A program made the position numbers and the translations under genes. The notes under the pieces were generated by a model. That model was given only the letters and a program-made list of their open reading frames with translations. It did no database searches and was not told the origin of the DNA. This document shows positions 1 to 64,000 of a stretch of DNA of 64,000 nucleotides, one piece after another (positions within the stretch are counted from its first letter, which is position 1; each line of letters starts with the position of its first letter). Origin of the DNA: a virus (lineage: Duplodnaviria; Caudoviricetes); the IMG/VR virus record IMGVR_UViG_3300010429_000979, positions 1 through 64,000 of that record; one strand, given 5' to 3'.

Positions 1-1
1 A

Positions 2-238
2 AAAGATTATGAAATATATGAAAAAATAATTCCGATAATATATGACAATCCAATTAATTATATTATTGATTGTTTAGTTAGAAAAAATATTGAAATATTA
101 ACAATAAAAAATAGAATAATTAAACAAGAATATAAAAAAGAATATCATTTGTCTGAAATAAGTATAGATGAACAAAAAATTATTCAAATGTTATATTTTA
201 ATGAATTAATAAAAAATGTAGAAAATAAATACAAATAA
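2..238 (+). CDS. 3' end of very AT-rich hypothetical protein (partial, runs off window start)
   Basis: Hand translation of frame 2 is open from the window start (KDYEIYEKIIPII...) to TAA at 236-238; rich in K/I/N. Confidence 0.6.
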   Translation, partial: KDYEIYEKIIPIIYDNPINYIIDCLVRKNIEILTIKNRIIKQEYKKEYHLSEISIDEQKIIQMLYFNELIKNVENKYK

Positions 239-315
239 AAATAATTAAATAATTTAATGCAACCCATCCCTGTATCCCATCACTGTAACCTTTTAACCCT
301 CAAATAATACATACT

Positions 316-723
316 ATGGAAAAATCAGAATCAGACTTCATGAAAACGGTACACTCGGTACTCGGTGAATTCAATCACCTTGAATTCGAGGCCTTCTTGC
401 TCGGTTATATCCGTGCACACAACGAATCTCAAAGAACTGCTGAGAAACGTACTATGCCATTTATCAGTTACACCCATCACGAAATCGGGTATTGCGATGA
501 TGCTGGAACTCATATCTATTGCTTCACACCGGAATTCGGTTCTTTTATGCCTTACGAACTGGATAACCCTACCTCATACGAGGATATCGATCGTCTCCTT
601 AATAACCTTCAGGCCAAGGCCGAGGAACTGGTCGAAACTCTTTACGGTACTTCCCTTACTCACATCGATACCAAAGCCATCACTGATACCAACTGGTTAA
701 TCATTATCACTTACCAATATTAA
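316..723 (+). CDS. hypothetical protein, 135 aa
   Basis: ORF track; A-rich upstream context; no recognisable motif. Confidence 0.7.
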   Translation: MEKSESDFMKTVHSVLGEFNHLEFEAFLLGYIRAHNESQRTAEKRTMPFISYTHHEIGYCDDAGTHIYCFTPEFGSFMPYELDNPTSYEDIDRLLNNLQAKAEELVETLYGTSLTHIDTKAITDTNWLIIITYQY

Positions 724-735
724 AACCCCATAACC

Positions 736-915
736 ATGACACACGTAGTAAAACAATCACTCAAGGACCGCATCATGTGGAAACTCATGTACTTCTGCCT
801 TAACTGGATGCATTCCAAATATCCTACTGGTATGTACATCGCTGACAAGAAGTTTCATACTGACATTGAATTCACTACTCGCTGTTCTGAATGCGGTGAG
901 TACCACAAGTCATAA
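736..915 (+). CDS. small hypothetical protein, 59 aa, C-terminal CxxC (not in ORF track)
   Basis: Hand translation MTHVVKQSLKDRIMW...RCSECGEYHKS; fills the gap between neighbours; start context (ataaccATG) like adjacent genes. Confidence 0.6.
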   Translation: MTHVVKQSLKDRIMWKLMYFCLNWMHSKYPTGMYIADKKFHTDIEFTTRCSECGEYHKS

Positions 916-926
916 AAACCTATACC

Positions 927-1130
927 ATGAAAGAATACTGCATCACCTTCCGTGCTGTCGATGAGAACCAAAACCCGACAGAAGTATCAGAACGTATCTA
1001 TGGACCAGATCCCATGACTGCATATCAGGACTGGTACAACAGGACTCCCGACTGGGACTGCCACCCTGATGATATCATCTCTATACATGAGGTATATCCT
1101 GAGGACTTGGGTTGCCCAGTACCAAGCTAG
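927..1130 (+). CDS. hypothetical acidic protein, 67 aa
   Basis: ORF track, co-oriented with neighbours. Confidence 0.6.
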   Translation: MKEYCITFRAVDENQNPTEVSERIYGPDPMTAYQDWYNRTPDWDCHPDDIISIHEVYPEDLGCPVPS

Positions 1131-1241
1131 GCCCGCGTACCAACGGGCCAGGCAATCGGGCTTGGCCCTCGTACCAGCTGACCAGCTAAGGCTACCTAAG
1201 GACCTCAAATCATTCCATCTATCACTCTTATAGTTATAACC

Positions 1242-1325
1242 ATGAGATATCAGAAGATAAATCCCTTTGAATTACTATTAGCATTCATTATACTAATCTG
1301 TTCAATCCTTGCATCCATTAGTTAA
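1242..1325 (+). CDS. putative 27-aa single-pass membrane peptide
   Basis: MRYQKINPFELLLAFIILICSILASIS; same ataaccATG start context as 736. Confidence 0.4.
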   Translation: MRYQKINPFELLLAFIILICSILASIS

Positions 1326-1636
1326 TCTAGTGCACTATCTGCAGTCTGTAGTATAATCTTAACTGCAACAAATCTAAATCCGCTAGAATATCCCTTGGGA
1401 AACGGTCGCCAAGCGGCGCGTATGTCCGTGAGAACGGGGAGTCTCACATGGCCAGCGGCGCGGTCGGGCGCGACCCGCTAGCTAAGGCTCCTTATTGCCC
1501 TCCACACCCATCCCACCCTAATTGCATAAATGCAAAAATTGGATATATGTATAAATAATTAATATATAAATAAATAATCAAATGTTTAAATAAATATTTA
1601 AATAAATAATATTTGCAAAAAATGCAAAAAATAAAG

Positions 1637-1679
1637 TTATTAACAAATGTCGAAATGTTAAAAATAGAACGTATATTTG
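1637..1679 (+). promoter_or_regulatory. Bacteroidota housekeeping-sigma type promoter (-7 TATATTTG at 1672-1679) with upstream TTATTAACAA
   Basis: Exact match to the TAnnTTTG consensus upstream of 1830; same architecture at 44767-44810. Confidence 0.6.
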
Positions 1680-1829
1680 TGTTCGTTCTTTGACAAAGTA
1701 AAAAACAAATTTTTTGTGCTTCCAAATATTGTGCCAAAAAGTAGTTTTTTCAGCTAAAAAATTGTGAAATTTTTATAAGGCTTTTTTGTTCTATACAATA
1801 TTTAAACAGTACACAAATATTTTAAAAAA

Positions 1830-2243
1830 ATGGAAACAACTAAAAAAAATGCTTGGGCTTCTGAAATTGAAAATAATAACTTGAAAAAAGTTAATATTTC
1901 AGTAACTTCTAATGGAGTATATAATTTTTCTGAAATTGAAAAAAAGATAGATTTTTTAAATTCTTTTTTTTCAGATTTTTCTGTAAAATCAATTTCAGAA
2001 AATAAGCTAAAAAAGGACAAAAAGAATGCAATTCGTAGCGATTTGCGTGACATTTTGGATGATTTTTTCAAAATTGCGCTTGCATTGTCAGAAGCACCAA
2101 AAAAAGAGTTATTGCAATATTTTTCTAAAAATATTGTACCTATTCTTTTTTCAGATAAAACAAGGTTTTGTGACGCAAAAAGAGAAAGTACACCAACAGT
2201 AAAAGCCTTTTTGATAGAATACAAAAAGTTTATTAATAAATAG
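1830..2243 (+). CDS. AT-rich hypothetical (early-type) protein, 137 aa
   Basis: ORF track; K/N/F/S-rich; downstream of a host-type promoter. Confidence 0.7.
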   Translation: METTKKNAWASEIENNNLKKVNISVTSNGVYNFSEIEKKIDFLNSFFSDFSVKSISENKLKKDKKNAIRSDLRDILDDFFKIALALSEAPKKELLQYFSKNIVPILFSDKTRFCDAKRESTPTVKAFLIEYKKFINK

Positions 2244-2259
2244 GCTTTTTAGCGTTTAT

Positions 2260-2298
2260 AAGGACTGCAAAGATGATTAATATACCTTTGCAGTCCTT
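2260..2298 (+). terminator. 13-bp perfect inverted repeat (terminator-like) overlapping a TACCTTTG -7 box
   Basis: AAGGACTGCAAAG (2260-2272) / CTTTGCAGTCCTT (2286-2298) followed by a T-rich run, just after the stop of 1830..2243. Confidence 0.55.
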
Positions 2299-2336
2299 TT
2301 ACATTTTTTTACTTTTAAACTCAAATATTTAATAAT

Positions 2337-2567
2337 ATGGAAAAGAGATTTAAAAATATTTGCATTAATACAGATTTAGTGCAAATAAATAATAACTATA
2401 CATATATTAATATGTTAGACGAACAAGCAAAAACATTTGACGAATTGAAAAAATGTAAATATGAAATATTTATTACATTTTTTGATATTTATTTTATTGA
2501 ATATTTTATAATAGATAAAAAAGGTATAGCAATTCAAACAATGTTTACAGTTATATATGAAAACTAA
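2337..2567 (+). CDS. AT-rich hypothetical protein, 76 aa
   Basis: ORF track; TAnnTTTG box at 2283-2290 upstream. Confidence 0.55.
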   Translation: MEKRFKNICINTDLVQINNNYTYINMLDEQAKTFDELKKCKYEIFITFFDIYFIEYFIIDKKGIAIQTMFTVIYEN

Positions 2568-2575
2568 TAAAATTA

Positions 2576-2614
2576 AATATATAAAAGTTAGCCCCTAACT
2601 TTTATATATTTTTG
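2576..2614. repeat. 16-bp perfect inverted repeat with a TATTTTTG -7 box overlapping its 3' arm
   Basis: AATATATAAAAGTTAG (2576-2591) CCC CTAACTTTTATATATT (2595-2610). Confidence 0.7.
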
Positions 2615-2904
2615 CATATCTTATATACCGAAGGCCCCTTAGAATCCCACCCAAAAATCCCAGCCAGCTTTTTCAGGGATACGGATACGGATACGGGGTA
2701 AACCTTTAAGGATTTCCCTATAAATGCGGAAACTGCATTCTAACACAAACGAGAATGCACAGCTTTCTCGGCTTTTGTTTTAAAGCCCAACCACCAAAAA
2801 ATTTCCTGCAAAAATCCGACCCCAGCCTTTTCCGCGAAAGGATACAATTCTACAGAAGACCATTCCGCCTATCTAAGAATATTCACACACTTAAATCTTA
2901 AGAT

Positions 2905-4812
2905 ATGAGCATCACTAATTTACCTCATCACAATGAAGACACTTGTCCCAGTAATTCTGGGTCAGCTGCCGATCGTTGGGTGGTAAGAGGAAAACTTTAC
3001 AATGACATCGTAGATAAATTCGAAGAAGTCATTGAAGCAGTGGGAGAGTTGGAAACTCAGGATCCACTAATCTACAAGGGCCTCATTTCCCAAACCTCAA
3101 CTATGGAGGTCCTTTCTACTGATGGGCCATTAATCCCCGGTACAAAATACTGTATCAAAACCATCGCACAGGGAGATGATTTCAGTAACTTCGGAATTGA
3201 AAATGAAAATGATCAGGTCTTCATCCCTGGAACACTATCTGGGGAATCGGTAGAGATCCAGGAAAATGTTAATGCTGTTGCCCAGGTGGAATACGTTAAA
3301 CTAACCGGGGCCTCTACTGCTAATTACATTGCCATTTCTGGACCTGGAGGTTTAACTTGCAGGCTTAGTGGGATTGAAATGACATTGGCCCAAATAGCTA
3401 CACTGTTTGCTGAAAACTATGCAGATGCCTATCTAGCTGAGGGTATCATAGTTACTGCAGACAATGCCTCCATCTTCTTCACTGCTGCTGTGGCTGGAGT
3501 TCCATTTACCCCTCCTACTGTTACGGTAGTGCCTTGGGATTTGGATGGTACAGTGGCTCATACCCAAGCTTATTCAGCACCTGATCAACAATCCGAAACC
3601 GTTACACTTACTGGAACATCTGGAACTGCTGCAATTTCAGGGGCTGGCTTGGAGATGCGGTTGGCTACATTTCGGGTTGGACTCACTGAAACGGCTGCAG
3701 ATTTCGTAACGGCTTATGCGGCTGACTATTTGGCTGAAGGCGTTATAGTGACCTCAATCTTAGCCGATATTATTTTCACTGCTGAAGATGCAGGGGTTGC
3801 CTTTGATCATGTCGATGTCCTGAATGGCTCAGGAGATCTGGATGGTACAGTATCCGTTACCCAAGAGAACGTAGAAGAGGTAGTGAAGATCGACACCATC
3901 ACCCTTACAGGGACATTAGGTGGAGTAGCCTCAGTGGAAGCTGCAGGAATTGGACCACACGCTTTATTCCTCTTTCCAGATCTAAACACTCCAGAATTTG
4001 AATCCGTTCCTAAGACTTTAGCCGAAGCAGCTGAGCTTTTCGCTACTCAAAATCTTAGCGCTTACAGTAACGTTGATATCACCCTTTCTTTCTCGGGTTC
4101 AGATATTATCCTAACTGGTCAGGCAGGAACAGGTGATTTTACCTCACCAGTAATCACCATGTATCCTGCAGGTGATTTGGATGGTACGATTGGAACTGAG
4201 AATACTCCTAACGTTGAAGCAGTGGCTCAGGTTCAGGAGCTCATCGTTACTGGAGATAGCGGTCAAAGTATGATGTATGCTGATGGAAATAGCCCAGTTC
4301 AGCTTCTGGAATTCAATACCGATATCCCAACTACTCTCGCAAACTTCGTAACGACTTATGCAGAATACTTTCTCAGCGAACATGTCATCATAACCCGTAC
4401 CGATACCTCACTGATCTTTACCAGTGAAACACCAGGAAATGCCTTTGATACATACTCACTTATGGGTAACGTTACACCGGCAGTTTGGGAAAATGGTACC
4501 GTACTGATGATCAACTTTGATCCTTATGCTGATACTAAGGTAAACACACTTGGTGATTTTACTCTCAGAAGGCTTGAAACAGGGGTTTATGAGATGGTAT
4601 TTGAGGAAAGCCTCTTCACTGAGAATAACATGCCATTCATCACTCCCCAGACTTCATTCGTAGTTGTAGAAGGATCTTTACTTGGTCTAGTCTTTGTATC
4701 GGTAGATTCAGAGAATACCCTGTTGATTCAAACCACTGCAAACATGACTCCTGCGGATAGTATGATGAACAATGTACCTTTAACTATTGAGGTTTATCCT
4801 CAACCTTTATAA
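2905..4812 (+). CDS. putative virion structural protein with four tandem ~100-115 aa domains
   Basis: Acidic, T/A/G-rich; repeated unit (AQV/SET)..LTG....FVT.YA..YL.E.V.(I/V)T....I.FT; first three units end in DLDGT. Confidence 0.55.
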   Translation: MSITNLPHHNEDTCPSNSGSAADRWVVRGKLYNDIVDKFEEVIEAVGELETQDPLIYKGLISQTSTMEVLSTDGPLIPGTKYCIKTIAQGDDFSNFGIENENDQVFIPGTLSGESVEIQENVNAVAQVEYVKLTGASTANYIAISGPGGLTCRLSGIEMTLAQIATLFAENYADAYLAEGIIVTADNASIFFTAAVAGVPFTPPTVTVVPWDLDGTVAHTQAYSAPDQQSETVTLTGTSGTAAISGAGLEMRLATFRVGLTETAADFVTAYAADYLAEGVIVTSILADIIFTAEDAGVAFDHVDVLNGSGDLDGTVSVTQENVEEVVKIDTITLTGTLGGVASVEAAGIGPHALFLFPDLNTPEFESVPKTLAEAAELFATQNLSAYSNVDITLSFSGSDIILTGQAGTGDFTSPVITMYPAGDLDGTIGTENTPNVEAVAQVQELIVTGDSGQSMMYADGNSPVQLLEFNTDIPTTLANFVTTYAEYFLSEHVIITRTDTSLIFTSETPGNAFDTYSLMGNVTPAVWENGTVLMINFDPYADTKVNTLGDFTLRRLETGVYEMVFEESLFTENNMPFITPQTSFVVVEGSLLGLVFVSVDSENTLLIQTTANMTPADSMMNNVPLTIEVYPQPL

Positions 4813-4819
4813 ACAAATC

Positions 4820-4844
4820 GGCCCTCTTAATTGAGGGCCTTTTT
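4820..4844 (+). terminator. rho-independent terminator
   Basis: GGCCCTC-TTAATT-GAGGGCC then TTTTT, 8 nt after the stop of 2905..4812. Confidence 0.8.
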
Positions 4845-4852
4845 GTGTGAAG

Positions 4853-5056
4853 TTATGGTTGTTTATATCCTCTCCTATAATCAGTATTGTTTAGAGATTC
4901 CTCCTTCATGCTTTCGGGCATGGGAGGGATGGGAATAGTTTCTGGGTCAAACATGACGCTTGCCCTTTCTTCAAATTTAATGGATAATTCATTGTAATTA
5001 TCAAGCATAGCCTGTCGCATAGCTTCACAGGCAATATTCCATTCTTCTTGTGTCAT
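4853..5056 (-). CDS. hypothetical protein, 67 aa
   Basis: ORF track; last gene of the minus-strand cluster. Confidence 0.55.
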   Translation of the reverse strand: MTQEEWNIACEAMRQAMLDNYNELSIKFEERASVMFDPETIPIPPMPESMKEESLNNTDYRRGYKQP

Positions 5057-5059
5057 AAT

Positions 5060-5323
5060 TTATTGTATTGTATCACACCAAACGCTATCAAGGAATACCT
5101 CTATAGGCTTTTTATCAATCTCATCCCAAGTCAGAAAATAAGTGCTATCAGCAAGGTTCTGATAATACTGCATGGCATAGGCAACATTTGCTCGATTCGT
5201 TGTGGGCATCATGTATGCAGTATCACAAACCTGTGTAGTTTGTTCAGGTGAGAAGTATCCTGGTTCGTAGCAAACCAAAATCGATATAAGGTAAACCCAG
5301 TATCCAATTACAGTTGTTGTCAT
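5060..5323 (-). CDS. small membrane-anchored or exported protein, 87 aa
   Basis: N-terminal hydrophobic stretch VIGYWVYLISILVC; four D-(S/T)-hydrophobic motifs. Confidence 0.55.
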   Translation of the reverse strand: MTTTVIGYWVYLISILVCYEPGYFSPEQTTQVCDTAYMMPTTNRANVAYAMQYYQNLADSTYFLTWDEIDKKPIEVFLDSVWCDTIQ

Positions 5324-5577
5324 GGGAATTTTGGTAAGTTGTTATTAGCTTGATAGATTTCCTGAACCTTCGAGTCAATGCTTTTAATGTGAGCATTCAG
5401 TTCATTAACTTGGGCTTCTCTAGTATCCCTCATCTTATAGATTAACCTAAACAGGATTATGTTTTGGTGCTCAACGCTGTACACAGGCATAATGGCATCA
5501 TGCATATCTTTCACAAGGTTATTAATAGCTGTATCTACTTCTGGACTGATTGGGGTTATCTGTTCTTCTGGTTGCAT
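5320..5577 (-). CDS. hypothetical protein with C-terminal coiled coil, 85 aa
   Basis: ORF track; ATGA overlap with next gene; ACTATT motif upstream. Confidence 0.65.
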   Translation of the reverse strand: MQPEEQITPISPEVDTAINNLVKDMHDAIMPVYSVEHQNIILFRLIYKMRDTREAQVNELNAHIKSIDSKVQEIYQANNNLPKFP

Positions 5578-5585
5578 ATCTTTTA

Positions 5586-5603
5586 TTTATTATAAATAGT
5601 ATC
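5586..5603 (-). promoter_or_regulatory. putative phage-specific promoter (GATACTATTTATAATAAA)
   Basis: ACTATT starts 23 nt before the ATG at 5577, the spacing seen at other loci. Confidence 0.5.
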
Positions 5604-5634
5604 CTTCATACCTAGAGTATTCCACTTGTATCAC

Positions 5635-5662
5635 AAAAAGAAGCCCCGTAACCAGGGCTTCT
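5635..5662 (-). terminator. rho-independent terminator (minus strand)
   Basis: AGAAGCCC-N8-GGGCTTCT with an A-run on its left (U-tail on minus), after 5695..5934. Confidence 0.7.
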
Positions 5663-5694
5663 CAACAATAATTAACCGACTAATATGAAAACAA

Positions 5695-5934
5695 CTATTT
5701 GGGTTTTGGTAATGCCAGTTTTTGGGCCCAATACCTGTTTCCTGGTTTTGGGTTGAAATTAGGATCGAATTTCGTATTGCAGGTTTTAGGACTACAGAAA
5801 GTAGTGCAAGCCTTAGGAGTGGAATTCCGTGTATAGACCCCAATGGTTTTACCGCAGTTAGGACATTTGGTTGTACCAGCTTCTGTGCCTTTAACCTTGA
5901 TGATATTCGTTATGATGTATTCCTTAATTTCCAT
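5695..5934 (-). CDS. small zinc-ribbon-like protein, 79 aa
   Basis: CPNCG plus CTTFC...C cysteine pattern. Confidence 0.6.
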   Translation of the reverse strand: MEIKEYIITNIIKVKGTEAGTTKCPNCGKTIGVYTRNSTPKACTTFCSPKTCNTKFDPNFNPKPGNRYWAQKLALPKPK

Positions 5935-5977
5935 TGGAGTCTTTATTAATAACCCAACAAATCTTGATGAGAACTGA

Positions 5978-6322
5978 TTAGTTTCTCCTTATAGCATTCC
6001 AGACCAGGATATTGGGAGTTAGCCTTTTACGATAAATGGTTAAGTAGGCCGTTACAACTCCATTATCAATAACTGCAAATCCCGGCATATAAGCCAAAGT
6101 ATTGGATTTAAAGATTTCATAATAGCGGAAAGAATAGGCCCCATTGGCATCCTTAACGATAGTGGAATCGATAGAGTGAGAAGTATCACTTACCAATAAC
6201 AATACACTAACCGTATCTGGTGGTTGTGGTAATGGAGCTGCACTGTTTGCGGCAACTGGAGTTTGGGAAAAGGCAATGAATGCCATTAATGCGAAAGCAA
6301 TTGTAATAGATATTCTCTTCAT
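5978..6322 (-). CDS. secreted protein with Sec signal peptide, 114 aa
   Basis: MKRISITIAFALMAFIAFS|QTP: n/h/c regions with Gln at +1. Confidence 0.7.
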   Translation of the reverse strand: MKRISITIAFALMAFIAFSQTPVAANSAAPLPQPPDTVSVLLLVSDTSHSIDSTIVKDANGAYSFRYYEIFKSNTLAYMPGFAVIDNGVVTAYLTIYRKRLTPNILVWNAIRRN

Positions 6323-6597
6323 GGTTCTTGATTATTTAATAAGGTTTTTTCGTATTCTCTTCTTGTTGTACTTAAGGACTTCAATTTCTCTTTGGCACCA
6401 AACTCATCAAAGTAAGTTACCTTGTTAGATTCAGTTAAGTATTCTTGAAACTCCGACTTACAGGCATTAAAACCGTTGCTGTAAGATGCTCTAGTTAGAA
6501 AAATGCAACCAACTAATATAGCAATAACTCCAGTTATTACTAGAAAGATACCGATTGTCCAATCCATTGTTCTCATATTAGTGTTGATAAGTGCCAC
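6319..6597 (-). CDS. single-pass membrane protein, 92 aa
   Basis: TM segment WTIGIFLVITGVIAILVGCIFL. Confidence 0.6.
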   Translation of the reverse strand: MALINTNMRTMDWTIGIFLVITGVIAILVGCIFLTRASYSNGFNACKSEFQEYLTESNKVTYFDEFGAKEKLKSLSTTRREYEKTLLNNQEP

Positions 6598-7039
6598 CCC
6601 AGTTAGGTGTTATATATCCCGGTACTATAACTCCTCTATTGGATGGTATTGTCCAAGTATTCTCCATTTCAAGGTGAATAATCTTGCAACCTGGCTTAGT
6701 GCAAGTCCTATGGGTAAAGGTTATGTCGCTAACGGTATCCTTTAAAGTGACGCCATCAAGGTTAGCGATATAGTAGATGGCATGTCTACTAGTGTCATTG
6801 TCGAAAATATGGCCGTCGACTTCAATGATACCTGTTAGCTTAAAGATAAGGACCTCTTTTGAAAAATCAATAGTGGCCTTCTCGATAGCCTTCTTCTGTG
6901 AAATTGGCTTAAGACCCTTAGGAATATCCTGAGATCTAGCCTTGATGATCACAAAAAGAATCAGTAACACTAAAATAATTACCTGGACAGTGGCAGCAAC
7001 AGTATTACCAATTCTAGGATTCATTTTGCCTGTGCTCAT
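6578..7039 (-). CDS. membrane-anchored or secreted protein, 153 aa
   Basis: Hydrophobic VQVIILVLLILFVII followed by KARS|QDI. Confidence 0.6.
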   Translation of the reverse strand: MSTGKMNPRIGNTVAATVQVIILVLLILFVIIKARSQDIPKGLKPISQKKAIEKATIDFSKEVLIFKLTGIIEVDGHIFDNDTSRHAIYYIANLDGVTLKDTVSDITFTHRTCTKPGCKIIHLEMENTWTIPSNRGVIVPGYITPNWGGTYQH

Positions 7040-7220
7040 AGGGATTAAGGTTTTTAAGTTCTGTACCGAATTTTTCCCATTTTTTCATGATTCGGTAATG
7101 CTTATACTTGGTATATAATATATAGCACGGGAAACTAATCAGATAGAAAATCAATTTAAAGAAACTGCTGAAAACCAATATCCAGAGCCAAATGTAATTA
7201 CCCAACTTTCTCAAACTCAT
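7014..7220 (-). CDS. small membrane protein, 68 aa
   Basis: Aromatic and hydrophobic N-terminal half. Confidence 0.5.
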   Translation of the reverse strand: MSLRKLGNYIWLWILVFSSFFKLIFYLISFPCYILYTKYKHYRIMKKWEKFGTELKNLNPYEHRQNES

Positions 7221-7575
7221 GCCAATCGACTTTAAAAGTTGAACAATACCGAGTAGCCTTGAATTTATAAGTGCCTGGCTTTATACCCATCTCAAACAAA
7301 GCCCGAGATTTGGTAAGGAGTTTCCCGCAATGGCTTTCTCTTAAGTTTAACAGGGTCTTCTCCCGAGATTCAGATGAGGGGATTGCAATACTTAACGTAT
7401 CACCAAAAAGTTTTACTTTAACACTATCTCTGTGTTTTAGGGCCATTTTCTTAACCGCAAGAGGGTAAAGAGATAACTCTATATACTCGGAATGTTTTGA
7501 TTCAGATGATGTCAGTTTTTTAACTGTAACTGCTTCCATTTTAAAGAGTTTGTCGGGAGGTTGTTTTGTTATCAT
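7198..7575 (-). CDS. basic hypothetical protein, 125 aa
   Basis: ORF track; first gene of the minus-strand cluster. Confidence 0.55.
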   Translation of the reverse strand: MITKQPPDKLFKMEAVTVKKLTSSESKHSEYIELSLYPLAVKKMALKHRDSVKVKLFGDTLSIAIPSSESREKTLLNLRESHCGKLLTKSRALFEMGIKPGTYKFKATRYCSTFKVDWHEFEKVG

Positions 7576-7721
7576 CTTTTATTTTAGGTATCTTTAGTCT
7601 CTGGAATCTAAGAGTTTCCAGAGGTATAACAGGATTCTTAGGAAGACTATTAAATATAAAGGTACTAAACTTAAGTGATATTTGCAAATAAATAGTATCT
7701 AGAGGATTTAACTAAAACTGC

Positions 7722-8708
7722 TTGAATATGAACATTTTAGGTGTATGTGGAGGGAATGGGGTAATATTACACCCATTTAAAGAGAACTTGGTTGGGAACA
7801 TTGAAATACGGTCTGCATTTAAAACTCCTAAGGACATACAATGGCAATTAAACTTTCCTGATAAGTTACTGTTTACGGAGGATGTAATCAAACACCATAA
7901 GAATATCGATGTTATTGTAGGGGCTCCAAATTGTGGCCATTCTTCTATGCTTGCACTTTCTCGGGGAAAGAAATTTACCTCCGCTAAGGATGATGATAGC
8001 TTTAACCTTTTCATACGATCTGTACAAGAACTAAAACCGAAGGTATGGATGATGGAGAACTTACCTAAGCTAGAGGCATCATATAGCTTTGATGATTTTA
8101 CTGCATCTTTCCCAGAATACACAATAACTATGATAGTGGCTAGTGTATTTGAGTTTGGTAACTCCCAAAGAACAAGAAAAAGGCTATTGGTTATTGGGTG
8201 CTTGAATCCAAGTCATATCAACAGATTTAGGCCATTTCCAGTTAATATACCAAAACTCTCTGGTGATTTAGTCTGGGACTTAAAAGAAGAGGATGAATCA
8301 ATTTGTAACGTAAGGGAGGGATTAGATGAACGATTTGCTTTATACGGGGGGAAACAGGTCACTGTTCAAGAGGCTAAGGAAATCTGGGAAGCTTTACCAG
8401 AGAACTCAAAACGTCTCCTCACTCCCGGAGAGAATTTCTCAACCGCACCAGGAGTCTACAGAAATCCCAGAGGATCTTATCCCTCTACCGCACGAAAACA
8501 AAACAGGCAATTTAACCATTGGAACTTAATGATGACCCCAAGGGAATTGGCCAGAATCCAGGGTATACCTGATAAATTCAAACTTTGGTATGATGAAACG
8601 AAAAGGAAACAGTGTATAACGAAAGGAAGGATAACGGCTACAAAAACCCCTCCTTATGAGATTGGGAAATGGTTTAAGATATGCCTTGAATCCATATCCG
8701 ACTTTTAA
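7722..8708 (+). CDS. dcm: divergent DNA (cytosine-C5) methyltransferase
   Basis: Motif I-like LGVCGGNG, motif IV GAPNCGHSS, motif VI MENL, motif VIII SQRTRKR, motif IX MTPRELARIQGIPDKF. Confidence 0.8.
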   Translation: MNMNILGVCGGNGVILHPFKENLVGNIEIRSAFKTPKDIQWQLNFPDKLLFTEDVIKHHKNIDVIVGAPNCGHSSMLALSRGKKFTSAKDDDSFNLFIRSVQELKPKVWMMENLPKLEASYSFDDFTASFPEYTITMIVASVFEFGNSQRTRKRLLVIGCLNPSHINRFRPFPVNIPKLSGDLVWDLKEEDESICNVREGLDERFALYGGKQVTVQEAKEIWEALPENSKRLLTPGENFSTAPGVYRNPRGSYPSTARKQNRQFNHWNLMMTPRELARIQGIPDKFKLWYDETKRKQCITKGRITATKTPPYEIGKWFKICLESISDF

Positions 8709-8722
8709 TATAAGGAAAGAAA

Positions 8723-8773
8723 GAGGGATAAATATATTATATATCTATAAGATATAATATATTTGTATCCCTC
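8723..8773. repeat. long imperfect inverted repeat upstream of terminase containing TATATTTG (8758-8765)
   Basis: GAGGGATA/TATCCCTC 8-bp outer stem plus a ~12-bp AT-rich inner stem with a 2-nt bulge. Confidence 0.65.
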
Positions 8774-8806
8774 AATCAATCCTTTGGTAATGATATACTA
8801 AATAGA

Positions 8807-10318
8807 ATGGGAATAACAACAAGAATTGATAAGAGATACCTTTCAGAATCTGAGCTAAAGATATTAGCTAAAGTAGTGAATGATCCCTTCCTATTCTCAA
8901 CTTTTGTATGGGTAATACATCCTATTAAAGGAAAGGTTAAATTTGCTTTGTATCCTTTTCAAAAGAAAGTGTTATGGTATTTCTTGATGGGAAGGTTTAA
9001 CATAGTACTGAAATTCAGACAAGCAGGATTGACAGAGTTAATAGCCATGTATTGTTTATGGCTTGCAATGTATCATAATAATAAGAGTATCCAGATTATT
9101 TCTATCAAGGAAACAGTAGCTAAGAAAGTTCTGAGAAGGATTAAGTTTGTTTATAAAAATCTACCATCATATCTTCAAGTACCTATAATCAATGGAACGT
9201 CAAGGACAAGTTTTGGGACAACAACAGAAATCGAGTTTGCGAATGGTTCAACTATCACCTCTATTCCAACTACAGAGGATGCCGGACGATCTGAAGCTTT
9301 ATCGTTATTGGTTATCGACGAGGCAGCGATCATCAAATGGGCCAATCAAATCTGGGCAGCAGCTTTCCCTACCCTTTCAACTGGAGGATCTGCAATTCTT
9401 AACTCCACTCCTTACGGTGTTGGAAATTTCTTCCACAAATCCTGGGTAGATGCAATGGCAGGTGGTAACCCATTTACACCAATCAGATTAAAATGGGATA
9501 TGCACCCAGATAGGGATATCAATTGGTATAATACAATGAAATCCGCATTGGGAGCTAAAAGAACAGCTCAGGAAATCGATGGTGACTTTCTTTCATCTGG
9601 AGATACGGTATTTGACTTAGCAGATATCAAAGCAATAGAAGATCTCTTACCAGAATACCCAGTCATTGAAACCAGGATGAATGGTTCACTTCATATCTTC
9701 AAGAAGGCTCAAAGAGGAGCAACTTATTATCTAGGGGCCGACGTTGCTTCTGGTAGAGCGAGAGACTATTCCGCCTTTACTATAATGGATAGATACGGCG
9801 AAGAGATGGCTGTATTTAAGGGTAAAGTAACAACCGACCGCTATGGCGATATCCTAATGAAAATCGGATATGATTATAACATGGCACAGATAGGTTGCGA
9901 AGCAAATGATATCGGTTTATCAGTAGTTGATCAGATTCAAAGGGCCGGTTATGCCAATACTTATTTCTCAACTGAAGTTCTTCGGGAAAAGGGAGAAGCC
10001 AGGGCCAAAAAGAAAAGGATACCAGGTTGGTTAACTACAAAAAAGAATAGGCCAGTTATTATTGATGAACTCGAAGAGGATATCAGAAATAACAATATCA
10101 TAGTAAAGGATCAGTTCTTCTGTCAAGAAGCCTATACCTTTATCTATAATGAACAAAACAAACCCATCGCTTTGGGTAAAGATAAATCATCTAAGGAATC
10201 AACAGAGGACTTACTCGAAGATGATAATACATATACTGATGACTCTATCATGGCAAAGGCAATATGTAATTACATCAGAAAGGGAAGAGCCTCAACAGTA
10301 GTTGTAGCACCTCAATAG
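8807..10318 (+). CDS. terL: terminase large subunit
   Basis: Q-motif LYPFQ, Walker A LKFRQAGLT, Walker B LLVIDEAA, STPYG motif, RNase H-like nuclease LGADVASG, C-terminal DDSIMA. Confidence 0.95.
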   Translation: MGITTRIDKRYLSESELKILAKVVNDPFLFSTFVWVIHPIKGKVKFALYPFQKKVLWYFLMGRFNIVLKFRQAGLTELIAMYCLWLAMYHNNKSIQIISIKETVAKKVLRRIKFVYKNLPSYLQVPIINGTSRTSFGTTTEIEFANGSTITSIPTTEDAGRSEALSLLVIDEAAIIKWANQIWAAAFPTLSTGGSAILNSTPYGVGNFFHKSWVDAMAGGNPFTPIRLKWDMHPDRDINWYNTMKSALGAKRTAQEIDGDFLSSGDTVFDLADIKAIEDLLPEYPVIETRMNGSLHIFKKAQRGATYYLGADVASGRARDYSAFTIMDRYGEEMAVFKGKVTTDRYGDILMKIGYDYNMAQIGCEANDIGLSVVDQIQRAGYANTYFSTEVLREKGEARAKKKRIPGWLTTKKNRPVIIDELEEDIRNNNIIVKDQFFCQEAYTFIYNEQNKPIALGKDKSSKESTEDLLEDDNTYTDDSIMAKAICNYIRKGRASTVVVAPQ

Positions 10319-10319
10319 T

Positions 10320-11804
10320 ATGGATATATTAGGAATATTTGAAGTTAAGTGGAAGAAACAAAGGGAAGCCGAAGCATTGGTTATACCTACCCAAGTGAAT
10401 ACTCCTAAACCCCCTCGTACACAGGATTCCTATCCAGTGATTGATGGTTATGAGTATATCGAAGGTAAAACTCGATTCGTTAAGCCTAGCTTCATTTTCG
10501 AATACATCCCAGTAATTCGGAAACTTGCTGCTGTCAATCAGAATGTTGGATTAGTATTGAATGACTTAGTTCAATTAACTAATACCGGTCACAGAATCGT
10601 TTTCGATAAATCAGTTCCGGCCGATCAGGTTGATGCCATGAGAAGACACCTACAAAATTCATCGAAGATGTGGATGGATGGTGTTGATGGTATCAATGGG
10701 ATTATTAATAAGATGATCTCACAAATCTATATCGGTGGTGCTCTTTTCAATGAATGGGTAGTTAAAGATGACTTAACTGGGGTTAAACACCTTGCTATGG
10801 TTAACCCAGAAACTGCACGATGGTCATTTAACCAACGGTCAAGGCGTTATGATCTTTATCAACTGGTGAAAAATACCTATGCCATCGATGATAAAGTTTC
10901 TCCACAAAAGCTGGTTAAGCTAAACCCATATTATACAAAATATTTCGCCTTAAATGGTGATACTCAAATCCCCTATGGCATACCACCTTTCCTAACTGCA
11001 CTTGAAGACCTCGCTACCCAGAAGTCAATGATGAAGAATATTGATTTCATAGTAGGTCAAGTTGGGTTAATGGGATTTCTGGAATTCCTCATGGAGAAGC
11101 CCGGGATGATAACTGGTGAGAATGAGGATCAGTACCAGGCAAGGTTAACTACACTGCTCGCTGAATCGAAGAAAAATTTAAAGGATGGGGTTAAGGATGG
11201 TGTAATGGTTGGCTTTAAGGAAGACCATGAATACAAATTCAATTCCACAACGAAGAGTGTCGGGGGGCTAACGGAAGTTTTCGGCTTGAATCAAACTCTT
11301 GTAGCTAATGGGTTAAAGCAGCCCCCCGCCTTTTTAGGTGCTGACTCTTCTGGTTCAGAGACCCACATCAATATCATCTTTACCAAGATGCTCTCTCAAT
11401 TAAACAATGTCCAGAATCTGATCAAATCAAATCTGGAGTTTGGGTTTAAGTTGGAGCTTCAATTGGCAGGATTCAAATTCGATTACCTTACTCTTGAATT
11501 CCTACCATCTACGATCACCGATGACCTAAAGATTCAACAATCTCGAGAGATTAAACTTAGGAACCTTGCAGTCCTTTACGACCAGGGTATCATTTCTCAA
11601 GAAACCTTTGCTGATGAGGCAGGGTATGAGAAAGCAGATCAGGCTGAACCTCGAGTAGAAAGGGATCCAATTGCTATTGCTGATGCAGCCACCGCTGCTA
11701 AGGAACAGGATGCGGCAAAGGTAAAAGACGACAATGACAGGAAAAATCGGGCTAAAGCAAAACCCCAACCGAAACGAAAAGATCAAGATACAAGATCAAG
11801 GTAA
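10320..11804 (+). CDS. portal protein
   Basis: Directly after terL, 494 aa, YGIPPF motif, charged C-terminal tail. Confidence 0.85.
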   Translation: MDILGIFEVKWKKQREAEALVIPTQVNTPKPPRTQDSYPVIDGYEYIEGKTRFVKPSFIFEYIPVIRKLAAVNQNVGLVLNDLVQLTNTGHRIVFDKSVPADQVDAMRRHLQNSSKMWMDGVDGINGIINKMISQIYIGGALFNEWVVKDDLTGVKHLAMVNPETARWSFNQRSRRYDLYQLVKNTYAIDDKVSPQKLVKLNPYYTKYFALNGDTQIPYGIPPFLTALEDLATQKSMMKNIDFIVGQVGLMGFLEFLMEKPGMITGENEDQYQARLTTLLAESKKNLKDGVKDGVMVGFKEDHEYKFNSTTKSVGGLTEVFGLNQTLVANGLKQPPAFLGADSSGSETHINIIFTKMLSQLNNVQNLIKSNLEFGFKLELQLAGFKFDYLTLEFLPSTITDDLKIQQSREIKLRNLAVLYDQGIISQETFADEAGYEKADQAEPRVERDPIAIADAATAAKEQDAAKVKDDNDRKNRAKAKPQPKRKDQDTRSR

Positions 11805-11825
11805 CTTATAATACAATCAATAGTT

Positions 11826-13250
11826 ATGCCAATCTCACAACTCACATTATCACTGGATCACTCACTCTTAATGGGTAGTAAACCTGAAGTCCTCCATTTG
11901 GATGACATGACAGAAAAGGGTTTATTCGACAGGAAAGAAGTTGAGTCTTTCGGTTTGTTTGATTCCTCACAACCCAATTATACCACCTATTACCCAGACC
12001 TCAATCTTGATGATTTAAAACCTAAAGATGAGGAATTCGTTTATCCGGTTTACAGGTTGCTCTCAGCTATGACATTACCCACAATGAATGGGCCACTGTC
12101 ATTTGAAAAACCGGGAGTATTGAAGAATTCTATTCCACTCATCCTTGGTCAATCCGTTAACGTTGATCATGAAATGGCAGTTGGTAATGCGGTTGGGGCA
12201 GTAGTTGAAGCAGCTTGGCAAAACGCATATACATTACCAAATGGCCTGAAGGTTCCAGCAGGTATCAATGGGACATTTAAAATTGATGGTAAGTCAAATC
12301 CTCGTCTTGCACGGGGCATTATGATGAATCCTCCATCAATCCATTCAAACTCTGTAACTGTTAACTTTGCTTGGGAACAATCACATCCTAAAATGAGTGC
12401 AGATGAGTTCCAAGCTAAACTTGGGAAAGAGGGTCCTGATGGTAAGATGGTAAAGATGGTAGCAACAGAGATCTTCTATTACCTTGAAACTTCACTGGTA
12501 CCTCACGGAAGGGATCCATTTGCAAAGAAAATTGGTGATGGTGGAAAGATTGAAGGCCAGAATATTGCCAAGCAACACGCAGAAAGGATTGCTTCAATCC
12601 AGAATTCAATGTCATGGAAGCAATTAACTTCCTACCAATTACAGGAATCATTCTCAGACACAAATTATAATAACCTTAATAACAAACCAATGGAAATCAA
12701 TGCACTACTTGCCGAATTCGGTATTGAGGCAACAGATGAAAATATCATCGAAGTTCTCCGGGTCCAGTTGGCCAATGCAAAAGCAGCCAAAGAGACCATC
12801 GAAAACCTGACACTGACAATCGGTGAGAAGGAAACTGAGGTTGAGACTTTAACATCTCAGATCACTGAAAAAGAAACTGAAATCGAAGCTCTGAATACTA
12901 AGCTCACCGCTTATGTGGAATCGGAAAATGGCAATCTTTCTCTGAAAAGGGAAGAGGCTGTGAAGTTCTACAAACTGGTCAAAGGCGAAAAATCAGATGA
13001 CAAGATCATTTCAGCTATCAATGAAAGTGCTCCAGAGTTAGCCGATTCTTTCTTAACCCAATACAGGGAAGAATTCGAAGCCCTCTCCCCACTTACCTGC
13101 CAGGACTGCAACAGCCACAATGTAAGCCGTGCCACTGCAGTTGCCCCGGATCCCGAAAATCCCGTTGGAAAATCCAAAGCCCTTACAGCATTCGAACTGA
13201 AGGAGGAAATTCAAAGGGAACACTCAGGGAAATTCAATCACCTCAGTTAA
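11826..13250 (+). CDS. prohead protease / scaffold fusion
   Basis: Between portal and capsid genes; VNVDHE and HSNSVTV motifs; acidic coiled-coil C-terminal half ending in CxxC. Confidence 0.65.
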   Translation: MPISQLTLSLDHSLLMGSKPEVLHLDDMTEKGLFDRKEVESFGLFDSSQPNYTTYYPDLNLDDLKPKDEEFVYPVYRLLSAMTLPTMNGPLSFEKPGVLKNSIPLILGQSVNVDHEMAVGNAVGAVVEAAWQNAYTLPNGLKVPAGINGTFKIDGKSNPRLARGIMMNPPSIHSNSVTVNFAWEQSHPKMSADEFQAKLGKEGPDGKMVKMVATEIFYYLETSLVPHGRDPFAKKIGDGGKIEGQNIAKQHAERIASIQNSMSWKQLTSYQLQESFSDTNYNNLNNKPMEINALLAEFGIEATDENIIEVLRVQLANAKAAKETIENLTLTIGEKETEVETLTSQITEKETEIEALNTKLTAYVESENGNLSLKREEAVKFYKLVKGEKSDDKIISAINESAPELADSFLTQYREEFEALSPLTCQDCNSHNVSRATAVAPDPENPVGKSKALTAFELKEEIQREHSGKFNHLS

Positions 13251-13290
13251 CCCAAAACAGAATTAATATAAACAATCAAAAATTATCGAT

Positions 13291-14013
13291 ATGCCTACAA
13301 TGATAGGAACTGAAACCAAGTCGGTATTTCTCAATGAGTTCGACGATCTCTCTCTTGAGTTCACCGCATCACCATCGAATGGTACCATTACTTTTGGTGG
13401 TGACCTCGTTACTAGCAACAAATTCAATTGCCAAGTCAATGGCGTTGCTATTGCCGAAAAAACATTCGTTGACACCCATGATAATATGATGACAGCTATT
13501 GCTGCTGCCATTGCCGATCTTGCGGGGGTTAAATCGGCAACTGTATCTGCAGCCAGGGTAATTACGGTCATCATGTACAATGACCCGATCACCAATAACC
13601 CGGTTCTGCCTTACATAACGAATGCCAAGGTAACTGCCGGTGGCGGTCAAGCTGCCGTAACCACTGCAGTTAATACACTATCAGTATTCGCTGGTATGCC
13701 CGTTAAACTTGCTGGTTCAGGTGAAAACATCCTGCCACTTGGTTTAGGTGGAAGTCCAGTTGACATGATTGGTACAGTTATCGTCCCACCCATCGATGAT
13801 GAATTCGTCACGGTCGGTATGAGGGCTTCTTGCGTTATCTGGGCCCAAGCTTCAGGCTCAGTAGTACCAGGCCCGGTTAAGTATGCCGGATATGACACTG
13901 CTACCGGTTACAACAAGGTAGATGATGGCAGCGTAACTTATGCAGATCACATTGGTTGGATCCTGGATTCAGGTTCTGATGGGGATCTCGTAAGACTTGC
14001 AATCAGGTACTAA
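13291..14013 (+). CDS. capsid cement / decoration protein
   Basis: Immediately before the MCP; A/G/T/V-rich; C-terminal beta-rich segment. Confidence 0.6.
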   Translation: MPTMIGTETKSVFLNEFDDLSLEFTASPSNGTITFGGDLVTSNKFNCQVNGVAIAEKTFVDTHDNMMTAIAAAIADLAGVKSATVSAARVITVIMYNDPITNNPVLPYITNAKVTAGGGQAAVTTAVNTLSVFAGMPVKLAGSGENILPLGLGGSPVDMIGTVIVPPIDDEFVTVGMRASCVIWAQASGSVVPGPVKYAGYDTATGYNKVDDGSVTYADHIGWILDSGSDGDLVRLAIRY

Positions 14014-14064
14014 TCCAATCGCCAGACCAGTCAAATTAATCATTAAGAAAATAAACCACAAAAC

Positions 14065-15171
14065 ATGAATCTCAAGAACCTTGAATCATCGAAATACCGG
14101 GGTACTGTAAGGGAAACAGTAAAGGAGGTCGAAGCGTTACGTCTTGACCCCAACAACCCAGTTGACATGTCATTTGGAGATTATGTTCAAAGGAAGCACG
14201 GTGTTTCCCTTGACTCATACCTCCTCGATCTTGGTATTGCGCCAGGAGTTGACACCATTAATAACATCTTTACCGTCCCGGATGATGACGTCCGTTGGGT
14301 AGTACCGGAGATCATCCGCACTGCTCTGTTGCTCGGATACCGCAAGGCTCCGATTTGGCCGAACATCATCGCTGCTGAAGAAAACACAACCGGCCTCTCT
14401 CAAATCCTGCCTTGGATTAACATGAGCGATGCTGCTCCTCGTAAAGTTGCCGAAGCTGAAACAATCCCGGTTGGTACCATTTCTTATGGCCAGAAAAAAT
14501 TCGGGATCTACAAAATCGGTAGGGGTATCAAAATTCCCTATGAGGTCCTGCAATACGTTTCACTGGATGTTATCTCAATCTTCCTCCGTGACTTCGGCGT
14601 AAAGCTCGGTCATGCAATGGATGTATTGGCTATCGATTGCCTCATCAACGGTGAGCAAGCCGATGGTTCAGAATCAGCTCCAGTAATCGGTACTGCCACC
14701 GGTGACCCCTCAACCAAGGCATACAAGGACTTCCTGAAAATCTGGATCCGCCTTTCACGTATGGGCCGTCTCCCCAACACCATCATCGGTGGAGAAGATG
14801 CAGCTTTGGCTACATTGGATCTCACAGAATTCAAAACGCCGGTCGTTGGAGTTCCTGCTGAGACGCTCATCATGAAAACCCCGATTCCTCAAAGTACGAA
14901 TTATTACATTCATGGTAATATTCCGACCAACCAGGAAATCATCCTCGATCCTTCCAATGCCCTTATCAAGTTCAATGCTCAGCCGTTGCTGGTTGAATCA
15001 GAAAGAATCGTCTCTAACCAGACCGAAGCTTTCTATGCCAGCTTAACCACTGGTTTTGCAAAGATCTTCAGGGATTCCACGATTATCATGGATTCTTCCA
15101 AAGCCTTCAGCGGCTATGGTTTCCCATCATACATGGATATCACCGCATTGGAGAATGTTACTATCGACTAA
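14065..15171 (+). CDS. major capsid protein (HK97 fold)
   Basis: 368 aa, position, WVVPEIIR and VAEAETIP motifs, highly biased codon usage. Confidence 0.88.
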   Translation: MNLKNLESSKYRGTVRETVKEVEALRLDPNNPVDMSFGDYVQRKHGVSLDSYLLDLGIAPGVDTINNIFTVPDDDVRWVVPEIIRTALLLGYRKAPIWPNIIAAEENTTGLSQILPWINMSDAAPRKVAEAETIPVGTISYGQKKFGIYKIGRGIKIPYEVLQYVSLDVISIFLRDFGVKLGHAMDVLAIDCLINGEQADGSESAPVIGTATGDPSTKAYKDFLKIWIRLSRMGRLPNTIIGGEDAALATLDLTEFKTPVVGVPAETLIMKTPIPQSTNYYIHGNIPTNQEIILDPSNALIKFNAQPLLVESERIVSNQTEAFYASLTTGFAKIFRDSTIIMDSSKAFSGYGFPSYMDITALENVTID

Positions 15172-15181
15172 TTCTAGTCCT

Positions 15182-15197
15182 GACTATTAAAATTAAA
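15182..15197 (+). promoter_or_regulatory. putative phage-specific promoter (GACTATTAAAATTAAA)
   Basis: ACTATT 23 nt before the ATG at 15206. Confidence 0.5.
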
Positions 15198-15205
15198 CAC
15201 AAGCT

Positions 15206-15601
15206 ATGGTTTACTTTAAGTTAGGAAGACTTGCAAGTACATTCTTTGATTCAATCTCGGGTGCATCTATCTCCGGAAAAGAGGTCATTGCACTTAGGAA
15301 AGAACCCAAGAACAAAAAATTCCAGGATGCGTTAAGGGGTAATCATATTACCTTTGCCACAGAAGCTGAGTTCATCAAAGCTGGTGGTAAACTTGAAACT
15401 GCCCCTGTAGTAGAAGAGGACGAAGATACCAATGAGTTCATCACCAAGGCTAAGAAAGCTGGTTTTGACGAGGAAGATTTAGCTGCCATCCAGGCTGCTG
15501 TTGAAAAACTCGAAGAAGCTCCTTCCAATGCCAAACGTAAGAAAGCATTGATCGAATTGGAGGATCTCTACGACAAGCTGGAAGAGAATTACGGCAAGTA
15601 A
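15206..15601 (+). CDS. hypothetical head-associated protein, 131 aa
   Basis: Follows the MCP; acidic helical C-terminus. Confidence 0.6.
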   Translation: MVYFKLGRLASTFFDSISGASISGKEVIALRKEPKNKKFQDALRGNHITFATEAEFIKAGGKLETAPVVEEDEDTNEFITKAKKAGFDEEDLAAIQAAVEKLEEAPSNAKRKKALIELEDLYDKLEENYGK

Positions 15602-15622
15602 CATTCAACAAAATCACTAACT

Positions 15623-15664
15623 AAGGGGGTTGTAGAGGCACATGTCTTTCCAACCCCCTTTTTA
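15623..15664 (+). terminator. rho-independent terminator ending the head cluster
   Basis: AAGGGGGTTG (15623-15632) / CAACCCCCTT (15651-15660) then a T-run. Confidence 0.75.
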
Positions 15665-15674
15665 ATATTTCGAT

Positions 15675-16226
15675 ATGGCACTCGCAATGACCCTGTTAGA
15701 ATACGTAACAGCTAACCTACCATCATCAGTAACAGTTAATGCAGACCTCGTATCTGTCTTAACAATGAAATGGCAGAACATGCTTTACAATGCTTTTGGT
15801 ATCTCTGAAGGTAACAAGAATATTGATGCCTCATACACTGATAGCCAGACCATCTTCATTGGTGACCTTATCTCTTATGATGTCCTCCTGAATTACTTTA
15901 GCCAGGGTGCAGTAAGTATGTCACAATCCGCATCAACTGGAAGTGGTACATCATCCGGAGGTTCTTCCGGGACAGTGTCTGGAGGACTCAAACGAGTTCA
16001 GACGGGACCAACTGAAGTCGAATATTTTCCCACTTCACAAAGTGCAGTAGATAACTCAACTACCAATCAGGGTAATGCCTCAGCTCTATCATCAATGACA
16101 AAGCCCGGTGGTCCTATCGATGAATTAAAAGGTCGTATCTGTACCCAAGCCCATAATCTAAGGGTTAAGATCTATATTTGCCAAGACTTCAAAACCACAA
16201 GAGCACCTCAAGTTTACAGGCCATGA
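15675..16226 (+). CDS. head-tail connector (adaptor)
   Basis: Position; LKRVQTGPTEVEY beta-hairpin typical of adaptors. Confidence 0.6.
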   Translation: MALAMTLLEYVTANLPSSVTVNADLVSVLTMKWQNMLYNAFGISEGNKNIDASYTDSQTIFIGDLISYDVLLNYFSQGAVSMSQSASTGSGTSSGGSSGTVSGGLKRVQTGPTEVEYFPTSQSAVDNSTTNQGNASALSSMTKPGGPIDELKGRICTQAHNLRVKIYICQDFKTTRAPQVYRP

Positions 16227-16690
16227 CAGCATTTCCGGGAGTAGATTGGGCAGACTACAGAGATACTATCAAAAATGCTATGGCTTCTACTGCAAGGGAG
16301 ATCATAGTATGGAAGAAGTTCCGTAGAAGGTTAAACCGTTTCTCAGAAGATGGTAGCTCACCAGCTATATCATACGATTCAATCAATCTATATTGTCTTA
16401 TCTCTTATGATGACTGGAGACTCTGGCCTTATGATAAGGGTAGTGTTTCTGGGAAATTAGATTATGGCCACGCAGGTATCATTTTGAACAAGGATTATCT
16501 TAATGATTTAGGATATCTGAATGCCAACGGTTATTTCGATTTCGATTCCGGCTATGATAAGTTTATTATTGATGGTATTACCTACAAACCACTTGGTGAT
16601 ACCGCAGTTGCACAAGCTGGATCAGATACGATGCTGATGCAATTAATCGTACAAAGAGAAGATATCGCTTCAGGAACTGATCCACAATGA
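16223..16690 (+). CDS. head closure / neck protein (start moved from 16178 to ATG 16223)
   Basis: ATGA overlap with the previous stop; position in neck module. Confidence 0.55.
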   Translation: MTAFPGVDWADYRDTIKNAMASTAREIIVWKKFRRRLNRFSEDGSSPAISYDSINLYCLISYDDWRLWPYDKGSVSGKLDYGHAGIILNKDYLNDLGYLNANGYFDFDSGYDKFIIDGITYKPLGDTAVAQAGSDTMLMQLIVQREDIASGTDPQ

Positions 16691-17313
16691 AAAGTCAAAT
16701 ACCTTTCGGTGCCTCTCGCTTCGTAGAGGACATAATGGGTGAAACAGTTACCCGTAATATCCTTGGTGGACTTGAGATACAGATCAATGAAAAGGAATGG
16801 GTAAGAGGGCAAAGAATCTTTGAGAATCTCCCTAAGGCCTTACATAGGGCAGTACTTAGAGGTCAGATGGAATTTGCCAATAGGTATCACATGGCCCTGC
16901 TTGAAAACATTAGGAACAACGGTAAGAAGATTGGGTGGGAAGCTTACAGTAAGCGATACACCTATCAGAAAAGATGGATGGCAAGTTCCTCTAAACATCC
17001 CGATGTAATACATGGGCCAGAAGAAAAGTTCAGGCTTACTGGTAAAGCTGTTAGGGCTATAAAGGTTTATCCAAATAGAAAGGCTAACGTAGTTTCAATT
17101 GGTATCTCAGCAGGAGACGGTGAACTTGGAATGAATGATCGTTACACTGTTTCTCAGTATGTACATATCTTCGAAAAGGGCTCAACTACACGCAATATCA
17201 AAGCACGACCATTGTTTGCACCAGTATATAAGCAAATTGGAGGAAAAAAGGCGGTGTCTAGTGCAATAACGCAAGCTATAAATGAAGAAATTCAGTTGCT
17301 TTTGAAATTTTAA
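16687..17313 (+). CDS. neck / tail completion protein (HK97 gp10-like)
   Basis: Basic protein with HIFEKGS...IKARPLFAP motif. Confidence 0.65.
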   Translation: MKSQIPFGASRFVEDIMGETVTRNILGGLEIQINEKEWVRGQRIFENLPKALHRAVLRGQMEFANRYHMALLENIRNNGKKIGWEAYSKRYTYQKRWMASSSKHPDVIHGPEEKFRLTGKAVRAIKVYPNRKANVVSIGISAGDGELGMNDRYTVSQYVHIFEKGSTTRNIKARPLFAPVYKQIGGKKAVSSAITQAINEEIQLLLKF

Positions 17314-17315
17314 CT

Positions 17316-17987
17316 ATGAGTATCACTTTATCTAATACCGAAGAGGTAGTTGAAAGGTCAGTCTACAATGCTATCATGGATGTCTGCGTTGAACTCGGAT
17401 ACTGCCCAGACGTAAGAAACTCTAGCTTATTCCCAGATACCTCACAGGGATGGCAAGCATATATCACTTACCAACAGAGTACCATCAACATGAAGGGATT
17501 TTGTGTAGAAGTCTTTGGTTCCTCTAACCCAGATGATAAGGGTATCAAGAAATTACCGAGAATCGTTATCGATACCATAACAATGGATAGGGGAGACTTC
17601 GGATTAGATGCTTCTCCAGTTTATGAGAAACAAGTTGATGGTACATATAATAAATTGAGATTCCCTACCACATCCTCGAATGCTACCTTTAATATTTATG
17701 CAGTAGCTAAGGACATTAAACAGATGAGGGTATTACTTTCGATCCTTGCAATAGCCCTTCAGAATTTTACCTACATCAAAAGGTACCCTACCACTGATCA
17801 GAAGCTTTTGGTGAAGACCGTAAGTAGCAGTAATAACCCAGAATATGCTCAAGGCATCTTGGAACACATCATCAGGTATGAGATACCAGACGTCTTTGAG
17901 ACAGCAATCCAAGTCATCGAAACTGGTATACCAGAAGTAGTTGCCTTAACTATGGATACACAGTATGTTGAAAATCTGAATCCATAA
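17316..17987 (+). CDS. tail terminator-like protein
   Basis: Position directly before the sheath; LPRIVI motif. Confidence 0.55.
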   Translation: MSITLSNTEEVVERSVYNAIMDVCVELGYCPDVRNSSLFPDTSQGWQAYITYQQSTINMKGFCVEVFGSSNPDDKGIKKLPRIVIDTITMDRGDFGLDASPVYEKQVDGTYNKLRFPTTSSNATFNIYAVAKDIKQMRVLLSILAIALQNFTYIKRYPTTDQKLLVKTVSSSNNPEYAQGILEHIIRYEIPDVFETAIQVIETGIPEVVALTMDTQYVENLNP

Positions 17988-18044
17988 CAATCACTTTGAG
18001 TCAAGATTAATAATACCATTTATAAACCTAGAAATTCAAATAAT

Positions 18045-19877
18045 ATGGCTAACACAGGTAACGTTAGTTTCTCTATAACTGATCAAACGAAAACCGTAAC
18101 CGCACCAGTAGGTGGGGTAGTTTTCGTTGAGGGGGAAACTTTAAGGGGCCCAGTAGGGGATCCTATTGATATCATCAGTTCATGGTCGAAGTTCAAATCG
18201 ATCTTTGGGGGATACAATCCAAATGACGATTTCCCGCTTCTTTGCGAAAGGATGCTTAATGCAGGGGCTTCTCTGAGGGTCAACCGTATCACTGATGGTA
18301 CTGAAACAGTGGCTGGTATGCCATCTTCGAGGTTCTTTACCTTCAACAAGGAATTCGCAGCTACTCATACTGCCAAGATTACAATCGATACAGTAGATTC
18401 AGCAACAGTTACATTCGGTGGCGATCTCAGTACCCACCCACTGTTTATGGCTGCTCTCGTTGCTGCTATCCGTGATCATGCAAAAGTTGGCTCATGTACC
18501 TATTATGATATGGGTGCCGGAGTGGATGACTATGTTCTGGTCGTTACTCCGAAAGCCGGTCAAACCTGGTCAGCTCCTCCAGCAATTACCACTGGTGGTA
18601 CTACACCACCAACAGCCACTGGAGCAGCTAAGGCTGAGGTAACCTCAAAAAATATCACCGGTACGATGTGGTTCAAATTCGTGGCCAGGAATGGTGGAGC
18701 AGAATACAACAAGGTATACATCGAAATCTCAGCTCCTTCAAACGGGGTTACAAATTACTTCGATGTAAACGTATACCACACTGAAGATGGTTTGCTGGAG
18801 ACTTACAAAAACCAGATCGCTACAGTTGCCGTAGGTGGAACACCAGCTTACCTCACTGACATCAAGAGTAAATCTAAAGTCATCGATGTTGAATACACTG
18901 ATCCCATCGCTACTGGTACCTACGTTCCGGTCTATGCCACTTACAGCCTTTCTGGTGGTACTGATGGAGGAACTCCGGACTTAGCTGATTACGTTGGTGA
19001 TTCCGCTTCAGGCTTAGGTTTCTATGCCTTTGATCCTTACGATGATGCTTATTCCATCGCAGTACCTTCAAAGAGTGATTCTGACCTGGCTGGTTTAGCA
19101 TCAGCAGGAGCTGCCTATTCAGCAGCAAGAGGGGATCTCAAATACGTCCATCACATCGACAACGATAATTCAACCTCTACAGATATCATGACCGAAAGGG
19201 ATGATACTGCAGTGGTTCACCATCTTACGATGTTCACTGCTGGTGGTCTGAAAATCATTGATCCGGTCCTGGGTAATACCAAGGAGATCTCTGAATTGGC
19301 TGACGTCATGGCATTGGAAGCTAAGGTATTGAAGAGCAGAACACCGTGGCTCTCATTTACTGGTATGACAAGAGGGGTTATCCTCAACTGTCTTGGGGTT
19401 GTTAACAACTTCGGAACCTCTGCCAAGTATGCAGAACTCAACTATCTGGCCAACGACCAAGTTAATATGGTTATTCTCAGGAACGGCCAGGTTATGCTTT
19501 GGGACGATTACACATCTCAGAAAGTTGATTCTCAGTTGATCTTCGCTTCAATCGTTAACCTTGACCTTTATATCAGGAAGGGATTAAAACCAACTCTGGA
19601 AACTTATCTTGGTGACCCTTGCGATCTGGAATTAGCAGATCAGGTATACCTTTCAGCAAAACCATTCCTTGACCAAATCAAGAACAATCGGGGATTCTTC
19701 GATTATGCTTGGCTTGGTGACCAGGACGCAGAATCACTGGAGTCAATGCAAATCAACACTCCTGAGGACATGGCACTGGGTAAGTACAAGGTCTTACTGA
19801 AAATCAAACCAATCGCTCCACTGAAGGAATTCACAGTAGAGATTTATCTCACACCAGCAGGAGTCCAGTTTTCATAA
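18045..19877 (+). CDS. contractile tail sheath protein
   Basis: ETLRGPVGDP...SWSKFKSIFG N-terminus, LSGGTDG, YLNANDQVN-like region, C-terminal IKPIAPLKEFTV. Confidence 0.92.
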   Translation: MANTGNVSFSITDQTKTVTAPVGGVVFVEGETLRGPVGDPIDIISSWSKFKSIFGGYNPNDDFPLLCERMLNAGASLRVNRITDGTETVAGMPSSRFFTFNKEFAATHTAKITIDTVDSATVTFGGDLSTHPLFMAALVAAIRDHAKVGSCTYYDMGAGVDDYVLVVTPKAGQTWSAPPAITTGGTTPPTATGAAKAEVTSKNITGTMWFKFVARNGGAEYNKVYIEISAPSNGVTNYFDVNVYHTEDGLLETYKNQIATVAVGGTPAYLTDIKSKSKVIDVEYTDPIATGTYVPVYATYSLSGGTDGGTPDLADYVGDSASGLGFYAFDPYDDAYSIAVPSKSDSDLAGLASAGAAYSAARGDLKYVHHIDNDNSTSTDIMTERDDTAVVHHLTMFTAGGLKIIDPVLGNTKEISELADVMALEAKVLKSRTPWLSFTGMTRGVILNCLGVVNNFGTSAKYAELNYLANDQVNMVILRNGQVMLWDDYTSQKVDSQLIFASIVNLDLYIRKGLKPTLETYLGDPCDLELADQVYLSAKPFLDQIKNNRGFFDYAWLGDQDAESLESMQINTPEDMALGKYKVLLKIKPIAPLKEFTVEIYLTPAGVQFS

Positions 19878-19896
19878 CCAGAAAATAACATAATCT

Positions 19897-20382
19897 ATGG
19901 CACAGATACAAAACCCACGTAAGCAATTTTGCTTCAGGGTAACAATGATCAATTACCCAATCGATTCGATGCTCTTCCAAGAGGTATCATTACCGGATGT
20001 CGAAATCGAACAGATTGAGCATGGTGATTTTAACTCGGATATCAAAACAGGTGGCCGAAAGAAATACGGGAATCTGAAGCTGAAAAAGCTTTTGACCACC
20101 GATCATGCAAGTTCACTTCACACCTACTTCTGGGACTGGATGAATGCGGTGCAGAATTCAACCCTCGGTGGTGGTTTGGTTCCCAACAGCCCCCTCTACA
20201 AAAGGACTCTGAAAATCGACGAACTCGATGAGGCCAATGGTAATCAAGGCTCAATCCTCAATACCTGGTATTGCTTTGGTTGCTGGCCCACAAAATTGGA
20301 TGGTCTGGAATTAGACCGTACTAAGGGTGACAACACAATCGAACAAATCGAAATCAGCATAGATGACCTCGTGAAGGGCTAG
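19897..20382 (+). CDS. tail tube protein (T4 gp19-like)
   Basis: Follows the sheath; KYGNLKLKK, WDWMN, GCWPTK motifs. Confidence 0.88.
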   Translation: MAQIQNPRKQFCFRVTMINYPIDSMLFQEVSLPDVEIEQIEHGDFNSDIKTGGRKKYGNLKLKKLLTTDHASSLHTYFWDWMNAVQNSTLGGGLVPNSPLYKRTLKIDELDEANGNQGSILNTWYCFGCWPTKLDGLELDRTKGDNTIEQIEISIDDLVKG

Positions 20383-20399
20383 AGGATGATCCAAAATAC

Positions 20400-20437
20400 T
20401 AGGAGGACTATATTAATTAAATAGTATAGTCCTCCTA
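20400..20437 (+). terminator. 13-bp inverted repeat after the tube gene (terminator-like)
   Basis: TAGGAGGACTATA / TATAGTCCTCCTA. Confidence 0.6.
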
Positions 20438-20461
20438 TTCGTTTAAATTAAATACACTGAA

Positions 20462-21253
20462 ATGGATCTCGATAAACTGATAAAAGCATACGGTAATGTA
20501 AAGTTAATCCTTACACCATCTGGATTTCACGTTGCAATCAGAGAACAAAATGGAGAAGATGATGATATCTTATCCAACGTTTCATTGATGGATGACGGTA
20601 CTGCTTATAATGCTTTTATAGCCGCTATCATTGTTGGCTGCTCAGAAATCCCAACTCTCCAAGGTAATCTTTCAGAAGTCTTAAAGCTCAGGCCAAGGGA
20701 TAAATATTTTATCCTAGTATCATCAAGGATATTCTCACTCGATAACCTTGTCACCTTCCATTACGATTGGTCAGATAAAGTCAGAGTTACCTATACTGAG
20801 GACCTAACTAATTATATCTGGGATTACACCAAAGACTTTCCATACGATTCAAGCGATCCTAATTATTTCAAGTATCGGATTAAACCATACGAAGTTGGTG
20901 GCTTAGAAGGTATGGAACCACAGACTTTCGCATTATCAACTGGGAAGGTTATCTCTTACACTCCTCTCAACGGTGAAGCCGAGAAATACTTCATCAAACT
21001 TCCCAACTCTCAACTCTCCATCAATGCAGAGTTAAAGGCAAGGAAGTTATCCCTTAGAACTGGAAATGAAGTATCAGTAATTGAGAACTTCAGGGGATTC
21101 ACTGCCACAGAGATGAGGGAGATAAGAACTAACATTGATAGGGTTGATCCACGTTATGATCTCTTAACGGATATTGAGAATCCAGAAACTAAAGAAGTTG
21201 TACCAATGTCACTGGTGGGGCTTCCCGATTTTTTTTATCCTCGGCTGATTTAG
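20462..21253 (+). CDS. tail assembly chaperone (G-like)
   Basis: Between tube and tape measure; ends in a slippery GAT TTT TTT TAT. Confidence 0.75.
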   Translation: MDLDKLIKAYGNVKLILTPSGFHVAIREQNGEDDDILSNVSLMDDGTAYNAFIAAIIVGCSEIPTLQGNLSEVLKLRPRDKYFILVSSRIFSLDNLVTFHYDWSDKVRVTYTEDLTNYIWDYTKDFPYDSSDPNYFKYRIKPYEVGGLEGMEPQTFALSTGKVISYTPLNGEAEKYFIKLPNSQLSINAELKARKLSLRTGNEVSVIENFRGFTATEMREIRTNIDRVDPRYDLLTDIENPETKEVVPMSLVGLPDFFYPRLI

Positions 21254-21387
21254 CAGCCGAATACTTTTTCCTTTCTAACTTAAAAGTTCGGATGTCTTGG
21301 GTAGAGTTTAAACGATTACCTCACCCAACAAAGCATAGGCTACTTGAATTGGCCGTTGCGGAAAACGAACGAAATAAACCAAAGTAA
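21229..21387 (+). other. programmed -1 ribosomal frameshift site and GT-like extension of the chaperone
   Basis: T8 run 21229-21236; 7-bp hairpin TCGGCTG/CAGCCGA at 21241-21260; -1 frame open for 50 codons to TAA at 21385-21387, overlapping the tape-measure ATG. Confidence 0.8.
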
Positions 21388-23387
21388 TGGCAGTAGCAAC
21401 ATCTGGATCCGTAATTGGTGTAGGAGTAAGGGTATATCTAAAGGATGACTTTTCTAAGGGTTCAGCCAGAATCCGCCGTACAATAAGCGGGTTACGGCAA
21501 GAGATGAATGCTTGGAGAGATAATCTCCAGAACTCAACTCGGTCAGCAGGAGTCACAGCTCTTGCTGGCGGAATGATGTTAAGGACAATCTCTGGCTGGG
21601 TACAAGAAGGTGCTAAGTTCGATTATATCATGCGAGGGGTTGGTGCATCAACTGGAGCTTCAGCAGATCAGATGAGAAACCTCAGCGATCAGGCTTTAGC
21701 TGTTGGTCGTTCCACAGCCTTCAGCCCAATGGAAACCGCAGAAGGTATGAGGCAGTTAGCTCTTGCTGGACAGGAAGTAGCAGACATTTATAAGACGATC
21801 GGACCTGCTGCATCTATGGCAAGAGCTTCAATGGTAGCCCTTACTGGTGAAGGTGGAGGTGCTGAGATCTTGGTTAATATCATGCGTCACTTTGATATAC
21901 CATTTGACAAGGCTGCACAGACTGCCGATAAGCTAACCATTGCCGGTATCAAATCATCATTGAGTTTATCCGAGTTAGCCGAGTCACTTAAATACTCTGC
22001 TTCCACAGCAATGGACTTGGGAGTTGGCCTTGATCAAACAACAGCTGTCATGATGACAGTTGCTAATGCCGGTATCAAAGGTTCTATGGCCGGTGTTGGA
22101 TTTGAGAACATGTTAAGATATCTTGCTAGGGCCTTAGGTGAATACGATCCTAAGAAAAAGGCAGGTAAAGCCATGTCAGCTATTGGGCTAATGCCAAAGG
22201 ATATGGTAGATGCTGCAGGAAACCTTAGGCCAGTCGGGGATATGATTGGAGTACTCGCTGAGAAGCTTGAGGGTATGGGAGATATCCAGAAACAGAATAT
22301 CCTTTATGATATCTTCCAAGTCCGCGGTAAAAGGCAAGCATCACTGCTACTCAGGAACCTGGCAGAGTACAAGAAGAATTTAGTCACAGTCCAACATGCT
22401 CAGGGTAAAGCTGGAGACATCTCTGATAAGATGTTAGGTGGATTAGAGGGCTCTATTATGAGGCTGAAGAATATGTGGATCGAATTCAAAGCCACATTCG
22501 CAGAAGCCTTAGCCCCAATCTTAGTTCCGGTATTGAATGTCTTAAAAGGAGTACTGAAGGTCATCAACTGGATCATGGGCTCCTCACTTGGCAAATGGAT
22601 AGTTGGTTTAACAGTCCTAGTCCTAGCTTGGGGAACTGCAATGCAAGGTATTCGTTGGGTAGTTGGATCTCTTTACTTAGCACATCACACATTAGCGATG
22701 GGTGCATCATCTGCCCTGACATCAATGAAGTCGATGTGGAATAATCTGACAGCCTCAGCTATTAAGTATATGGCTGTAGTAAATATGGCAAACGGGGGGA
22801 CAAAGATAGCTGCCAATGGTAGGATGTATACCACAGCAACGGCAACTGGTGCAGCTAGGTTTCTAACTAAAGCCCAGATAGCTGGTAGTATGGGCGCTGG
22901 AGCTGGTTTAATGGCTCTAGGATCTGGGGGTGGGGCAATAGCTAAAGGGCTTGGAGCTAGGGCTTTAGGTTTTCTTGGTGGACCAGTGGGAACTGCTCTG
23001 ATGATCATTGGAACATTCCTACCAGTACTAATCAGTGCTTTCTCAGGAAATTCTTCGGCAACAGAAAAGAACACCGATGCCATAAAGGGATCAGAAGAGG
23101 AACAAAAAGCAAGGGCTGAAGTCGATAGGATGTTCATGGCCAAAGTTTTAAACTCTCCAGGTAGCCAAGATAACTTCAGAAAACTTTATTCTCATTCGGG
23201 AAATAATGATTCCTCATTGGAAAGGGCATTCAGGCTTTATATGTCTAACCCGAACTGGAGAGGTAACAATACACCATTCTTTGACTTCCGTAAGAAAGGC
23301 GAAATGGCAGTGTATATCAATGGGGTATTCAATACCAAGGCCGAGATCAATCATGAAAGGGAAAAGAAATATAAATTATTATACTAA
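21387..23387 (+). CDS. tape measure protein
   Basis: TP901-like core (FDYIMRGV, STAFSPMETAEG, GIKGSMAG), A/G-rich helical, hydrophobic C-terminal part. Confidence 0.9.
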   Translation: MAVATSGSVIGVGVRVYLKDDFSKGSARIRRTISGLRQEMNAWRDNLQNSTRSAGVTALAGGMMLRTISGWVQEGAKFDYIMRGVGASTGASADQMRNLSDQALAVGRSTAFSPMETAEGMRQLALAGQEVADIYKTIGPAASMARASMVALTGEGGGAEILVNIMRHFDIPFDKAAQTADKLTIAGIKSSLSLSELAESLKYSASTAMDLGVGLDQTTAVMMTVANAGIKGSMAGVGFENMLRYLARALGEYDPKKKAGKAMSAIGLMPKDMVDAAGNLRPVGDMIGVLAEKLEGMGDIQKQNILYDIFQVRGKRQASLLLRNLAEYKKNLVTVQHAQGKAGDISDKMLGGLEGSIMRLKNMWIEFKATFAEALAPILVPVLNVLKGVLKVINWIMGSSLGKWIVGLTVLVLAWGTAMQGIRWVVGSLYLAHHTLAMGASSALTSMKSMWNNLTASAIKYMAVVNMANGGTKIAANGRMYTTATATGAARFLTKAQIAGSMGAGAGLMALGSGGGAIAKGLGARALGFLGGPVGTALMIIGTFLPVLISAFSGNSSATEKNTDAIKGSEEEQKARAEVDRMFMAKVLNSPGSQDNFRKLYSHSGNNDSSLERAFRLYMSNPNWRGNNTPFFDFRKKGEMAVYINGVFNTKAEINHEREKKYKLLY

Positions 23388-24217
23388 TGGCAAGGATAGT
23401 TGATGGGGCATTTTTGGATTTACGTGCAGCGGGGATAAGCGTACATGATGTTGGTGCTGTCCACATGGGTATTGAGGAGTTGGCGGTTTACCTTAAAACA
23501 AGGAATCGACCAAAACCACAAGCACCAGTTGAGAATCTGAGACAGCAAATCGAGGATGAGCTACTGGAGGCTCAAAGCAGACATGGACATCCACGCCGTC
23601 ACTTAGAGACTACAAAGCAGAAGATTATCATCGTAGACATCGATTATGATTTTGATACCAAGAAAGAGAAGATCACTAAAGAAATGTCCAATGGTTTAAT
23701 GGAACTGGATTATGATGTCAATTCAAGTGGAGGCCAAAAATCTTTAGTAATTCAAACCATACCAAGTAAATTGGAATATGAGGTAAACTCAAACTTCGCA
23801 ACCATTGCCTCAATCGCACGTAATAACCCATTCTACCATTATACTGGCTCGGAAGATGTTATCACATTCGATATTGATTGGTTTGCTGAGCAAGAAGATC
23901 TTACCGATGTCCTAAGTAATTGCCGTTGGTTAGAATCACTGACTAAGGCCAATGGCTATGATTTCCAACCACACAGAGTTTCACTTTCCTGGGGTGACAT
24001 CTTTAGGCCTGAAGATATCTGGCTAATCACTAAAGCCTCATACATTATGGGTGGCTTTGATAATACTCAATCATTACTTCCTCATATCGCAAAACAGCAA
24101 GTTGAGATGAAGAGGATTACAAAAACAAATCTAACCTACATCGATATCAGAAGTACAACGAGGAATTCTGATTACAGAAAGGGAGTTGACCTATTAAAAC
24201 GTGCAGCTAATGGATAA
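23387..24217 (+). CDS. baseplate / tube initiator-like protein
   Basis: Position after the TMP; PFYHYTGSED...W pattern. Confidence 0.55.
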   Translation: MARIVDGAFLDLRAAGISVHDVGAVHMGIEELAVYLKTRNRPKPQAPVENLRQQIEDELLEAQSRHGHPRRHLETTKQKIIIVDIDYDFDTKKEKITKEMSNGLMELDYDVNSSGGQKSLVIQTIPSKLEYEVNSNFATIASIARNNPFYHYTGSEDVITFDIDWFAEQEDLTDVLSNCRWLESLTKANGYDFQPHRVSLSWGDIFRPEDIWLITKASYIMGGFDNTQSLLPHIAKQQVEMKRITKTNLTYIDIRSTTRNSDYRKGVDLLKRAANG

Positions 24218-24470
24218 CCTATATTCAGATGCTTACCTGATATCATACAGAGAAGGTGATTTCTCATTAGAGAGAACGCCTAAGACAATCATCTATAATA
24301 CAGAACCTAAGCTCTACACGGTAAGTGAAGGAGAACTACTTACTGATATCGCTTTTAGGGAATTGAGAGATGTTGGAAAGTGGTATCTCATTGCATTATT
24401 TAATGGTATCATCGATCCTTTCATAGAAGCCGGTACCACTATCCTTATACCTCCAGTATATGGCCAATAG
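24201..24470 (+). CDS. LysM-like baseplate wedge protein (likely ATG at 24210)
   Basis: YTVSEGELLTDIA...W..IA.FN.I.DP...GTTILIP LysM pattern. Confidence 0.75.
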   Translation: MQLMDNLYSDAYLISYREGDFSLERTPKTIIYNTEPKLYTVSEGELLTDIAFRELRDVGKWYLIALFNGIIDPFIEAGTTILIPPVYGQ

Positions 24471-26730
24471 AAAATACAAACAAAACGAGTTAGATTACAC
24501 TCAATATCATCTGCCAGTAGTTCGATTATATACTGCTGGCGGATCCCTGTTATTCGATAGCACTACACTTAATGACCAACCCATTTCAGTTGGTACTGAC
24601 CTAACCGAGTTCTCATATAAATTCACTGACGAGCTAGAGAAAGACGATGAATGCAGGATAACATTCGAAACCAATAACATACCATTCCTTAATCATCCAC
24701 TGTTTCAGCTGGAACAGAGTTTCTGCGTATCATGGGGTTGGATAACTCCAGAGGCTGTAGTAATGAGGGATATGCTAAGGCTTATGATCCGGGACATAGA
24801 CCGCGATTACAGCTCTCGGGGAATTAAGATGACCCTTACCTGTACGGATAACTTTGCGGCCTTAAAGAAAGAACAAAGCCCCGAATTGATGAGAGCAGGG
24901 GAAATTGTAACCAACTTCTCAAAGACCCTTAAGAGTACGGCTATAACAGAAGGTTACAACTACACAATCACATATCATGATAAAGATAAGACCATTCATT
25001 ATGATGGCCTTAAGAATAGCATCATGACTCAGGTAGAAGGCCGGACAGTAAACAATGCTGAAGAAGAATTTCTGCTTGCTCCATTTCCACCACGAAATTC
25101 TCCAAGGCTCCCAGACACAGTATACAAGGAAACAATGGCATTGGGTTATCTTGGTGAGAACATGATCTACCTGCATTACACCACATTCCCAGGTTCTTCA
25201 GTGATCAAAGGATTCTCTGTTTCATCTGAAAATCCTCGCACACAATCAGCAGCTATCTCATCAGAAGTCGAGCATAAGATTATCTTTCCAGAATACCCAA
25301 CTAACTTTGATCCATCAGATATCAATAATGGGATTAATGCAGAAGCTATCATCACGCTTTGGAGACTCACTCCGAATGAGGAAAAGGCTGCATTATTAAA
25401 AAATATAAATGCCCTGAGTGATCCGCAGGGTGGTTCTTCTCAAACTGTGGTTGCGGGATTAGGTCCAGGCGGTTTTGATAATGGCATTAAGCCTACACCA
25501 AGCGATGATGAAAATAACCCAGAAAATATTGCGGCATTGGAGGAAGAATATTCCAAGTTCGGATTCGGCTTTGGCAAAACTTTTGAAGAGACGCTGATCA
25601 ATTACTTCAAGGCAAAGGTTAATTTCCTAAAAGCAAACCCCTCACTTGGTATGTCATCAAGGAATCAGAACGTTGCTATCCTTTCTAAGAACTATAGCCA
25701 GAAACCATACAAATCCTACACATTAGCTTCGGGCAATGGTGAATTATTATCATTTCACTACAATTCTCATGAGGAGGATTCAAGTGATGACATGACTCAG
25801 AGGTTTGGTATTGACCCAGACACTGGGGCTTTAGTTTCTAAGGATTATATCTCAGATAAGAAATTGGAAGACCCCGAGCATATCTTTACTAGCCCAGAAC
25901 AGCAAATTGATCATGACTTAGAGCAACGCCTATTCCAATCGCTTTTACAGAAAGCGATGAATGGGGAACCTATTAATGAGGAAGAAACTAAATTGGAGAC
26001 AGTAGGTTATAGCTATCCAACCCAATATGTCTGGCCAACCGGAGTAAGTAAAGAAAACAAGAGTACAGGTCCAGTTAATGATACCACAAAGCTCACACCA
26101 ATGCCTCAAGTAATTACCGCTGCTGACTTCACATCTATAGTTAGGAAGCGGGTAGTTGCTGCACCCATTAGTAGGTTAATGGGGTTGGAGGAAGCTGCTA
26201 AATCCCTTTATGATCAATTGAGAAGGGAAGAAGAAACTGCAAGATTTAAAGTGGAAGCTACCATAGTTGGTGACCCCTTTATTATGTCAAGCTATACAGT
26301 AAAAATCTCGGGCCTTTCAGAATATGATAACGGTACATACTTTATTGAATCCTGTACCCATAAGATTGGTCCCAATGGTTATACTGTAGACCTTGAAATG
26401 GTTGGTATCCGTCACGTGAGTTTAGGATATAGTGCATTTGAACATAAAATCGATAACTCCGAGATTAAGAAAACCCTTGAACAGAAACTTAACATCAAAG
26501 GGATTAAGGGTAAAAAGGTCTATATCAAATACTACGATTACGATAAGAAGAAAAATGTAGAGATCGAAGCTATCAGCGATGTAGATAACTTTGCCGATTT
26601 CCTGAAGAAGTATACGAAATTACAGGAACCCAATAAATCCTATAAACTGGATAAGATGAATCAGGATGGCAACAAGGTAATCAAGAACGTTGTCATTAGC
26701 GATAGCGATAAACCTTTCAGAAGATGGTAA
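24460..26730 (+). CDS. baseplate hub protein (T4 gp27 / Mu gp44-like) with a large central insertion
   Basis: Hub-type N- and C-terminal motifs (SWGW; VGDPF...GTYFIESCTHKIGPNGYTVDLE). Confidence 0.7.
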   Translation: MANRKYKQNELDYTQYHLPVVRLYTAGGSLLFDSTTLNDQPISVGTDLTEFSYKFTDELEKDDECRITFETNNIPFLNHPLFQLEQSFCVSWGWITPEAVVMRDMLRLMIRDIDRDYSSRGIKMTLTCTDNFAALKKEQSPELMRAGEIVTNFSKTLKSTAITEGYNYTITYHDKDKTIHYDGLKNSIMTQVEGRTVNNAEEEFLLAPFPPRNSPRLPDTVYKETMALGYLGENMIYLHYTTFPGSSVIKGFSVSSENPRTQSAAISSEVEHKIIFPEYPTNFDPSDINNGINAEAIITLWRLTPNEEKAALLKNINALSDPQGGSSQTVVAGLGPGGFDNGIKPTPSDDENNPENIAALEEEYSKFGFGFGKTFEETLINYFKAKVNFLKANPSLGMSSRNQNVAILSKNYSQKPYKSYTLASGNGELLSFHYNSHEEDSSDDMTQRFGIDPDTGALVSKDYISDKKLEDPEHIFTSPEQQIDHDLEQRLFQSLLQKAMNGEPINEEETKLETVGYSYPTQYVWPTGVSKENKSTGPVNDTTKLTPMPQVITAADFTSIVRKRVVAAPISRLMGLEEAAKSLYDQLRREEETARFKVEATIVGDPFIMSSYTVKISGLSEYDNGTYFIESCTHKIGPNGYTVDLEMVGIRHVSLGYSAFEHKIDNSEIKKTLEQKLNIKGIKGKKVYIKYYDYDKKKNVEIEAISDVDNFADFLKKYTKLQEPNKSYKLDKMNQDGNKVIKNVVISDSDKPFRRW

Positions 26731-27437
26731 CGATACAACAACTCATTAATCAAATAAAACTCTTTGGTTTAGAGATCCTCGGTAGGTATTACTCAGTCTA
26801 TCGTGGCTTTGTTGTAAGTAACGAAGACTCATTAAACATGGGTAGGATATTGGTTATTGCTCCTTCAATCTTTGGCAAGAGATCCAATCCTCTTTGGGCA
26901 TACCCAAAAAACGTTCCCAGCGGAAGCAATTATGGTATTCAGTGGCTACCTAAGAATGGTGAAATGGTATTCCTTGAGTTTGAATTTGGTGATCCAAAAT
27001 TCCCAATCTGGTCTCATGGCTATCACCTCAAGGATGAACTTCCTATAGAATTCACAGATAAGAATGACATCCTTCTTAAAACACCATCCGGACATCTCAT
27101 TCATATTAAGGAAGTCCCAACAGATAAGAATGGTGAAGAGAACCCAGATTATGGTTTCCTCATCAAACATAAAGATGGGATGACCCTCGAGATCAAAAAA
27201 GATGGTATATATCTTAATGGTAGCGAAAACAAGGGATTGGTAAAGATCACAGAACTCGTTGATAAGTTTAATCTCATCGAAGAGTGGATCCAACAATTTG
27301 CCATAGATTATAATGCACATACCCACCCAGTACCATCATTAGGGACTTCAAGTCCTATCCTTCCAATTAACCAAATCACAGATACTCCAGTAAAGACTGA
27401 GATTGAAGATTTGGAAAATTCCAATATCAAACACTAA
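26724..27437 (+). CDS. baseplate spike (gp5/gpV OB-fold)
   Basis: YRGFVVSNED...GRI, LPKNGEMVFLEFEFGDP..PIW, distal HTH (His-Thr-His) metal motif. Confidence 0.85.
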   Translation: MVTIQQLINQIKLFGLEILGRYYSVYRGFVVSNEDSLNMGRILVIAPSIFGKRSNPLWAYPKNVPSGSNYGIQWLPKNGEMVFLEFEFGDPKFPIWSHGYHLKDELPIEFTDKNDILLKTPSGHLIHIKEVPTDKNGEENPDYGFLIKHKDGMTLEIKKDGIYLNGSENKGLVKITELVDKFNLIEEWIQQFAIDYNAHTHPVPSLGTSSPILPINQITDTPVKTEIEDLENSNIKH

Positions 27438-27820
27438 TGGAGAACTCAGGATTAATATTAGGAGAAGGCATCACTTTCCCATTCAACTTAATTAATGGTA
27501 AGGTGGCTGTTGATAGTTCAAATGTTTGTATTGCTTCCTCGATCGTTAATATCTTGGGTTGGCCTACTGGAGATCGGTTATTCCAAAACCATTTCGGATC
27601 TAAATTATTCCATCTCCTGAGTGAACCAAACGATGAAATTACAGCCACTCTAGCAAAGCACTTTATTATTGACGCATTAGAATTACATGAAAAGCGTATT
27701 CGTCTACTAGACGTGAAATTTAGCATCGAAAAAGCACATGAATTAACAATAGTTTTAATATACGAACTTTTATCAACTGGTAAAGTTATGACCTTACCGT
27801 TAACTATAACAAACCTATAA
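27437..27820 (+). CDS. baseplate wedge protein gp25/W-like
   Basis: TGDRLFQNHFGS and HEKRI motifs. Confidence 0.85.
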   Translation: MENSGLILGEGITFPFNLINGKVAVDSSNVCIASSIVNILGWPTGDRLFQNHFGSKLFHLLSEPNDEITATLAKHFIIDALELHEKRIRLLDVKFSIEKAHELTIVLIYELLSTGKVMTLPLTITNL

Positions 27821-27821
27821 C

Positions 27822-29558
27822 ATGGCCAAGATAAATAATCCTTGGGTAAATTACGTTACTCGGTCTTTTTCTGATATAAAATCATCAGTACTGAACAGGG
27901 TAAAAACCCAATGCCCGGAAATAACAGACCTCAGTGATTCAAACATCCTCGTTATCATCATCAGTATCTTTGCAGGTATTGCTGAGATGTTGAATTACTA
28001 CATTGACAACATGGCAAGGGAATCTTACATTGGCTCTGCTAGAAGGCTCTCTTCAATCCTTAAGATTGTCAGGCTGATCAATTACAAAGTAAAATCCTCA
28101 ATCGCTGCTAGCTCTGACCTAACACTAAGTCTGGTTGGGGAAGATGGTAATCCAGTTGAAACCCAGTCACAGATAACTATCCCACTTGAAACCGTATTCT
28201 CAACTGCCTCGGGGTTAGTCTTTATCTCAACTGAGTCAGCCACTATTGAGATAGGGGAAACAGGTACAACAGTTAAGGTAAAACAACATACATTAGCAAG
28301 CCTCCAACTAATCGGTACAGGAAACGGTACTGCATTCCAATCAATCTACCTGCCTTCAGATTATGAACATGGCTCATGTGTAATTACTATAGACAGCGTA
28401 ACCTGGACATACCGGGATTTCTTAGATGTCTCTGGGCCAACAGATAAGCATTACACCACAGAGGTTGATGATTATGGTTTAGCATATATCAAATTTGGAG
28501 ATGGTGTTAACGGTCTTAAGCCCGATACAGGCCTAAGTATTTATCTTACCTACTACCGTACTTCAGGAGCATCTGGTAATTCAAACATAGATACGATCAC
28601 CAGTATCGATTCCAATATTGCAATACCTAATCAGACTCCCGTTATTTCAGAGATACTGGCTACTAACCATATCGCTGCTTCAGGTGGCAGGGATACTGAA
28701 GGGTTAGAGGTTATTAGGAAGTTAGCCCCACTCAGTCTAAGGACATTGAACAGGGCAGTAACTCGTCAGGATTATATTGACATAGCTAAGTTGGCTCCAG
28801 GAGTCGATAAGGCCAGCCTCTATTTCGAATGTGGTAAGAAGGTAGAGGTATACATAGCCCCGATGGGTGGAGGTGTTGCTTCTATCCAGCTATGTAATGA
28901 CACTAATGATTTCATCGATGAGAAGAAGATGGTTACTACTTTCGTATCAGTTCTTCCTACTGGTGAAACTTATATTGGTATGTCAATCTCAGTAACTGGC
29001 AAATTCCGGGTACCATCTATCCTTATCGAACAGGACATCATCACTGAATTAACTCAGGCCTATTCCTATGTCAACAGTGATATCAATAAACCAGTAAGAA
29101 CATCAGACATCATTGCATTGGTTGATAACTTGGAGAAGATCGATTTCCTTGAACTGACAGAGATATATCAGATACCCTATGCAAGGCCTAAGGTTCAAAC
29201 CTTACAGGAATTGGTATGGGAAAGAAAAGTAATGACTGGCTCAACCGATACTCATGAGTGGAGGTTAGTTTTTCAAGAAGAGCCAGTCTATGGCGATAGT
29301 TATTTCAGAGTATACCGGGATAAGGTCTGGAAGAAAAACCTGGCATTCGGTGATTGGTATGACCCCGCCCCAACATCTTTCACTGAATTGAATTTCCTAA
29401 TCCTTGCTGCTGATAACGCTGGCTTAGAGAATGGGGATACCTGGTTATTTAAAACTTACCCCTATAACAAGGACTTAGTCCTTACGGATTTCACTGTACC
29501 CATTATCAGGTCACAGGATATCATTTTGACAATCACTGAACAAAACTACATCGTCTAA
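27822..29558 (+). CDS. baseplate J / gp6-like wedge protein
   Basis: FGDGVNGLKP, GASGN, RAVTRQDY motifs. Confidence 0.85.
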   Translation: MAKINNPWVNYVTRSFSDIKSSVLNRVKTQCPEITDLSDSNILVIIISIFAGIAEMLNYYIDNMARESYIGSARRLSSILKIVRLINYKVKSSIAASSDLTLSLVGEDGNPVETQSQITIPLETVFSTASGLVFISTESATIEIGETGTTVKVKQHTLASLQLIGTGNGTAFQSIYLPSDYEHGSCVITIDSVTWTYRDFLDVSGPTDKHYTTEVDDYGLAYIKFGDGVNGLKPDTGLSIYLTYYRTSGASGNSNIDTITSIDSNIAIPNQTPVISEILATNHIAASGGRDTEGLEVIRKLAPLSLRTLNRAVTRQDYIDIAKLAPGVDKASLYFECGKKVEVYIAPMGGGVASIQLCNDTNDFIDEKKMVTTFVSVLPTGETYIGMSISVTGKFRVPSILIEQDIITELTQAYSYVNSDINKPVRTSDIIALVDNLEKIDFLELTEIYQIPYARPKVQTLQELVWERKVMTGSTDTHEWRLVFQEEPVYGDSYFRVYRDKVWKKNLAFGDWYDPAPTSFTELNFLILAADNAGLENGDTWLFKTYPYNKDLVLTDFTVPIIRSQDIILTITEQNYIV

Positions 29559-30238
29559 TGGTTAATTTCACAAATTGGATATTCGATAGGTTTCCTCGGA
29601 GATTTAAAATCGAAGACTCTTATAAGGATGCCGATGGTAAAGGTCTCCTAGAAAGGATGATGGGTGTGATTGGTGATGAACTCGATGAAGAGATTATACC
29701 ACTCATTGAAGATTACCAAGTCCAACAAAACCCAATCACTTGCGATAGTAAGTTCATTAACCTTATCGCATTCTTTTATGGGAATCCTCCAAGTCCATTA
29801 TCATACGAAGACCTATATAGGAAACTTCTGAGCAAGATAACAGAGGTCAATAAGATCAAAGGAACTGAAGCCTCATACGTTCTGTTCTTTAAACTTATTG
29901 GCCTTGATGTTGCTGTAAGGGAAGTACCATTGGTTGATTACAGATATGACAAGGATAACATTAGGTATGATAATAATGAACACCTAAGGTATGATATGAA
30001 CTGCCCACCTTGTTCTGGTTACTATCTAGACATCCTAGACCATGATAACCTTTACCCAGAGTTCATCCACAACCCAATCGATCCAGAAATCTTTAAGCTC
30101 TTGATGTCCATGATACGGTATTGCGAACCTATCAATGCTAGACTAATTGAGGTAACTTATGATGACACACCATTATACCTTGGAGGTAGCTATGATATCG
30201 ATTATTCATTCAGCTATGACAGGATAAGAAGAAGATAA
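29558..30238 (+). CDS. baseplate wedge protein (P2 gpI-like)
   Basis: Follows the J-like gene; YRKLL...KIKGT pattern. Confidence 0.7.
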   Translation: MVNFTNWIFDRFPRRFKIEDSYKDADGKGLLERMMGVIGDELDEEIIPLIEDYQVQQNPITCDSKFINLIAFFYGNPPSPLSYEDLYRKLLSKITEVNKIKGTEASYVLFFKLIGLDVAVREVPLVDYRYDKDNIRYDNNEHLRYDMNCPPCSGYYLDILDHDNLYPEFIHNPIDPEIFKLLMSMIRYCEPINARLIEVTYDDTPLYLGGSYDIDYSFSYDRIRRR

Positions 30239-30239
30239 T

Positions 30240-31238
30240 ATGGCAAGGACACTAGACCAAAAATTCGCGGAATTAACTCTACTGATCAATAGTATCCTTG
30301 TTGTAAATGAGACTGGCGATATTACCCCACCACGTCACAAATCGATAGTAAACAATTTTAAGGAACTCGTTCAGTGGTTAAAGGTATCTGAGAACTTAGA
30401 TGCAGCAGATTACGTTCAAGAAACAGAAATTGAGTGGAGTCGGTTAATCGTAGGGTTCACATTAGATAATGGTCATGTCTGTGAAAATGATGAGACAGTG
30501 TTACTCACAAACCAAACCAATCTCACAGAGAATGGTATCTGGCAAGTTCGGGTAGCAGGAGAACCAACCAGGCCTACTAACTTCACACCACTAGCCGACC
30601 AAGATGGTTGCATGGTGCTGATAACCAAAAACATTGGAGAAGATAACTTTCTCTTTAAGATTCAGGTATCTGGTTATAAGGTACTTGTTTTCCCCTTAAT
30701 CTGGTCATCAGGAGTAGGTCACTTACAGAATACAGATGTCTACTTAAATTACGGGGGTATCTTCCAAGTCTCTGCTCAAGAGATCTGGGAACATATCCAT
30801 TCAACCATGTCACCTCAGGAAATCGATATCACGGATTTAACTGAGATTGACCTTACCCCATACCCAGACGCAAGATACTTCCTACTCTATTCAACAAATG
30901 AACAGGAAATTATCAGTAGCGTTATTGATAGTAACTCATCAGAGGGAAAACAAATAACCCTGAAGCCAAGAGATAATGGTTTATGGGTAATACTAAGGGA
31001 GGCTCTTGCAGAAGATACGCCTCTCAAACTTCTCACTGGAGTGGATTTCATTATGAAGGAGAAATCACATTACAGTGAATTCAGATTTACGAACGAGGCC
31101 TGGTCACAAGCTGCTGGACTCGGGATTAGAGATATAGTTATGATCGGGGAGAATTGGAGAATGCGTGATGTTAATGGTGCAATGGTTATAGAGAAATACG
31201 ATAATGGTGATTGGGTTGAAATGTCAAATTTAAGTTAA
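30240..31238 (+). CDS. tail-fibre-proximal structural protein, 332 aa (no signal peptide)
   Basis: VLLTNQTNLTENGIWQV motif seen in phage fibre proteins; lies between baseplate and giant gene. Confidence 0.55.
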   Translation: MARTLDQKFAELTLLINSILVVNETGDITPPRHKSIVNNFKELVQWLKVSENLDAADYVQETEIEWSRLIVGFTLDNGHVCENDETVLLTNQTNLTENGIWQVRVAGEPTRPTNFTPLADQDGCMVLITKNIGEDNFLFKIQVSGYKVLVFPLIWSSGVGHLQNTDVYLNYGGIFQVSAQEIWEHIHSTMSPQEIDITDLTEIDLTPYPDARYFLLYSTNEQEIISSVIDSNSSEGKQITLKPRDNGLWVILREALAEDTPLKLLTGVDFIMKEKSHYSEFRFTNEAWSQAAGLGIRDIVMIGENWRMRDVNGAMVIEKYDNGDWVEMSNLS

Positions 31239-31239
31239 T

Positions 31240-34200
31240 ATGAGAAAAATATTTTTCCTTATCTTATTCCTAGTACCTCTCCTGAGCTACTCCCAATATT
31301 ATAAAGTAACCAGAAACCTCAATTCAGATGCGGGGTTTGTTGGTGTTAATACGAACACTGGCGATGGTGCTTCAGAAACGATAATGCTCATAAGAGATAC
31401 AGATACAATGTATATGAGGATGGGTAAAGATTCATCATATATCTTTACCGAGAAGCCACTGTATTTCTTCGGAGAGTATTTACAGATACAGCAGGACTTC
31501 GTCCTTAAGAAGTTTGCTTCTTCAGATACAATGGTCCTGATTGTTAAACCAAATGGATATGTAGATACGATTAGTTTAACCAACCTATTCAATAGCGAAT
31601 CTGGTACAGGAGGTATCTTTATATCATACTGTGATGGTTGTACTCCAGATACTGGATTTATCTTTCTCGGAGATACCCTTATTATAGATACTGCCGGCGG
31701 GTACTGTGAATCATTCATCAGGAACGATACCCTATTCTCTTGTGACACTACAGTGATAGGGGCTACAGGATATTGGGCTAAGTATGATGGTATGTATCTC
31801 ACTCCTAAACAAGGAGAGAATGTGGTAATTGGATCATCAGAGAAACGGCCCAGATCAAAGCTTAATGTTAATGGTGGTGTATTCGTAAGGAAATCAGTAC
31901 ACTCTTATGGAGGATCAGGTGATGTTACCAGTAGTGGCGTTGGATCTGTTAATGCTGCAGATGCCCTAATTATCTCGAGATGGGTTAATGGCAGTATACC
32001 TTGGAACGATAGTTTATATGAGGCTGATGCTTCCGGGAATAATATCATCACGTACAATGAGGTTATTGGTCCTATGTTATTTTTTACTGGTCAGATACCA
32101 GACCTTAAAGCTTGGGCCAGATGGGTAGAGGCTAATTCAGTACAACAGTTCAGAGACAGTACTACCTATATCTATAAGGGCCTTACAATCAGTCCAGCTA
32201 AAAGGGGATATACCCAAGCCACGAGTTACGGAAACTCTGGCCTTTACGTTGATGGGAAAGTCTGGTTACCCACAGTAGGCCAAACAATAAAATTCGATAG
32301 TATCTATGTCCAAGATACTTCTGGTAAAGTAATGACAGTACACAAGAGCCTAGTAGCCCAAGCTAATGGTATAGATAGTTTATATATTGGATTCTGTAAT
32401 GGCTGTACTCCTGACTCAGGTTGGTATTATAATGGCGACTCATTAATCATTGATACAGTAGATAGGTACTGTCCCACGTATTATGCCAATGATACCCTAT
32501 ATGGTTGCGATACAGTAGCTCTTTCAATGAACGGATACTGGGTAAAGGCCGGAGATCTACTATTCCCCTATCAACCCCAATTAGCCGTTCGGATTGGTCC
32601 TGCGAATTATATGCCATCTGCTTCGCTATTTGTAAACTCCGTCAGTGGTACTAGCTTGATCTCACAAACGAACTCAAGTTATGGTAGCTCTGTTTCTGCA
32701 CAAAATCAAAATACCACTGGTGGTGCAGGTATAACTGCTGGGGGTTATATAGGTGTAAGTGGTGGTACCACAAGTAATACTGGTTTAGGGGGATACTTTA
32801 CAAATTGGCAACCAGAACCCAGTCGGCCAGTAGTAGAGATACATTCTAACGGTGGTAAGGGCTTATTCTTTAATTTGGCTAATTCTGGCTCATACCCAAT
32901 CTCAGGTGAAGGTATCTTATTACAAAGGGGGGCAACTGGGACAAACACAATTTCCGGAACGGGTTTTAAAATAAAACAAGTTAATATTGATAATCCCCTG
33001 AATGTGACTGGTTACATGTCAGAATATTATAAGGGGAACACCAGAGTTTCATCAGTTGACGTGAATGGAAATACTTATGCAAGAGGAACCATGAAGGTGG
33101 GGAATATGCCTATCCTATCTGGTACAACTGATACAGCAGTAGTCTGGGATTATAATGACAGCACATATAAACTTAGGAAGGTCGCCGGTGGTACTGTTGG
33201 GGCATTAACTTATGCTGACACACTTACTGATATCGCTACACAATATGATTTAACACAAGTAATCAGTATCGAATCAGACCCAATCTGGATTTCAGATAGC
33301 ATTGATTACCTGCATAAATCAGATACAAATACCAAGGTGTCAAGCCGTTACTGGGTTAATAACCAGGGATTCCTGAAAGTAGAAGGTGATGCTTCTGTAT
33401 CTAATGAAGGTTCTTTGAATGTCATTACCACTAACACCTATCCATCAATCAACAGTAACACCTCTGGAAGTACACCAATCGAGATAAGGAATGGTCCAGC
33501 TGTAGGATTAACATGGAACAACCCCGGTAATTATATTAAGATAGATATCGATACCACTAACATTATCCTTTCAAAACAGCTAGCATCTAGAACATATCAG
33601 AAAATTACTGACACATCTACGAAGGATGCCACAAGGTATTGGGTAGGACAACAAGGATTCTTAGTTAGCGAGGTTGATGGCTCTACCTCAAATGAGATCC
33701 AGAACCTTTCATATAACTCATCAACTCATGCCATCGATATCGATAAAGCAGGGACTTCTGCTATTATACCATTAGCCACAACATCAAATAGCGGATTGCT
33801 TACATCGGCTCAAGCTACTATCCTATATAGCGATAGTATAAAGTGGGCTGCTAAAAAGGATTATGGATTTGCTGATGTAACAGAAACCACGATCTCATTC
33901 AATGATGCTACCCATATCTTTACTCTTGCACCAGTCAGTACCACATGGACCTATATGAGAGCAGGTAAGGTATATACGATTACTGGAAGTAAGACAGTTA
34001 ACCTTGATGATTCACCAGGGGGATTGGTTAATGGCTCAACCTACTTCATTATCATCGACAATACAACAGGAACTCTTACAGCCTCAACAGATGCCTGGAC
34101 ACTAGCAGATACCAAAGTTCCGGTAGCTACGATCAGATGGCATGGTGGACGCTATCCTAAATACTTTCTAGCAGAGGAAAGGCATCAAGCTGGATTCGGT

Positions 34201-37200
34201 AGGATGGTACATAGGAACCTTCACTTCACCAGGGGGGCTCAGATGGTATCCGGGGGATTGGTTGCTGATGCTATTGTTAGTGGTACAACGAATGATGATA
34301 ACACAATTAGCATAACCGATGCTACTATAGCTGATGAGGATTTATTTATTCTTGCAACGTCATTACCTGATGGTGATGGTGCTGGAGGTGACTATCTTAC
34401 CATGTATCATAATGGTGGTAGTTGGACATGGGACACTACGGATATGCCCTATAAGTTTGCTGCTGGTGGATATATCTATTACGATAACGGAACTGATAGT
34501 GTAGTAGGGGGTAATAACAAATTCTATAACTCATATCTTGCTATCACTGACTGGGTAGGACAAGGCAGGCATATCATCTTTCTAGGTCGTGGAGAATTCA
34601 ATTCGGCCACTGCAGCATATTCAGAGAACCCCTTTAACTTTGATTGGACCGGTATACCTATTCAGGAAATCGTTACCATTTATCAGATGACCTGGGAAAG
34701 TGGTAATGCCTACACTACAAAGGGTAAGGTAAGACTTACTAGATTACCTCAAAGGTTATTCGGAACGATCTCTACTACTGTGGGGAGTACACCAACCGTA
34801 GTTGCCAATACTCCACTCTATGGAAATGGTAGCACGGGATCACCATTAAGTATCGATACATTATCTGGACAAGGAGTTGCAACACAATACGATCTTGCTA
34901 TCCACACACAACCCATAAGCAGGGTTACTGGTTTGCAGGATAGTTTAACTCGCATCCATGATACTATCGATAACTATATCCCAAAATATATCGTTGACGC
35001 AGCTGGCGATTTAGTCGTGGGAACGGGGAATAATACCATCAAGAGGTTAGCAAGAGGCTCAGCTGATCAGGTCCTCAAGGTTAATGCGGGTGGTACTGAT
35101 ATAGAGTGGGGAGCTGCAGCAGCTTCAATGGTTTATCCGGGAGCGGGTATACCAGTAAGTACTGGGTCAGCATGGACCACCTCGATAACCAATAACTCCG
35201 CAAATTGGAATACCGCATACGGTTGGGGAAACCATGCGTCAGCAGGTTATGATAACAGTGTTACCAATGAGGGTAGCTTATCTGTAGGTTCGGGAACTGG
35301 CTCAACAAGTGTAATAAACAGTAACACAAGTAGCAGTACCGGGATAACTTTGACAGCCGGAACCGGTTTAGGTATTGCAGAAAATGTTGGAGCATATTCC
35401 ATAACACTGACCAATACCAGCCCAGACAAAACAGTTAGCTTAACAAATGGTACTGCTATAAGTATCACCGGTACATACCCAAGTTTTACAATTAATAACT
35501 CTAGCCCTGACCAAATCGTTGCCCTGACTAACGGTACTGGTATAAGCATTACCGGTACTTATCCAAATTTTACTGTAACAAACCTTGTCCCAGACAGTTC
35601 ATCTAAATATATTCCTAAATATGTGATAGACGCTGCAGGAGATCTGATAGTTGGTACCGGGAATAATACCTTAAATAGGTTGGCTAAAGGAAATGCTCTG
35701 CAAATCCTAAGAGTCAATTCTGGAGGTACAGCATTGGAATGGGCTGATGTTGCAGCAGGTGGGGTAACATCAGTATCTGGAACATCACCAGTAGTATCAT
35801 CAGGGGGGAATACTCCAGCCATCTCGATCAATTCAGATACCCTCACATCCTGGAGAGGGAAACAGAATCATGGGGAAACTGCTTATGGTTGGGGAAATTG
35901 GGCAGGACATACCCAAGCCATCTCAACAGTAAGAGGGTTGCAGGATAGTTTAACGGATAAGATCAATAGTATCAATGATATTGGTACTGGCCCAGGAAAG
36001 GTATTCCATTCTGAATCCGGTGGAAATGTTTACCTACGTTCAATCTATGGAGGAACTGGTATAGCTGTTGTTAATATGCCAAACTATATCGAGGTATATA
36101 ATAATGGGGTAACAGGTTTATCAGGAACATCGCCTATCGCTGTCAGTGCCAGTACTGGATCTATCGCTGTTTCGATCAAGGCTGATACCTTGACTTCCTG
36201 GAGAGGAAAACAAAACCACGGAGAGACGGCATTTGGCTGGGGTAATCATGCAAGTGCAGGATATTTAACATCACAAACATCTCATACAGATGTGGTAGTG
36301 GATGGAGACTTTACCTCAGAGGGGCTAATGAAAAGGGGAGCTAGTGGAGGTACTTATTCAATCGTAACTGATAACTCTGCTAACTGGAATACAGCATACG
36401 GCTGGGGAAATTGGGCAGGTCATACCCAAGCTATATCCACTGTGACAGGTTTACAAGATAGCCTTACCCGTATCCATGATACCATTGATAATTATATCCC
36501 GAAACATATCATCGATGCTGCAGGCGATTTAATCGTGGGATCATCTAATAATGTCCCAGTAAAACTAGCTAAGGGTAATGCATTACAAACTCTTAGAGTA
36601 AATTCTGGTGGGACTGCTCTAGAGTGGGCTGATCCAAAACAGTACTGGACACTGGGAGGTAATGTAGTCTCATTAGATCCGAACTACGAATTAGAGATGG
36701 TCAATTCGGCACAGGGTACTTCACTGGTACGTATCAGTAATGATGTTGCCTCAGTTGAAGATGGCGGACATTCCAGAGGGCTTCAAATAGAGATACCAGC
36801 AGATAACACCCAAAGAACCTTTACATACATACGATACGGTTTATATATTAGTAACTTAGCTGAGAAGAACCATCAAGTTGGTATTTACAATACCTCACAA
36901 CTTAGCCCCACTTCGACCAATTACGTGGGGTATCAGGGATACATAGCTGGTCAGAATGGAAGAACTATGCTACTTACAGGTGGCTCTCCAACATTCGAAG
37001 TATCAAATGCCCCGTATACTGCCGCAAAGATAAGTGGTCACCTTAACTTCAGTTATGCAGGAGGAGGAGGAGCTTCAACATTTGATAGCGTCTGGGTGAA
37101 ATCAACAGTATCTCCGTATAACACTTACCTTGTCCATAAATCATTGATAGGTACTGGTAGTGGGTTAGCTTGGTCAGATACCTTAACTAAGATTGCTACG

Positions 37201-39504
37201 GCCTATGATCTAAGTCAAATATCTACTTCAGGAGTTCCAGCAGATAGTATTCCATTAATTAGGAACTCCGCCAGAGGAGTTTCCTATCTCCGCAATATCA
37301 ATGATAGTGTAGGATTGGGTACCATAACTCCGCAGGCAAGGTTAGACGTTAATGGTTGGTTAAAGGTAAGGAAAGTTCCAGTAGCCTCCACAGCTGATAG
37401 TATGCTGACAATAGAGAATGGAATTTTTAAATCAATCAACTACCTTAATCTTGGTTTTGTATTTTCTAATCAACTATATAGTGCAAGATGTGCTAATGTC
37501 CCCAAGTTCTACCACAACCTCATGCATAACAAACTGTTTCGTGGTGGTGATAGGTTTTCTACTTCTTTTTCTGGTATGGGTTCAACAAGTGCAGCATACT
37601 TATTTGATGGATTCCACGAAAGATATAGTAATAATACTATTTCTGCTAATGCTACAGGAGTAATTACAACTAACTTATCCACATATTCTGAGTATAATGC
37701 CAGTAATGGTATTATTTATCCTCAAGGTAGATTTGTTATGAATTTTTATTTTCCAGATGGAGTTAATGATGTTGCTCCACAAAGAGTTAAAATAGAAATG
37801 TATAAATCAGGTGGGGTAAATCAATGGATGACAGTTGCTGACACAAATAATATCCCTGCAACTACTGCTATACTAGACCTTTGGTATTGGGGTGGTGGAA
37901 ATTATGTTACTCAAATAAAATGGACTATCTATGGTAGAACATCTGGAACTGTAAGACTTGAAGAGTTAGAATATTACCCACATAGGGATGCAGATGACTT
38001 AAATAAAACACCAACAGTAAATAAATACACCGATCAATCATTATACGGTACTTGGACATGGCGTGGAAGTTCTAATACTGCGAATACTTCTTTTGGTGCA
38101 AATCCAGGATATACAACCAACTCCTTTGTAGTGGGAAATAGCACTGGAACAGGTAGATTACATGTAAAAGGTGCAGGTAATACCTCATCTACATGGACAT
38201 CACAATTCCATAATTCAGCAGGAAATAACAATGCCTTTATGATTAGGGATGATGGTTACATAGGTATTGGTACTGCTTCTCCTACAAGTTTCTTGCACAT
38301 GATTAAAACTAATCCTGCAACAGGAAATTTTTATGGTGGGTTTATTGATATTACCTCAGCAGGAACTACAGGTGAACAATCAGGGTTATCTATAGCCATG
38401 AAAGCTGGAGCAACAGGTAATACAATTGCAACTTATGGTTTTGGTGCTTCAAATAACTCAACATCAAGTGGGAATAGCTTAACGAATGGACAAGATGGAT
38501 ATTCAATGAGAGCGGGTTATGCTAATTTAGGTGGATATGCTTATGCCATAGGAACAAACACAGGTCAGAATTATGGTGGAGAATTCTTTGCAGGAAATGC
38601 AAGTAGAAACATAGGCTCATTCAATTCTGCAACAGTAGCCAAAGCATCTGCTACTAATATTGGTACATTCTCAGTAGCCAGGAATACTAATGCTACTTCA
38701 ACTGTTCAAATAGGCGGATACTTCACATTACTTGATTCTAATGCTATGCCAACCTTTGAATCAGCAGCCTTGATAGCAGATAATGCAGGAACCACTTCAC
38801 CCATATTCTTGGCAAGGGATAGAGGAACTACAGTATTCTCAATTAATGATGGTGGAGGGGTAGTGGCTGGCGGCAAGTCAATAATTTTAGGGAATACTGG
38901 GACAACGAGATTTAACATACTTAGCTCAGGTGGTTATCCAAGACTTGAATCCACAAAAACTGATGGTACCATAACAACCCAATGGATAACAGATCCAGCA
39001 GCCGGGAGATCAATCTTTGATTACTCTTACACATTACATGGAGCCAATACTGGATTCGCTATTCGATCAACCATTAATGATGATAATGCAACGGTATTTT
39101 CCGTAAGGGATTCAGATGGTGATATGGTATTATCTAATGGCGGTTATATAAATGCTAAAGGATACCTGGTTGCAGAGAAGACTTTCACTTACGATGGCCT
39201 TAATTCAAATACGATATCTGCCAGTGCCTGTACCGTTGATTGGACTAGTGGCAACCTTCAATCAGTCACACTGAACTCGAATGTAACTTTTACCTTCACA
39301 GCCCCTACAGGACCATCACATCTAACATTGAAGATAACTCATGCTGCCAATACCACTACCTATACTACTACATGGCCTGCTTCAGTTAAATGGCCAGGAG
39401 GTACAGCCTATGCTTCCACTTCAACTTCAGGTGCAGTGGATATCATTACATTCTTTTACGATGGGACTAACTATTATGCTATGCCTTCCAACGATTTTAA
39501 ATAA
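31240..39504 (+). CDS. giant (2754 aa) tail-fibre-like protein with an N-terminal Sec signal peptide
   Basis: Fibre position; S/T/G/N-rich with internal repeats; C-terminal VDWTSGN...TWPASVKWPGG...DIITFFYDG domain typical of phage fibres; N-terminus MRKIFFLILFLVPLLSYS|Q. Confidence 0.7.
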   Translation: MRKIFFLILFLVPLLSYSQYYKVTRNLNSDAGFVGVNTNTGDGASETIMLIRDTDTMYMRMGKDSSYIFTEKPLYFFGEYLQIQQDFVLKKFASSDTMVLIVKPNGYVDTISLTNLFNSESGTGGIFISYCDGCTPDTGFIFLGDTLIIDTAGGYCESFIRNDTLFSCDTTVIGATGYWAKYDGMYLTPKQGENVVIGSSEKRPRSKLNVNGGVFVRKSVHSYGGSGDVTSSGVGSVNAADALIISRWVNGSIPWNDSLYEADASGNNIITYNEVIGPMLFFTGQIPDLKAWARWVEANSVQQFRDSTTYIYKGLTISPAKRGYTQATSYGNSGLYVDGKVWLPTVGQTIKFDSIYVQDTSGKVMTVHKSLVAQANGIDSLYIGFCNGCTPDSGWYYNGDSLIIDTVDRYCPTYYANDTLYGCDTVALSMNGYWVKAGDLLFPYQPQLAVRIGPANYMPSASLFVNSVSGTSLISQTNSSYGSSVSAQNQNTTGGAGITAGGYIGVSGGTTSNTGLGGYFTNWQPEPSRPVVEIHSNGGKGLFFNLANSGSYPISGEGILLQRGATGTNTISGTGFKIKQVNIDNPLNVTGYMSEYYKGNTRVSSVDVNGNTYARGTMKVGNMPILSGTTDTAVVWDYNDSTYKLRKVAGGTVGALTYADTLTDIATQYDLTQVISIESDPIWISDSIDYLHKSDTNTKVSSRYWVNNQGFLKVEGDASVSNEGSLNVITTNTYPSINSNTSGSTPIEIRNGPAVGLTWNNPGNYIKIDIDTTNIILSKQLASRTYQKITDTSTKDATRYWVGQQGFLVSEVDGSTSNEIQNLSYNSSTHAIDIDKAGTSAIIPLATTSNSGLLTSAQATILYSDSIKWAAKKDYGFADVTETTISFNDATHIFTLAPVSTTWTYMRAGKVYTITGSKTVNLDDSPGGLVNGSTYFIIIDNTTGTLTASTDAWTLADTKVPVATIRWHGGRYPKYFLAEERHQAGFGRMVHRNLHFTRGAQMVSGGLVADAIVSGTTNDDNTISITDATIADEDLFILATSLPDGDGAGGDYLTMYHNGGSWTWDTTDMPYKFAAGGYIYYDNGTDSVVGGNNKFYNSYLAITDWVGQGRHIIFLGRGEFNSATAAYSENPFNFDWTGIPIQEIVTIYQMTWESGNAYTTKGKVRLTRLPQRLFGTISTTVGSTPTVVANTPLYGNGSTGSPLSIDTLSGQGVATQYDLAIHTQPISRVTGLQDSLTRIHDTIDNYIPKYIVDAAGDLVVGTGNNTIKRLARGSADQVLKVNAGGTDIEWGAAAASMVYPGAGIPVSTGSAWTTSITNNSANWNTAYGWGNHASAGYDNSVTNEGSLSVGSGTGSTSVINSNTSSSTGITLTAGTGLGIAENVGAYSITLTNTSPDKTVSLTNGTAISITGTYPSFTINNSSPDQIVALTNGTGISITGTYPNFTVTNLVPDSSSKYIPKYVIDAAGDLIVGTGNNTLNRLAKGNALQILRVNSGGTALEWADVAAGGVTSVSGTSPVVSSGGNTPAISINSDTLTSWRGKQNHGETAYGWGNWAGHTQAISTVRGLQDSLTDKINSINDIGTGPGKVFHSESGGNVYLRSIYGGTGIAVVNMPNYIEVYNNGVTGLSGTSPIAVSASTGSIAVSIKADTLTSWRGKQNHGETAFGWGNHASAGYLTSQTSHTDVVVDGDFTSEGLMKRGASGGTYSIVTDNSANWNTAYGWGNWAGHTQAISTVTGLQDSLTRIHDTIDNYIPKHIIDAAGDLIVGSSNNVPVKLAKGNALQTLRVNSGGTALEWADPKQYWTLGGNVVSLDPNYELEMVNSAQGTSLVRISNDVASVEDGGHSRGLQIEIPADNTQRTFTYIRYGLYISNLAEKNHQVGIYNTSQLSPTSTNYVGYQGYIAGQNGRTMLLTGGSPTFEVSNAPYTAAKISGHLNFSYAGGGGASTFDSVWVKSTVSPYNTYLVHKSLIGTGSGLAWSDTLTKIATAYDLSQISTSGVPADSIPLIRNSARGVSYLRNINDSVGLGTITPQARLDVNGWLKVRKVPVASTADSMLTIENGIFKSINYLNLGFVFSNQLYSARCANVPKFYHNLMHNKLFRGGDRFSTSFSGMGSTSAAYLFDGFHERYSNNTISANATGVITTNLSTYSEYNASNGIIYPQGRFVMNFYFPDGVNDVAPQRVKIEMYKSGGVNQWMTVADTNNIPATTAILDLWYWGGGNYVTQIKWTIYGRTSGTVRLEELEYYPHRDADDLNKTPTVNKYTDQSLYGTWTWRGSSNTANTSFGANPGYTTNSFVVGNSTGTGRLHVKGAGNTSSTWTSQFHNSAGNNNAFMIRDDGYIGIGTASPTSFLHMIKTNPATGNFYGGFIDITSAGTTGEQSGLSIAMKAGATGNTIATYGFGASNNSTSSGNSLTNGQDGYSMRAGYANLGGYAYAIGTNTGQNYGGEFFAGNASRNIGSFNSATVAKASATNIGTFSVARNTNATSTVQIGGYFTLLDSNAMPTFESAALIADNAGTTSPIFLARDRGTTVFSINDGGGVVAGGKSIILGNTGTTRFNILSSGGYPRLESTKTDGTITTQWITDPAAGRSIFDYSYTLHGANTGFAIRSTINDDNATVFSVRDSDGDMVLSNGGYINAKGYLVAEKTFTYDGLNSNTISASACTVDWTSGNLQSVTLNSNVTFTFTAPTGPSHLTLKITHAANTTTYTTTWPASVKWPGGTAYASTSTSGAVDIITFFYDGTNYYAMPSNDFK

Positions 39505-40100
39505 TGAGATACCTACTTTCACTTCTTCTCTTTCTTAGCCTAACTGCATCTGGCCAGTTATACCAAAGTGGAAATCCCACTCAGTCAGTCGACGATGCAG
39601 GCTTCGGTCAATATGCCTGGTCAGGAAATTTCAACGATGGCTTTTATTCTGCAAATTGTACCATATCAACTGAATCATCTACATATACCCATCGGTTAAT
39701 CCTAACTCATACGGATATCGCTATTCCTGCTGGGGCTATCATAAAGGGTGTAGAAGTAACAACCTATGTCCAGGCTTTTCAGTTTGGTCACATCACTGAA
39801 AACTGTAGTGATATCTGCTGTTATAGTTACACAGTAGCCCTGACTTCTCCAGGATTCCTTACCTATAAAACTGGAGTTGGTTTTATACCAGGAGATTACA
39901 CAGAGCAGATCTACGGTGGTCCTACAGATTTATGGAGCATTTCTATGAATCACAACGACATCAACAGCGATGACTTTGGTATTTACTTTATTGCTCAGAC
40001 CAAATCATACCAAGGATTTAACGCTTCAGTAAGACTCTGGGGAGCAACGATAAAAGTATACTACGAATTACCAAAAACAAATATATTCTTTGGACGCTAA
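39504..40100 (+). CDS. secreted beta-rich accessory protein, 198 aa
   Basis: Signal peptide MRYLLSLLLFLSLTASG|Q; IPAGAIIKGVEV...YGGPTDLW motif; 1-nt overlap with the giant gene. Confidence 0.7.
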   Translation: MRYLLSLLLFLSLTASGQLYQSGNPTQSVDDAGFGQYAWSGNFNDGFYSANCTISTESSTYTHRLILTHTDIAIPAGAIIKGVEVTTYVQAFQFGHITENCSDICCYSYTVALTSPGFLTYKTGVGFIPGDYTEQIYGGPTDLWSISMNHNDINSDDFGIYFIAQTKSYQGFNASVRLWGATIKVYYELPKTNIFFGR

Positions 40101-40111
40101 TAAATAAAAAC

Positions 40112-40537
40112 ATGAAAAAGACAATCCTTATCATCATGATTATCCTCGCTGGGTTCTCAGTGAATGCCCAGTATTCAATTCAGAAAGTGACCTTGTATGA
40201 TACCACAAGAGCTGATGGTCAACGATTCATCATCTCATATCCTGAGAAGAATCTCGTAATCCATTTACAGGACAGCTGCTTGGGTACAGACTATAACCCT
40301 TTCAATGCCTGTGCTGTCCCAAGTGGTTATATCAGCCTTCAAAATTCTAGGGTCGATGTTGTTATGAAAAAGGTTAGGATCCTAGCTGGTGACACTTTAA
40401 TCAGGTATGAAACTATAACCATTCCATTGTCTCGATTAGAAAATAAGACGGGCCAATTTATAGACAACTCACTTATGAAAAAAGCCTTAAAGCCAACAGC
40501 TAAGGGATGGATAAAAAGAAAGTTAAGCGAAGAATAA
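40112..40537 (+). CDS. secreted protein, 141 aa
   Basis: Signal peptide MKKTILIIMIILAGFSVNA|Q. Confidence 0.7.
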   Translation: MKKTILIIMIILAGFSVNAQYSIQKVTLYDTTRADGQRFIISYPEKNLVIHLQDSCLGTDYNPFNACAVPSGYISLQNSRVDVVMKKVRILAGDTLIRYETITIPLSRLENKTGQFIDNSLMKKALKPTAKGWIKRKLSEE

Positions 40538-40579
40538 CCATTCTGACCGAAGACTAAATTCTTAAATCTAAAACCAACT

Positions 40580-40987
40580 ATGGATTCAACGATATCAACT
40601 GCACTGGAAAAAGTCGATAAGATCGAGGAAACATTAAAAAGCTTCCGTACCCTATTCACTGCTTTTGAACCTGGGTTTATCAAGATGGCAGATGATAACT
40701 CAAGGAAAGCTTTTGGCCTTATGACCAAAAGAGATGACTATGAAATCTATGAATTGGATATTGAGAAGGACTTCTGCACAATCCATCATGCTCACAAATT
40801 AGCCTACGAACTTCACTTAGTCATTCATGGCAAAGTTAATATCAAACAAGATGGCCATGATAACATCCTTTCAACTGGTCAATCGCTAACCACTTCCAAG
40901 GGTCTACTCCATACGTTCATTGCGTTGGAAGACACGAAAATAGTTACCATCGCAGTCCCAACCTTAAACGAAAAACATGGAGATTAA
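40580..40987 (+). CDS. cupin-fold protein
   Basis: HHAH...ELHLVIHGKV...GQS...KGLLHTFIA cupin motifs 1 and 2. Confidence 0.75.
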   Translation: MDSTISTALEKVDKIEETLKSFRTLFTAFEPGFIKMADDNSRKAFGLMTKRDDYEIYELDIEKDFCTIHHAHKLAYELHLVIHGKVNIKQDGHDNILSTGQSLTTSKGLLHTFIALEDTKIVTIAVPTLNEKHGD

Positions 40988-41204
40988 AAACAGTGAACAA
41001 GACAACTGGGCAGCACACAGACTGATGGTCTTAAAAGCCTTAGATAGTATCGAGGATCAGGTAGCAGAATTACGTAAGGATATCTCCGAAGTAAAAACTG
41101 CAGTAACCGTGATGAAAACTCAATCAGCAATGGTAGGGGTAATTATCGGTATCATCGTTTCAGCTGCTGTGACCATCTTCATTAACCTCATCGCTAAGCA
41201 TTAA
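40977..41204 (+). CDS. holin-like / XhlA-like coiled coil plus C-terminal TM protein
   Basis: Coiled coil followed by TM VGVIIGIIVSAAVTIFINLIA. Confidence 0.55.
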   Translation: MEIKNSEQDNWAAHRLMVLKALDSIEDQVAELRKDISEVKTAVTVMKTQSAMVGVIIGIIVSAAVTIFINLIAKH

Positions 41205-41246
41205 CTATTCTAGTTATTGACTATTCACTAACAAATAAATAATCCT

Positions 41247-41534
41247 ATGAAAAGATTCCTTTTTGCATTAACCTTACTCCTGTCGATCATGGTATTACCA
41301 TTGTTCACTATCGCACAGGCAGTAGTCGACACCTCCGCCATTAGCCCTGCACCATCGCAAGGGGCTTCTATATTGGATTGGATCTACTGGTCAGCAATCA
41401 TCATTGCCACTGTCATCTACCCGATTCTCGTTCGACTTATCCCCACTTCGAAGAACTGGGACTGGATCTCTGGCATTATGAGATTATTATCTTGGCTGGT
41501 ACCAAACAATAAAAAAGGCGGAGGTAAACACTAA
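41247..41534 (+). CDS. putative holin (signal peptide plus TM)
   Basis: Two hydrophobic segments, basic C-tail NKKGGGKH, directly before the endolysin. Confidence 0.55.
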   Translation: MKRFLFALTLLLSIMVLPLFTIAQAVVDTSAISPAPSQGASILDWIYWSAIIIATVIYPILVRLIPTSKNWDWISGIMRLLSWLVPNNKKGGGKH

Positions 41535-41956
41535 TGGCCGAAAGCCTAATTCTCGTCGAAAGGTTTCTCAAGAGCGATCAACAAACTCTTGGGAAACTTT
41601 CCGTTATAAATAGTGGACAAGTCACCTTCACATGCCTAACCCAAGAATTACCTTGGAAGGATAATCAACAAAGGATTTCCTGCATACCAATTGGCAATTA
41701 CAGGTATGGTAAAAACAAAGCCTCAACGAAAGTCAAATATCCTCATGTGGATATCTATGATGTCCCGAACAGGGGAGGGGTAAAGATTCATGCAGGTAAC
41801 TACGTAACACAGATCTTAGGTTGCATCGAGGTTGGGAAAGAGCATCTGGATATTAATAAGGATGGTCTCAACGATGTCACTGAAAGTAGGGTAACTCTTA
41901 AGGCATTACTAAAACATTTAACTCCAACCGGCTCAATCCAAATCAGTGAAACCTAA
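41534..41956 (+). CDS. endolysin candidate, DUF5675 (L,D-transpeptidase-like fold)
   Basis: TLGKL...CLTQELPW.DN...SCIP.G.Y...VKIHAGN...LGCIEVG. Confidence 0.8.
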   Translation: MAESLILVERFLKSDQQTLGKLSVINSGQVTFTCLTQELPWKDNQQRISCIPIGNYRYGKNKASTKVKYPHVDIYDVPNRGGVKIHAGNYVTQILGCIEVGKEHLDINKDGLNDVTESRVTLKALLKHLTPTGSIQISET

Positions 41957-42380
41957 AGACGCAATCACCATACTGAAGGGAGCACCATATATCCCTTACA
42001 TCATAATCCTGGTTCTCCTTCTCATTATTGGATTCAGAGAATCAAGTAGCACCCACTACTTCAACCAACTCATTGGAGAGAAACAGAAAGAGATCGATAG
42101 CCTATTCAATGAGAATAAGAAACTCCAAGACTCTACCCTATTCTGGGAATATCGATCAGTAGAATTCCAAGAAGGTATCATCGAAAGGGAAAAACAAATT
42201 GCACTCCTCAGAAAACAAATCTGGATAATAAATAAAAAACATGAAGCAAGTATCCATTCTCTTACTTATCTTAACGATAACGATCAGGTTAAGTTTTTCA
42301 CAAACTACGTCACCAAGTACATACAGTCAGCTGGATACTCTGGTGACAGTGAATATGAAACTAATCCGAGGGGCAAATGA
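41946..42380 (+). CDS. i-spanin-like protein
   Basis: N-terminal TM then a long coiled coil; follows the endolysin. Confidence 0.65.
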   Translation: MKPKDAITILKGAPYIPYIIILVLLLIIGFRESSSTHYFNQLIGEKQKEIDSLFNENKKLQDSTLFWEYRSVEFQEGIIEREKQIALLRKQIWIINKKHEASIHSLTYLNDNDQVKFFTNYVTKYIQSAGYSGDSEYETNPRGK

Positions 42381-42660
42381 GCTTTTCGTAAACGGGGAGA
42401 ATTACCTTGACCAACTAAATGCTTATAGGGATTTGGATTCAAACTACCAAGCTCTCACTGATGAGTATGATTCATTGGTAATTGCTAAGGACAAACAGAT
42501 AGCCTCATTAAAGGAAGAAAATAAGAATACACAAAAGGTCCTAAGCCTTTCAATGGATCAGACAGAATGCTGCAAGGACAGAACAAAGAGATTGGAAAGG
42601 GGGATGTATATTGGAGGTAGCGGATTACTGATACTATGCGTTCTCTTTGCGATATTCTAG
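42241..42660 (+). CDS. overlapping spanin-partner-like protein (signal peptide, coiled coil, C-terminal TM)
   Basis: 140-nt out-of-frame overlap with the previous gene; MKQVSILLLILTITIRLSFS|Q; no lipobox Cys. Confidence 0.55.
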   Translation: MKQVSILLLILTITIRLSFSQTTSPSTYSQLDTLVTVNMKLIRGANELFVNGENYLDQLNAYRDLDSNYQALTDEYDSLVIAKDKQIASLKEENKNTQKVLSLSMDQTECCKDRTKRLERGMYIGGSGLLILCVLFAIF

Positions 42661-42776
42661 TATAAATTTTTAATTTGCATATAAGAATATACTCAAAAGC
42701 AAATTAAGTGCACTAGATAAACCCTTAGGATGCAAGGATTTCATTTTTATTATAATAATGCAATAAGCAAAAAGCA

Positions 42777-44099
42777 ATGACTCAATTCAGGACAACAGAA
42801 TTTCAAAATTTAATCGAATCATATCCCCTGAATAGGGCTAGAGTTGCGCTATTTCCAAAGGGTAGATATCATGGATTCGATAGGATTGCTCGTAGGGCTG
42901 GGGTACCAACAGTACCAACTTCAATCCTGATTGATCTCAATCACAGTGGCAGTCCTTTCTATCCTGTCCTTGAAACGAATACTCCAGGCCCTGCAACTGG
43001 CGTAGTGGTAGCTCCAGTGGGGGCTCTACTTATGTCAGATGATGCATATCAGTTCGAGATTGATGAGAACACAGATGGACAAGGAAGAACTCGATACGAT
43101 ACAATTTATGTATCATACAGCTGGGAACAAATCGAAGATGGTGCTCCTTTCTCAGTAGAGATGATTAAGGGATCTCCCGGATCAGTATTCCCCGCAGTAT
43201 CAGATCCAAACACAGATCTGATAGTTGGAGTTATCTCAGTCCCCTCTTTACCTACTGGTACTCTAACATTTGAAGATCTCACATATACTGAGACTGTAAT
43301 ACCAGGAGTTGGTTATCAGGACCCCAATAACTACGTCCCAGATTCTGGTGGTACATTCAATGGCCCGATCACTATGCAGGATATGCTTACCCTGTATGGT
43401 TACTTTAAAACCTATCCCGATACCGCAGTCATCGATGGGACTATCATACAGTGTAATGATAATGGCTTCTATCATGTTGTAGACCTTAACAACATGGCAA
43501 CAGTCCTTGATCAAGTCCAACATAATACAGATGAGATTACATTGGGAACTGTGTTATGGATCAAGTTCAATAACGTTGGTGCTGGCTCTTACCTAAAGAA
43601 TCAGTATCCAGCAACAATCAACTGTATCGTTAATCCTTCAACCACCCACTTGTATCTCGAATCGGGTTGTATTGTTGGGTTTATCAAAACGAACTCAGCC
43701 ACTGCAAACCATGTATGGCAAGTCCTTACGATCATGAAAAAGGATTTCGTACATAACTTCTATAACATCACACCTACCGCAGCTTGGACCCAAGACTTTC
43801 CAAGAGCTGCTGCCTCTGTTAATACCCAGAACAATACCGTTATCTTGAAAGGCCACTTATCAAAGGCTTCACCATCTACGGTAACTGGTATTGCAATCCA
43901 GGTTGGAGAACTGCCAAACGCCAATCTCTATCCACAATATCCAATCTTCTTCCCTGTACCGGTAAATGAAAGTGGGGACATGGGAACTATAGAGATACTG
44001 GCTAACGGTACGATTAACCTCTATGCAACTGGGTCATACCAAATGACAATAACGATGGTATCATTCGATGGGATTTCCTATCAAACGAAAGAATGGTAA
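42777..44099 (+). CDS. putative tail / fibre-associated structural protein, 440 aa
   Basis: C-terminal VILKG...GELP...P...F.V...IEILANG.I...VSFDGISY domain typical of phage tail proteins. Confidence 0.55.
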   Translation: MTQFRTTEFQNLIESYPLNRARVALFPKGRYHGFDRIARRAGVPTVPTSILIDLNHSGSPFYPVLETNTPGPATGVVVAPVGALLMSDDAYQFEIDENTDGQGRTRYDTIYVSYSWEQIEDGAPFSVEMIKGSPGSVFPAVSDPNTDLIVGVISVPSLPTGTLTFEDLTYTETVIPGVGYQDPNNYVPDSGGTFNGPITMQDMLTLYGYFKTYPDTAVIDGTIIQCNDNGFYHVVDLNNMATVLDQVQHNTDEITLGTVLWIKFNNVGAGSYLKNQYPATINCIVNPSTTHLYLESGCIVGFIKTNSATANHVWQVLTIMKKDFVHNFYNITPTAAWTQDFPRAAASVNTQNNTVILKGHLSKASPSTVTGIAIQVGELPNANLYPQYPIFFPVPVNESGDMGTIEILANGTINLYATGSYQMTITMVSFDGISYQTKEW

Positions 44100-44725
44100 G
44101 TTAGGAAATAAGATTTTGCTTCTTCGATTGCTTCCTTGATTTCCCGGCGGGCTCTGGATATATAATCCAGGGCCCTTTTCGTTTGATCTATCCCCAGAAA
44201 TTCAAGGATGATATGAGAAGGGATATGAGAATTGCTAGAAGGCAATTTATCAAGGATATAAAGGGGAGGGTGTAATTCAATTTCAAAGATTTGATAGGCC
44301 TCTTCACTAATCCTTTTCTTAATAAATTCTAAGGCAAGGTTAAGGAAGATCTCCTTCTCATCCAATTCTGTTTGATCCGGGATGATATTAACTAGCGGGT
44401 ATTCATCGATGCTAATATTATTAGCATATAACTCTACGTACTCGGCAGTGTATGCCTTTCTGAGAATCCTATTTTTAAAGTTTTGCAGGGAATTAATAAT
44501 GTGGCCAAGCAATACTTTTTCATCAACCTTATCGTGATACTTATTAAATGCATAAATAAATTTATCATCGAACCATGAAAGCACTTGATCCTTTGTTACA
44601 CCATATCTCCGATGATCGATATGATAAGTTAAACTCTTTCTTAGGTTTTCTGTCCTTTTGTAAAGGTCATTGAATAATGCACGGTCATAGTTGTCAGACA
44701 TAGGTTTAAGTCGGTGTAATTCCAT
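44081..44725 (-). CDS. phage-encoded sigma70/ECF-like transcription factor (inferred)
   Basis: 214 aa helical; region 2-like segment (QVLSWFDDKFIYAFNKY...HIINSLQNFKNRILRK) and region 4-like HTH C-terminus; divergent from dnaB. Confidence 0.55.
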   Translation of the reverse strand: MELHRLKPMSDNYDRALFNDLYKRTENLRKSLTYHIDHRRYGVTKDQVLSWFDDKFIYAFNKYHDKVDEKVLLGHIINSLQNFKNRILRKAYTAEYVELYANNISIDEYPLVNIIPDQTELDEKEIFLNLALEFIKKRISEEAYQIFEIELHPPLYILDKLPSSNSHIPSHIILEFLGIDQTKRALDYISRARREIKEAIEEAKSYFLTYHSFV

Positions 44726-44766
44726 GTAGCTAAGGGTTAGGGGTTATTACTTAAAATAATAATATG

Positions 44767-44810
44767 CAAATATAATACAATGTTAACTAATATGTATCAC
44801 TTGTTAATAA
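44767..44810 (-). promoter_or_regulatory. Bacteroidota-type promoter for the sigma-like gene
   Basis: Minus strand TTATTAACAA-N26-TATATTTG(CA), about 40 nt before the ATG at 44725. Confidence 0.6.
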
Positions 44811-44831
44811 ATATTTTTTAGGGATATAGCG

Positions 44832-44869
44832 GATACTATTATACTGAGATTTACTATTATAAAATATAA
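44832..44869 (+). promoter_or_regulatory. two tandem ACTATT motifs before dnaB
   Basis: GATACTATT (44832) and TTACTATTATAAAATATAA (44851); second ACTATT is 26 nt before the ATG. Confidence 0.5.
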
Positions 44870-44878
44870 TATCGACTT

Positions 44879-46246
44879 ATGACCTTTGCCGAGAAATTCC
44901 CCTATACCGTTGAATACCAACTAGATCTACTAAGATTCACTGTGACAAATAGGCTAGGATATAAAGCTTTAGAGTTATACCAACCTGACTACTTCTCACT
45001 GCTGGATCACCACATCATTGCTGAAGCACTCAAATCGTTCTATAAAAAGAAAAGGCGGGTCCCTGGTAAGACTCTACTTATAGAAAACCTAACTCAAATA
45101 TTTAAAACTCCAGATTATATCCAATCACTCTTAGAGGATGATCGGAAAAGAATCTTGGGTATCGTAAGAGATCTGTACCATTATCCTTCTGATGATCCGG
45201 ATGAAGTGATGATAAGCTGCAGTAAATTCGCAGCCTATGTGGAGTTAAGGAATACATTGGAAACCATAAACCTAACAGACTTTAATTCCTATGATGGATT
45301 TGCAAACAAGGTAGTAAGGGCTGTTAACATTGGGAACAAAAAGAACGAGGAAGATGGTACATTCTTAATCAAGGATATTAGGGAACGCCAATTAAAACGT
45401 CAGGATGATAACCCAGTAGTTCCAACCCCTTTCTATCAAATCAATTCCTCTACCAATGCAGGAGGGTATATAAGAGGGGGTGTTATCGTAGTCCTTGATA
45501 TGCCTAAGAAATGGAAAACGGGTATGATGATTAACCTGTGTAGGGGATACCTTAAGATGAAGAAAAGGATTTTCTATGCCGACCTTGAGAATGGGCAGGA
45601 TGAATTATCAATAAGGCTTGAACAATCCATAACAAGAAAAACAAAGAAAGAGATTCTTTCTGGTGAATATGACAAGGACGTTCAAAGGATATTAAGGAAA
45701 TACAAGAGATTGGGAGGGGAGGTAGTATTTAAAAGGTTCCCAGCCTATTCAACTACAGCCCACATTGAAGCAGAGATGGAAAGGGCAAAGCGAGATTTCA
45801 ATATGGATTTTGAAATCCTAATGATCGACTACCCAGTTCTAATGAATTCCCTTTCAAACAAGGCCGATGATTTCAATAGGATCTCAGATGTATACCTTGA
45901 TATCTCAAACCTAGCACTGAAACGTGGAATAGAACATGTCTGGTGTGCAGGACACGTAATCAAGATAGCAGATAAAAGGGAAGCTACAAGGTATGAGGAA
46001 AATGACATTGCAAAATGTATCGATATAGTAAGGCACGTCCAAGCAATATGGGGATTGAACCGGAGCCAGGAAGAGATTGATAATGGTATCATGAGAATGG
46101 AATTGGTAGCTCAACGAGATGGTCCTCCAGATAGAAGGGCCTTCTTCACAACTCACATTGAACATCAGAGGGTAGATGAGTTATCAAGAGGAGCCCTAAA
46201 AGTACTGAGAGAGGAAATGGAACATAAAAAGGATACAGATGAATAA
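44879..46246 (+). CDS. dnaB: DnaB-like replicative helicase
   Basis: Walker A-like DMPKKWKT, ADLENG, LMIDYP, AQRDG motifs. Confidence 0.85.
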   Translation: MTFAEKFPYTVEYQLDLLRFTVTNRLGYKALELYQPDYFSLLDHHIIAEALKSFYKKKRRVPGKTLLIENLTQIFKTPDYIQSLLEDDRKRILGIVRDLYHYPSDDPDEVMISCSKFAAYVELRNTLETINLTDFNSYDGFANKVVRAVNIGNKKNEEDGTFLIKDIRERQLKRQDDNPVVPTPFYQINSSTNAGGYIRGGVIVVLDMPKKWKTGMMINLCRGYLKMKKRIFYADLENGQDELSIRLEQSITRKTKKEILSGEYDKDVQRILRKYKRLGGEVVFKRFPAYSTTAHIEAEMERAKRDFNMDFEILMIDYPVLMNSLSNKADDFNRISDVYLDISNLALKRGIEHVWCAGHVIKIADKREATRYEENDIAKCIDIVRHVQAIWGLNRSQEEIDNGIMRMELVAQRDGPPDRRAFFTTHIEHQRVDELSRGALKVLREEMEHKKDTDE

Positions 46247-46412
46247 ACTGGATGGTAAGAAACCCCCGATAAGACATTTTTATGGCGATCCAGATACCCC
46301 AAGTCTTCCGAAAGAGGTTTTAAAAGAGATGTGGAAAGCTGCATATCCGAGATTAGGGAAGAAGATTGGTAAAATTATAATCATGGGTACAGGAGGGGAA
46401 ATCAATGAGTAG
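46239..46412 (+). CDS. 57-aa mini-ORF (not in track) resembling a terminase ATPase segment
   Basis: Hand translation MNKLDGKKPP...EMWKAAYPRLGKKIGKIIIMGTGGEINE; overlaps both the dnaB stop and the primase start. Confidence 0.55.
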   Translation: MNKLDGKKPPIRHFYGDPDTPSLPKEVLKEMWKAAYPRLGKKIGKIIIMGTGGEINE

Positions 46413-47376
46413 TTTTAATAAGGACATAACAGACAGGCTTTATAACTATTTCCAACAGAGGATGGGGTTCTATGATTATAGGAATGGTTGGATGAAAGGG
46501 GATTGTCCGATCTGTGGGAAGGAAGATAAGTTTGGTATCCATTTAGGGAATAACTCTACCAACTGTTTCGTTTGTGGTTCTAGGCCAAGTATCTTAAAGA
46601 TAGTTGCCGACAATGAATCTCTAACACATTACAGGGATATCATGATATTCCTTAAGGCCTATGAGGGTAGCGAATACTTTTATAAGCAGGTAGAAATAAC
46701 ATTACCTAGCTCTGTTGAGTTACCTGATGGCTTCAAGTTAATCACAGATGATTCCTGTTATCTGGGAAAGCTGGCAAATAAAATGGTCAGAAGAAGAGGG
46801 TTCAAACCTAAGGACTTAGCATTAAAAGGATTCGGTTATTGTACTGAAGGAAAATATCTTGGGTATCTGATTATGCCTTTCTACCATAACGGGAAACTGG
46901 TTTACTTTCATGCCCGTAGGGTCATAGATCATGGTCCAAAGTTTAACAACCCTGAACGAGAAGAGGTAGGTATCGGTAAATCAATGGCCCTTTATAACTT
47001 GGATAGCCTTTATATCTATGACTCGATTTATATGGTAGAGTCAGTAATGAATGCCGAGACTCTCGGTGATCAGGGGGTTGCAGGGGGAGGTAAGCTTTGG
47101 TCTGACTACCAGCTTTCATTGGTGATGAGGTCAAATGTTCAAGAAGTTATAATCATTATGGACCCAGATGCTGTGAAGGAGTCGCTGAGGTATTGCTTTT
47201 ATTTTATAGGGCATAAGGAAATAAAGAATATCATATTACCGGAAGGCAATGATGTAAATGATATGGGTAAAGATTATGTCATTGACCTGGTTAATAAAAC
47301 TGAATACCTGAACTACACATCACTAATGAAAATGAAACTGAATGAGGGATCCCAGCATACATATCACCAAGTCTAG
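46405..47376 (+). CDS. DNA primase (Zn finger plus TOPRIM)
   Basis: CPICG...CFVCG zinc domain; VES and MDPDA, DVND TOPRIM motifs. Confidence 0.85.
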   Translation: MSSFNKDITDRLYNYFQQRMGFYDYRNGWMKGDCPICGKEDKFGIHLGNNSTNCFVCGSRPSILKIVADNESLTHYRDIMIFLKAYEGSEYFYKQVEITLPSSVELPDGFKLITDDSCYLGKLANKMVRRRGFKPKDLALKGFGYCTEGKYLGYLIMPFYHNGKLVYFHARRVIDHGPKFNNPEREEVGIGKSMALYNLDSLYIYDSIYMVESVMNAETLGDQGVAGGGKLWSDYQLSLVMRSNVQEVIIIMDPDAVKESLRYCFYFIGHKEIKNIILPEGNDVNDMGKDYVIDLVNKTEYLNYTSLMKMKLNEGSQHTYHQV

Positions 47377-48193
47377 GTTTAAGCTTATCCTTGATAATCT
47401 TCTTCCATCGAATTTCTCAGAGAAACAGGTGAATGATATAACTAAGGATTTCTTCAGGCTTGCTGCACAACATAACCTATCACAAAGATCATTACTATTA
47501 AAACAATCAGATTATGAGAAGAAGGCCAGTCGAGTACTCAGTGCTAATATCGAGGATGCTGACCTCTTTGCCTCCATTCTTACGCTTATCAGAAGAAGGA
47601 AAAAGCACAAAGGTATCACTCAGATCTCAAAAACCTCCAAAGAATGGTTAACCCTAAAACAGATCGTAGCCAATGCTAATAATTTCTATACCGATTTTCC
47701 TTTCGAAACTAAGAAGGAAGCCTATCGAGATTACATCGAAATGGGGATGGATCGCATGTCCAAATATGCCCTCTTCAAATTCCTCGGAATGCATGAGAAT
47801 ATATGTGCAACCTACGAAGCTGTTACACTATCAAAAGATGACCTTTCACCGGCTGAAACTAAGAGGATTCACGATTATTATTGCGGAAAAATTCTCGAGA
47901 GGACCGGAATACTTTCTAACTATAGTAACGATCCGACTAAGTACGTTTACTTTTTCCACGCTAAGGTTGCTGCTAAAAAACTGCGAATCGATTGGAAAGT
48001 GTATATCGATGCTCAATTCCACGGTTTTGAATGGAGAAGTACGATTCCAGACCCTATACAACTTGACGGTGACAAGGCAAGGCAAAGGGCAATAAAGTAT
48101 ATGTATGAAAAGAATATCACTGTCAAGTCTCAGGAAACAATTGACTGGGCTAAAATAAAAAATTCGAATGGTTCGGATCCTGATACAGAATAG
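47342..48193 (+). CDS. hypothetical replication-region protein, 283 aa
   Basis: ORF track; overlaps both neighbours. Confidence 0.7.
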   Translation: MRDPSIHITKSRFKLILDNLLPSNFSEKQVNDITKDFFRLAAQHNLSQRSLLLKQSDYEKKASRVLSANIEDADLFASILTLIRRRKKHKGITQISKTSKEWLTLKQIVANANNFYTDFPFETKKEAYRDYIEMGMDRMSKYALFKFLGMHENICATYEAVTLSKDDLSPAETKRIHDYYCGKILERTGILSNYSNDPTKYVYFFHAKVAAKKLRIDWKVYIDAQFHGFEWRSTIPDPIQLDGDKARQRAIKYMYEKNITVKSQETIDWAKIKNSNGSDPDTE

Positions 48194-49643
48194 TAAATCC
48201 CGTATATCGGGGAGTCTCTCTGACATAACTAAGCTAAGGGGTATCATGTCTATCAGACATCCTAAAGCCTTTTATGTCAGGCAGAAGATGAAGAACAGTT
48301 ATAGCTGGGATGGTACGATTAAATACATTACAGAGGCTGGCTATCTTAAGACCGGACACTTACCGTGGTTAGTTAACATCCTAAAGAAGGAAGAGATTGA
48401 ATTTGAACTGGTAGACCAGAGATCTCATCTCAGGTATGAGCCTTTCGAGATTGAGGATTTAGATGTCGAGGTTCGAGAATACCAAACAGAAGCAGTGGAT
48501 AAGGTATTGGAAAATACCATAGAAGGTATACCATTTCAAAGAGGGATCATCAATGCTGCCACCAATGCGGGTAAGACCATGATGATGATCAAGATCTTTA
48601 AGTCATTCCCAGATGCAAATGGTATCATCCTTATCAATGAATCAACCCTTTACAACCAGTTCCTAAAGGATATGCCCAAGTACTTCGAAGAAGATGAATG
48701 GGGTTACATGCAGGGTAAGAATCTGAAATGGGGAAAGATCATGGTAGCAATGGTACAAACTTTAGTTAGAAATATCAATAAGTTTCAATCAAAACTTTCT
48801 AGTATCGATATCATATTCATTGACGAATGCGACTTATCCACATCCAAAACCTATAAAACGATACTGAACCATATCTATAATGCTACGATCAGGGTTGGTT
48901 TATCTGGGTCAGTCTTCCTTACGAAACTAAAGAGGGATGATATGAAAAATAACGAGGTAAAGGAATACCTCGGAGAGGAGTTATTTAAAATCAAAAACAT
49001 ACAGCTTATGGAAATGGGTTACTCTACTCCAGTAGTAGTCAAAATCATAGAGGGGAATACAAAATTTCCAACCTCTCTTAATTATCCTGAAGTTTATCGA
49101 GAATGCATAACACTTAACACTGACCGTACTAGGAAAGCAGTTGAGAGGGTTAAGTTTAACCTTGAAAGGGGAAGGAAACCTTTGATAGTGGTTTGCCAAT
49201 ACATTGAGCATGTCGAGGTTATGTATGCTGCTATGAGAGGAGCTTTCGGATTAAGGCACAATGTATCTTATGCACACCACGAAACTAAGGATAGGTTAGA
49301 GATCTTCGATGACTTCAGGGTTGGTAAGATTGACATCTTGGTTGTGTCTCAGATTGTCAGGAGGGGTAAGAATTTTCCCTTAATCAAATACATCCTCAAT
49401 GCAGGAGGGGGAGACTCATCTGCTAACGTCCTGCAGATTGTTGGTAGGGGTGTTAGGAAACATGAGTCAAAGAGTAAGGTTTGGGTTGAAGACTTCTGGG
49501 ATATGGGAAAATATATACAGGACCATTCCAAGCACAGAGTCCTAACATACAAGCAAGAGGGATTTAAAATAATTTCTTTATTGACTGGTGATACTATTAT
49601 TAAGAAAAAGAAAACCAATGGCAAAAGAGGAAAGAAAGCCTAG
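48168..49643 (+). CDS. SF2 DNA helicase (UvsW-like)
   Basis: REYQ, AATNAGKT, FIDECD, GLSGS, QIVGRGVR motifs. Confidence 0.9.
   Translation: MVRILIQNSKSRISGSLSDITKLRGIMSIRHPKAFYVRQKMKNSYSWDGTIKYITEAGYLKTGHLPWLVNILKKEEIEFELVDQRSHLRYEPFEIEDLDVEVREYQTEAVDKVLENTIEGIPFQRGIINAATNAGKTMMMIKIFKSFPDANGIILINESTLYNQFLKDMPKYFEEDEWGYMQGKNLKWGKIMVAMVQTLVRNINKFQSKLSSIDIIFIDECDLSTSKTYKTILNHIYNATIRVGLSGSVFLTKLKRDDMKNNEVKEYLGEELFKIKNIQLMEMGYSTPVVVKIIEGNTKFPTSLNYPEVYRECITLNTDRTRKAVERVKFNLERGRKPLIVVCQYIEHVEVMYAAMRGAFGLRHNVSYAHHETKDRLEIFDDFRVGKIDILVVSQIVRRGKNFPLIKYILNAGGGDSSANVLQIVGRGVRKHESKSKVWVEDFWDMGKYIQDHSKHRVLTYKQEGFKIISLLTGDTIIKKKKTNGKRGKKA
49590..49609 (+). promoter_or_regulatory. putative phage-specific promoter (GATACTATTATTAAGAAAAA)
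   Basis: ACTATT 25 nt before the ATG at 49618. Confidence 0.5.
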
Positions 49644-50007
49644 AGACACTGATGAATTTGAGGAAGAGGGTTTACTCTTAACCCCATTCGATGTTCGTCA
49701 ATTAGGTACTGATGATGATCCTTGCTTCGGAAAACTCTATGACCTTAAAGCAGAGGAATGTAAAGTCTGCGGTGATATTGAAGTCTGTGCAATAGCATTC
49801 TCACAAAAGCTAACCCTGAAAAGGTTAGAGATTGAATCAGAAGGAAGCTTCAAGGATTTGGATGAAGCTAAGTTTCGTAGTGGGGATAATGGGGTTAAGC
49901 AATTCGTGGTAGGAGAGATTATTAAGGGAACTCCGAAGATCATTATCATCCGTGAAGGTATGAAAAAATTCAATGTAAGTCGTGAAATAATTAAACAAAA
50001 CTTTTAA
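49618..50007 (+). CDS. 4-Cys metal-binding hypothetical protein (start moved to ATG 49618)
   Basis: PCFG...ECKVCGDIEVC cluster; HTH-like C-terminus. Confidence 0.6.
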   Translation: MAKEERKPRDTDEFEEEGLLLTPFDVRQLGTDDDPCFGKLYDLKAEECKVCGDIEVCAIAFSQKLTLKRLEIESEGSFKDLDEAKFRSGDNGVKQFVVGEIIKGTPKIIIIREGMKKFNVSREIIKQNF

Positions 50008-50009
50008 TC

Positions 50010-50480
50010 GTGGAACTGAGATCAATTAAGGTACACAGTGGATATTTTATATCTGACGAGGGTGATGTATATCATAATGGCAAAAAGAAAAATAAGTATA
50101 TCAATCCTCGTAATGGTTATTACAGGTTAATGATACAGGGCAAAAACTATCGGTTATGTCAATTAGTGGCTAGGCGCTTTGTTGAAAATCCCAGTAATAA
50201 ACCCAACATCAACCATAAAGATGGGAACAAGTTAAATGACAAAGCCGGGAACCTTGAATGGGTTACTCAGCAGGAAAACATTGATCATGCTATCTCAATG
50301 GGCCTTGAAAATTTCAAGGGCATTAATAACCCAATGGGAAAGTATACGAAGGAGGATGTAGAAAAGATGAGATCAATGAAAAAGCTTGGCTTTACCCAAC
50401 GCAGAATAGCAAAAGAATTCGGCTCAACTCAAGGGTATATTTCTCAAGTACTGAGCGGGAAAAAACAAATATATGTTTAA
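50010..50480 (+). mobile_element. free-standing HNH homing endonuclease
   Basis: INHKDGNKLNDKAGNLEWVTQQENIDH HNH motif plus C-terminal HTH (IAKEFG). Confidence 0.88.
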
Positions 50481-50503
50481 TTTAATAAGAAAGGAGTACC
50501 ATT

Positions 50504-51301
50504 ACGGACATTCGCGACATTAAAGAAGTAGTACCATGTCCCTGTGGGACAGGATTAGAGCAGATGTGGGATCTGCAAATGGAATTGGTAAACCATTACA
50601 TCGAGATTGAGAAAGTCCCACCTCCAGTATGGGAATTGGATGTGAAGGAACATCAGATAAACGTCAAGGATTTCCTTGCACGGGTAACTGAAGAACTCGG
50701 AGAAGGGTTTGAATCGTATGAGATCATGTATGAGAATCGTGCAGAACCCCATTTCGATAACATCCCGTATCTTCAGAACCTTAACGAAGAGATCTCAGAT
50801 GCTTTGCACTTCCTCATCGAGGCTTCAATCTTTACTGGAGTAACCATTGAGAACATCCTTCACGGGTTTAGGAGACATGCCCTAAATGATTTAGAATGGG
50901 CAAGGAAGGACCTATTAACCTATTTCCTATTGATTTCAAGAAGGTTAAATGAGTACTCAATCTCATCATTCATTGGTAAGATGATCGCTATACCAGAGAA
51001 TGAAGATCTTGCATTCCTTCAAGGTGGTAGGCATATCTCCAAAAAAGGTTTGGATGAATTGGCAGTCAGGATGTGGGATGTAACATTCTCAATCCAGTTA
51101 GCCAGGAATTCTCTGAAGAACAAACCTTGGAAGCAAACCAACATGAGAACTGATGAGAACCAATTCAAACACCACATGGTTCAGGCCTGGATTAAAATGT
51201 TCAGGTTACTGGAATATATGGGATATAATGAGGAGGGTATCTTCACAATCTATTTCAAGAAAAATCGGGTTAACTTATTCCGTATCAAATCAAAATACTA
51301 A
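50504..51301 (+). CDS. all-alpha NTP pyrophosphatase (dCTPase/dUTPase, MazG-like); start probably upstream of the track ATG at 50564
   Basis: EELGE and EEISDALHF motifs; in-frame extension to ACG at 50504 behind AGGAG. Confidence 0.75.
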   Translation, partial: TDIRDIKEVVPCPCGTGLEQMWDLQMELVNHYIEIEKVPPPVWELDVKEHQINVKDFLARVTEELGEGFESYEIMYENRAEPHFDNIPYLQNLNEEISDALHFLIEASIFTGVTIENILHGFRRHALNDLEWARKDLLTYFLLISRRLNEYSISSFIGKMIAIPENEDLAFLQGGRHISKKGLDELAVRMWDVTFSIQLARNSLKNKPWKQTNMRTDENQFKHHMVQAWIKMFRLLEYMGYNEEGIFTIYFKKNRVNLFRIKSKY

Positions 51302-52065
51302 TGAGAGTAAAGGTATTAGAATATGGCTCTAGCCAGGAGGCCTGGGAAGGCATCAATGAATACTTCCTTACAGAGGAAGAGACTATCCTTAAGTATGGTG
51401 GTAAAAGGCCAGGGTCACAACTCATTGCCTATGACACATTAGTAAGGATCAGAAACTCTTGGGTTGATCCTAAGTTTGATTTCGGGAAGATGTTCAATTA
51501 CCATCCTCACAAATGGAACAGGCTCATCTCCAACTATATGGATATGAATGTGTTGGATCTGGTAAAGGCAGAGGTCCAAAGCAGAGAGAGGAAGAAGTCA
51601 TCATCATACAATGTTGCATTCCTATTCAGTAATGCTCACGCCTCTGGTAAGGGGTGTCTGTTATCCTGTACCTTTACACGCAGGTCTGGGGAACCAAATC
51701 CAATCCTAATTATTAACCTTAGGTCATCAGAGATTGTTAAGAGACTTATCTTTGACTTCTTGTTAATACAAAGGATTGGAGAATATGTATATGGTGATCG
51801 TAACATATCTCTTCAGATCTTTTTCCCAAACATGTATACCAACTCAGAGACCTCTATCATGTATGATATCCATAAGCCAATCCTAAAGTTGGAAGGGTTT
51901 ACTGGTGAGTTACCATTTCAGAAGTCAGTCATTGATAAGATGGAGGAATTCAAACTCATTGACCCTGAGAAAATCAAATACGGTATCCATCGTAGGGCAG
52001 CTAGGGTTATACAGGGTACGGGGAAAGCTCCTGCGTTACTAGCGGAGATGTGCAACCTCAAGTGA
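51301..52065 (+). CDS. divergent thymidylate-synthase-fold protein 1
   Basis: KGCLLSCTF (catalytic-Cys-like) and LRSSEIVKRLIFD motif. Confidence 0.65.
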   Translation: MRVKVLEYGSSQEAWEGINEYFLTEEETILKYGGKRPGSQLIAYDTLVRIRNSWVDPKFDFGKMFNYHPHKWNRLISNYMDMNVLDLVKAEVQSRERKKSSSYNVAFLFSNAHASGKGCLLSCTFTRRSGEPNPILIINLRSSEIVKRLIFDFLLIQRIGEYVYGDRNISLQIFFPNMYTNSETSIMYDIHKPILKLEGFTGELPFQKSVIDKMEEFKLIDPEKIKYGIHRRAARVIQGTGKAPALLAEMCNLK

Positions 52066-52072
52066 TAAGGAT

Positions 52073-52090
52073 TTACTATTAATATAAAAA
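52073..52090 (+). promoter_or_regulatory. putative phage-specific promoter (TTACTATTAATATAAAAA)
   Basis: ACTATT 24 nt before the ATG at 52099. Confidence 0.55.
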
Positions 52091-52098
52091 TAATAACT

Positions 52099-52812
52099 AT
52101 GAGAATTTATGCCACACCCTATGAACTCATGTCAGAAATCATGAGGGAGGTATGGGAAATGGGGGAAATCGTCCATCCGGCTTCAATGCAAAACAAGGAT
52201 GTAAGGGACAATGATGACTACATTACCAAGGAAATACTCAACTATTCCTACTGCCTTAAATCCTTAACTCCAGAGAATGATGAACCCTTATTCATTTTCT
52301 CTAATGCCAAGGATTGGGCTGCTCGGGAATTGCTTGAAAGGGTATCTGGTAGGCCACTTAATCCTGGACATGCTTGGGAATTACGGAAAGAAGTATGGAC
52401 TGAGTTCCTTAACAAGGAGGGTAAGTTTGATTATACCTATCCTGAAAGGATTCACATCTACCTTGAGCCTATCATCAATGAGTTAAAACGTAACCCAGAT
52501 TCAAGGCAATGCGTTCTCTCAATCTGGGACAGGCAAAAAGATATCAGATTCTTGGGTGGTAAACGCAGGATTCCTTGCTCAGTCTACTATCAATTCCTAT
52601 TAAGGAATGGGAAACTGCACATCATTTACAACCAACGTTCTGCTGATGTAGTAACCCATTTCGGTAATGACGTATGGCTTGCTTGGATGCTAAAGGAATC
52701 AGTAGCCTTCACAATCGGAGTTCCTGGTGGTGATCTATTCCATAACATTGCCTCACTCCACAGCTACAAAAAGGATTGGGAAACACTTAAACAAGGAATA
52801 TCTAAACGATGA
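52099..52812 (+). CDS. thymidylate-synthase-fold protein 2, dCMP hydroxymethylase-like
   Basis: PDSRQ, RIPCSVYYQF, QRSADVVTHFGND, SLHSY; Asp at the E. coli ThyA N177 position. Confidence 0.8.
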   Translation: MRIYATPYELMSEIMREVWEMGEIVHPASMQNKDVRDNDDYITKEILNYSYCLKSLTPENDEPLFIFSNAKDWAARELLERVSGRPLNPGHAWELRKEVWTEFLNKEGKFDYTYPERIHIYLEPIINELKRNPDSRQCVLSIWDRQKDIRFLGGKRRIPCSVYYQFLLRNGKLHIIYNQRSADVVTHFGNDVWLAWMLKESVAFTIGVPGGDLFHNIASLHSYKKDWETLKQGISKR

Positions 52813-53249
52813 AAAGGATTTCTAGGGATGAACTTGCAATTTCCATTGCCAGGCTTTTTGCAAAAAGAGGAACATGTGGTCGACGCCAAGTCGGATGCTG
52901 CCTAACCATTGACGGTAGGGTTATTGCTTCTGGTTACAATGGTACGCTTCCAGGGTCTCACCACTGTTCCCTCCTAGAACCTAAATCAGAACGAACATGC
53001 GATCCAACACTCCACTGTACAGATGCAGTTCATGCTGAGGCTAATATGATCGCTTACTGTGCAAAACACGGGATAGCAACAAAGGATTCTATCCTTTACA
53101 CTACCAGTTTCCCATGTAAGAAATGCGCAGAGTTGGTAATCCAAGCAGGTATCATAACAGTATATTATGACAGGGGGTATCATAAGGAATTAGATGATGA
53201 AGTGAAACAGATGTTTCTTAATGCAAAGGTAGACTTCCACGAGATATGA
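52809..53249 (+). CDS. dCMP deaminase
   Basis: GYNG, HAEAN, FPCKKC zinc motifs. Confidence 0.92.
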   Translation: MKRISRDELAISIARLFAKRGTCGRRQVGCCLTIDGRVIASGYNGTLPGSHHCSLLEPKSERTCDPTLHCTDAVHAEANMIAYCAKHGIATKDSILYTTSFPCKKCAELVIQAGIITVYYDRGYHKELDDEVKQMFLNAKVDFHEI

Positions 53250-55402
53250 GAGACACCCAATATAAAATCATTGATAGTTTAGATGAGCTAGAACAGCTCA
53301 TCTCTTTCTGTAAACAGACAGGGTATGCCTCTGTTGACTTTGAAACAACCAGCTTAGCATTTCATAACGAAGCAGAGTACCCAACCATCTTGGGTGTATC
53401 ATTCCAACCAGGCTCTGCTTGGATTATACCATTAGGGAATTATGATTCACCCTTCAGGGATGTCTGGCAGGAAATACTTCAGATCTTCGGTAAGGAGGTT
53501 ATGGAGAATCCAAATATTGTAAAGATAGGTCAGAACAATAAGTATGAGTACAAGTGGTTCCTCAGCCAAGGCATAAGGCCTACTGGAGTTCTTCTTGATA
53601 CGATGCTTGCAAAGTATTTACTGGATGAGGAAAGGCCCCATGGCTTAAAGGAAATGGTTGCTCGATACATACCGGAGTTTGCTGGGTATGCTTTACCTGG
53701 CTCCAACTCAGATAAGTTTAACTGGGCAGGAGTACCCTTAGAAAAGCTAAGCCAATACTGTGCCCGTGATGCTGACTTCACATTCAGGTTAATGCTTCAG
53801 TTCGAGAGCAGGTTAATGAAGACTGGATTCTATCCACTGTTTAGGAATCTCTTATGTATGCTGACTCGGGTACTCGGTGAATCTGAATTTCATGGTTACC
53901 TGGTAGATGTACCTTATCTTGATTCCCTGATTGAGAAGTATGATAAACTTATCAGTGATAACGAATTGATGCTCAGGACATTACCTGTGATCAAGGAATA
54001 TGAAAAGCATCTCATTGAAGAAAGGAAAAAGAAATTAGTTTCTGAATTAGAGGATGAGATCGATCAACTTGAAAACAGTAATGGATCTAAAACCTCAATC
54101 TCTAACAAGAAGATTAAGATCGCAGAGATTATAACTGGAAAGGTTAGGACTAAGAAAGACCAAAAGATATTCGAGCCCCTTAACTTTGGGTCTCCAAAAC
54201 AAATGGGTGATTTCTTTTTTAAATCAGAACACGGGTTATGCTTTGAAGCAGTTAACTATACTGACTCAGGAGAACCATCCACTGATGAGACTACCTTACT
54301 TGAATTAAAATCAGAAGATGACTCTGGATTCATTGATGCCCTATTAAAGAACCGAGAACTTAAAAAACTTAATTCCACCTACATCGTTGGTATTAGGGAG
54401 TTAATCGATGAAAGGGGTTATCTTCATTGCTCATATCTTATACACGGTACTGTAACTGGGAGGTTATCATCCACTAATCCTAATATGCAGAACCTTCCCC
54501 GTACTGCAACCAATCCAGATATTCGGAAAATGTTTATTGCCCCACCAGGATATCTCTTGGTAGAAGTAGATTATTCTCAGGCTGAACTAAGGGTTGTGGC
54601 TGAACTCTCGCAGGATAAAAACATGTGCGAGATGTTTAACTCCGGTATCGATATCCATACAGCTACTGCCTGTAGGATTGCAGGTAGGGATCCAATAGAA
54701 ATAACCAAGATACTTCATGATGAAAGCCATCCAGATAATAAGGAATGGAAGAAAGCAAGGAAGAGATCTAAGAAGGTATCATTTGGTATTCTGTATGGCC
54801 AAGAGCCACCAAAATTAGCCAAGGAATTAACAATAGAAACTGGTGAGAATGTAACCAAAGCCCAAGCTTCTCAATTCAGGGATGAATGGTTTGATGCTTT
54901 TCCCAAGATAAAGAAATGGATCGATGGACAACATGCATTTGCTACCAAGCACGGATACGTCTACAATATTTTTGGTAGAAAGCGGAGGCTTCATATACTT
55001 AACAATCCTATTAACAAGCGAGCTGAGTTCGGTAAGTGGTTGGAGGCATTGCGTCAGTCTGTCAATGCTCCGATTCAGGGTGCTGCAAGTGACTTCACTC
55101 AACTAACCTCGATCATGATCTGGGAGGAGATACTATATGGTAAACTGCCTTCCACGATTAAACAGGTAGCAACCATTCATGATGCTATCGTTTATCAGGT
55201 AGAACCAAAAGATATCCATCAGTTTGTGAAAAGGGCTATTGAGATTGGGACTAACCCAGAGACAGAAAAATACTTCGGATTTAAAATGAAACACGTAACC
55301 ATGAAACTCGATGCACAGGTTGGGTTTAACTATGGCCAGATGAAAGATTACAAGGAAGAGATTGATTATATTAAATTTTATAAAGATGGGACACAGCATT
55401 AA
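53246..55402 (+). CDS. polA: family A DNA polymerase with 3'-5' exonuclease
   Basis: VDFETT, TGRLSSTNPNMQNLP, DYSQAELR, SKKVSFGILYG, IHDAI. Confidence 0.95.
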   Translation: MRDTQYKIIDSLDELEQLISFCKQTGYASVDFETTSLAFHNEAEYPTILGVSFQPGSAWIIPLGNYDSPFRDVWQEILQIFGKEVMENPNIVKIGQNNKYEYKWFLSQGIRPTGVLLDTMLAKYLLDEERPHGLKEMVARYIPEFAGYALPGSNSDKFNWAGVPLEKLSQYCARDADFTFRLMLQFESRLMKTGFYPLFRNLLCMLTRVLGESEFHGYLVDVPYLDSLIEKYDKLISDNELMLRTLPVIKEYEKHLIEERKKKLVSELEDEIDQLENSNGSKTSISNKKIKIAEIITGKVRTKKDQKIFEPLNFGSPKQMGDFFFKSEHGLCFEAVNYTDSGEPSTDETTLLELKSEDDSGFIDALLKNRELKKLNSTYIVGIRELIDERGYLHCSYLIHGTVTGRLSSTNPNMQNLPRTATNPDIRKMFIAPPGYLLVEVDYSQAELRVVAELSQDKNMCEMFNSGIDIHTATACRIAGRDPIEITKILHDESHPDNKEWKKARKRSKKVSFGILYGQEPPKLAKELTIETGENVTKAQASQFRDEWFDAFPKIKKWIDGQHAFATKHGYVYNIFGRKRRLHILNNPINKRAEFGKWLEALRQSVNAPIQGAASDFTQLTSIMIWEEILYGKLPSTIKQVATIHDAIVYQVEPKDIHQFVKRAIEIGTNPETEKYFGFKMKHVTMKLDAQVGFNYGQMKDYKEEIDYIKFYKDGTQH

Positions 55403-56072
55403 AACAACAGACCTCTCATTAAGGGGTAAAAGTAAAAGGGTAGGATTATTCGGGGCTTCAGGCTGCGGTAAGACAACCATTGCAAGATACATACAGGGTT
55501 TTGGTATACCATTCCTTGAAGCATCTGCCTCAAAATCCTTTACTCATGAGGACGTTGAGAAATTCGAGCAGATCCTCAATCAGAAATTTGTATTCTCTCA
55601 TCAGAATACAATCAAGTGGTCCCATCAATTCCCCGAATTCGGGTATCAGTTTCAATGGGCTGTAGCGAAATACAGGTCAGCTGCAATTAAGAATAACAGC
55701 CATTTCGTCATGGACCGTACACCTCTCGATGTCTACGTCTATTGGTTATTACAATGCGGTCCTTATGTAACTGATCAGGACACTTTGGAATTCCTTCAAT
55801 TCAATCTCGAAGCTTGGAAGGAACTGACTCATGTTATTTATGTCAGTAATACCAATCAACCACCTATCATTGAGAATGATGGTGTAAGGATTCCAAATTA
55901 CCTTTATCAAAGGGTTATCGATAACATCTTCTATATGCAGTTCGATACCCACTTCAGAAAGCATTCACCCAATACAGAGTACAATGCCCTGTTCACTTGG
56001 GACTTGTCGGCTCGGAAAAATCTAGTAGCTGAATTTCTTGGGTTTGATCGCAATACTATTAATATTAAATAA
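55362..56072 (+). CDS. deoxynucleotide monophosphate kinase-like P-loop protein (likely ATG at 55386)
   Basis: GASGCGKTT and DRTPLD motifs. Confidence 0.75.
   Translation: MIILNFIKMGHSIKTTDLSLRGKSKRVGLFGASGCGKTTIARYIQGFGIPFLEASASKSFTHEDVEKFEQILNQKFVFSHQNTIKWSHQFPEFGYQFQWAVAKYRSAAIKNNSHFVMDRTPLDVYVYWLLQCGPYVTDQDTLEFLQFNLEAWKELTHVIYVSNTNQPPIIENDGVRIPNYLYQRVIDNIFYMQFDTHFRKHSPNTEYNALFTWDLSARKNLVAEFLGFDRNTINIK
56052..56069 (+). promoter_or_regulatory. putative phage-specific promoter (AATACTATTAATATTAAA)
   Basis: ACTATT 23 nt before the ATG at 56078. Confidence 0.5.
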
Positions 56073-56077
56073 GTTAC

Positions 56078-56542
56078 ATGCCGAAGAAAATACTGAAATA
56101 CGCCTCCTCCTCCGACCTAATGAATATCCAGATCTTCTATGGGGATGAGCGATTTAGGTTTAATCTTTACGAGGAGATCATCATCAATGAGAACCAGATC
56201 GAAGAGGAAATTAAAAACCAACCCTCTGCATACTCATTCCTATCAATGCTCAGGACTAAGTTAAAACGTAACCTTGCAGATGCGGAATTCGAATTAAATA
56301 AAACCTATGGAAGAGTCTTCAATGAACATAAATCCAAAGTGGATAGACTCTCAGGACGTGTTCCTGGGGATGATACTGTTGTTTCTCGGGTATATTGCGA
56401 TCCTGATTATGCTGAAGCTGCTGAAAAAACGAGGGCACTTAAACACGAGGTTGAGGTCATTGAGACCTGCGTCAGATCATTCGAGCAAAGGAAAGACCTC
56501 ATACAAACGCTTGCTGCTAACCTCCGAAAGGAGAATTCATAA
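56078..56542 (+). CDS. UvsY-like recombination mediator
   Basis: Helical, next to SSB and RecA, FEQRKDLIQTL ending. Confidence 0.6.
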   Translation: MPKKILKYASSSDLMNIQIFYGDERFRFNLYEEIIINENQIEEEIKNQPSAYSFLSMLRTKLKRNLADAEFELNKTYGRVFNEHKSKVDRLSGRVPGDDTVVSRVYCDPDYAEAAEKTRALKHEVEVIETCVRSFEQRKDLIQTLAANLRKENS

Positions 56543-56563
56543 ACAATCAAAATCCAAAGTAAA

Positions 56564-57313
56564 ATGTCAGAACTAAGAAAAAGGCTCGAAGAGAAAAGAA
56601 AAAAGCTAAACGAAAGAGGAAAGACTGGAAAGGTTATCTTCTTAAAAGATGACCAAACACTACGTGTAAGGCCATTACCAGTTGGCGAAGACAAGGAATT
56701 TGTATTTGAGGTAATTCAATTCTACCTCGGATCAGATATCAAAGGGGTATACTCCAATGCCACCTTCGGTAAACCTTGCCCCATTATGGAGAAGTATGAG
56801 GAACTGAAAAACTCAAAGGATTCAGATGACAAGAATCTTGCCAAGTTGCTGGTCCCCAAACGGAAATTCATGATGCCGGTATTGGTTTACAAAGACCTGA
56901 AAGGTAAAGAAATCGACACCGAAAACTCCGGTAAGTTTATCCAAATCACTGGTGACATCTACAAGGTGATCATCGATAACTGGTTGGATACCGATGACTG
57001 GGGAGATCCTACAGACCCAACTGAAGGCTATGATATGAAGATTGGCCGGATGGGATCTGGTAAACTCGATACCACATACTCATGCAGCCCGTGCCCAAAA
57101 TCCCCAACTCCTAAAGAATGGAGGAAAATCGTTGACATCGATGAGATGGTTGCCGAAATCATTGAGGACTATGATGCTTGCCTTGAAAAGCTTAACACTT
57201 TCCTGGGTGAACCTGATATGCTTCATGATGACCCACCAAAGAAGCTTTCCTCAAAATCAGATCGGGAATCACGCGAATCTCGTAGGTCACGCAGAGAATC
57301 AACTGACGAATAG
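56564..57313 (+). CDS. single-stranded DNA-binding protein (gp32-like)
   Basis: LRVRPLP, CPI, DPTEGYDMKI...G.G..DT.Y; charged tail. Confidence 0.75.
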   Translation: MSELRKRLEEKRKKLNERGKTGKVIFLKDDQTLRVRPLPVGEDKEFVFEVIQFYLGSDIKGVYSNATFGKPCPIMEKYEELKNSKDSDDKNLAKLLVPKRKFMMPVLVYKDLKGKEIDTENSGKFIQITGDIYKVIIDNWLDTDDWGDPTDPTEGYDMKIGRMGSGKLDTTYSCSPCPKSPTPKEWRKIVDIDEMVAEIIEDYDACLEKLNTFLGEPDMLHDDPPKKLSSKSDRESRESRRSRRESTDE

Positions 57314-57315
57314 TT

Positions 57316-58473
57316 ATGGCTAAGAAGGATAAACCAAAGGTAGGGGAGAGGTTACTCTCCCCTACCCAATTAAAGACCAAGTATAATGGGACAGGTATTG
57401 CTTCACAAGTAATGCTAGGACCATCAGACGGTCTCTGGTTGCCCTCAAAGAATCTGACCCTCAACTATACATTAGGTGGGGGTATTCCGTATGGGCGTCA
57501 GGTGGAAATCTACGGCTCTGAATCTTCAGGTAAAACTTTGATGGCTCTTGACTTCGGTGGTGTTGCCCAATCACTTGGTGGAGTTATCATGTTCAACGAT
57601 GCTGAACAAGCTTGGGATCCTGCTTGGGCAATGGCCAATGGTATTGACCTTGATCAAGTAGAACTCTGGAATGAGACCTCAATCGAAAGGTTATCTGATT
57701 GGCTTGGTGATATGTCATTATACTATCGGTCAAGGTTACGGGGCAATGAACCAATTGTTTTTATCTGCGACTCAATCGCAGCTCTTGATTGTGATGCTAA
57801 CATTAACTCTAATCAATCCGATGCAGCTGCCGAAATGGGTAACCGTGCTAAGGCAATGTACCGTATGCTAAGGACCAGGAATCAATTAATTGCTGAACTT
57901 GGTATCATCTGTATCTGGATAAACCAATTACGATCAAAGGTTGGTGCTTCCAAATACGAGGATTCAGATGAGACTCCAGGAGGAAAAGCAATGAGATTCT
58001 ATGCTTCACAAAGGATCGGAGTTTATGCTGGGAAACAGGTTAAGGCAAAAGTAAATGGAACAGAGCAACGCGTTGGATCTGAAACCTCAGTGAGGATTAA
58101 GAAGAACAAAGTTGCACCACCCCGTGAAACGTTTACCACTAACATGTATTTCAATCCTGAATACGATAAGGAACCTCTAGGATTCGATCGTTACCTGGGT
58201 ATTGCCGATCTCCTTATCAAAACCGGGACACTGGAAAGGTCTGGAGCATATTACAAATTCGAAGGCCAATCAGTTGCTCAAGGAGAAGCTTCATTGATTA
58301 CCAAGATCAAATCAGATCCCGAGCTAAGGAAGAAACTGATCACAGCAAGTGGTATTAATACAGTATCAAAGACAAGGGCAAAGATCGAGGCTACAACCAA
58401 AAACCTTTATCCAATCTCTGGTGCTTCAAAGACCGTCTTAGATGACGATGATGAGGAGGAAGACGATGATTAG
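57316..58473 (+). CDS. recA: RecA/UvsX recombinase
   Basis: GGGIPYGR, GSESSGKT, DSIAAL, INQLR, TPGGKAMRFYAS, KNKVAPP. Confidence 0.95.
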   Translation: MAKKDKPKVGERLLSPTQLKTKYNGTGIASQVMLGPSDGLWLPSKNLTLNYTLGGGIPYGRQVEIYGSESSGKTLMALDFGGVAQSLGGVIMFNDAEQAWDPAWAMANGIDLDQVELWNETSIERLSDWLGDMSLYYRSRLRGNEPIVFICDSIAALDCDANINSNQSDAAAEMGNRAKAMYRMLRTRNQLIAELGIICIWINQLRSKVGASKYEDSDETPGGKAMRFYASQRIGVYAGKQVKAKVNGTEQRVGSETSVRIKKNKVAPPRETFTTNMYFNPEYDKEPLGFDRYLGIADLLIKTGTLERSGAYYKFEGQSVAQGEASLITKIKSDPELRKKLITASGINTVSKTRAKIEATTKNLYPISGASKTVLDDDDEEEDDD

Positions 58474-59341
58474 TCCAGTAATGCTTATCGATGGCGATAA
58501 CATGATGTATAGGGCTTTCTTTAAATTTGCCGGGCTTACTAATGAGGATGGGAAACCATCCTCACTGGTGTTTGGGGTTCCCTATATGATCAGGCCAATG
58601 ATCTTTAAATATAAACCTCAAAGGGTTATCGTGGTAATGGATGGTGGAAGACATCAATCCAGAACTGAGGTTCTACCTACCTATAAATTAAGGGATAAAT
58701 CAGATCATGACTATACCGAATTTAAAGCTCAGAAGGAAGTTTTAAAGGGTCTGTTACCTGCCTTGAACTGCCATGTTGCATACCTACAGGGACATGAAGC
58801 TGATGACATAATCTATTACCTAGCTAAGGCTACGTATAAATACTCAGAGAAGGTCATCGTATCATCCGATAAGGATTTTAATCAGATGATTGATTCAAGG
58901 ACATCAATCTTCAATCCTTCCAAAAACCATCTTATCGATTTTAAAAACTGCGAAAGGGTAACTGGTATACATCCACATGATTGGTTGGATTACCTAATCC
59001 TTGATGGTGATAAGTCTGATAAGATACCAGGCTATAAAGGTATGGGTGAGAAAAGGATTAAAAAATTCTTGGCCGAGCACTCCTCTATCTATGAATTCCT
59101 TGAAGAAAGGAAATCATTTTCTGGTATTGATAACGATAAGCTCCTTGAATTGTATGAAACTAATAAGAAGCTTATCAGTCTCCATCATTTCTTTCACACT
59201 AACGGGAAGTATGCTTACCCACTTGATCTGGCTTATGATATTAATTTCGATAAGAAAAAGGTATTCAGAACATTCGCTGATTATAATATCGAATCTCTGA
59301 TGAATGATCAATTCATGAAACACTTCGAGGAACTGATATGA
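58442..59341 (+). CDS. 5'-3' flap exonuclease / RNase H (likely ATG at 58466)
   Basis: IDGDN, EADD, SSDKDF, GDKSDKIPG motifs. Confidence 0.9.
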   Translation: MTMMRRKTMISPVMLIDGDNMMYRAFFKFAGLTNEDGKPSSLVFGVPYMIRPMIFKYKPQRVIVVMDGGRHQSRTEVLPTYKLRDKSDHDYTEFKAQKEVLKGLLPALNCHVAYLQGHEADDIIYYLAKATYKYSEKVIVSSDKDFNQMIDSRTSIFNPSKNHLIDFKNCERVTGIHPHDWLDYLILDGDKSDKIPGYKGMGEKRIKKFLAEHSSIYEFLEERKSFSGIDNDKLLELYETNKKLISLHHFFHTNGKYAYPLDLAYDINFDKKKVFRTFADYNIESLMNDQFMKHFEELI

Positions 59342-60321
59342 AACGATACCCTATAGCAATATCCACATCCGATTGGCACCTGAATTCATGGACAACCAAT
59401 AACCCAGTAAGTAAACCAAGACTTGAACACCAACTGGATTTCCTGGAGTATCTCTGTACATCATCACATCAATTAGAGATACCTATCCTATTTAGTGGTG
59501 ACCTGTTTCATAATGCTAAAACACTAACCAATGAGTTATTCGATAAGGTCTCTGAGAGATTTAACCAATGCTTCAACGATTACCCAAAAGCTAGGATACT
59601 TGCAATCTCGGGTAACCATGACCAATCCGAAAAGAACTTTCGCGATACTCTATCACCGTCTTATGTGGCTTCTCTATCGAGGGTATTTCCACATAATTTC
59701 ATATGCCTAGACTTTAAAAATATCGTGGTTAACAATGTTAGGATAGCTGGTATCCCATATCTCACACATAACGTCGGCCTACAAGAGACAGTAGAAGATT
59801 ACTCTGAACTGGAAATTGATATCCTATTAATTCATACCGATCTTCATGGGGCTAAGGACACTAATCTGTATCAGATTAATGATGCAGGGAACGTCCCAAA
59901 AAATATGGATGAGTTTTTTGAGCAATTCAAGCTCGTTCTAAGTGGTCATATCCATTTGCCCCAAAGGCTTGGTAAGAATCTATATATGGTTGGAGCCCCA
60001 ATGCACCAACGTAAAACTGATGTCGATGCCGAGTTAGGATACTGGGTAGTTTATTCGGATTTTAAGGTAGAATTCACTCACGTTGATTGGGCCCCACAAT
60101 TTAAGATTTATGAGGAAGGGGATAAGATCGATGACTTCCATATCTGGTTGCTGGCCAAACAAAGAAAAGAGGCCCAGAAAAAAGCATCGGGATTCGATAC
60201 TGAGAATTTATCAAGGATAAGCCTGATCAAAATGTATATAGAGAAGATGGAAATCCCAATGTACCCACACGGAAAGGCTTTAATTAAACACATGGAGGAA
60301 TTAGAGGATGATATCATTTAA
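59338..60321 (+). CDS. sbcD: Mre11/SbcD-like metallophosphoesterase nuclease
   Basis: SDWH, GDLFH, GNHD, HTD, SGHIH motifs. Confidence 0.88.
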   Translation: MKRYPIAISTSDWHLNSWTTNNPVSKPRLEHQLDFLEYLCTSSHQLEIPILFSGDLFHNAKTLTNELFDKVSERFNQCFNDYPKARILAISGNHDQSEKNFRDTLSPSYVASLSRVFPHNFICLDFKNIVVNNVRIAGIPYLTHNVGLQETVEDYSELEIDILLIHTDLHGAKDTNLYQINDAGNVPKNMDEFFEQFKLVLSGHIHLPQRLGKNLYMVGAPMHQRKTDVDAELGYWVVYSDFKVEFTHVDWAPQFKIYEEGDKIDDFHIWLLAKQRKEAQKKASGFDTENLSRISLIKMYIEKMEIPMYPHGKALIKHMEELEDDII

Positions 60322-62122
60322 CAAAATTATCATAGAGGGATTCGGCTCAATCGTTAAACCCTTAGAGACCGAGTTTCATGGTACTGGGATAACCATTATA
60401 AGGGGAGAGAATGGTGAAGGTAAAACCACAGTATTCTCTGCCCTATCTTGGTGCGTAACAGGAAAACCATTAAAGGAAAACTCAACAGTTGAAACTTGGC
60501 CCCATGAAAGGGACGAGAGTTGGAATGGGACAACAGTAAATGTTTTCTTCACCAAAGGCTCAACTCAGTATGAGATTATCAGGTGCCTTGAATATAAGGG
60601 TCAGATACTTGGAGCAAAGGGTAAAGACCGCCTCATCCTAATCAAGGACGGTAAAGAGGAATCTGAGAAAGCAAAGAAAGATACTCAGGCCACTATCAAC
60701 AAAATTCTCGGTATATCGAATGACCTTTTCAGAGCCTCCATTATCTTCGGACAGAACATGAAGAGGTTTATTGAGGAGGATGGGCCTACTCAGAAAAAGT
60801 TAATGGAAGAGGCTCTTAATATCCTTTGGGTAACAGATGCCAAAAAACTTGCAGACTCAAACCTTTCAGATGCCCAAGCTAAACTGAATAAGTTAGCCCC
60901 AATTATCTCATACCTTAGTTCCATCATTAATAACACTAATGAGGCTCTTGAGGATTATGATGAGAGCTTTAAAAAATGGGAAACAGAAAAACTGAATTCC
61001 ATTACTGAGTTAAAAACTGAGGTGAAAGCCATCATAGAAGTAGATGTCATTGACGGGTCATTTTTTGAGGCTCTAGAGGCCGATATGAAAAAGTCACGGT
61101 CAGAGATTGCTTTAATAGAGGCTGACAAAATAAAGAAGGCTTCATTAGAGAAGGAGGCTAAGTATCTGGAAAAGCAAGCTGCAGAAAAACAGATAGCGAT
61201 TGATCAATTATATACTGATCAGAAAAAATCCAAAGAAACTGGGAAATGTACTGTTTGTGGGAGTATACTAAAATCAACCGAGAAACTGGATGAACACTTT
61301 GAAAACGAAATCCAGTTTTTGCAAACTGCACTTAATAAATTCAAATCGGATGCTAAACGGGTTAATTTGGATGCTTCTAGTTTAACTATTGCATTTGATT
61401 CTATAGAAATCTTAGAGCAAAAAATTTCTGCACTAGAAAACAACCTAAAAGTTGCTCGATCGAAGAACCAAACAGCCAGTTTAAACCGTCTGAAACTGGA
61501 ACAACTCAAGGCAAGAATAAAAAGCCTTGAAAACTCAAAATATCCCGTAGAAAGGGAAAAACTCGAGGTCAAGCTAAGGGACGCTGTACTGGAGATTAAA
61601 CCTCTCTTAAAAGATCAGGACAAATTATTAAAGACCATCAAATTGAACGCATGGATGTCAAAAGCAGTGTTCTCAAATACTGGTATCAAGACATTCATCA
61701 TGGATACGATGATGGGTAAATTAAATCAGAGCCTTGAAAAATACTCAGCATCAATCCCGTTTATCCCTGAGTTCTCAATTAATATGGACTCTGGTAGAAA
61801 GGACATAGAGCTTTTCATATATCATAACGATAATGTGGTCCCCTACGGTGATTTATCTGGTGGCCAAAAACAATTGGTTAATGTAGTCATCGCTTTCGCT
61901 ATACATGACCTCGTAACAGAGAATATTAACTTCAACATCCTTGTAATGGATGAGGTATTCGAGAACCTATCAGTTAAATCCATAGAATTGGCCTCAGAAT
62001 TAATCCTTGAGAAAGCCCAATCAAAAACCCTTTACCTAATAACACACCATCAGGAATTTAACCCTCCGAATGCAAGGATACTAGAAGTAACTCGTGAGAA
62101 TGGGACCACAATCCTAGCTTGA
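60308..62122 (+). CDS. sbcC: Rad50/SbcC-like ABC ATPase
   Basis: GENGEGKTT, CTVC zinc hook, LSGGQ, MDEVF, ITH motifs. Confidence 0.92.
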   Translation: MISFNKIIIEGFGSIVKPLETEFHGTGITIIRGENGEGKTTVFSALSWCVTGKPLKENSTVETWPHERDESWNGTTVNVFFTKGSTQYEIIRCLEYKGQILGAKGKDRLILIKDGKEESEKAKKDTQATINKILGISNDLFRASIIFGQNMKRFIEEDGPTQKKLMEEALNILWVTDAKKLADSNLSDAQAKLNKLAPIISYLSSIINNTNEALEDYDESFKKWETEKLNSITELKTEVKAIIEVDVIDGSFFEALEADMKKSRSEIALIEADKIKKASLEKEAKYLEKQAAEKQIAIDQLYTDQKKSKETGKCTVCGSILKSTEKLDEHFENEIQFLQTALNKFKSDAKRVNLDASSLTIAFDSIEILEQKISALENNLKVARSKNQTASLNRLKLEQLKARIKSLENSKYPVEREKLEVKLRDAVLEIKPLLKDQDKLLKTIKLNAWMSKAVFSNTGIKTFIMDTMMGKLNQSLEKYSASIPFIPEFSINMDSGRKDIELFIYHNDNVVPYGDLSGGQKQLVNVVIAFAIHDLVTENINFNILVMDEVFENLSVKSIELASELILEKAQSKTLYLITHHQEFNPPNARILEVTRENGTTILA

Positions 62123-62138
62123 TGCTATTAATAAGAAA
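62121..62138 (+). promoter_or_regulatory. variant ACTATT-type motif (GATGCTATTAATAAGAAA)
   Basis: GCTATT 21 nt before the ATG at 62145. Confidence 0.4.
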
Positions 62139-62144
62139 GAATTC

Positions 62145-62669
62145 ATGCCGATTAACAGTAAGAAAAAAGGAAGTCGAAATGAAAGGAACTTGTCGAAGTT
62201 ATTCCATAAGTGGACTGGTTTTGAATTTGCACGAACTCCCTCAAGTGGTGGCTTACGATGGAAAAAACGGGATGATGTTGTTGGTGACATTACATGTACA
62301 GACCAAGATCACCTCAGAATCTTCCCATTCAGTATCGAGACAAAGTTCCATGACGAGATTCAGTTCAACCACCTCTTACTTGGAAATACATCAATAGAGA
62401 TTATTAAATGGTGGAAGCAAACCACTGATGATGCTGCTCGATCTGGCAAGCTACCGCTTCTTATGATGAGGTATAATGGAATGCCCTCAGATACCTATTT
62501 CACTGTAGTATACAATAGCCTGTATAACAGGCTCATACCAGCGTTAGGTTCAAAATATGGATATCTTAAATCAGATAGGGGGTTTACCATCTTTAACTCT
62601 GATGATATGTTTTCGGCTAATTACCCTGATGTCATAAAAATCTGCAAAACCTACTCTGATGAGCGTTGA
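62145..62669 (+). CDS. Holliday junction resolvase (Hjc-like PD-(D/E)xK)
   Basis: KGSRNER, RTPSSGG, GDI, IETK motifs. Confidence 0.85.
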   Translation: MPINSKKKGSRNERNLSKLFHKWTGFEFARTPSSGGLRWKKRDDVVGDITCTDQDHLRIFPFSIETKFHDEIQFNHLLLGNTSIEIIKWWKQTTDDAARSGKLPLLMMRYNGMPSDTYFTVVYNSLYNRLIPALGSKYGYLKSDRGFTIFNSDDMFSANYPDVIKICKTYSDER

Positions 62670-63333
62670 GAAACACGTATGGGCAATCGTTTATATCAAT
62701 AACACATATCGTGAGACTCTGGAATCAGATGCTAAGCGGTGCGGGATAAAGGATATCAAATTTATCATCCCAACTATCTCGATTATCAGGAAACAATTCA
62801 GGGGCAAGAAATTTACAGAGGAAGTTCCATTGCTCTTCAACTATGGCTTTATCAGAATCCCAATCCAAGTGGCCAGGAGTAAGGATGATTTATTGGGGTT
62901 GAAAAGGAGTATACAGGGGATCTATAACTGGCTATGGTTAAACCAAAAATCATTCTCTGATAAGAAAACTGTAAAAGTAGCAACCACGTCATTCAGAGAG
63001 ATCTTAAGGATAGTCAATATCAGTAGGAGATACTCAGTATATGCAGAATCAGATATCCGCAATATGAAGGCCGGGGCTATGATAACACTGAGAGGATATC
63101 CTTTCGATGGTATTGAAGCAGAGATCATATCAGTTAACATAAAGAAGGAAGAGGTAGATGTAAACCTTAATCTGGGAATGATGGGCAGGAAAGTAACTGT
63201 ATCATTCTCCAATATCATGTACTCAATCTATGGGGATTTCGAGGAGATAACTCCAACAGATAATACTCTCGAAGGTATGAAGTTTTATGCCAAACACGGG
63301 ATTGACTTAAAAGACCTAGAAAATGAATCGTAA
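62659..63333 (+). CDS. nusG: NusG-family paralog (NGN plus KOW; UpxY/RfaH-like)
   Basis: WAIVY, PLLFNYGF, then KOW-like ITLRGYPFDGIEAEI...V.V. Confidence 0.75.
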   Translation: MSVEKHVWAIVYINNTYRETLESDAKRCGIKDIKFIIPTISIIRKQFRGKKFTEEVPLLFNYGFIRIPIQVARSKDDLLGLKRSIQGIYNWLWLNQKSFSDKKTVKVATTSFREILRIVNISRRYSVYAESDIRNMKAGAMITLRGYPFDGIEAEIISVNIKKEEVDVNLNLGMMGRKVTVSFSNIMYSIYGDFEEITPTDNTLEGMKFYAKHGIDLKDLENES

Positions 63334-64000
63334 CGCTTGGAATATATTACTAGAAGAGGAACGAGTATCTTTATCCTTAGCTCATGGCCATAATAAATCG
63401 ACTTGGCAAGCTGGGGAAATTATGAACAAGGCCCACTACAAATACATTGAGATTAAAAGGCGGGCTGAGTTTTTCCTAAAGACTTTCACTGAATACTATG
63501 ATCTCTATCCAGATTTCTGGCCAGAGAAATATGAGTTTCCTGAAGCTTTCAAGGAACTGATAGAATACACTATGATAGCCCGCATGCCATTAAAGGAATC
63601 GCTACTAAAGGTCTCATCCGGCGGTTATCAGATTGCCTCTTACAGGAACAGACAGATTACCCAGATCTTAGCCGATATGAAGGCTTCAAAGGATAGTCAT
63701 GTAATCGATCTCTATGAGCTAATCCTTGAATTTGACAGGTGGAACAATTTCAGAATCCTTCCTCCTAAATGCCAAGAACCCTCCGCATTCGAGAGAAGGA
63801 ATAAAACAAGAGAACTCAAATATATCAGGAGGTTGGCTAAATTACCTGAGTTTACTATCGCTAAGCTAAGGGAACGTTACGAATACAAAGGTAGTCATAA
63901 AAAACTTTATGTCATCATCCTCTCAAAACACTTACCTAGCTATTTCTTAGTGATGGGGATAAAAGACATTGACAAACACGTCAGTGAAATGTCACGACTG
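63323..64000 (+). CDS. hypothetical protein with N-terminal HTH-like segment (partial, runs off window end)
   Basis: Hand translation MNRNAWNILLEEERVSLSLAHGHNKSTWQAGEIM... is open to the end of the window. Confidence 0.7.
   Translation, partial: MNRNAWNILLEEERVSLSLAHGHNKSTWQAGEIMNKAHYKYIEIKRRAEFFLKTFTEYYDLYPDFWPEKYEFPEAFKELIEYTMIARMPLKESLLKVSSGGYQIASYRNRQITQILADMKASKDSHVIDLYELILEFDRWNNFRILPPKCQEPSAFERRNKTRELKYIRRLAKLPEFTIAKLRERYEYKGSHKKLYVIILSKHLPSYFLVMGIKDIDKHVSEMSRL

Follow-up and report, generated by a model that had tools for sequence, protein, structure and literature searches.

A giant tail fibre with a predicted Sec signal peptide in a Bacteroidota myovirus: a candidate periplasmic route of fibre maturation

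In the phage analysed here, a giant tail fibre (P0001) and the products of the two small genes that follow it (P0002 and P0003) all begin with what appear to be working Sec/signal peptidase I leaders of the Bacteroidota type, in which Gln follows the predicted cleavage site. Export itself is very probable. The best reading of the whole locus, given a lower, roughly even chance, is Sec export of the fibre, periplasmic maturation and attachment to particles when the cell lyses. If it is true, this phage completes its host-recognition gear outside the cytoplasm, the compartment in which the particles of tailed phages are assembled. The window (64,000 nucleotides, positions 1 to 64,000 of virus record IMGVR_UViG_3300010429_000979) belongs to a complete genome of 81,313 bp with 109 ORFs, that of a contractile-tailed phage (myovirus) of Bacteroidota. 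Its relevant features are collected in Table 1.

Table 1. Baseplate, fibre and lysis features of the phage, with the basis of each assignment
Feature	Position	Strand	Basis or remark
gpV-like spike OB domain	26724-27437	+	Pfam PF04717/PF04965/PF04865 and phrog_219/261 for the baseplate genes; no signal peptide
gp25/gpW	27437-27820	+	baseplate gene, same Pfam/PHROG basis; no signal peptide
Baseplate J	27822-29558	+	baseplate gene, same Pfam/PHROG basis; no signal peptide
gpI-like, 226 aa	29558-30238	+	similar to the product encoded behind baseplate J in MT121964, E 4e-11; no signal peptide
332-aa ORFan	30240..31238	+	directly upstream of fibre, stop 1 nt before fibre ATG; no signal peptide
Giant tail fibre P0001, 2754 aa	31240..39504	+	Sec/SPase I-type signal peptide
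Fibre signal peptide, aa 1-18	31240..31293	+	n-region RK, 12-residue h-region, SYS at -3 to -1; mature N-terminus would be Gln19
Four-Cys module 1	31585..31800	+	C131, C134, C156, C168; CxGC...C...C with conserved DT sequons
Dockerin-like Ca-binding module, aa 227-271	31918..32052	+	Pfam Dockerin_1 the sole match
Four-Cys module 2, aa 371-484	32350..32691	+	diverged copy of module 1, 41-45% identity; Cys and sequon positions kept
Phage-fibre repeat region, aa about 1197-1800	34828..36639	+	three to four copies
C-terminal tail-fibre tip domain, aa 2646-2744	39175..39471	+	phrog_9017 'tail fiber protein', E 9.7e-6; no sequons
P0002, 198-aa ORFan	39504..40100	+	signal peptide aa 1-17, Gln18, 4 Cys
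P0003, 141-aa ORF	40112..40537	+	signal peptide aa 1-19, Gln20, 2 Cys, 2 sequons
XhlA-like, 75 aa	40977-41204	+	lysis cassette (40977..42380), adjacent to fibre block
Signal-plus-Gln protein, 95 aa	41247-41534	+	lysis cassette member
DUF5675 lysin-type protein	41534-41956	+	lysis cassette member
TM protein	41946-42380	+	lysis cassette member

Signal peptides on three consecutive genes

The original prediction was that these three genes encode signal peptidase I-type signals followed by Gln, and the ORF translations reproduce the three quoted N-termini exactly. Each consists of a positively charged n-region, a hydrophobic core of 11-12 residues and small residues at -3 and -1, with predicted cleavage after SYS (fibre), ASG (P0002) or VNA (P0003) and Gln at +1 in all three. 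The signal calls come from a home-made n/h/c scan that covered the whole set of 109 ORFs in the 81,313-bp genome, together with known rules. Six ORFs were flagged (the fibre, P0002, P0003, 5978-6322(-), 41247-41534(+) and 72863-73261(+)), and the genes for head, sheath, tape measure, hub, gp25, gpJ and gpI all went unflagged. The claim that no other head, tail or baseplate gene carries a signal is thus borne out, yet three non-structural ORFs are also signal-bearing. Gln occupies +1 in five of the six flagged ORFs, against a Gln frequency of 3.2% proteome-wide. When six positives were shuffled over the 109 ORFs, three consecutive ones arose in 1.0% of shuffles (p about 0.01).

Each of the three start codons is the first of its ORF and is packed tightly against the upstream gene (TAATATG at 31236-31242 for the fibre, a TAATG overlap at 39502-39506 for P0002 and an 11-nt spacer before 40112 for P0003), and the next in-frame Met of the fibre comes only at aa 49. 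The h-regions are too short for membrane anchors, and the signals look genuine. Since Gln at +1 can be selected only if the leader is cut, its presence counts for cleavage, and the three N-termini are best explained as leaders that would direct export and be removed. As originally noted, the fibre has neither a T9SS C-terminal domain nor a lipobox (no match in Pfam or NCBIfam; Gln rather than Cys at +1), and it would therefore stay in the periplasm until lysis.

Fibre modules, sequons and the two small genes

P0001 is a real tail fibre, as indicated by its slot after the gpV, gp25, gpJ and gpI-like genes, its fibre repeats and its tip domain, and it is the sole protein of this genome with tail-fibre signatures in Pfam and PHROG profiles. 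The C-terminus, singled out earlier for a phage-fibre-type WPASVKWPGG segment, proved to be of that type, matching the 'putative tail fiber' of MW202476 (tblastn, 36.5% over 104 aa) in addition to the profile listed in Table 1. The same tip occurs in P0004 and also on a leaderless fibre, and the repeat region is common to giant fibres with and without signal peptides; these modules can therefore fold in the cytoplasm. Four-Cys module 1 is common to the signal-bearing proteins P0004-P0009 and P0011. The Dockerin_1 match, at E 0.011 and 16.3 bits, does not reach the gathering score of 22.9; in P0014 and P0004, precomputed Dockerin_1 matches fall on the homologous segments. Homology points to no docking partner: the initial 100 residues of the mature fibre are without relatives, and the 332-aa product, a possible cytoplasmic adaptor, has no homologue among 5.8e9 proteins, no Pfam or NCBIfam match and an AF2 model with pLDDT 33.

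The O-glycosylation sequon D[ST][AILVMT] occurs 36 times in the fibre against 12.8 expected (2.8-fold; z 6.9, 0/2000 shuffles), and 24 times against 9.7 when internal repeats are collapsed (z 5.0), always within the first 2060 residues. Neither the reverse motif nor D[ST] followed by other residues is enriched in the fibre, and the remaining phage proteome holds 59 sequons against 60.2 expected. The fibre thereby shares the D-S/T-A/L/V/I/M/T motif of the general protein O-glycosylation of Bacteroidota, which is glycosylated only on non-cytoplasmic proteins and also when engineered (review PMC12871550); a phage protein as substrate of this system has not been reported within the literature open to search. 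The sequon excess and the dockerin-like module may be regarded as independent marks of extracytoplasmic life. The enrichment is absent, even reversed (0.5-0.9x), in signal-bearing giants of crAss-like phages (P0021-P0027 and P0031), so that a leader does not generally imply glycosylation.

P0002 has no sequence relatives; its ESM Atlas model (pTM 0.75), whose structural neighbours are viral clusters of about 200 aa and beta-sandwich domains, predicts a beta-sandwich resembling carbohydrate-binding modules. P0003 has no recognisable relatives or fold, and neither protein matches any Tfa or gp38 family in Pfam, PHROG or NCBIfam. Either might just as well serve as a chaperone, a glycan binder or an exclusion protein, and we infer a three-gene 'system' from gene position and shared export signals. 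It is possible, though on the unlikely side, that instead of being fibre chaperones or accessories they work in the periplasm much as T5 Llp or phi80 Cor do, excluding superinfecting phages or masking the receptor, and are matched to the receptor that the fibre uses. They are small, fast-evolving ORFans directly after a receptor-binding gene, and the small signal-bearing ORFs beside the fibre in three other loci (L003, L005 and L014) have no detectable similarity to each other or to P0002 and P0003. However, both lack a lipobox, unlike the lipoprotein Llp; the P0002 start and the fibre stop overlap, an arrangement also seen in fibre-chaperone pairs; and the predicted fold of P0002 is similar to that of domains attached to Dit proteins of phage baseplates.

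Recurrence in other phages and alternative readings

Leader and Gln were present on every inspected full-length, module-sharing, fibre-like protein from Bacteroidota-type phage contexts. The same design occupies the fibre position in phages of unrelated morphotypes, namely crAss-like podophages (L009, L012) and HK97-type siphophages (L013, L014), and occurs in the tail modules of Bacteroidales prophages; in most of these loci (L003, L005, L007, L012, L013 and L014) at least one further signal-bearing ORF lies near the fibre. Gln stands at +1 in 16 of 16 leader-bearing, module-sharing proteins from Bacteroidota-type contexts despite differing leader sequences. Of 15 giant proteins with fibre modules in common, six are leaderless. 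Fibres gp22-gp26 of the cultured phage crAss001 are also leaderless.

A precedent from a cultured phage is offered by Cellulophaga phage phi10:1 (KC821618), in which gp091-gp094, each with leader and Gln, are annotated 'structural protein, experimental MS/MS proteomics'; the signal-bearing set also includes the pectate lyase gp095, and relatives of gp093 occur in 33 cultured Cellulophaga phage records. As in the present phage, consecutive leader-plus-Gln genes lie at the distal-tail end of a Bacteroidota phage, whereas phi10:1 is a siphovirus and this phage a myovirus. No credible homology links its proteins to P0001-P0003, the sole alignment being leader-driven, and no paper discussing the leaders of gp091-gp095 was found. 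Envelope material that co-purified with the Cellulophaga virions could be part of what MS detected.

In the closest relatives judged by baseplate J, MT121964 and KX501134, the entire 30240-40537 block is missing and lysis genes come directly after gpI. The block is therefore an accessory insertion, and the basic particle may be able to infect without it. These relatives are presumably infectious, and they favour the view, which we regard as unlikely, that the fibre-like protein, P0002 and P0003 are exported but non-virion, remaining in the envelope or periplasm or as free proteins, while the particle infects with a simple baseplate or, for example, the 440-aa ORF at 42777-44099. Roles of this kind would include glycan-binding or adhesive factors, blockers of receptors or debris that spare progeny from lysed cells, and superinfection exclusion. 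Exported genes within tail-fibre regions are known (lambda lom, T5 llp and phi80 cor); related signal-bearing proteins in Bacteroidales prophages are encoded behind the endolysin gene and close to the end of the prophage, where morons typically lie; the predicted fold of P0002 is similar to that of a carbohydrate-binding module; and the Q-rule proteins of Porphyromonas gingivalis phages have been read as envelope modifiers (PMC10367356). On the other hand, a late gene of 8.3 kb that sits precisely where a fibre gene belongs, and that shares its repeats and tip with leaderless fibres, would be costly if non-structural in a phage with no integrase noticed among its annotated genes. Without a T9SS domain or lipobox the cell surface is out of reach before lysis, the signal-bearing protein in L013 and L014 is the only large distal-tail candidate, and the virion annotation of the Cellulophaga counterparts comes from MS/MS.

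It is improbable that the leader is unused, either kept as a hydrophobic N-terminus on a cytoplasmic fibre (a buried attachment or trimerisation element, or with Sec overwhelmed or shut off late) or internalised by fusion with the 332-aa product: textbook expectation places the assembly of all tailed-phage parts in the cytoplasm, the same fibre modules occur on leaderless proteins, and fusion is geometrically possible because the fibre gene lies in the +1 frame relative to the 332-aa gene, whose stop falls 1 nt before the fibre ATG. However, no slippery sequence is visible at 31236-31242, the upstream neighbours are not the same in every locus, and P0002 and P0003 have signals of the same kind although their gene junctions are built differently. 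In addition, Gln at +1 and small residues at -3 and -1, kept across unlike leaders in many loci, make sense only if signal peptidase cuts, a sequon excess would be pointless in the cytoplasm, and an h-region of 11-12 residues behind an N-terminal Lys/Arg makes a strong Sec/SRP substrate.

Proposed route and comparison with known systems

Under periplasmic maturation, the preferred reading, the 2754-aa fibre would be threaded unfolded through SecYEG late in infection and cut after Ser18, and host glutaminyl cyclase would convert the new N-terminal Gln to pyroglutamate. Its sequons would probably be O-glycosylated by the general periplasmic system of the host, and the fibre would fold and trimerise in the periplasm, with Ca2+ available there for the dockerin-like module. 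P0002 and P0003 would be exported together with the fibre and would also function in the periplasm, most likely as fibre accessories, chaperones or glycan binders. Meanwhile, fibreless particles with a complete gpV/gp25/gpJ/gpI baseplate would be built in the cytoplasm. Once the lysis cassette opened the envelope, the two pools would mix and the fibre would dock, perhaps via the 332-aa ORFan or the dockerin-like module. Such late docking is mechanically plausible, because the long fibres of T4 attach last and can be attached in vitro. No paper describing such an extracytoplasmic fibre route was found.

The classical fibre modules of the myoviruses P2, Mu and T4 have the same gene order: spike, gp25, gpJ, gpI, fibre and small downstream gene(s). 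However, their fibres and chaperones (P2 gpH/gpG, Mu gpS/gpU and T4 gp34-38), which fold in the cytoplasm, are made without signal peptides, whereas the fibre, P0002 and P0003 of this phage have them.

The leaders correspond to those of Bacteroidota Q-rule substrates, in which Gln likewise follows the leader and pyroglutamate is expected to stabilise the exported protein (Bochtler 2018, PMC5837995; PMC10653852). The rule covers about 71% of signal peptidase I substrates phylum-wide and is described as exclusive to Bacteroidota (Szczesniak 2023, PMC10653852). Phages of the phylum were already known to copy it, five Q-rule proteins having been reported in P. gingivalis phages (PMC10367356); those proteins are of unknown function, whereas here the substrate is the tail fibre itself. 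The mosaic adhesive trimer (MAT) fibres of Bdellovibrio resemble P0001 by description, as phage-fibre-like chimeric trimers that serve as glycan-recognising adhesins outside the cytoplasm, but they are surface proteins of a predatory bacterium and not virion parts (Caulton 2024, PMC10769870).

Gene order and predicted signal peptides

The window covers positions 1 to 64,000 of an IMG/VR virus record of 81,313 bp that has direct terminal repeats and is rated complete; the genome is that of a contractile-tailed phage (see the feature table). The giant protein P0001 (2754 aa) is coded 3′ of the gpV, gp25, gpJ and gpI-like genes and of the 332-aa ORF, which is the position of a tail fibre. In the closest relatives by baseplate J (36-37% identity), the gpI-like gene is followed directly by lysis genes. 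Synteny with the human-gut phages MT121964 and KX501134 extends over 27822-46246 in the order baseplate J, gpI-like gene, lysis genes, reverse-strand 214/215-aa gene and helicase, and the block 30240-40537 is missing there. Because the nearest relatives run from the gpI-like gene to the lysis genes, this block is best read as a lineage-specific insertion. The 440-aa ORF and a 636-aa ORF of MT121964 occupy the same position and share no similarity. In L009, a member of the DUF5675 family of the lysis cassette likewise closes the crAss-like tail module.

Features of the phage genome, in genome order
Feature	Position	Strand	Remarks
Small leader-like ORF	5978-6322	-	AFS, then Gln at +1
Sheath	18045-19877		
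Tape measure	21387-23387		
gpV-type spike OB domain	26724-27437		
gp25/gpW	27437-27820		
Baseplate J	27822-29558		
226-aa gpI-like protein	after baseplate J		homologue in gut phage MT121964 (E 4e-11), where it likewise follows baseplate J
332-aa ORFan	30240-31238		between the gpI-like gene and P0001
P0001, giant fibre	31240-39504		leader: RK, 12-residue h-region, SYS, then Q19
Module of P0001, aa 868-1195	33841-34824		
P0002, 198 aa	39504-40100		leader: R, 11-residue h-region, ASG, then Q18
P0003, 141 aa	40112-40537		leader: KK, 12-residue h-region, VNA, then Q20
Cupin-domain ORF	40580-40987	+	PF07883, E 7e-7; no signal; separates the putatively exported block from the lysis genes
Lysis cassette	40977-42380	+	XhlA-like 75-aa ORF (phrog_1193), signal-bearing 95-aa ORF, DUF5675 protein (E 9.5e-24), 144-aa TM protein
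Small leader-like ORF in the lysis cassette	41247-41534	+	TIA, then Gln at +1
440-aa ORF	42777-44099		3′ of the lysis cassette; followed by the reverse-strand 214-aa gene, then a DnaB-like helicase
Small leader-like ORF	genome 72863-73261	+	past the window

The original prediction held that three genes in this block each begin with a signal peptide followed by Gln and form a candidate periplasmic fibre maturation system. Translation of the ORFs reproduces the quoted N-termini, and the observation of three leader-plus-Gln genes is confirmed at the sequence level under the Sec/SPase I criteria (a positive n-region, an h-region of 7-15 residues and small residues at -3/-1, with Gln at +1 for the Q-rule). 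The hydrophobic cores, at 11-12 residues, would be too short for a membrane anchor. All three ORFs open at their first start codon, abutting the preceding stops (TAATATG for P0001, a TAATG overlap for P0002 and an 11-nt spacer for P0003), and the next Met of the fibre comes only at residue 49; given this arrangement, a true start downstream of the hydrophobic segment is unlikely. A +1 frameshift joining the 332-aa gene to the fibre was considered and dropped, since no slippery site was found. The claims that the three proteins lack a lipobox and a T9SS C-terminal domain also hold: +1 is Gln with no Cys near the cleavage site, and there is no Pfam/NCBIfam match to Por_Secre_tail, TIGR04183 or TIGR04131.

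A scan with home-made n/h/c rules over all 109 ORFs of the 81-kb genome found six leader-like ORFs and flagged no other head, tail or baseplate gene, as had been claimed. Five of these six carry Gln at +1, as compared with 3.2% Gln overall, and a run of three leader ORFs arose in 1.0% of shuffles. The remaining leader-like ORFs are small, and the one in the lysis cassette could code for a spanin-like or periplasmic lysis factor.

The fibre and its neighbours

P0001 is apparently a mosaic fibre. Its C-terminal region, which had been described as fibre-type, matches phrog_9017 “tail fiber protein” (E 9.7e-6) and, by tblastn, an annotated tail fibre in MW202476. Within P0001, a 4-Cys module occurs in two diverged copies (aa 116-226 and 371-484), and a fibre repeat in three to four (aa 1197-1800). 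An exhaustive HMMER search with residues 1-460 identified 12 relatives that have in common the 4-Cys module and a segment resembling dockerin, among which the full-length relatives from Bacteroidota-type contexts all start with a leader and Gln. For the latter segment (aa 227-271), Dockerin_1 (PF00404) is the sole Pfam match, at E 0.011 and 16.3 bits against a gathering cutoff of 22.9; precomputed Dockerin_1 matches exist for the homologues of this segment in P0014 and P0004. A word-based whole-length search detected 15 giant proteins that share the fibre repeats or the aa 868-1195 module, of which nine have a leader with Gln and six have none; those sharing the repeats sit in phage tail modules. 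A GC-rich phage has the tip domain of P0001 on a fibre without a leader. Since the modules of P0001 are found also on leaderless proteins, they are ordinary phage-fibre modules to which the leader is an add-on. The aa 868-1195 module (~300 aa) is 41-44% identical to the leaderless P0017 (3167 aa) and P0018 (2038 aa); it was assigned to no family and might, as a domain for receptor binding or catalysis, be swapped between fibres that are exported and those that are not.

The P0002 start codon and the fibre stop overlap, and the P0002 product, which is predicted to be a beta-sandwich resembling ~200-aa viral proteins and carbohydrate-binding domains, would most simply be a co-exported accessory. 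Neither P0002 nor P0003 matches the Tfa, gpG or gp38 families; a chaperone or tip-adhesin role is suggested by position and the start-stop overlap only. The two small proteins might instead act as exclusion or receptor-masking factors; they do not have the Cys at +1 of Llp-type exclusion lipoproteins, and such a role, which would concern these two ORFs only, seems rather unlikely. No homologue of P0002 or of the 332-aa ORF was found among 5.8e9 proteins, P0003 gave no usable ESM Atlas match, and PDB sequence searches returned nothing useful. The pLDDT values of AF2 single-sequence models (33 for the 332-aa ORFan and 36 for mature P0002) are too low for use. A docking partner for the fibre was not found, the 332-aa ORF being without homologues and the 332-aa, gpI-like and 440-aa proteins giving no cohesin-like match at E up to 10. 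Viral contigs searched for related loci with P0002, baseplate J or the Cys/dockerin module alignment A1 yielded none; a genome-contig search yielded one, in a Bacteroidales MAG prophage.

Leader-bearing fibres in other phages

Leader-bearing proteins sharing modules with P0001 lie in differing loci. P0014 and P0022 belong to the tail modules of a 97-kb and a 140-kb crAss-like phage, respectively; P0030 comes after the genes for capsid, connector, tape measure and distal tail in an HK97-type siphophage, with P0029 in a similar place; and P0005 and P0006 are found in Bacteroidales prophages, adjoining gyrA/clpB or an integrase. Most of these loci (L003, L005, L007, L012, L013 and L014) have one or more further leader ORFs close to the fibre, mostly with Gln; the small leader-bearing neighbours resemble neither one another nor P0002 and P0003. 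Thus, a design of a putatively exported fibre with one or more exported neighbours appears to recur in podo-, sipho- and myovirus architectures that share host phylum, not ancestry. Predicted exported enzymes or lipoproteins also lie beside the fibre in phage tail modules (L009 19264-20430, L012 21860-22819 and L007 11639-14237), including a Peptidase_C10 with a weak dockerin match, an arabinofuranosidase-type catalytic domain with leader and Gln, a leader protein of 705 aa and an ORF of 165 aa whose AFG followed by Cys resembles a lipobox. The starts set by gene callers are inconsistent, P0004 being truncated inside its leader and P0006, P0021 and P0023 being extended upstream (L007 9974-11635; L005 9977-13729); automated leader surveys on these genes therefore under-count.

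The cultured Cellulophaga phage phi10:1 (KC821618) encodes, at the distal-tail end, four proteins (gp091-gp094) that carry the annotation “structural protein” from experimental MS/MS proteomics, and these proteins and the pectate lyase gp095 all start with a leader and Gln. gp093 has relatives in 33 records of cultured Cellulophaga phages, and several of these relatives are again labelled structural. The alignment of the P0001 N-terminus with gp092 (26% identity) is gappy and leader-driven and was not accepted as homology. A leader on the fibre is common and not universal, because the fibres of the cultured Bacteroides phage crAss001 have none. P0001-P0003 might also be exported without entering virions; five Q-rule proteins of P. 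gingivalis phages that lack an assigned function have been read as envelope modifiers (PMC10367356). Set beside the structural proteins of phi10:1, this explanation is unlikely for the block studied here.

A possible periplasmic route of fibre assembly

A further mark is found in the Bacteroidota O-glycosylation sequon D[ST][AILVMT]; its glycosylation is confined to non-cytoplasmic proteins and is usually near-complete there, and engineered sequons are glycosylated too (PMC12871550). P0001 contains 36 sequons against 12.8 expected from composition (z 6.9), or 24 against 9.7 (z 5.0) with internal repeats collapsed, and the controls are not enriched (reversed motif, 10 against 12.6; D-S/T plus other residues, 13 against 19.6). 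The 36 sequons are confined to residues 1-2060, the final 694 residues having none. P0002 has no sequon and P0003 has two; the rest of the phage proteome has 59 against 60.2 expected. Enrichment is 2.4-6.8-fold in P0004-P0011, P0029 and P0030, and absent in every leaderless giant (0.72 overall). P0019 is enriched 2.7-fold, but the reversed control motif is enriched as well (3.1-fold), which suggests a repeat effect. In the leader-bearing crAss-like giants P0021-P0027 and P0031 (e.g., L012 10001-19504), sequons are depleted to 0.5-0.9 of expectation, the reverse of what P0001 and its closer relatives by module show. The excess would thus be an independent mark of an extracytoplasmic life of P0001, with a mixed picture among relatives. 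That the leader is unused or internalised is very improbable beside this excess, and export of the fibre and its neighbours is highly probable.

The preferred reading, fibre maturation in the periplasm, may be outlined as follows. The fibre and its two neighbours would be exported by Sec and cleaved just ahead of Gln; this residue, now N-terminal, would cyclise to pyroglutamate, and the fibre would probably be O-glycosylated. Because there is no outer-membrane route, the exported proteins would stay in the periplasm until the adjacent lysis genes open the cell, whereupon the fibre would dock on particles built in the cytoplasm. The chances of this full scenario of export, periplasmic maturation and docking at lysis are about even. 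It is also tempting to speculate, more tentatively, that in many Bacteroidota phages, among all three tail morphotypes, virion building is split between two compartments and the halves are joined only when lysis mixes them: capsid, tail and baseplate would be cytoplasmic, and receptor-binding fibres, spikes and helpers would be periplasmic, where they could gain pyroglutamate caps, host O-glycans and Ca-dependent dockerin-like modules. Such a fibre would wear the species-specific glycan coat of its own host.

If the fibre does have to cross Sec, infectivity would hang on host SecYEG, signal peptidase I and glutaminyl cyclase, and perhaps on the O-glycosylation machinery, and it would be explained why recombinant Bacteroidota-phage fibres or depolymerases with native N-termini may misbehave. 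Virions bearing host-type glycans would matter for immune recognition, mucus binding and host-range prediction in gut, oral and marine Bacteroidota phages. A leader with Gln on fibre genes would offer a cheap annotation rule for assigning uncultured phages to a Bacteroidota host, and the cultured Cellulophaga phages provide an immediate test system.

Both the Q-rule and the stabilisation that it brings are established (PMC10653852). In the Hankyphage paper, the absence of signal peptides from phage DGR target proteins was taken as support for a phage, not a bacterial, origin (PMC6199706). No paper describing exported or glycosylated tail fibres was found in a literature search. To the phages compared here, the window contributes a case with a contractile tail and a textbook gpV/gp25/gpJ/gpI baseplate, a very large fibre (2754 aa) with a dockerin-like module, and evidence for the putatively exported block as an insertion relative to its nearest relatives. 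By current teaching, tailed phages assemble wholly in the cytoplasm; a second assembly compartment would be added if the fibre must pass through Sec.

Follow-up and report, generated by a model that had tools for sequence, protein, structure and literature searches.

A giant phage tail fibre with a predicted Bacteroidota-type Sec leader and an excess of O-glycosylation motifs: a candidate for export and glycosylation by the host

Introduction

Can the fibre of a tailed phage leave the cytoplasm and be glycosylated by the host before it joins the virion? Tailed-phage morphogenesis is described as cytoplasmic, and export followed by sugar-coating by the host is, to our knowledge, not how tailed-phage fibres are made. 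The question is raised by a giant fibre gene in the IMG/VR virus record IMGVR_UViG_3300010429_000979, of which positions 1 to 64,000 were analyzed (64,000 nucleotides, hereafter the window). A first-pass annotation had noticed in this gene many D-(S/T)-(A/I/L/V/M/T) motifs, the sequon of the general O-glycosylation system of Bacteroidota, and had proposed that the fibre is exported and borrows the glycosylation of its host. We know of no phage protein listed among the substrates of this system, and in our literature search no direct report of an exported or glycosylated fibre from a Bacteroidota phage turned up. The system is periplasmic and motif-driven, modifies common motifs near-completely and also glycosylates engineered motifs; non-cytoplasmic proteins of Bacteroidota carry the motif in excess, with some species showing no such enrichment (PMC12871550). 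The motifs most used are DSL and DTL, and TfsB of T. forsythia, the most heavily glycosylated protein of that organism, has 20 predicted sites, of which 19 were detected (PMC8550257).

Results

The fibre gene (P0001, from the open reading frame list and its translation) spans 31240-39504 on the plus strand, where the features of the fibre and its adjacent genes given below also lie, and encodes 2754 aa. It belongs to the complete 81-kb genome of a contractile-tailed phage, and a protein identical to P0001 is present on 12 contigs from several samples. Upstream, gp25-like and gp6-like wedge genes are followed by two small genes and then by the fibre, as expected for a gene of the tail module. 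These four leaderless baseplate genes (27437-31238; gp25-like, 127 aa; gp6/J-like, 578 aa; 226 aa; 332 aa; PHROGs 261/43 and 219/6) together contain 2 sequons versus 5.0 expected. The fibre ATG at 31240 lies one base past the stop codon of the preceding gene, in-frame Met codons are found at residues 49-61, and the tail module is followed by genes for a DUF5675 protein and a membrane protein. At the C-terminus, residues 2646-2744 match the tail-fibre family phrog_9017 (E 1e-5), and the C-terminus also matches an annotated 'putative tail fiber' in MW202476.1; a search of GenBank phages with the whole fibre matched one record, in the tip only. No second large fibre candidate was found anywhere in the genome. 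By its gene position and the homology and fold that it has in common with known fibres, P0001 would be the tail fibre of this phage. We detected no T9SS C-terminal sorting domain (Por_Secre_tail or type B), the whole fibre giving no Pfam family match at E 0.1; a genome search with PF18962 gave no match, but its controls were silent too, which makes this search uninformative by itself.

An exact count returned the 36 sequons that the first-pass annotation had reported for aa 1-2055, 15 of them in the first ~430 aa. All the sequons of the fibre lie in this part, the last at aa 2053 (nt 37396-37404). The other counts that it had given were reproduced as well: 36 of the 46 D-S/T dipeptides of aa 1-2055 fit the sequon, PolA contains 3 sequons and the sheath 4. 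The comparison with shuffled sequences, which had been suggested as a check, gave a mean of 9.9 sequons (sd 3.0) over 5000 composition-preserving shuffles of aa 1-2055, none of which reached 36 (z 8.8). Within aa 1-430, the 15 sequons compare with 2.0 expected from shuffles (z 9.6). By contrast, the last 699 aa (37405-39501) have none versus 2.7 expected, and their three D-S/T dipeptides are DTN, DSN and DSD. The internal repeats of the fibre inflate the sequon count, but the excess persists when second and third copies are masked (24 motifs versus 7.1, z 6.6; best of 5000 shuffles, 17). As in substrates of O-glycosylation, the motif occurs in soluble regions, with 36 motifs at 3.6 times expectation; a broader published motif gives 42 sites versus these 36 strict ones.

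The excess is specific to Asp. The observed/expected ratio was 3.63 for D[ST][AILVMT], compared to 1.08 for E[ST]-hydrophobic, 1.42 for N[ST]-hydrophobic, 0.91 for the reverse motif (hydrophobic-[ST]-D) and 0.66 for D[ST] followed by a non-allowed residue. Both positions after Asp contribute: S or T follows in 46/118 cases (background 0.21, p 8e-6), and an allowed residue follows D-S/T in 36/46 (background 0.36, p 6e-9), Leu being the commonest third residue (14/46). The rest of the genome served as a control, with 51 sequons observed versus 50.2 expected in the 55 other ORFs of the window and 13 versus 11.2 in the remaining 17 kb; for all non-fibre phage proteins pooled, the values were 64 and 61. 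A cause at the DNA level, through GANTC sites or codon bias, was rejected, as the codons are diverse and GANTC is present in 1/36 motifs. Selection for the sequon in the fibre is well supported.

Inspection of the N-terminus suggests a Sec/SPI signal peptide, MRKIFFLILFLVPLLSYS (31240-31293), with a basic n-region, a 12-residue hydrophobic core and an S-Y-S site with small residues at -1 and -3; cleavage is predicted before Gln19, placing Gln at +1. This arrangement, the Q-rule, is a Bacteroidota-specific feature of Sec/SPI leaders (PMC5837995). Just downstream, a 198-aa protein with no family match (39504-40100) starts with the Q-rule leader MRYLLSLLLFLSLTASG ahead of its Gln, and a 141-aa protein (40112-40537) with MKKTILIIMIILAGFSVNA, again ahead of Gln; the latter contains 2 sequons versus 0.4 expected. 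Together with a 114-aa protein at 5978-6322, all four predicted cleavable leaders of the phage would expose Gln. Gln +1 leaders are also found on unrelated proteins in the loci L002-L004, L007 and L008. The 198-aa protein was considered as a relative of the 204-aa leader-bearing neighbour in L002, and the two proved unrelated. In the Flavobacterium phage immuto, the fibres are leaderless and a separate five-gene Q-rule cluster lies outside the tail module.

Self-comparison and alignment of the fibre revealed two Cys4 modules with 4 sequons each, at aa 116-226 (31585-31917; Cys 131, 134, 156 and 168) and aa 371-484 (32350-32691; Cys 386, 389, 411 and 423). All three aligned copies, including that of the homologue P0002, keep the four Cys and three D-T-x sites unchanged. 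The two modules of the fibre are followed by an ISDSIDY/SDT repeat region (aa 642-820, 33163-33699), common to the leader-bearing tailspike P0007, then by a conserved central domain (aa 870-1190, 33847-34809) and by a threefold repeat region (aa 1197-1800, 34828-36639). As the first-pass annotation had claimed, sequons occupy conserved repeat positions, namely LQDSLT, HDTIDN and DTLTS in the threefold repeat.

The central domain, with 2 sequons versus 1.9 expected, has 1322 homologue clusters and matched none of 50,697 GenBank phage records. Its AlphaFold2 model (pLDDT 91) aligned with 4l92_A, 1yu0_A, 6n38_A, 8kec_A, 9h5b_BG and 2wzp_A at VIA-align Z scores of 5.4-6.9; in a Foldseek search of the PDB, TM scores were low throughout, with 0.32 to phi812 baseplate chains. 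The model suggests a weak but consistent resemblance of the N-terminal half of the domain to tail-fibre structures and to the 'shoulder' by which phage receptor-binding proteins and TssK dock to the baseplate. For the fibre N-terminus, word-indexed searches gave no homologues, either with aa 1-700 (near lengths) or with aa 100-500 (shorter lengths), and the Cys-module alignment matched nothing in IMG/VR and the JGI metagenomes. With exhaustive phmmer, only P0002 and P0007, both phage proteins, matched the N-terminal 700 residues; P0007 itself matched GenBank phages only in a common tailspike domain.

The comparison with non-exported homologues that the first-pass annotation had also put forward was made on 149 proteins having the central domain in common with the fibre. 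Five of the seven homologues with Q-rule leaders were enriched in sequons (observed/expected 2.2-4.2), the other two being P0083 (1/2.1) and P0108 (2/4.1), whereas the 140 without a leader had a median of 0.72 (Mann-Whitney p 8e-5). A single leaderless homologue exceeded 2, namely P0036 (2.31), whose sequence starts inside the shared domain, and 14 more leaderless homologues from IMG/VR ranged from 0.0 to 1.6. The excess falls outside the shared domain (67 versus 18.1). P0002 and P0007 have modules in common with P0001. BLAST found no match between P0001 and the enriched N-terminal regions of P0003, P0033 and P0087, nor among these three regions, and therefore at least three enrichments are independent of shared ancestry. 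These sequence comparisons support the view that, among related fibres, the sequon excess tracks the presence of a Q-rule leader.

Three leader-bearing homologues are located in tail modules of other phages. In L006, the tape measure is followed by two genes and a 1806-aa leader-bearing tailspike with 39 sequons versus 12 expected; in L007, it is followed by four genes, a leader-bearing fibre of 1605 aa that ends in Peptidase_S74, and two more leader-bearing proteins. In both contigs the leader-bearing homologue is the only large distal tail protein, and leaderless neighbours showed no enrichment. At its end, the L007 contig encodes an integrase that matches PF13102 and, weakly, PF17293. The related gut phage MT121964.1, considered alongside, has a 636-aa fibre with no leader and a sequon count as expected by chance (2 versus 3.0) and was set aside, a different fibre module therefore being present there. 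Among cultured phages, Cellulophaga phage phi18:3 (NC_021794.1) encodes gp085, gp086 and gp087, which all start with Q-rule leaders, match tail-protein, tail-fibre and pectate-lyase PHROGs and are annotated 'based on experimental MS/MS proteomics analysis'. These proteins are depleted in sequons (3 versus 9.6 expected); the presence of a leader is therefore not enough to predict enrichment.

Indirect evidence from the sequence suggests that the host is probably a member of Bacteroidota. Shine-Dalgarno motifs are not enriched (9/50 genes versus 15% background) and the leaders of the genes are A-rich. The Q-rule leaders point the same way, and among cultured relatives a Flavobacterium myophage comes closest when large terminases are compared (35% identity, 3e-88); searches with the sheath, baseplate, PolA and terminase led to uncultured faecal phages and distant isolates, the closest relatives being uncultured faecal ones. 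A scan of genome contigs for the central domain returned only two MAG contigs, of Saccharibacteria and Anaerolineales, and the DUF5675 profile, tried for host assignment, matched in no control genome. No match to the glycosyltransferase families PF00535 and PF00534 (GT1/GT2) was found in the complete phage genome, both controls matching in 14/14 genomes. Since the phage carries no GT1 or GT2 enzyme, any glycan on the fibre would be supplied by the host.

Discussion

The first-pass proposal of export and borrowed host glycosylation gains from four features of the sequences, namely a classical predicted Sec/SPI leader with Gln at +1, a motif-specific excess, the link of this excess to such leaders among related fibres, and a phage genome without GT1/GT2; both export and glycosylation keep the standing of predictions. 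The shielding, protease resistance or host mimicry that the first-pass annotation had also proposed would be possible benefits of such a glycan. We infer export, glycosylation, the host phylum and joining of the virion at or after lysis, and propose the following route. The fibre would be translocated via Sec and cut before Gln19 by signal peptidase I, following the Q-rule of Bacteroidota. In the periplasm, host O-glycosylation would modify many of the 36 sites of aa 1-2055, the tip-bearing last 699 residues being motif-free. The downstream 198-aa and 141-aa proteins would be co-exported and are probably partners or chaperones. Once exported, a fibre is out of reach of particles inside the cytoplasm, a difficulty for which we know of no solution in any tailed phage; here, the fibre would meet the cytoplasm-built particle only at lysis, when the inner membrane is breached, and would probably dock via its central shoulder-like domain. 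To this reading, an exported and host-O-glycosylated tail fibre of a Bacteroidota phage that joins its particle at or after lysis, we give a probability of roughly 0.5.

The same leader and sequons would be seen if P0001 were exported and probably glycosylated without being part of the virion, acting in the periplasm or envelope in superinfection block, surface remodelling or adhesion, with the true receptor-binding protein encoded elsewhere, for example by the 332-aa gene (30240-31238). A Sec leader is indeed hard to square with cytoplasmic tail assembly. Q-rule proteins of P. gingivalis phages are read as host-surface modifiers (PMC10367356), immuto combines leaderless fibres with five Q-rule proteins outside its tail module, and Bdellovibrio is reported to export fibre-like proteins to its own surface (PMC10769870). 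Against this, P0001 lies at the exact fibre position of a myovirus, past the gp25-like and gp6-like genes and ahead of lysis-like genes, in a genome without another large fibre candidate. Its C-terminus matches a tail-fibre PHROG, its central domain weakly resembles a baseplate-docking shoulder, and its leader-bearing homologues in L006 and L007 are the only large distal tail proteins there. For the leader-bearing tail proteins of phi18:3, the annotation comes from MS/MS of virions, a precedent that could also reflect exported proteins co-purified with virions. We consider a role outside the virion unlikely.

Two further explanations assume little or no glycosylation. The N-terminal hydrophobic stretch might be no export signal, either because the start is wrong, as the in-frame Met codons at residues 49-61 would allow, or because the stretch is structural or tethers the protein to a membrane; the fibre would then be cytoplasmic and unglycosylated, and the excess a structural habit of its N-terminal repeat modules. 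Many sequons do sit at conserved repeat positions, where they could also be kept by structural constraint, and swaps between S and T or among I, L and V count as ordinary conservative substitutions. However, the ATG at 31240 directly follows the preceding gene, and Gln +1 leaders recur on seven homologues, two neighbours and unrelated proteins in five other loci. Enrichment appears in N-termini without detectable sequence similarity, and only where a leader is present, the 154 leaderless relatives being at or below chance with one truncated-looking exception; neither the E-S/T-hydrophobic nor the reversed motif is enriched. A cytoplasmic fibre is very improbable in our estimation. Scarcely likely, too, is an exported fibre whose sequons receive little or no glycan, the host having no such system or the folded fibre hiding its sites, with the excess inherited from bacterial surface-glycoprotein donors. 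Fibre genes are mosaic, the central domain and the C-terminal tip having separate relatives here, and motif enrichment is absent in some species of the phylum (PMC12871550). Yet the searches yielded no bacterial donor, only the phage proteins P0002 and P0007 matching the N-terminal 700 residues. Sites of common motifs are moreover occupied almost completely, and engineered motifs become glycosylated as well (PMC12871550).

The exported and host-glycosylated fibre may have a wider bearing. Tentatively, and at somewhat poorer odds than even, some tailed phages of Bacteroidota would assemble in two compartments, with heads, tails and baseplates made in the cytoplasm and fibres exported via Sec, trimmed by SPI, capped by pyroglutamate, O-glycosylated by the host and joined at lysis, so that virion fibres would be glycan-coated. 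A periplasm-matured, host-glycosylated fibre would be a new step in how phages are assembled. It would make host range and virion stability dependent on the host glycosylation locus, and the same phage would therefore carry different glycans when grown on different strains. This would be relevant to gut, oral and environmental Bacteroidota phages, to their use and to how the immune system sees them. As a signature, a Q-rule leader with a sequon excess on a tail gene could help to assign uncultured phages to Bacteroidota. The idea lends itself to direct testing, as leader-bearing proteins are already seen in virion preparations of cultured Cellulophaga phages.

Among known systems, mycobacteriophages have virion structural proteins that are glycosylated by phage-encoded cytoplasmic glycosyltransferases. 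The fibre would resemble them in bearing glycans on a structural protein of a tailed phage, as proposed here, but its genome has no GT1/GT2 enzyme and the proposed route is periplasmic and host-supplied. With gp085-gp087 of phi18:3 it would share the nature of a tail-type Q-rule protein of a Bacteroidota phage, placed 5' of lysis genes; these belong to a podovirus, are 547-785 aa long, show no sequence similarity to the fibre and are sequon-depleted. The P. gingivalis prophages likewise encode Gln-exposing leaders, read as an adaptation to the Sec/SPI pathway, on proteins of unknown function read as host-surface modifiers; 'tail fiber' and 'glycosyl' are absent from the main text (PMC10367356). 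In B. bacteriovorus, mosaic adhesive trimer fibres resembling those of phages are reported to work outside the cytoplasm, on the bacterium's own surface; unlike P0001, they come from chromosomal genes used by the bacterium, with no phage tail module and no link to the Bacteroidota sequon (PMC10769870). The closest likeness is to the substrates of Bacteroidota O-glycosylation, with which the fibre would have in common a predicted Sec-type leader, a preference for Leu as third residue of the D-(S/T)-(A/I/L/V/M/T) motif, a motif excess confined to non-cytoplasmic proteins and no dedicated transferase at the substrate's locus; it differs in being encoded in a phage tail module and in having no T9SS C-terminal domain. 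The supplements of the T. forsythia glycoproteome make no mention of phage, and the 36 strict predicted sites of the fibre exceed the 20 predicted for TfsB (PMC8550257).

Sequon enrichment in the giant fibre

The complete IMG/VR virus record comprises 81,313 bp with direct terminal repeats, of which the window covers the first 64 kb. The plus-strand ORF 31240..39504, encoding a protein of 2754 aa (P0001), lies where a contractile-tailed phage has its fibre gene. The leaderless baseplate genes upstream are one resembling gp25 (PHROGs 261/43), one resembling gp6/J (PHROGs 219/6) and two more encoding 226 aa and 332 aa. Directly downstream, two small genes precede a Cupin_2 gene (40580-40987), which opens a region (40580-42380) containing a DUF5675 gene (41534-41956; 84 bits) and, overlapping it, a membrane protein gene (41946-42380); the latter two may form a lysis cassette. 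Residues 2646-2744 of the fibre match the tail-fibre family phrog_9017, and a Pfam search of the whole protein gave no match. The identical protein was observed on 12 contigs from several samples, and no second large fibre candidate was found in the genome.

The first-pass annotation had counted 36 sequons of Bacteroidota general O-glycosylation, D[ST][AILVMT], among 46 D-S/T dipeptides in aa 1-2055, 15 of them in aa 1-430, compared to 3 in PolA and 4 in the sheath. All these counts were exact, and aa 1-2055 holds every sequon of the fibre; the final one ends at position 37404, and the gene itself runs on to 39504. The excess was confirmed against composition-preserving shuffles (9.9 ± 3.0 expected, z 8.8), none of the 5000 reaching 36. 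It is specific to this motif and absent from neighbouring ones: the observed/expected ratio of 3.63 for D[ST][AILVMT] fell to 1.08 when Glu replaced Asp, to 0.91 when the motif was reversed and to 0.66 when D-S/T preceded a residue outside the allowed set, and each step of the motif was significant alone (p 8e-6 and 6e-9). The count is inflated by internal repeats, the protein containing two Cys4 modules, a threefold repeat (aa 1197-1800) and smaller repeats; with the extra copies masked, 24 sequons are left versus 7.1 expected (z 6.6). A DNA motif as the cause was ruled out by the diverse codons behind the sequons. The remaining ORFs of the window were at chance (51 sequons versus 50.2 expected), as was the other 17 kb of the genome (13 versus 11.2). 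The absence of sequons from the last 699 fibre residues (0 versus 2.7 expected, alone not significant) is suggestive.

Leader, predicted export and host

By inspection, the fibre starts with MRKIFFLILFLVPLLSYS followed by QYYKV. The n-region is basic, the core is strongly hydrophobic, and the residues at -1 and -3 of the predicted cleavage site are small, with Gln at +1 (a Q-rule leader). The two genes after the fibre start with MRYLLSLLLFLSLTASG and MKKTILIIMIILAGFSVNA, each followed by Gln. In the early region, a minus-strand gene (5978-6322) encodes a 114-aa protein with the Q-rule leader MKRISITIAFALMAFIAFS, ending in AFIAFS before the Gln, and 2 sequons versus 0.4 expected. Leaders were called by inspection and recurrence. 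Signal peptidase I cleavage that exposes Gln is characteristic of Bacteroidota and has no counterpart in related phyla (PMC5837995). Neither a lipoprotein Cys nor a T9SS C-terminal domain was found in the fibre, and the cleaved protein would therefore be periplasmic. Its two N-terminal modules have 4 Cys each and keep the spacing C-x2-C-x21-C-x11-C, which fits extracytoplasmic disulfides, zinc binding being equally possible.

Shine-Dalgarno motifs (GGAG, GAGG or AGGA within 25 nt upstream of plus-strand starts) were observed in 9/50 genes versus a background of 15%, that is, without enrichment, and positions -16 to -4 of the 50 plus-strand starts in the window are A-rich and G-poor. Missing Shine-Dalgarno motifs and A-rich leaders are known for Bacteroidota and also outside them. 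The closest cultured relative of the large terminase is that of a Flavobacterium myophage, at 35% identity; uncultured phages from human and rat faeces are nearer (~60%). Together, the Q-rule leaders, the lack of Shine-Dalgarno enrichment and the terminase kinship point indirectly to a Bacteroidota host. Beyond the window, the genome carries a permuted (two-piece) tmRNA (L012:1642-1965, genome 65642-65965), called by ARAGORN with the tag GNAYQMKAAA and scoring 68.4 bits for Rfam RF04321 (tmRNA_permuted; gathering score 47); it says nothing clear about the host.

Comparison across homologues and other phages

An exhaustive phmmer search with fibre aa 1-1200 as query gave 1322 homologue clusters in metagenomic proteins, nearly all matching a conserved central domain of ~320 residues (33847-34809, fibre aa 870-1190); tblastn of this domain against 50,697 GenBank phage records gave no match. 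We compared 149 homologues among the matches listed, treated as fibres of similar build, and sequon excess followed Q-rule leaders (Mann-Whitney p 8e-5). Such leaders were observed on 7/149, five of which were sequon-rich (observed/expected: P0002 25/8.1, P0003 21/5.1, P0007 39/12.0, P0033 17/7.8, P0087 13/3.1); P0083 and P0108, short and mostly made of the shared domain, were not enriched, nor were the 2/149 with leaders lacking Gln. For the 140 leaderless homologues listed, the median ratio was 0.72, and only P0036 exceeded 2 (2.31); its sequence starts within the shared domain and may therefore be truncated. A further 14 leaderless IMG/VR homologues had ratios of 0.0-1.6. The excess is located outside the shared domain (67 sequons versus 18.1 expected). 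By BLAST, P0002 has the Cys module and P0007 a repeat in common with P0001; P0003, P0033 and P0087 show no match in their enriched N-terminal regions, either to P0001 or among themselves. At least three of the enrichments therefore had independent origins. Leaderless tail proteins on those homologues' contigs had sequons at or below chance. In L008 (7355-15799), seven adjacent proteins, 6/7 with leaders ending in Gln, hold 45 sequons versus 12.2 expected; the run adjoins a protein of 3791 aa carrying InPase and RadC domains, and the six proteins scanned had no PHROG match.

Some of the leader-bearing relatives lie in the tail modules of other phages. In the siphovirus-type module of contig L007, the tape measure is followed by four genes, by a leader-bearing 1605-aa fibre that ends in Peptidase_S74, and by two more proteins with leaders, of which one matches a family of minor tail proteins; the contig ends with an integrase that has PF13102 and weakly matches PF17293, families that we take to be typical of Bacteroidota. 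In contig L006, a tape measure and two genes precede a 1806-aa leader-bearing tailspike. Three IMG/VR phage contigs (L002:1146-3788; same genes in L003 and L004) encode a 671-aa and then a 204-aa Q-rule protein, the former matching fibre aa 2297-2355 over a stretch of 59 residues (61% identical, including SSTWT.QFHNSAGNNNAFMIRDDG). Sequon-rich leader-bearing fibres are not universal among Bacteroidota phages: in Flavobacterium phage immuto (fibres and spikes) and in the related gut phage MT121964.1 (636-aa fibre), these proteins are leaderless and have sequons at chance. Outside its tail module, immuto has a five-protein Q-rule cluster (L013:10527-15868) without sequon excess, including proteins annotated as C-type lectin and cohesin domain.

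The sole experimental hint that leader-bearing proteins may reach virions comes from the podovirus phi18:3 of Cellulophaga (NC_021794.1; L035:32891-38583). Its gp085, gp086 and gp087, annotated 'based on experimental MS/MS proteomics analysis', start with MKNKITIIMILMSISFGYS, MKKTIYILSILLLTISGVSA and MKHTFSIVLFFILSIGLNA, each followed by Gln, and have PHROG matches to virion structural protein, tail protein, tail fiber protein and pectate lyase. Co-purification of exported proteins could also account for their presence in virion preparations. Unlike the sequon-enriched fibre, they are depleted in sequons (3 versus 9.6 expected, Poisson p ~0.014). A leader alone therefore does not bring enrichment, and selection on the sequon may act in either direction.

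Central domain and proposed docking

Residues E111, H113, H126, D163 and D165 (domain numbering) are invariant in the central domain and are candidates for a metal or catalytic site. Its AlphaFold2 model (28 sequences) reached a pLDDT of 91, and the best Foldseek matches were phi812 baseplate chains with low TM. With VIA-align, the N-terminal half (model residues 1-121) matched the RBP of lactococcal phage 1358 (Z 6.9), Mtd (6.8), TssK (6.5), the tail fibres of cyanophage A-1(L) (6.1) and HFTV1 (5.9) and the phage p2 RBP (5.4), all scores (5.4-6.9) being below the level trustworthy alone; the theme common to these matches is the shoulder with which RBPs dock on the baseplate. In many leaderless homologues, the domain begins close to the N-terminus; in leader-bearing ones, it begins at residue 175 to 876, after a long sequon-rich extension. 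We infer that the fibre docks via this domain, its first ~870 residues forming an added glycan-bearing arm.

Proposed maturation and known systems

O-glycosylation in Bacteroidota is periplasmic, motif-driven and near complete at common motifs; foreign motif-bearing proteins are also modified, and non-cytoplasmic proteins show an excess of the motif (PMC12871550). In TfsB, the most glycosylated T. forsythia protein found, 19/20 predicted sites were detected (PMC8550257). If its leader works, heavy glycosylation of a fibre with 36 motifs is to be expected. By the simplest route, the fibre would join the particle once the inner membrane is breached at lysis. T4 fibres are able to attach to finished particles in vitro, and late attachment would therefore be possible in principle. 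Taken together, these results partly support the first-pass proposal of a host-glycosylated exported fibre: export and selection on the sequon are well supported by the homologue comparison, and to the full explanation, an exported, host-O-glycosylated tail fibre joining the particle at lysis, we give roughly one chance in two.

The Q-rule and the Bacteroidota glycosylation system are already known, and phage Q-rule proteins without known function have been described (PMC10367356). Our literature search returned no paper on tail fibres that combine a Sec leader with a wealth of sequons, or on fibres that mature in the periplasm. Mycobacteriophage virions are glycosylated by phage-encoded enzymes, whereas no GT1 or GT2 enzyme was found in the present phage, and any glycan on its fibre would therefore be derived from the host.

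Follow-up and report, generated by a model that had tools for sequence, protein, structure and literature searches.

The described system closest to the locus analyzed here is that of bacteriophage T4, whose gp56 (dCTPase/dUTPase), gp42 (dCMP hydroxymethylase; PDB 1b5d/6a9a), cd (dCMP deaminase), and gp1 (dNMP kinase) constitute the same function set that we find beside the replisome. A further group comprises the flavin-dependent 5-hydroxy-dCMP synthases, namely AfhB of phage HY126 (PDB 9iqu/9iqc), RB69 gp48, and DLP3 gp80 (PMC13326640), while MilA, the CMP hydroxymethylase of mildiomycin biosynthesis (PDB 5jnh, 5b6d), is another cytosine-directed enzyme of the thymidylate-synthase (TS) fold, which prefers the ribonucleotide and plays its role in bacterial secondary metabolism. 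Data from the literature indicate that, in the E. coli ThyA numbering used below, N177D confers selectivity for dCMP and D169N is the mark of the flavin hydroxylases, and that an Asp or Glu at the L143 site is linked with a product that is hydroxymethylated, as opposed to methylated, which relationship is a correlation and not a proof of product (PMC13326640). Moreover, the MetaGPA study links Asp177 plus a non-His residue at position 147 to contigs with modified cytosine (PMC8670742). Finally, Clostridium phage CPD4 (gp73-75), Gordonia phage Yummy (gp53/51/50), and Mycobacterium phage Muddy (gp48/47/46) carry, in the same order as our phage and likewise beside PolA, a pyrophosphatase, a TS1-like protein, and a TS2-like protein, for which trio the existing annotations give no more than dUTPase, hypothetical protein, and thymidylate synthase; we found no report in the literature on the DNA chemistry of these three phages.

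The locus belongs to a gut phage with a complete genome of 81,313 bp, of which the window, meaning the whole stretch of DNA first read, covers 64,000 nucleotides. Six genes on the + strand, from 50564 to 56072, form the cassette (Table 1). The earlier note had recognized in one run an NTP pyrophosphatase, two TS-like genes, a dCMP deaminase, a PolA, and a dNMP kinase, and had likened that neighborhood to T4; the open reading frames together with Pfam and PHROGs bear out the run, with the last gene as a putative dNMP kinase, and the genes do parallel the T4 dCTPase, dCMP hydroxymethylase, dCMP deaminase, and dNMP kinase set. The start, given there as 50504, needs a small correction, since the pyrophosphatase gene has its first in-frame start codon at 50564. 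The adjoining HNH gene is a mobile insert outside the pathway, and the position of such genes within the cassette varies among relatives.

Table 1. Positions of the cassette genes and of the features adjoining or separating them
Feature	Position	Strand	Size and evidence
HNH homing endonuclease, C-terminal HTH	50010..50480	+	Pfam HNH_3 1.7e-5; PHROG 59 1.9e-35
All-alpha (dimeric dUTPase / MazG-type) NTP pyrophosphatase	50564..51301	+	245 aa; Pfam dUTPase_2 1.2e-8; PHROG 12184 1.2e-21
TS1, orphan TS-fold protein	51301..52065	+	254 aa; AF2 model and structural matches
TS1-TS2 spacer	52066..52098	+	33 nt; promoter-like motif TTACTATTAATAT read in the sequence
TS2, gp42-like TS homologue	52099..52812	+	237 aa; Pfam Thymidylat_synt PF00303 6.7e-17
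dCMP deaminase, ComEB/Cd type	52809..53249	+	146 aa; dCMP_cyt_deam_1 5.4e-19; PHROG 174 6.9e-40
Family A DNA polymerase with 3'-5' exonuclease domain	53246..55402	+	718 aa; DNA_pol_A 2.5e-82; DNA_pol_A_exo1 1.5e-21
P-loop kinase, thymidylate-kinase / deoxynucleoside-kinase fold	55362..56072	+	236 aa; AAA_28 2e-9; PHROG 2107 'thymidylate kinase' 6e-8

TS2, which 117 TS sequences of the PDB match at E <= 0.01, carries E58, W80, Y94, R126, Q127, R143, C146, S147, R166, S167, D169, H173, D177, H207, and Y209, which motif residues are invariant across 48 homologues. Its residues 179-191 (QRSADVVTHFGND) end in D191, which in ungapped HMMER and MAFFT alignments falls on E. coli N177 and is kept in 48/48 homologues; the specificity-site context is GND in TS2 versus RND in T4 gp42, with N-D in common. 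The residues of a gp42-type dCMP hydroxymethylase (C160, R180, S181, D183, and D191 in the numbering of TS2) are thus all present and invariant, and TS2 shares with gp42 the catalytic Cys, E58, Y94, R166, S167, D169, H207, Y209, the Asp of N-D, and a short C-terminus, ending 14 residues past Y209, where E. coli ThyA continues for 55 more and AfhB is likewise short. TS2 differs from gp42, however, in that Arg takes the place of Asp at the L143 site, R127 is replaced by Gln, and G173 by His. With Asp at both 177 and 169, plus S147, TS2 is probably a dCMP-specific homologue of gp42, and, since all the residues for folate-dependent C5 transfer are kept along with the invariant Asp, we infer that it acts as a folate-dependent C5 one-carbon transferase. 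The product may differ from hydroxymethylcytosine (hmC) because of the invariant Arg (R157) at the L143 site, where the hydroxymethylases have Asp or Glu, and the His at G173; an acidic residue at the former site is absent from TS1 as well, which has Gly (G116).

The assignment of TS2 as a canonical ThyA converting dUMP to dTMP was also considered, and is not supported: the residue at 177 is Asp and not Asn, the full-length C-terminal segment needed for closing the active site is missing, and TS2 scored well short of all the NCBIfam ThyA cut-offs, its best result being 59 bits where 174.55 bits are required.

TS1, for its part, had no sequence match in Pfam, NCBIfam, PHROGs, or the PDB at the single-sequence level, and we found no published description of it. 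Its AF2 model (pLDDT 95.9) nonetheless has the TS fold, so that this fold, proposed earlier for both proteins, holds for TS1 by structure and for TS2 by its Pfam match. The best structural match was AfhB (9iqu; VIA-align Z 14.2, rmsd 3.8 A over 181 residues), followed by MilA (Z 13.1, at 8-9% identity), with T4 dCH at Z 9.9 and the gp42 and ThyA matches spanning 9.9-10.7, the 396 chains with Z >= 8 having all been drawn from Foldseek's TS-family matches. Within the PDB, a deep TS1 profile picked up 9iqu/9iqc (E 8e-5) and nothing else, and the Mosigvirus 5hodCMP synthase scored 24.7 bits against it, where other TS types reached no more than 13 bits, both signals coming mostly from the N-terminal 50 residues. 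The nearest known relatives of TS1 are probably the flavin-dependent 5-hydroxy-dCMP synthases and not gp42, at an identity of only 11-13%. Those relatives are hydroxylases and not enzymes using C5-substituted substrates, which circumstance counts against a scheme in which TS1 acts after TS2.

In common with the AfhB-type enzymes TS1 has the Cys nucleophile, R166, and the Asp at N177, and those enzymes resemble both TS1 and TS2 in size and in the short core; unlike them, TS1 has Glu and TS2 Asp in place of the D169N signature, and TS1 bears some 60 extra C-terminal residues. TS1 also differs from MilA, which is folate-dependent and carries Asp at the L143 site as well as at N177. The TS1 residues 140-152 (LRSSEIVKRLIFD) end in D152, which the same kinds of ungapped alignment place on E. 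coli N177 and which is kept in 47/47 close and 29/29 distant homologues. The two strings from which the earlier note had read an Asp at this site in both proteins were quoted exactly, and that reading stands, the residue being invariant in both families. The candidate active-site residues of TS1 are C119, R141, E144, and D152; K71, Y79, C119, R141, and D152 do not vary even among members at 14-23% identity, and the Cys, the Arg, and the Asp at R+11 are likewise invariant across the 183 representative clusters of the family, for which reason TS1 is probably an enzyme. Residues of the folate type are lacking, with E58 and Y94 not alignable and the D169 site occupied by Glu in its own clade and by varied residues in distant members, while the R126/R127 loop, which completes the partner's site in a TS dimer, is missing from TS1, TS2 keeping R126.

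The trio of pyrophosphatase, TS1, and TS2 occurs in at least 464 viral contigs, many of 80 kb. Among 80 related loci the pyrophosphatase lies immediately upstream of TS1 in 74 and the two TS genes occur together in 77 (two of the three exceptions being contig ends), whereas the dCMP deaminase was found in just 12; the conserved unit is thus the trio, with the deaminase as an optional member. In our phage the start codon of the deaminase overlaps the stop codon of TS2. Many relatives show 4-nt overlaps between stop and start codons. Co-occurrence of the two TS genes extends to unrelated lineages (L093, L097, L098, CPD4, Yummy, and Muddy); in L097 and L098 TS1 adjoins the pyrophosphatase and TS2 lies about 6 kb off, and some phages, such as L003, have two TS1 paralogues. 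In CPD4, Yummy, and Muddy the TS2-like proteins retain R-x-P-C, RSxD, and N-D, and the TS1-like proteins the Cys, the Arg, and the Asp at R+11, though the two actinophages, Yummy and Muddy, have R-T-G-Y where TS1 has R-S-S-E. The earlier proposal of TS1 as either a partner of TS2 or a second-step enzyme is consequently strengthened insofar as TS1 accompanies TS2 in very different phages, which association does not choose between the two roles.

The pyrophosphatase, at 30% identity to CPD4 gp73 (E 7e-25), matches the all-alpha dUTPase_2 family of Pfam; its direct match to T4 gp56 is weak and C-terminal (E 6e-4). The kinase model (pLDDT 87.9, with residues 1-20 disordered) matched TMP kinases, dNK, and AbmG best in Foldseek, at TM of about 0.5-0.55; translation may in fact begin at the ATG at 55386, and in 24/80 relatives it was seen within 8 kb of TS1. 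The fold is that of TMPK/dNK, and we take the protein for a putative kinase of the (modified) dNMP. Further departures from T4 are the extra TS-fold protein, the polymerase of family A rather than B, and the lack of an Asn-type td, a DHFR, and a glucosyltransferase. Profile searches of the complete genome detected no Asn-type TS, ThyX, or DHFR, TS2 being the only match to PF00303; no T4 beta-GT, GT1, or GT2 appeared across the whole genome, although divergent transferases could escape detection, nor did NDP-sugar genes or arabinosyl or other glycosyltransferases, and scanning the remaining open reading frames with Pfam and PHROG gave no other post-replicative transferase. The absence of an Asn-type TS and a glycosyltransferase, claimed earlier for the window, thus extends to the entire genome. 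A DNA glycosyltransferase is not essential for base modification, as phages of the XP12 type have none. The transferase not found and the weak gp56 match nevertheless count against a T4-like replacement of dC, and the Arg and His at the L143 and G173 sites of TS2 against hmC as its product.

The reading that we prefer, at a probability of about 0.55, is that 50564-56072 constitutes a pre-replicative cassette on the T4 plan that replaces dC with a C5-modified dC, TS2 acting before a second reaction by TS1. The all-alpha pyrophosphatase would act as a dCTPase (perhaps also as a dUTPase), cleaving dCTP, and possibly dUTP too, down to the monophosphate and so providing dCMP, onto whose C5 TS2 would place a one-carbon unit; the product would most likely be 5-hydroxymethyl-dCMP, as suggested by the active-site residues and the short C-terminus together with the lack of a DHFR gene. 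A cytosine nucleotide might then undergo a second reaction at the hands of TS1, with its retained nucleophilic Cys, phosphate-binding Arg, and cytosine-reading Asp. Most likely TS1 would either convert the TS2 product further, by way of Cys addition at C6 and an intermediate with an exocyclic methylene, or act in a complex with TS2; the formation of an exocyclic methylene from an installed hydroxymethyl group through Cys attack at C6 has a precedent (PMC8989533). The TMPK-fold kinase would phosphorylate the modified dNMP, which the host NDP kinase and then the phage PolA would bring into DNA. The dCMP deaminase would be an optional accessory balancing the dUMP/dTMP supply, as cd does in T4. 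The replacement of C proposed earlier is favored by the Asp site, the TS fold, and the T4-like neighbors, with 5hmC as no more than a possible identity of the base, because the D169N hydroxylase signature is in neither TS1 nor TS2 (which keeps D169) and TS2 has Arg at the L143 site.

If, alternatively, TS1 were an independent dCMP-oxidizing enzyme of the AfhB / RB69 gp48 kind, using flavin or another non-folate cofactor, it would alone make 5-hydroxy-dCMP or a related product and TS2 a separate C5 derivative, with two modified cytosines in the DNA or one serving otherwise. The rank of AfhB as top structural match, the profile results, and the unalignable E58 and Y94 all speak for that possibility, which we nonetheless consider unlikely: the diagnostic Asn at the D169 site is missing from TS1, where the Mosigvirus control shows it in the same alignment, the sequence signal is mainly N-terminal, a glycosyltransferase for a 5-OH handle was not found in the genome searches, and the constant pairing of TS1 with TS2 would be left unexplained. 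That pairing would be natural if TS1 were a non-catalytic or regulatory subunit in a heterodimer, where it would adjust the specificity of TS2 or anchor that enzyme to the kinase and the pyrophosphatase, given that TS enzymes are obligate dimers in which both subunits contribute to the active sites; the overlapping stop and start codons of many relatives and the R126/R127 loop, missing in TS1 with R126 kept in TS2, agree with such a role. The invariance of five TS1 residues at 14-23% identity would, however, be unexpected for a pseudo-enzyme, and the distance between the two genes in L097 and L098 and the paralogues of L003 likewise make a purely subunit function distinctly unlikely.

Quite improbable, in our judgment, is that the virion DNA is canonical, with the cassette serving just to alter nucleotide pools or to produce a modified nucleotide that stays out of the DNA, whether as a decoy or inhibitor of host defense or through dCTP depletion. 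The failure of the genome searches to find a transferase would fit, as would the ready assembly of the carrier genomes from ordinary metagenomes; good assembly, though, is no evidence against modification, because hmC and 5mC DNA sequence normally. In addition, the cassette lies inside the replisome operon, beside PolA, in all the lineages, and TS genes of the Asp177 type go with modified-cytosine contigs in MetaGPA (PMC8670742).

Whichever of these roles TS1 may have, it belongs to an uncharacterized protein family that is found in cultured phages too, which occurrence makes its chemistry directly testable.

The source record is a complete virus genome of 81,313 bp with direct terminal repeats, the window being its first 64 kb, and a single plus-strand replication operon spans 44.9–62.1 kb with the genes arranged as follows.

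Genes of the plus-strand replication operon, with window coordinates
Feature	Position	Strand	Remarks
DnaB-like helicase, primase, SF2 helicase	5' part of operon	+	
HNH endonuclease	50010–50480	+	after SF2 helicase
All-alpha NTP pyrophosphatase	50564–51301	+	
TS1	51301–52065	+	
TS2	52099–52812	+	
dCMP deaminase	52809–53249	+	
PolA	53246–55402	+	
P-loop kinase	55362–56072	+	
gp32-like SSB, RecA/UvsX, FEN, Mre11, Rad50	3' part of operon	+	beyond kinase

The earlier note had flagged TS1 and TS2 as tandem thymidylate-synthase-fold (TS-fold) genes bearing the Asp of dCMP-type enzymes, and the strings that it quoted for both proved exact on re-reading. The TS2/deaminase, deaminase/PolA, and PolA/kinase junctions overlap, and the pyrophosphatase stop codon shares its last base with the start of TS1; the 33-nt spacer ahead of TS2 (52066–52098) contains the promoter-like motif TTACTATTAATAT, which may provide TS2 and the downstream genes with a promoter of their own. 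A megablast of the cassette region against 50,697 phage records returned no match.

The pyrophosphatase resembles the all-alpha dUTPase_2 family of Pfam—the coverage being of the C-terminal 57 residues only—and aligns weakly with T4 gp56 (E 6e-4). Its relatives in the clade measure 260–290 aa and, compared with gp73 of Clostridium perfringens phage CPD4, the protein has additional segments near residues 102–134, so that in this clade the middle of the enzyme is enlarged. For the kinase, the structural model (pLDDT 87.9) has its matches among thymidylate kinases, deoxynucleoside kinases, and, for cytidine, the kinase AbmG (TM ~0.5–0.55), which makes the label of putative dNMP kinase reasonable but unproven. 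In the stretch 55362–55421, the kinase ORF opens at a TTG, overlapping the PolA end by 41 nt, and its residues 1–20 are modeled at pLDDT <50; translation may actually begin at an ATG, at 55386. Between the polymerase–kinase block and the gp32-like SSB lies a 154-aa ORF (56078–56542; PHROG 1069/2058), conserved in 70 of 80 relatives.

TS2 matches the Pfam family Thymidylat_synt (6.7e-17) and 117 thymidylate-synthase sequences of the PDB, and scores far under all the NCBIfam ThyA cut-offs. When aligned with E. coli ThyA, the T4 dCMP hydroxymethylase gp42, a 5-hydroxy-dCMP synthase from a Mosigvirus, and three further TS homologs from phages, TS2 has, in the E. coli numbering, E58, W80, Y94, R126, Q127, R143, C146, S147, Q165, R166, S167, A168, D169, H173, D177, H207, and Y209—all of them invariant among 48 homologs of 54–71% identity—and ends 14 residues past Y209. 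Since TS2 reads G-N-D where gp42 has R-N-D, its D191 (own numbering) is the equivalent of gp42 D179. According to published rules, N177D leads to dCMP selection, an Asp or Glu at L143 accompanies hydroxymethyl products, and D169N is the mark of flavin-dependent 5-hydroxy-dCMP synthases (PMC13326640), positions 177 and 147 having the two strongest associations with cytosine-modified contigs (PMC8670742). By the rules for positions 177 and 169, TS2 is a predicted dCMP-directed enzyme of the folate type; its Arg at the L143 site conforms neither to the methyl pattern (Leu) nor to the hydroxymethyl pattern (Asp/Glu).

A canonical dTMP-synthase role for TS2 was ruled out by Asp177, the short C-terminus, and the scores far below the NCBIfam cut-offs. 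The whole genome contains only one PF00303 gene, and its search revealed no ThyX, DHFR, T4 beta-glucosyltransferase, GT1, or GT2; nor did Pfam and PHROG scans of ~40 other ORFs reveal a transferase. A short C-terminus is common to TS2, gp42, and AfhB (9iqu), the flavin-dependent dCMP 5-hydroxylase of phage HY126, and that feature, together with the lack of DHFR, favors a product requiring no hydride transfer, for which reason a hydroxymethyl group is our best guess, and only a guess. An identity as a 5hoC synthase was supported for neither TS1 nor TS2, D169N being absent from both.

TS1, for its part, had no match in Pfam or NCBIfam, and only chance matches to griffithsin among the PDB sequences; it has 414 close homologs, and its family, when clustered at 50% identity, comprises 183 representatives. 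An alignment of 47 sequences yielded an AlphaFold model (pLDDT 95.9, pTM 0.92) that has the TS fold and best matches AfhB (Z 14.2, rmsd 3.8 Å, 181 residues), followed by the CMP hydroxymethylase MilA (Z 13.1), L. casei TS (Z 10.7), and gp42 (Z 9.9), with no strong structural match from outside the TS family; in BFVD a look-alike occurs in Pseudomonas phage PMBT14 (TM 0.72). A deep profile of 29 distant members, 14–23% identical to TS1, matched AfhB alone in the whole PDB (E 8e-5) and gave 24.7 bits with the Mosigvirus 5hodCMP synthase versus at most 13 with other TS types. In that alignment K71, Y79, C119, R141, and D152 are invariant, of which the last three correspond to ThyA C146, R166, and N177; nothing in TS1 aligns with E58 or Y94, and the D169 position is Glu within the clade and variable in the distant members. 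That the nucleophile, the Arg that binds the phosphate, and the Asp that reads the cytosine were kept over such distances argues for TS1 as a working enzyme that would act on a cytosine nucleotide, and the loss of the folate-type residues argues for a different chemistry. The TS1 and TS2 families align weakly in hhalign (probability 9.9%, or 34% with the deep alignment), with Cys, RS, and Asp in register, which result rules out TS1 as a recent duplicate of TS2.

The cassette is widespread in gut viromes: TS1 relatives are encoded on at least 464 IMG/VR contigs from the clade of this phage alone, and the best 80 of these loci show the arrangement SF2 helicase, small ORF, pyrophosphatase, TS1, TS2, PolA. 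Of the 80, 77 include TS2; in two of the three that lack it the contig stops there, and the third—L047, a 9.7-kb contig—is the sole locus seen with TS1 but without a nearby TS2, an unrelated 191-aa ORF (3331–3906) occupying that slot between TS1 and the dCMP deaminase. A dCMP deaminase was found in 12 of the 80 loci and a kinase within 8 kb in 24. The pattern C...R-[S/A]-S-E...D occurs in 61 of 62 unique TS1 sequences, L047 deviating only at a residue beside the Cys, while every full-length TS2 sequence among the relatives has R-x-P-C plus an Asp at both the D169 and the N177 site; in one TS2 relative R-S-x-D is replaced by R-A-C-D.

HNH genes stand at varying cassette junctions (upstream of the pyrophosphatase, at the pyrophosphatase–TS1 or the TS1–TS2 boundary, or downstream of PolA) in the window as well as in L032, L038, L040, L050–L056, L059, L068, L071–L074, and other loci; the cassette appears to act as an insertion hot spot for these mobile endonucleases. 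In many relatives (L030–L040, L055, L059–L068; PolA region at ~9.7–14.2 kb of each locus), PolA is much longer, reaching ~1,400 codons, or is broken into a pair of ORFs ~900 nt apart, which suggests inteins or intervening endonuclease genes within it.

The trio of pyrophosphatase, TS1, and TS2 also occurs in unrelated phage types: in L093, a 45-kb contig with a UDG–PolA fusion; in L097 and L098, where TS1 adjoins the pyrophosphatase and TS2 lies ~6 kb away; in the human-gut phage MT121964.1 (L003), with two tandem TS1 paralogs (7992–8981 and 8974–9759) between pyrophosphatase and TS2; in CPD4 (gp73–75); and in Gordonia phage Yummy and Mycobacterium phage Muddy. A candidate for TS1 without TS2, L094, was discarded because in its relatives L097 and L098 TS2 lies downstream at a distance past the L094 contig end. 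The cultured-phage records, Muddy's included, annotate the trio only as "dUTPase, hypothetical protein, thymidylate synthase," and that of MT121964.1 has no annotation on these genes. The ispD/licD-type inserts reported for "Flandersviridae" were sought in gaps of the relatives, where DNA ligases were found instead. The 81-kb relative L049 has, just upstream of the trio, an NAD-dependent ligase (3856–5688) and a trimeric dUTPase/dCTP-deaminase-like gene (region 6376–6942), along with a ThyX-like ORF (3366–3896) at 24.1 bits, just short of the 24.8-bit cut-off; this arrangement fits a trio that is not the dTMP supply route.

The best-supported reading of the gene identities, folds, active-site residues, and co-occurrence observed is a T4-style pre-replicative cytosine-modification pathway, in which we infer every substrate and product: the pyrophosphatase would convert dCTP to dCMP, TS2—with TS1—would convert dCMP to a C5-modified dCMP, the kinase and host enzymes would raise the latter to the di- and triphosphate, and PolA would incorporate it into DNA.

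Within that pathway, TS1 may act on the TS2 product, for which a precedent exists in the aGPT-Pplases, where Cys attack at C6 turns an installed hydroxymethyl group into an exocyclic methylene (PMC8989533). TS1 may alternatively be an AfhB-like enzyme acting on dCMP independently, but the strict co-occurrence with TS2 disfavors full independence. As for TS1 being the heterodimer partner of TS2, which it may be, a purely structural contribution is disfavored by the invariant catalytic residues and by a linkage to the pyrophosphatase tighter than that to TS2. We tentatively propose, at roughly three chances in ten, that TS1 is the founding member of a new catalytic branch within the TS fold—distinct from folate-type methylation and hydroxymethylation as well as from the flavin hydroxylation already known—whose Cys would activate a cytosine nucleotide, for example by converting the 5-hydroxymethyl-dCMP from TS2 to a new C5 adduct via an exocyclic-methylene intermediate.

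The novel element is TS1; TS2 and the cassette logic are a variation on a known system, since an Asp177-type TS is already routinely used to predict modified cytosine. Our literature searches found no paper on the TS1 family and nothing on DNA modification in the cultured carriers (CPD4-like Clostridium phages, Muddy). Phage escape from restriction enzymes and CRISPR depends on modified bases, which also influence the sequencing, cloning, and engineering of phage DNA. If the proposed branch is real, an undescribed cytosine derivative would be present in the carrier phages, among them gut Bacteroidota phages, those of C. perfringens, and the therapeutic phage Muddy; a new reaction catalyzed by TS1 would extend a textbook enzyme superfamily by one branch and might bring with it a new DNA base, and if the reaction is not new, the cassette would still be a sequence marker for predicting cytosine-modified phages.
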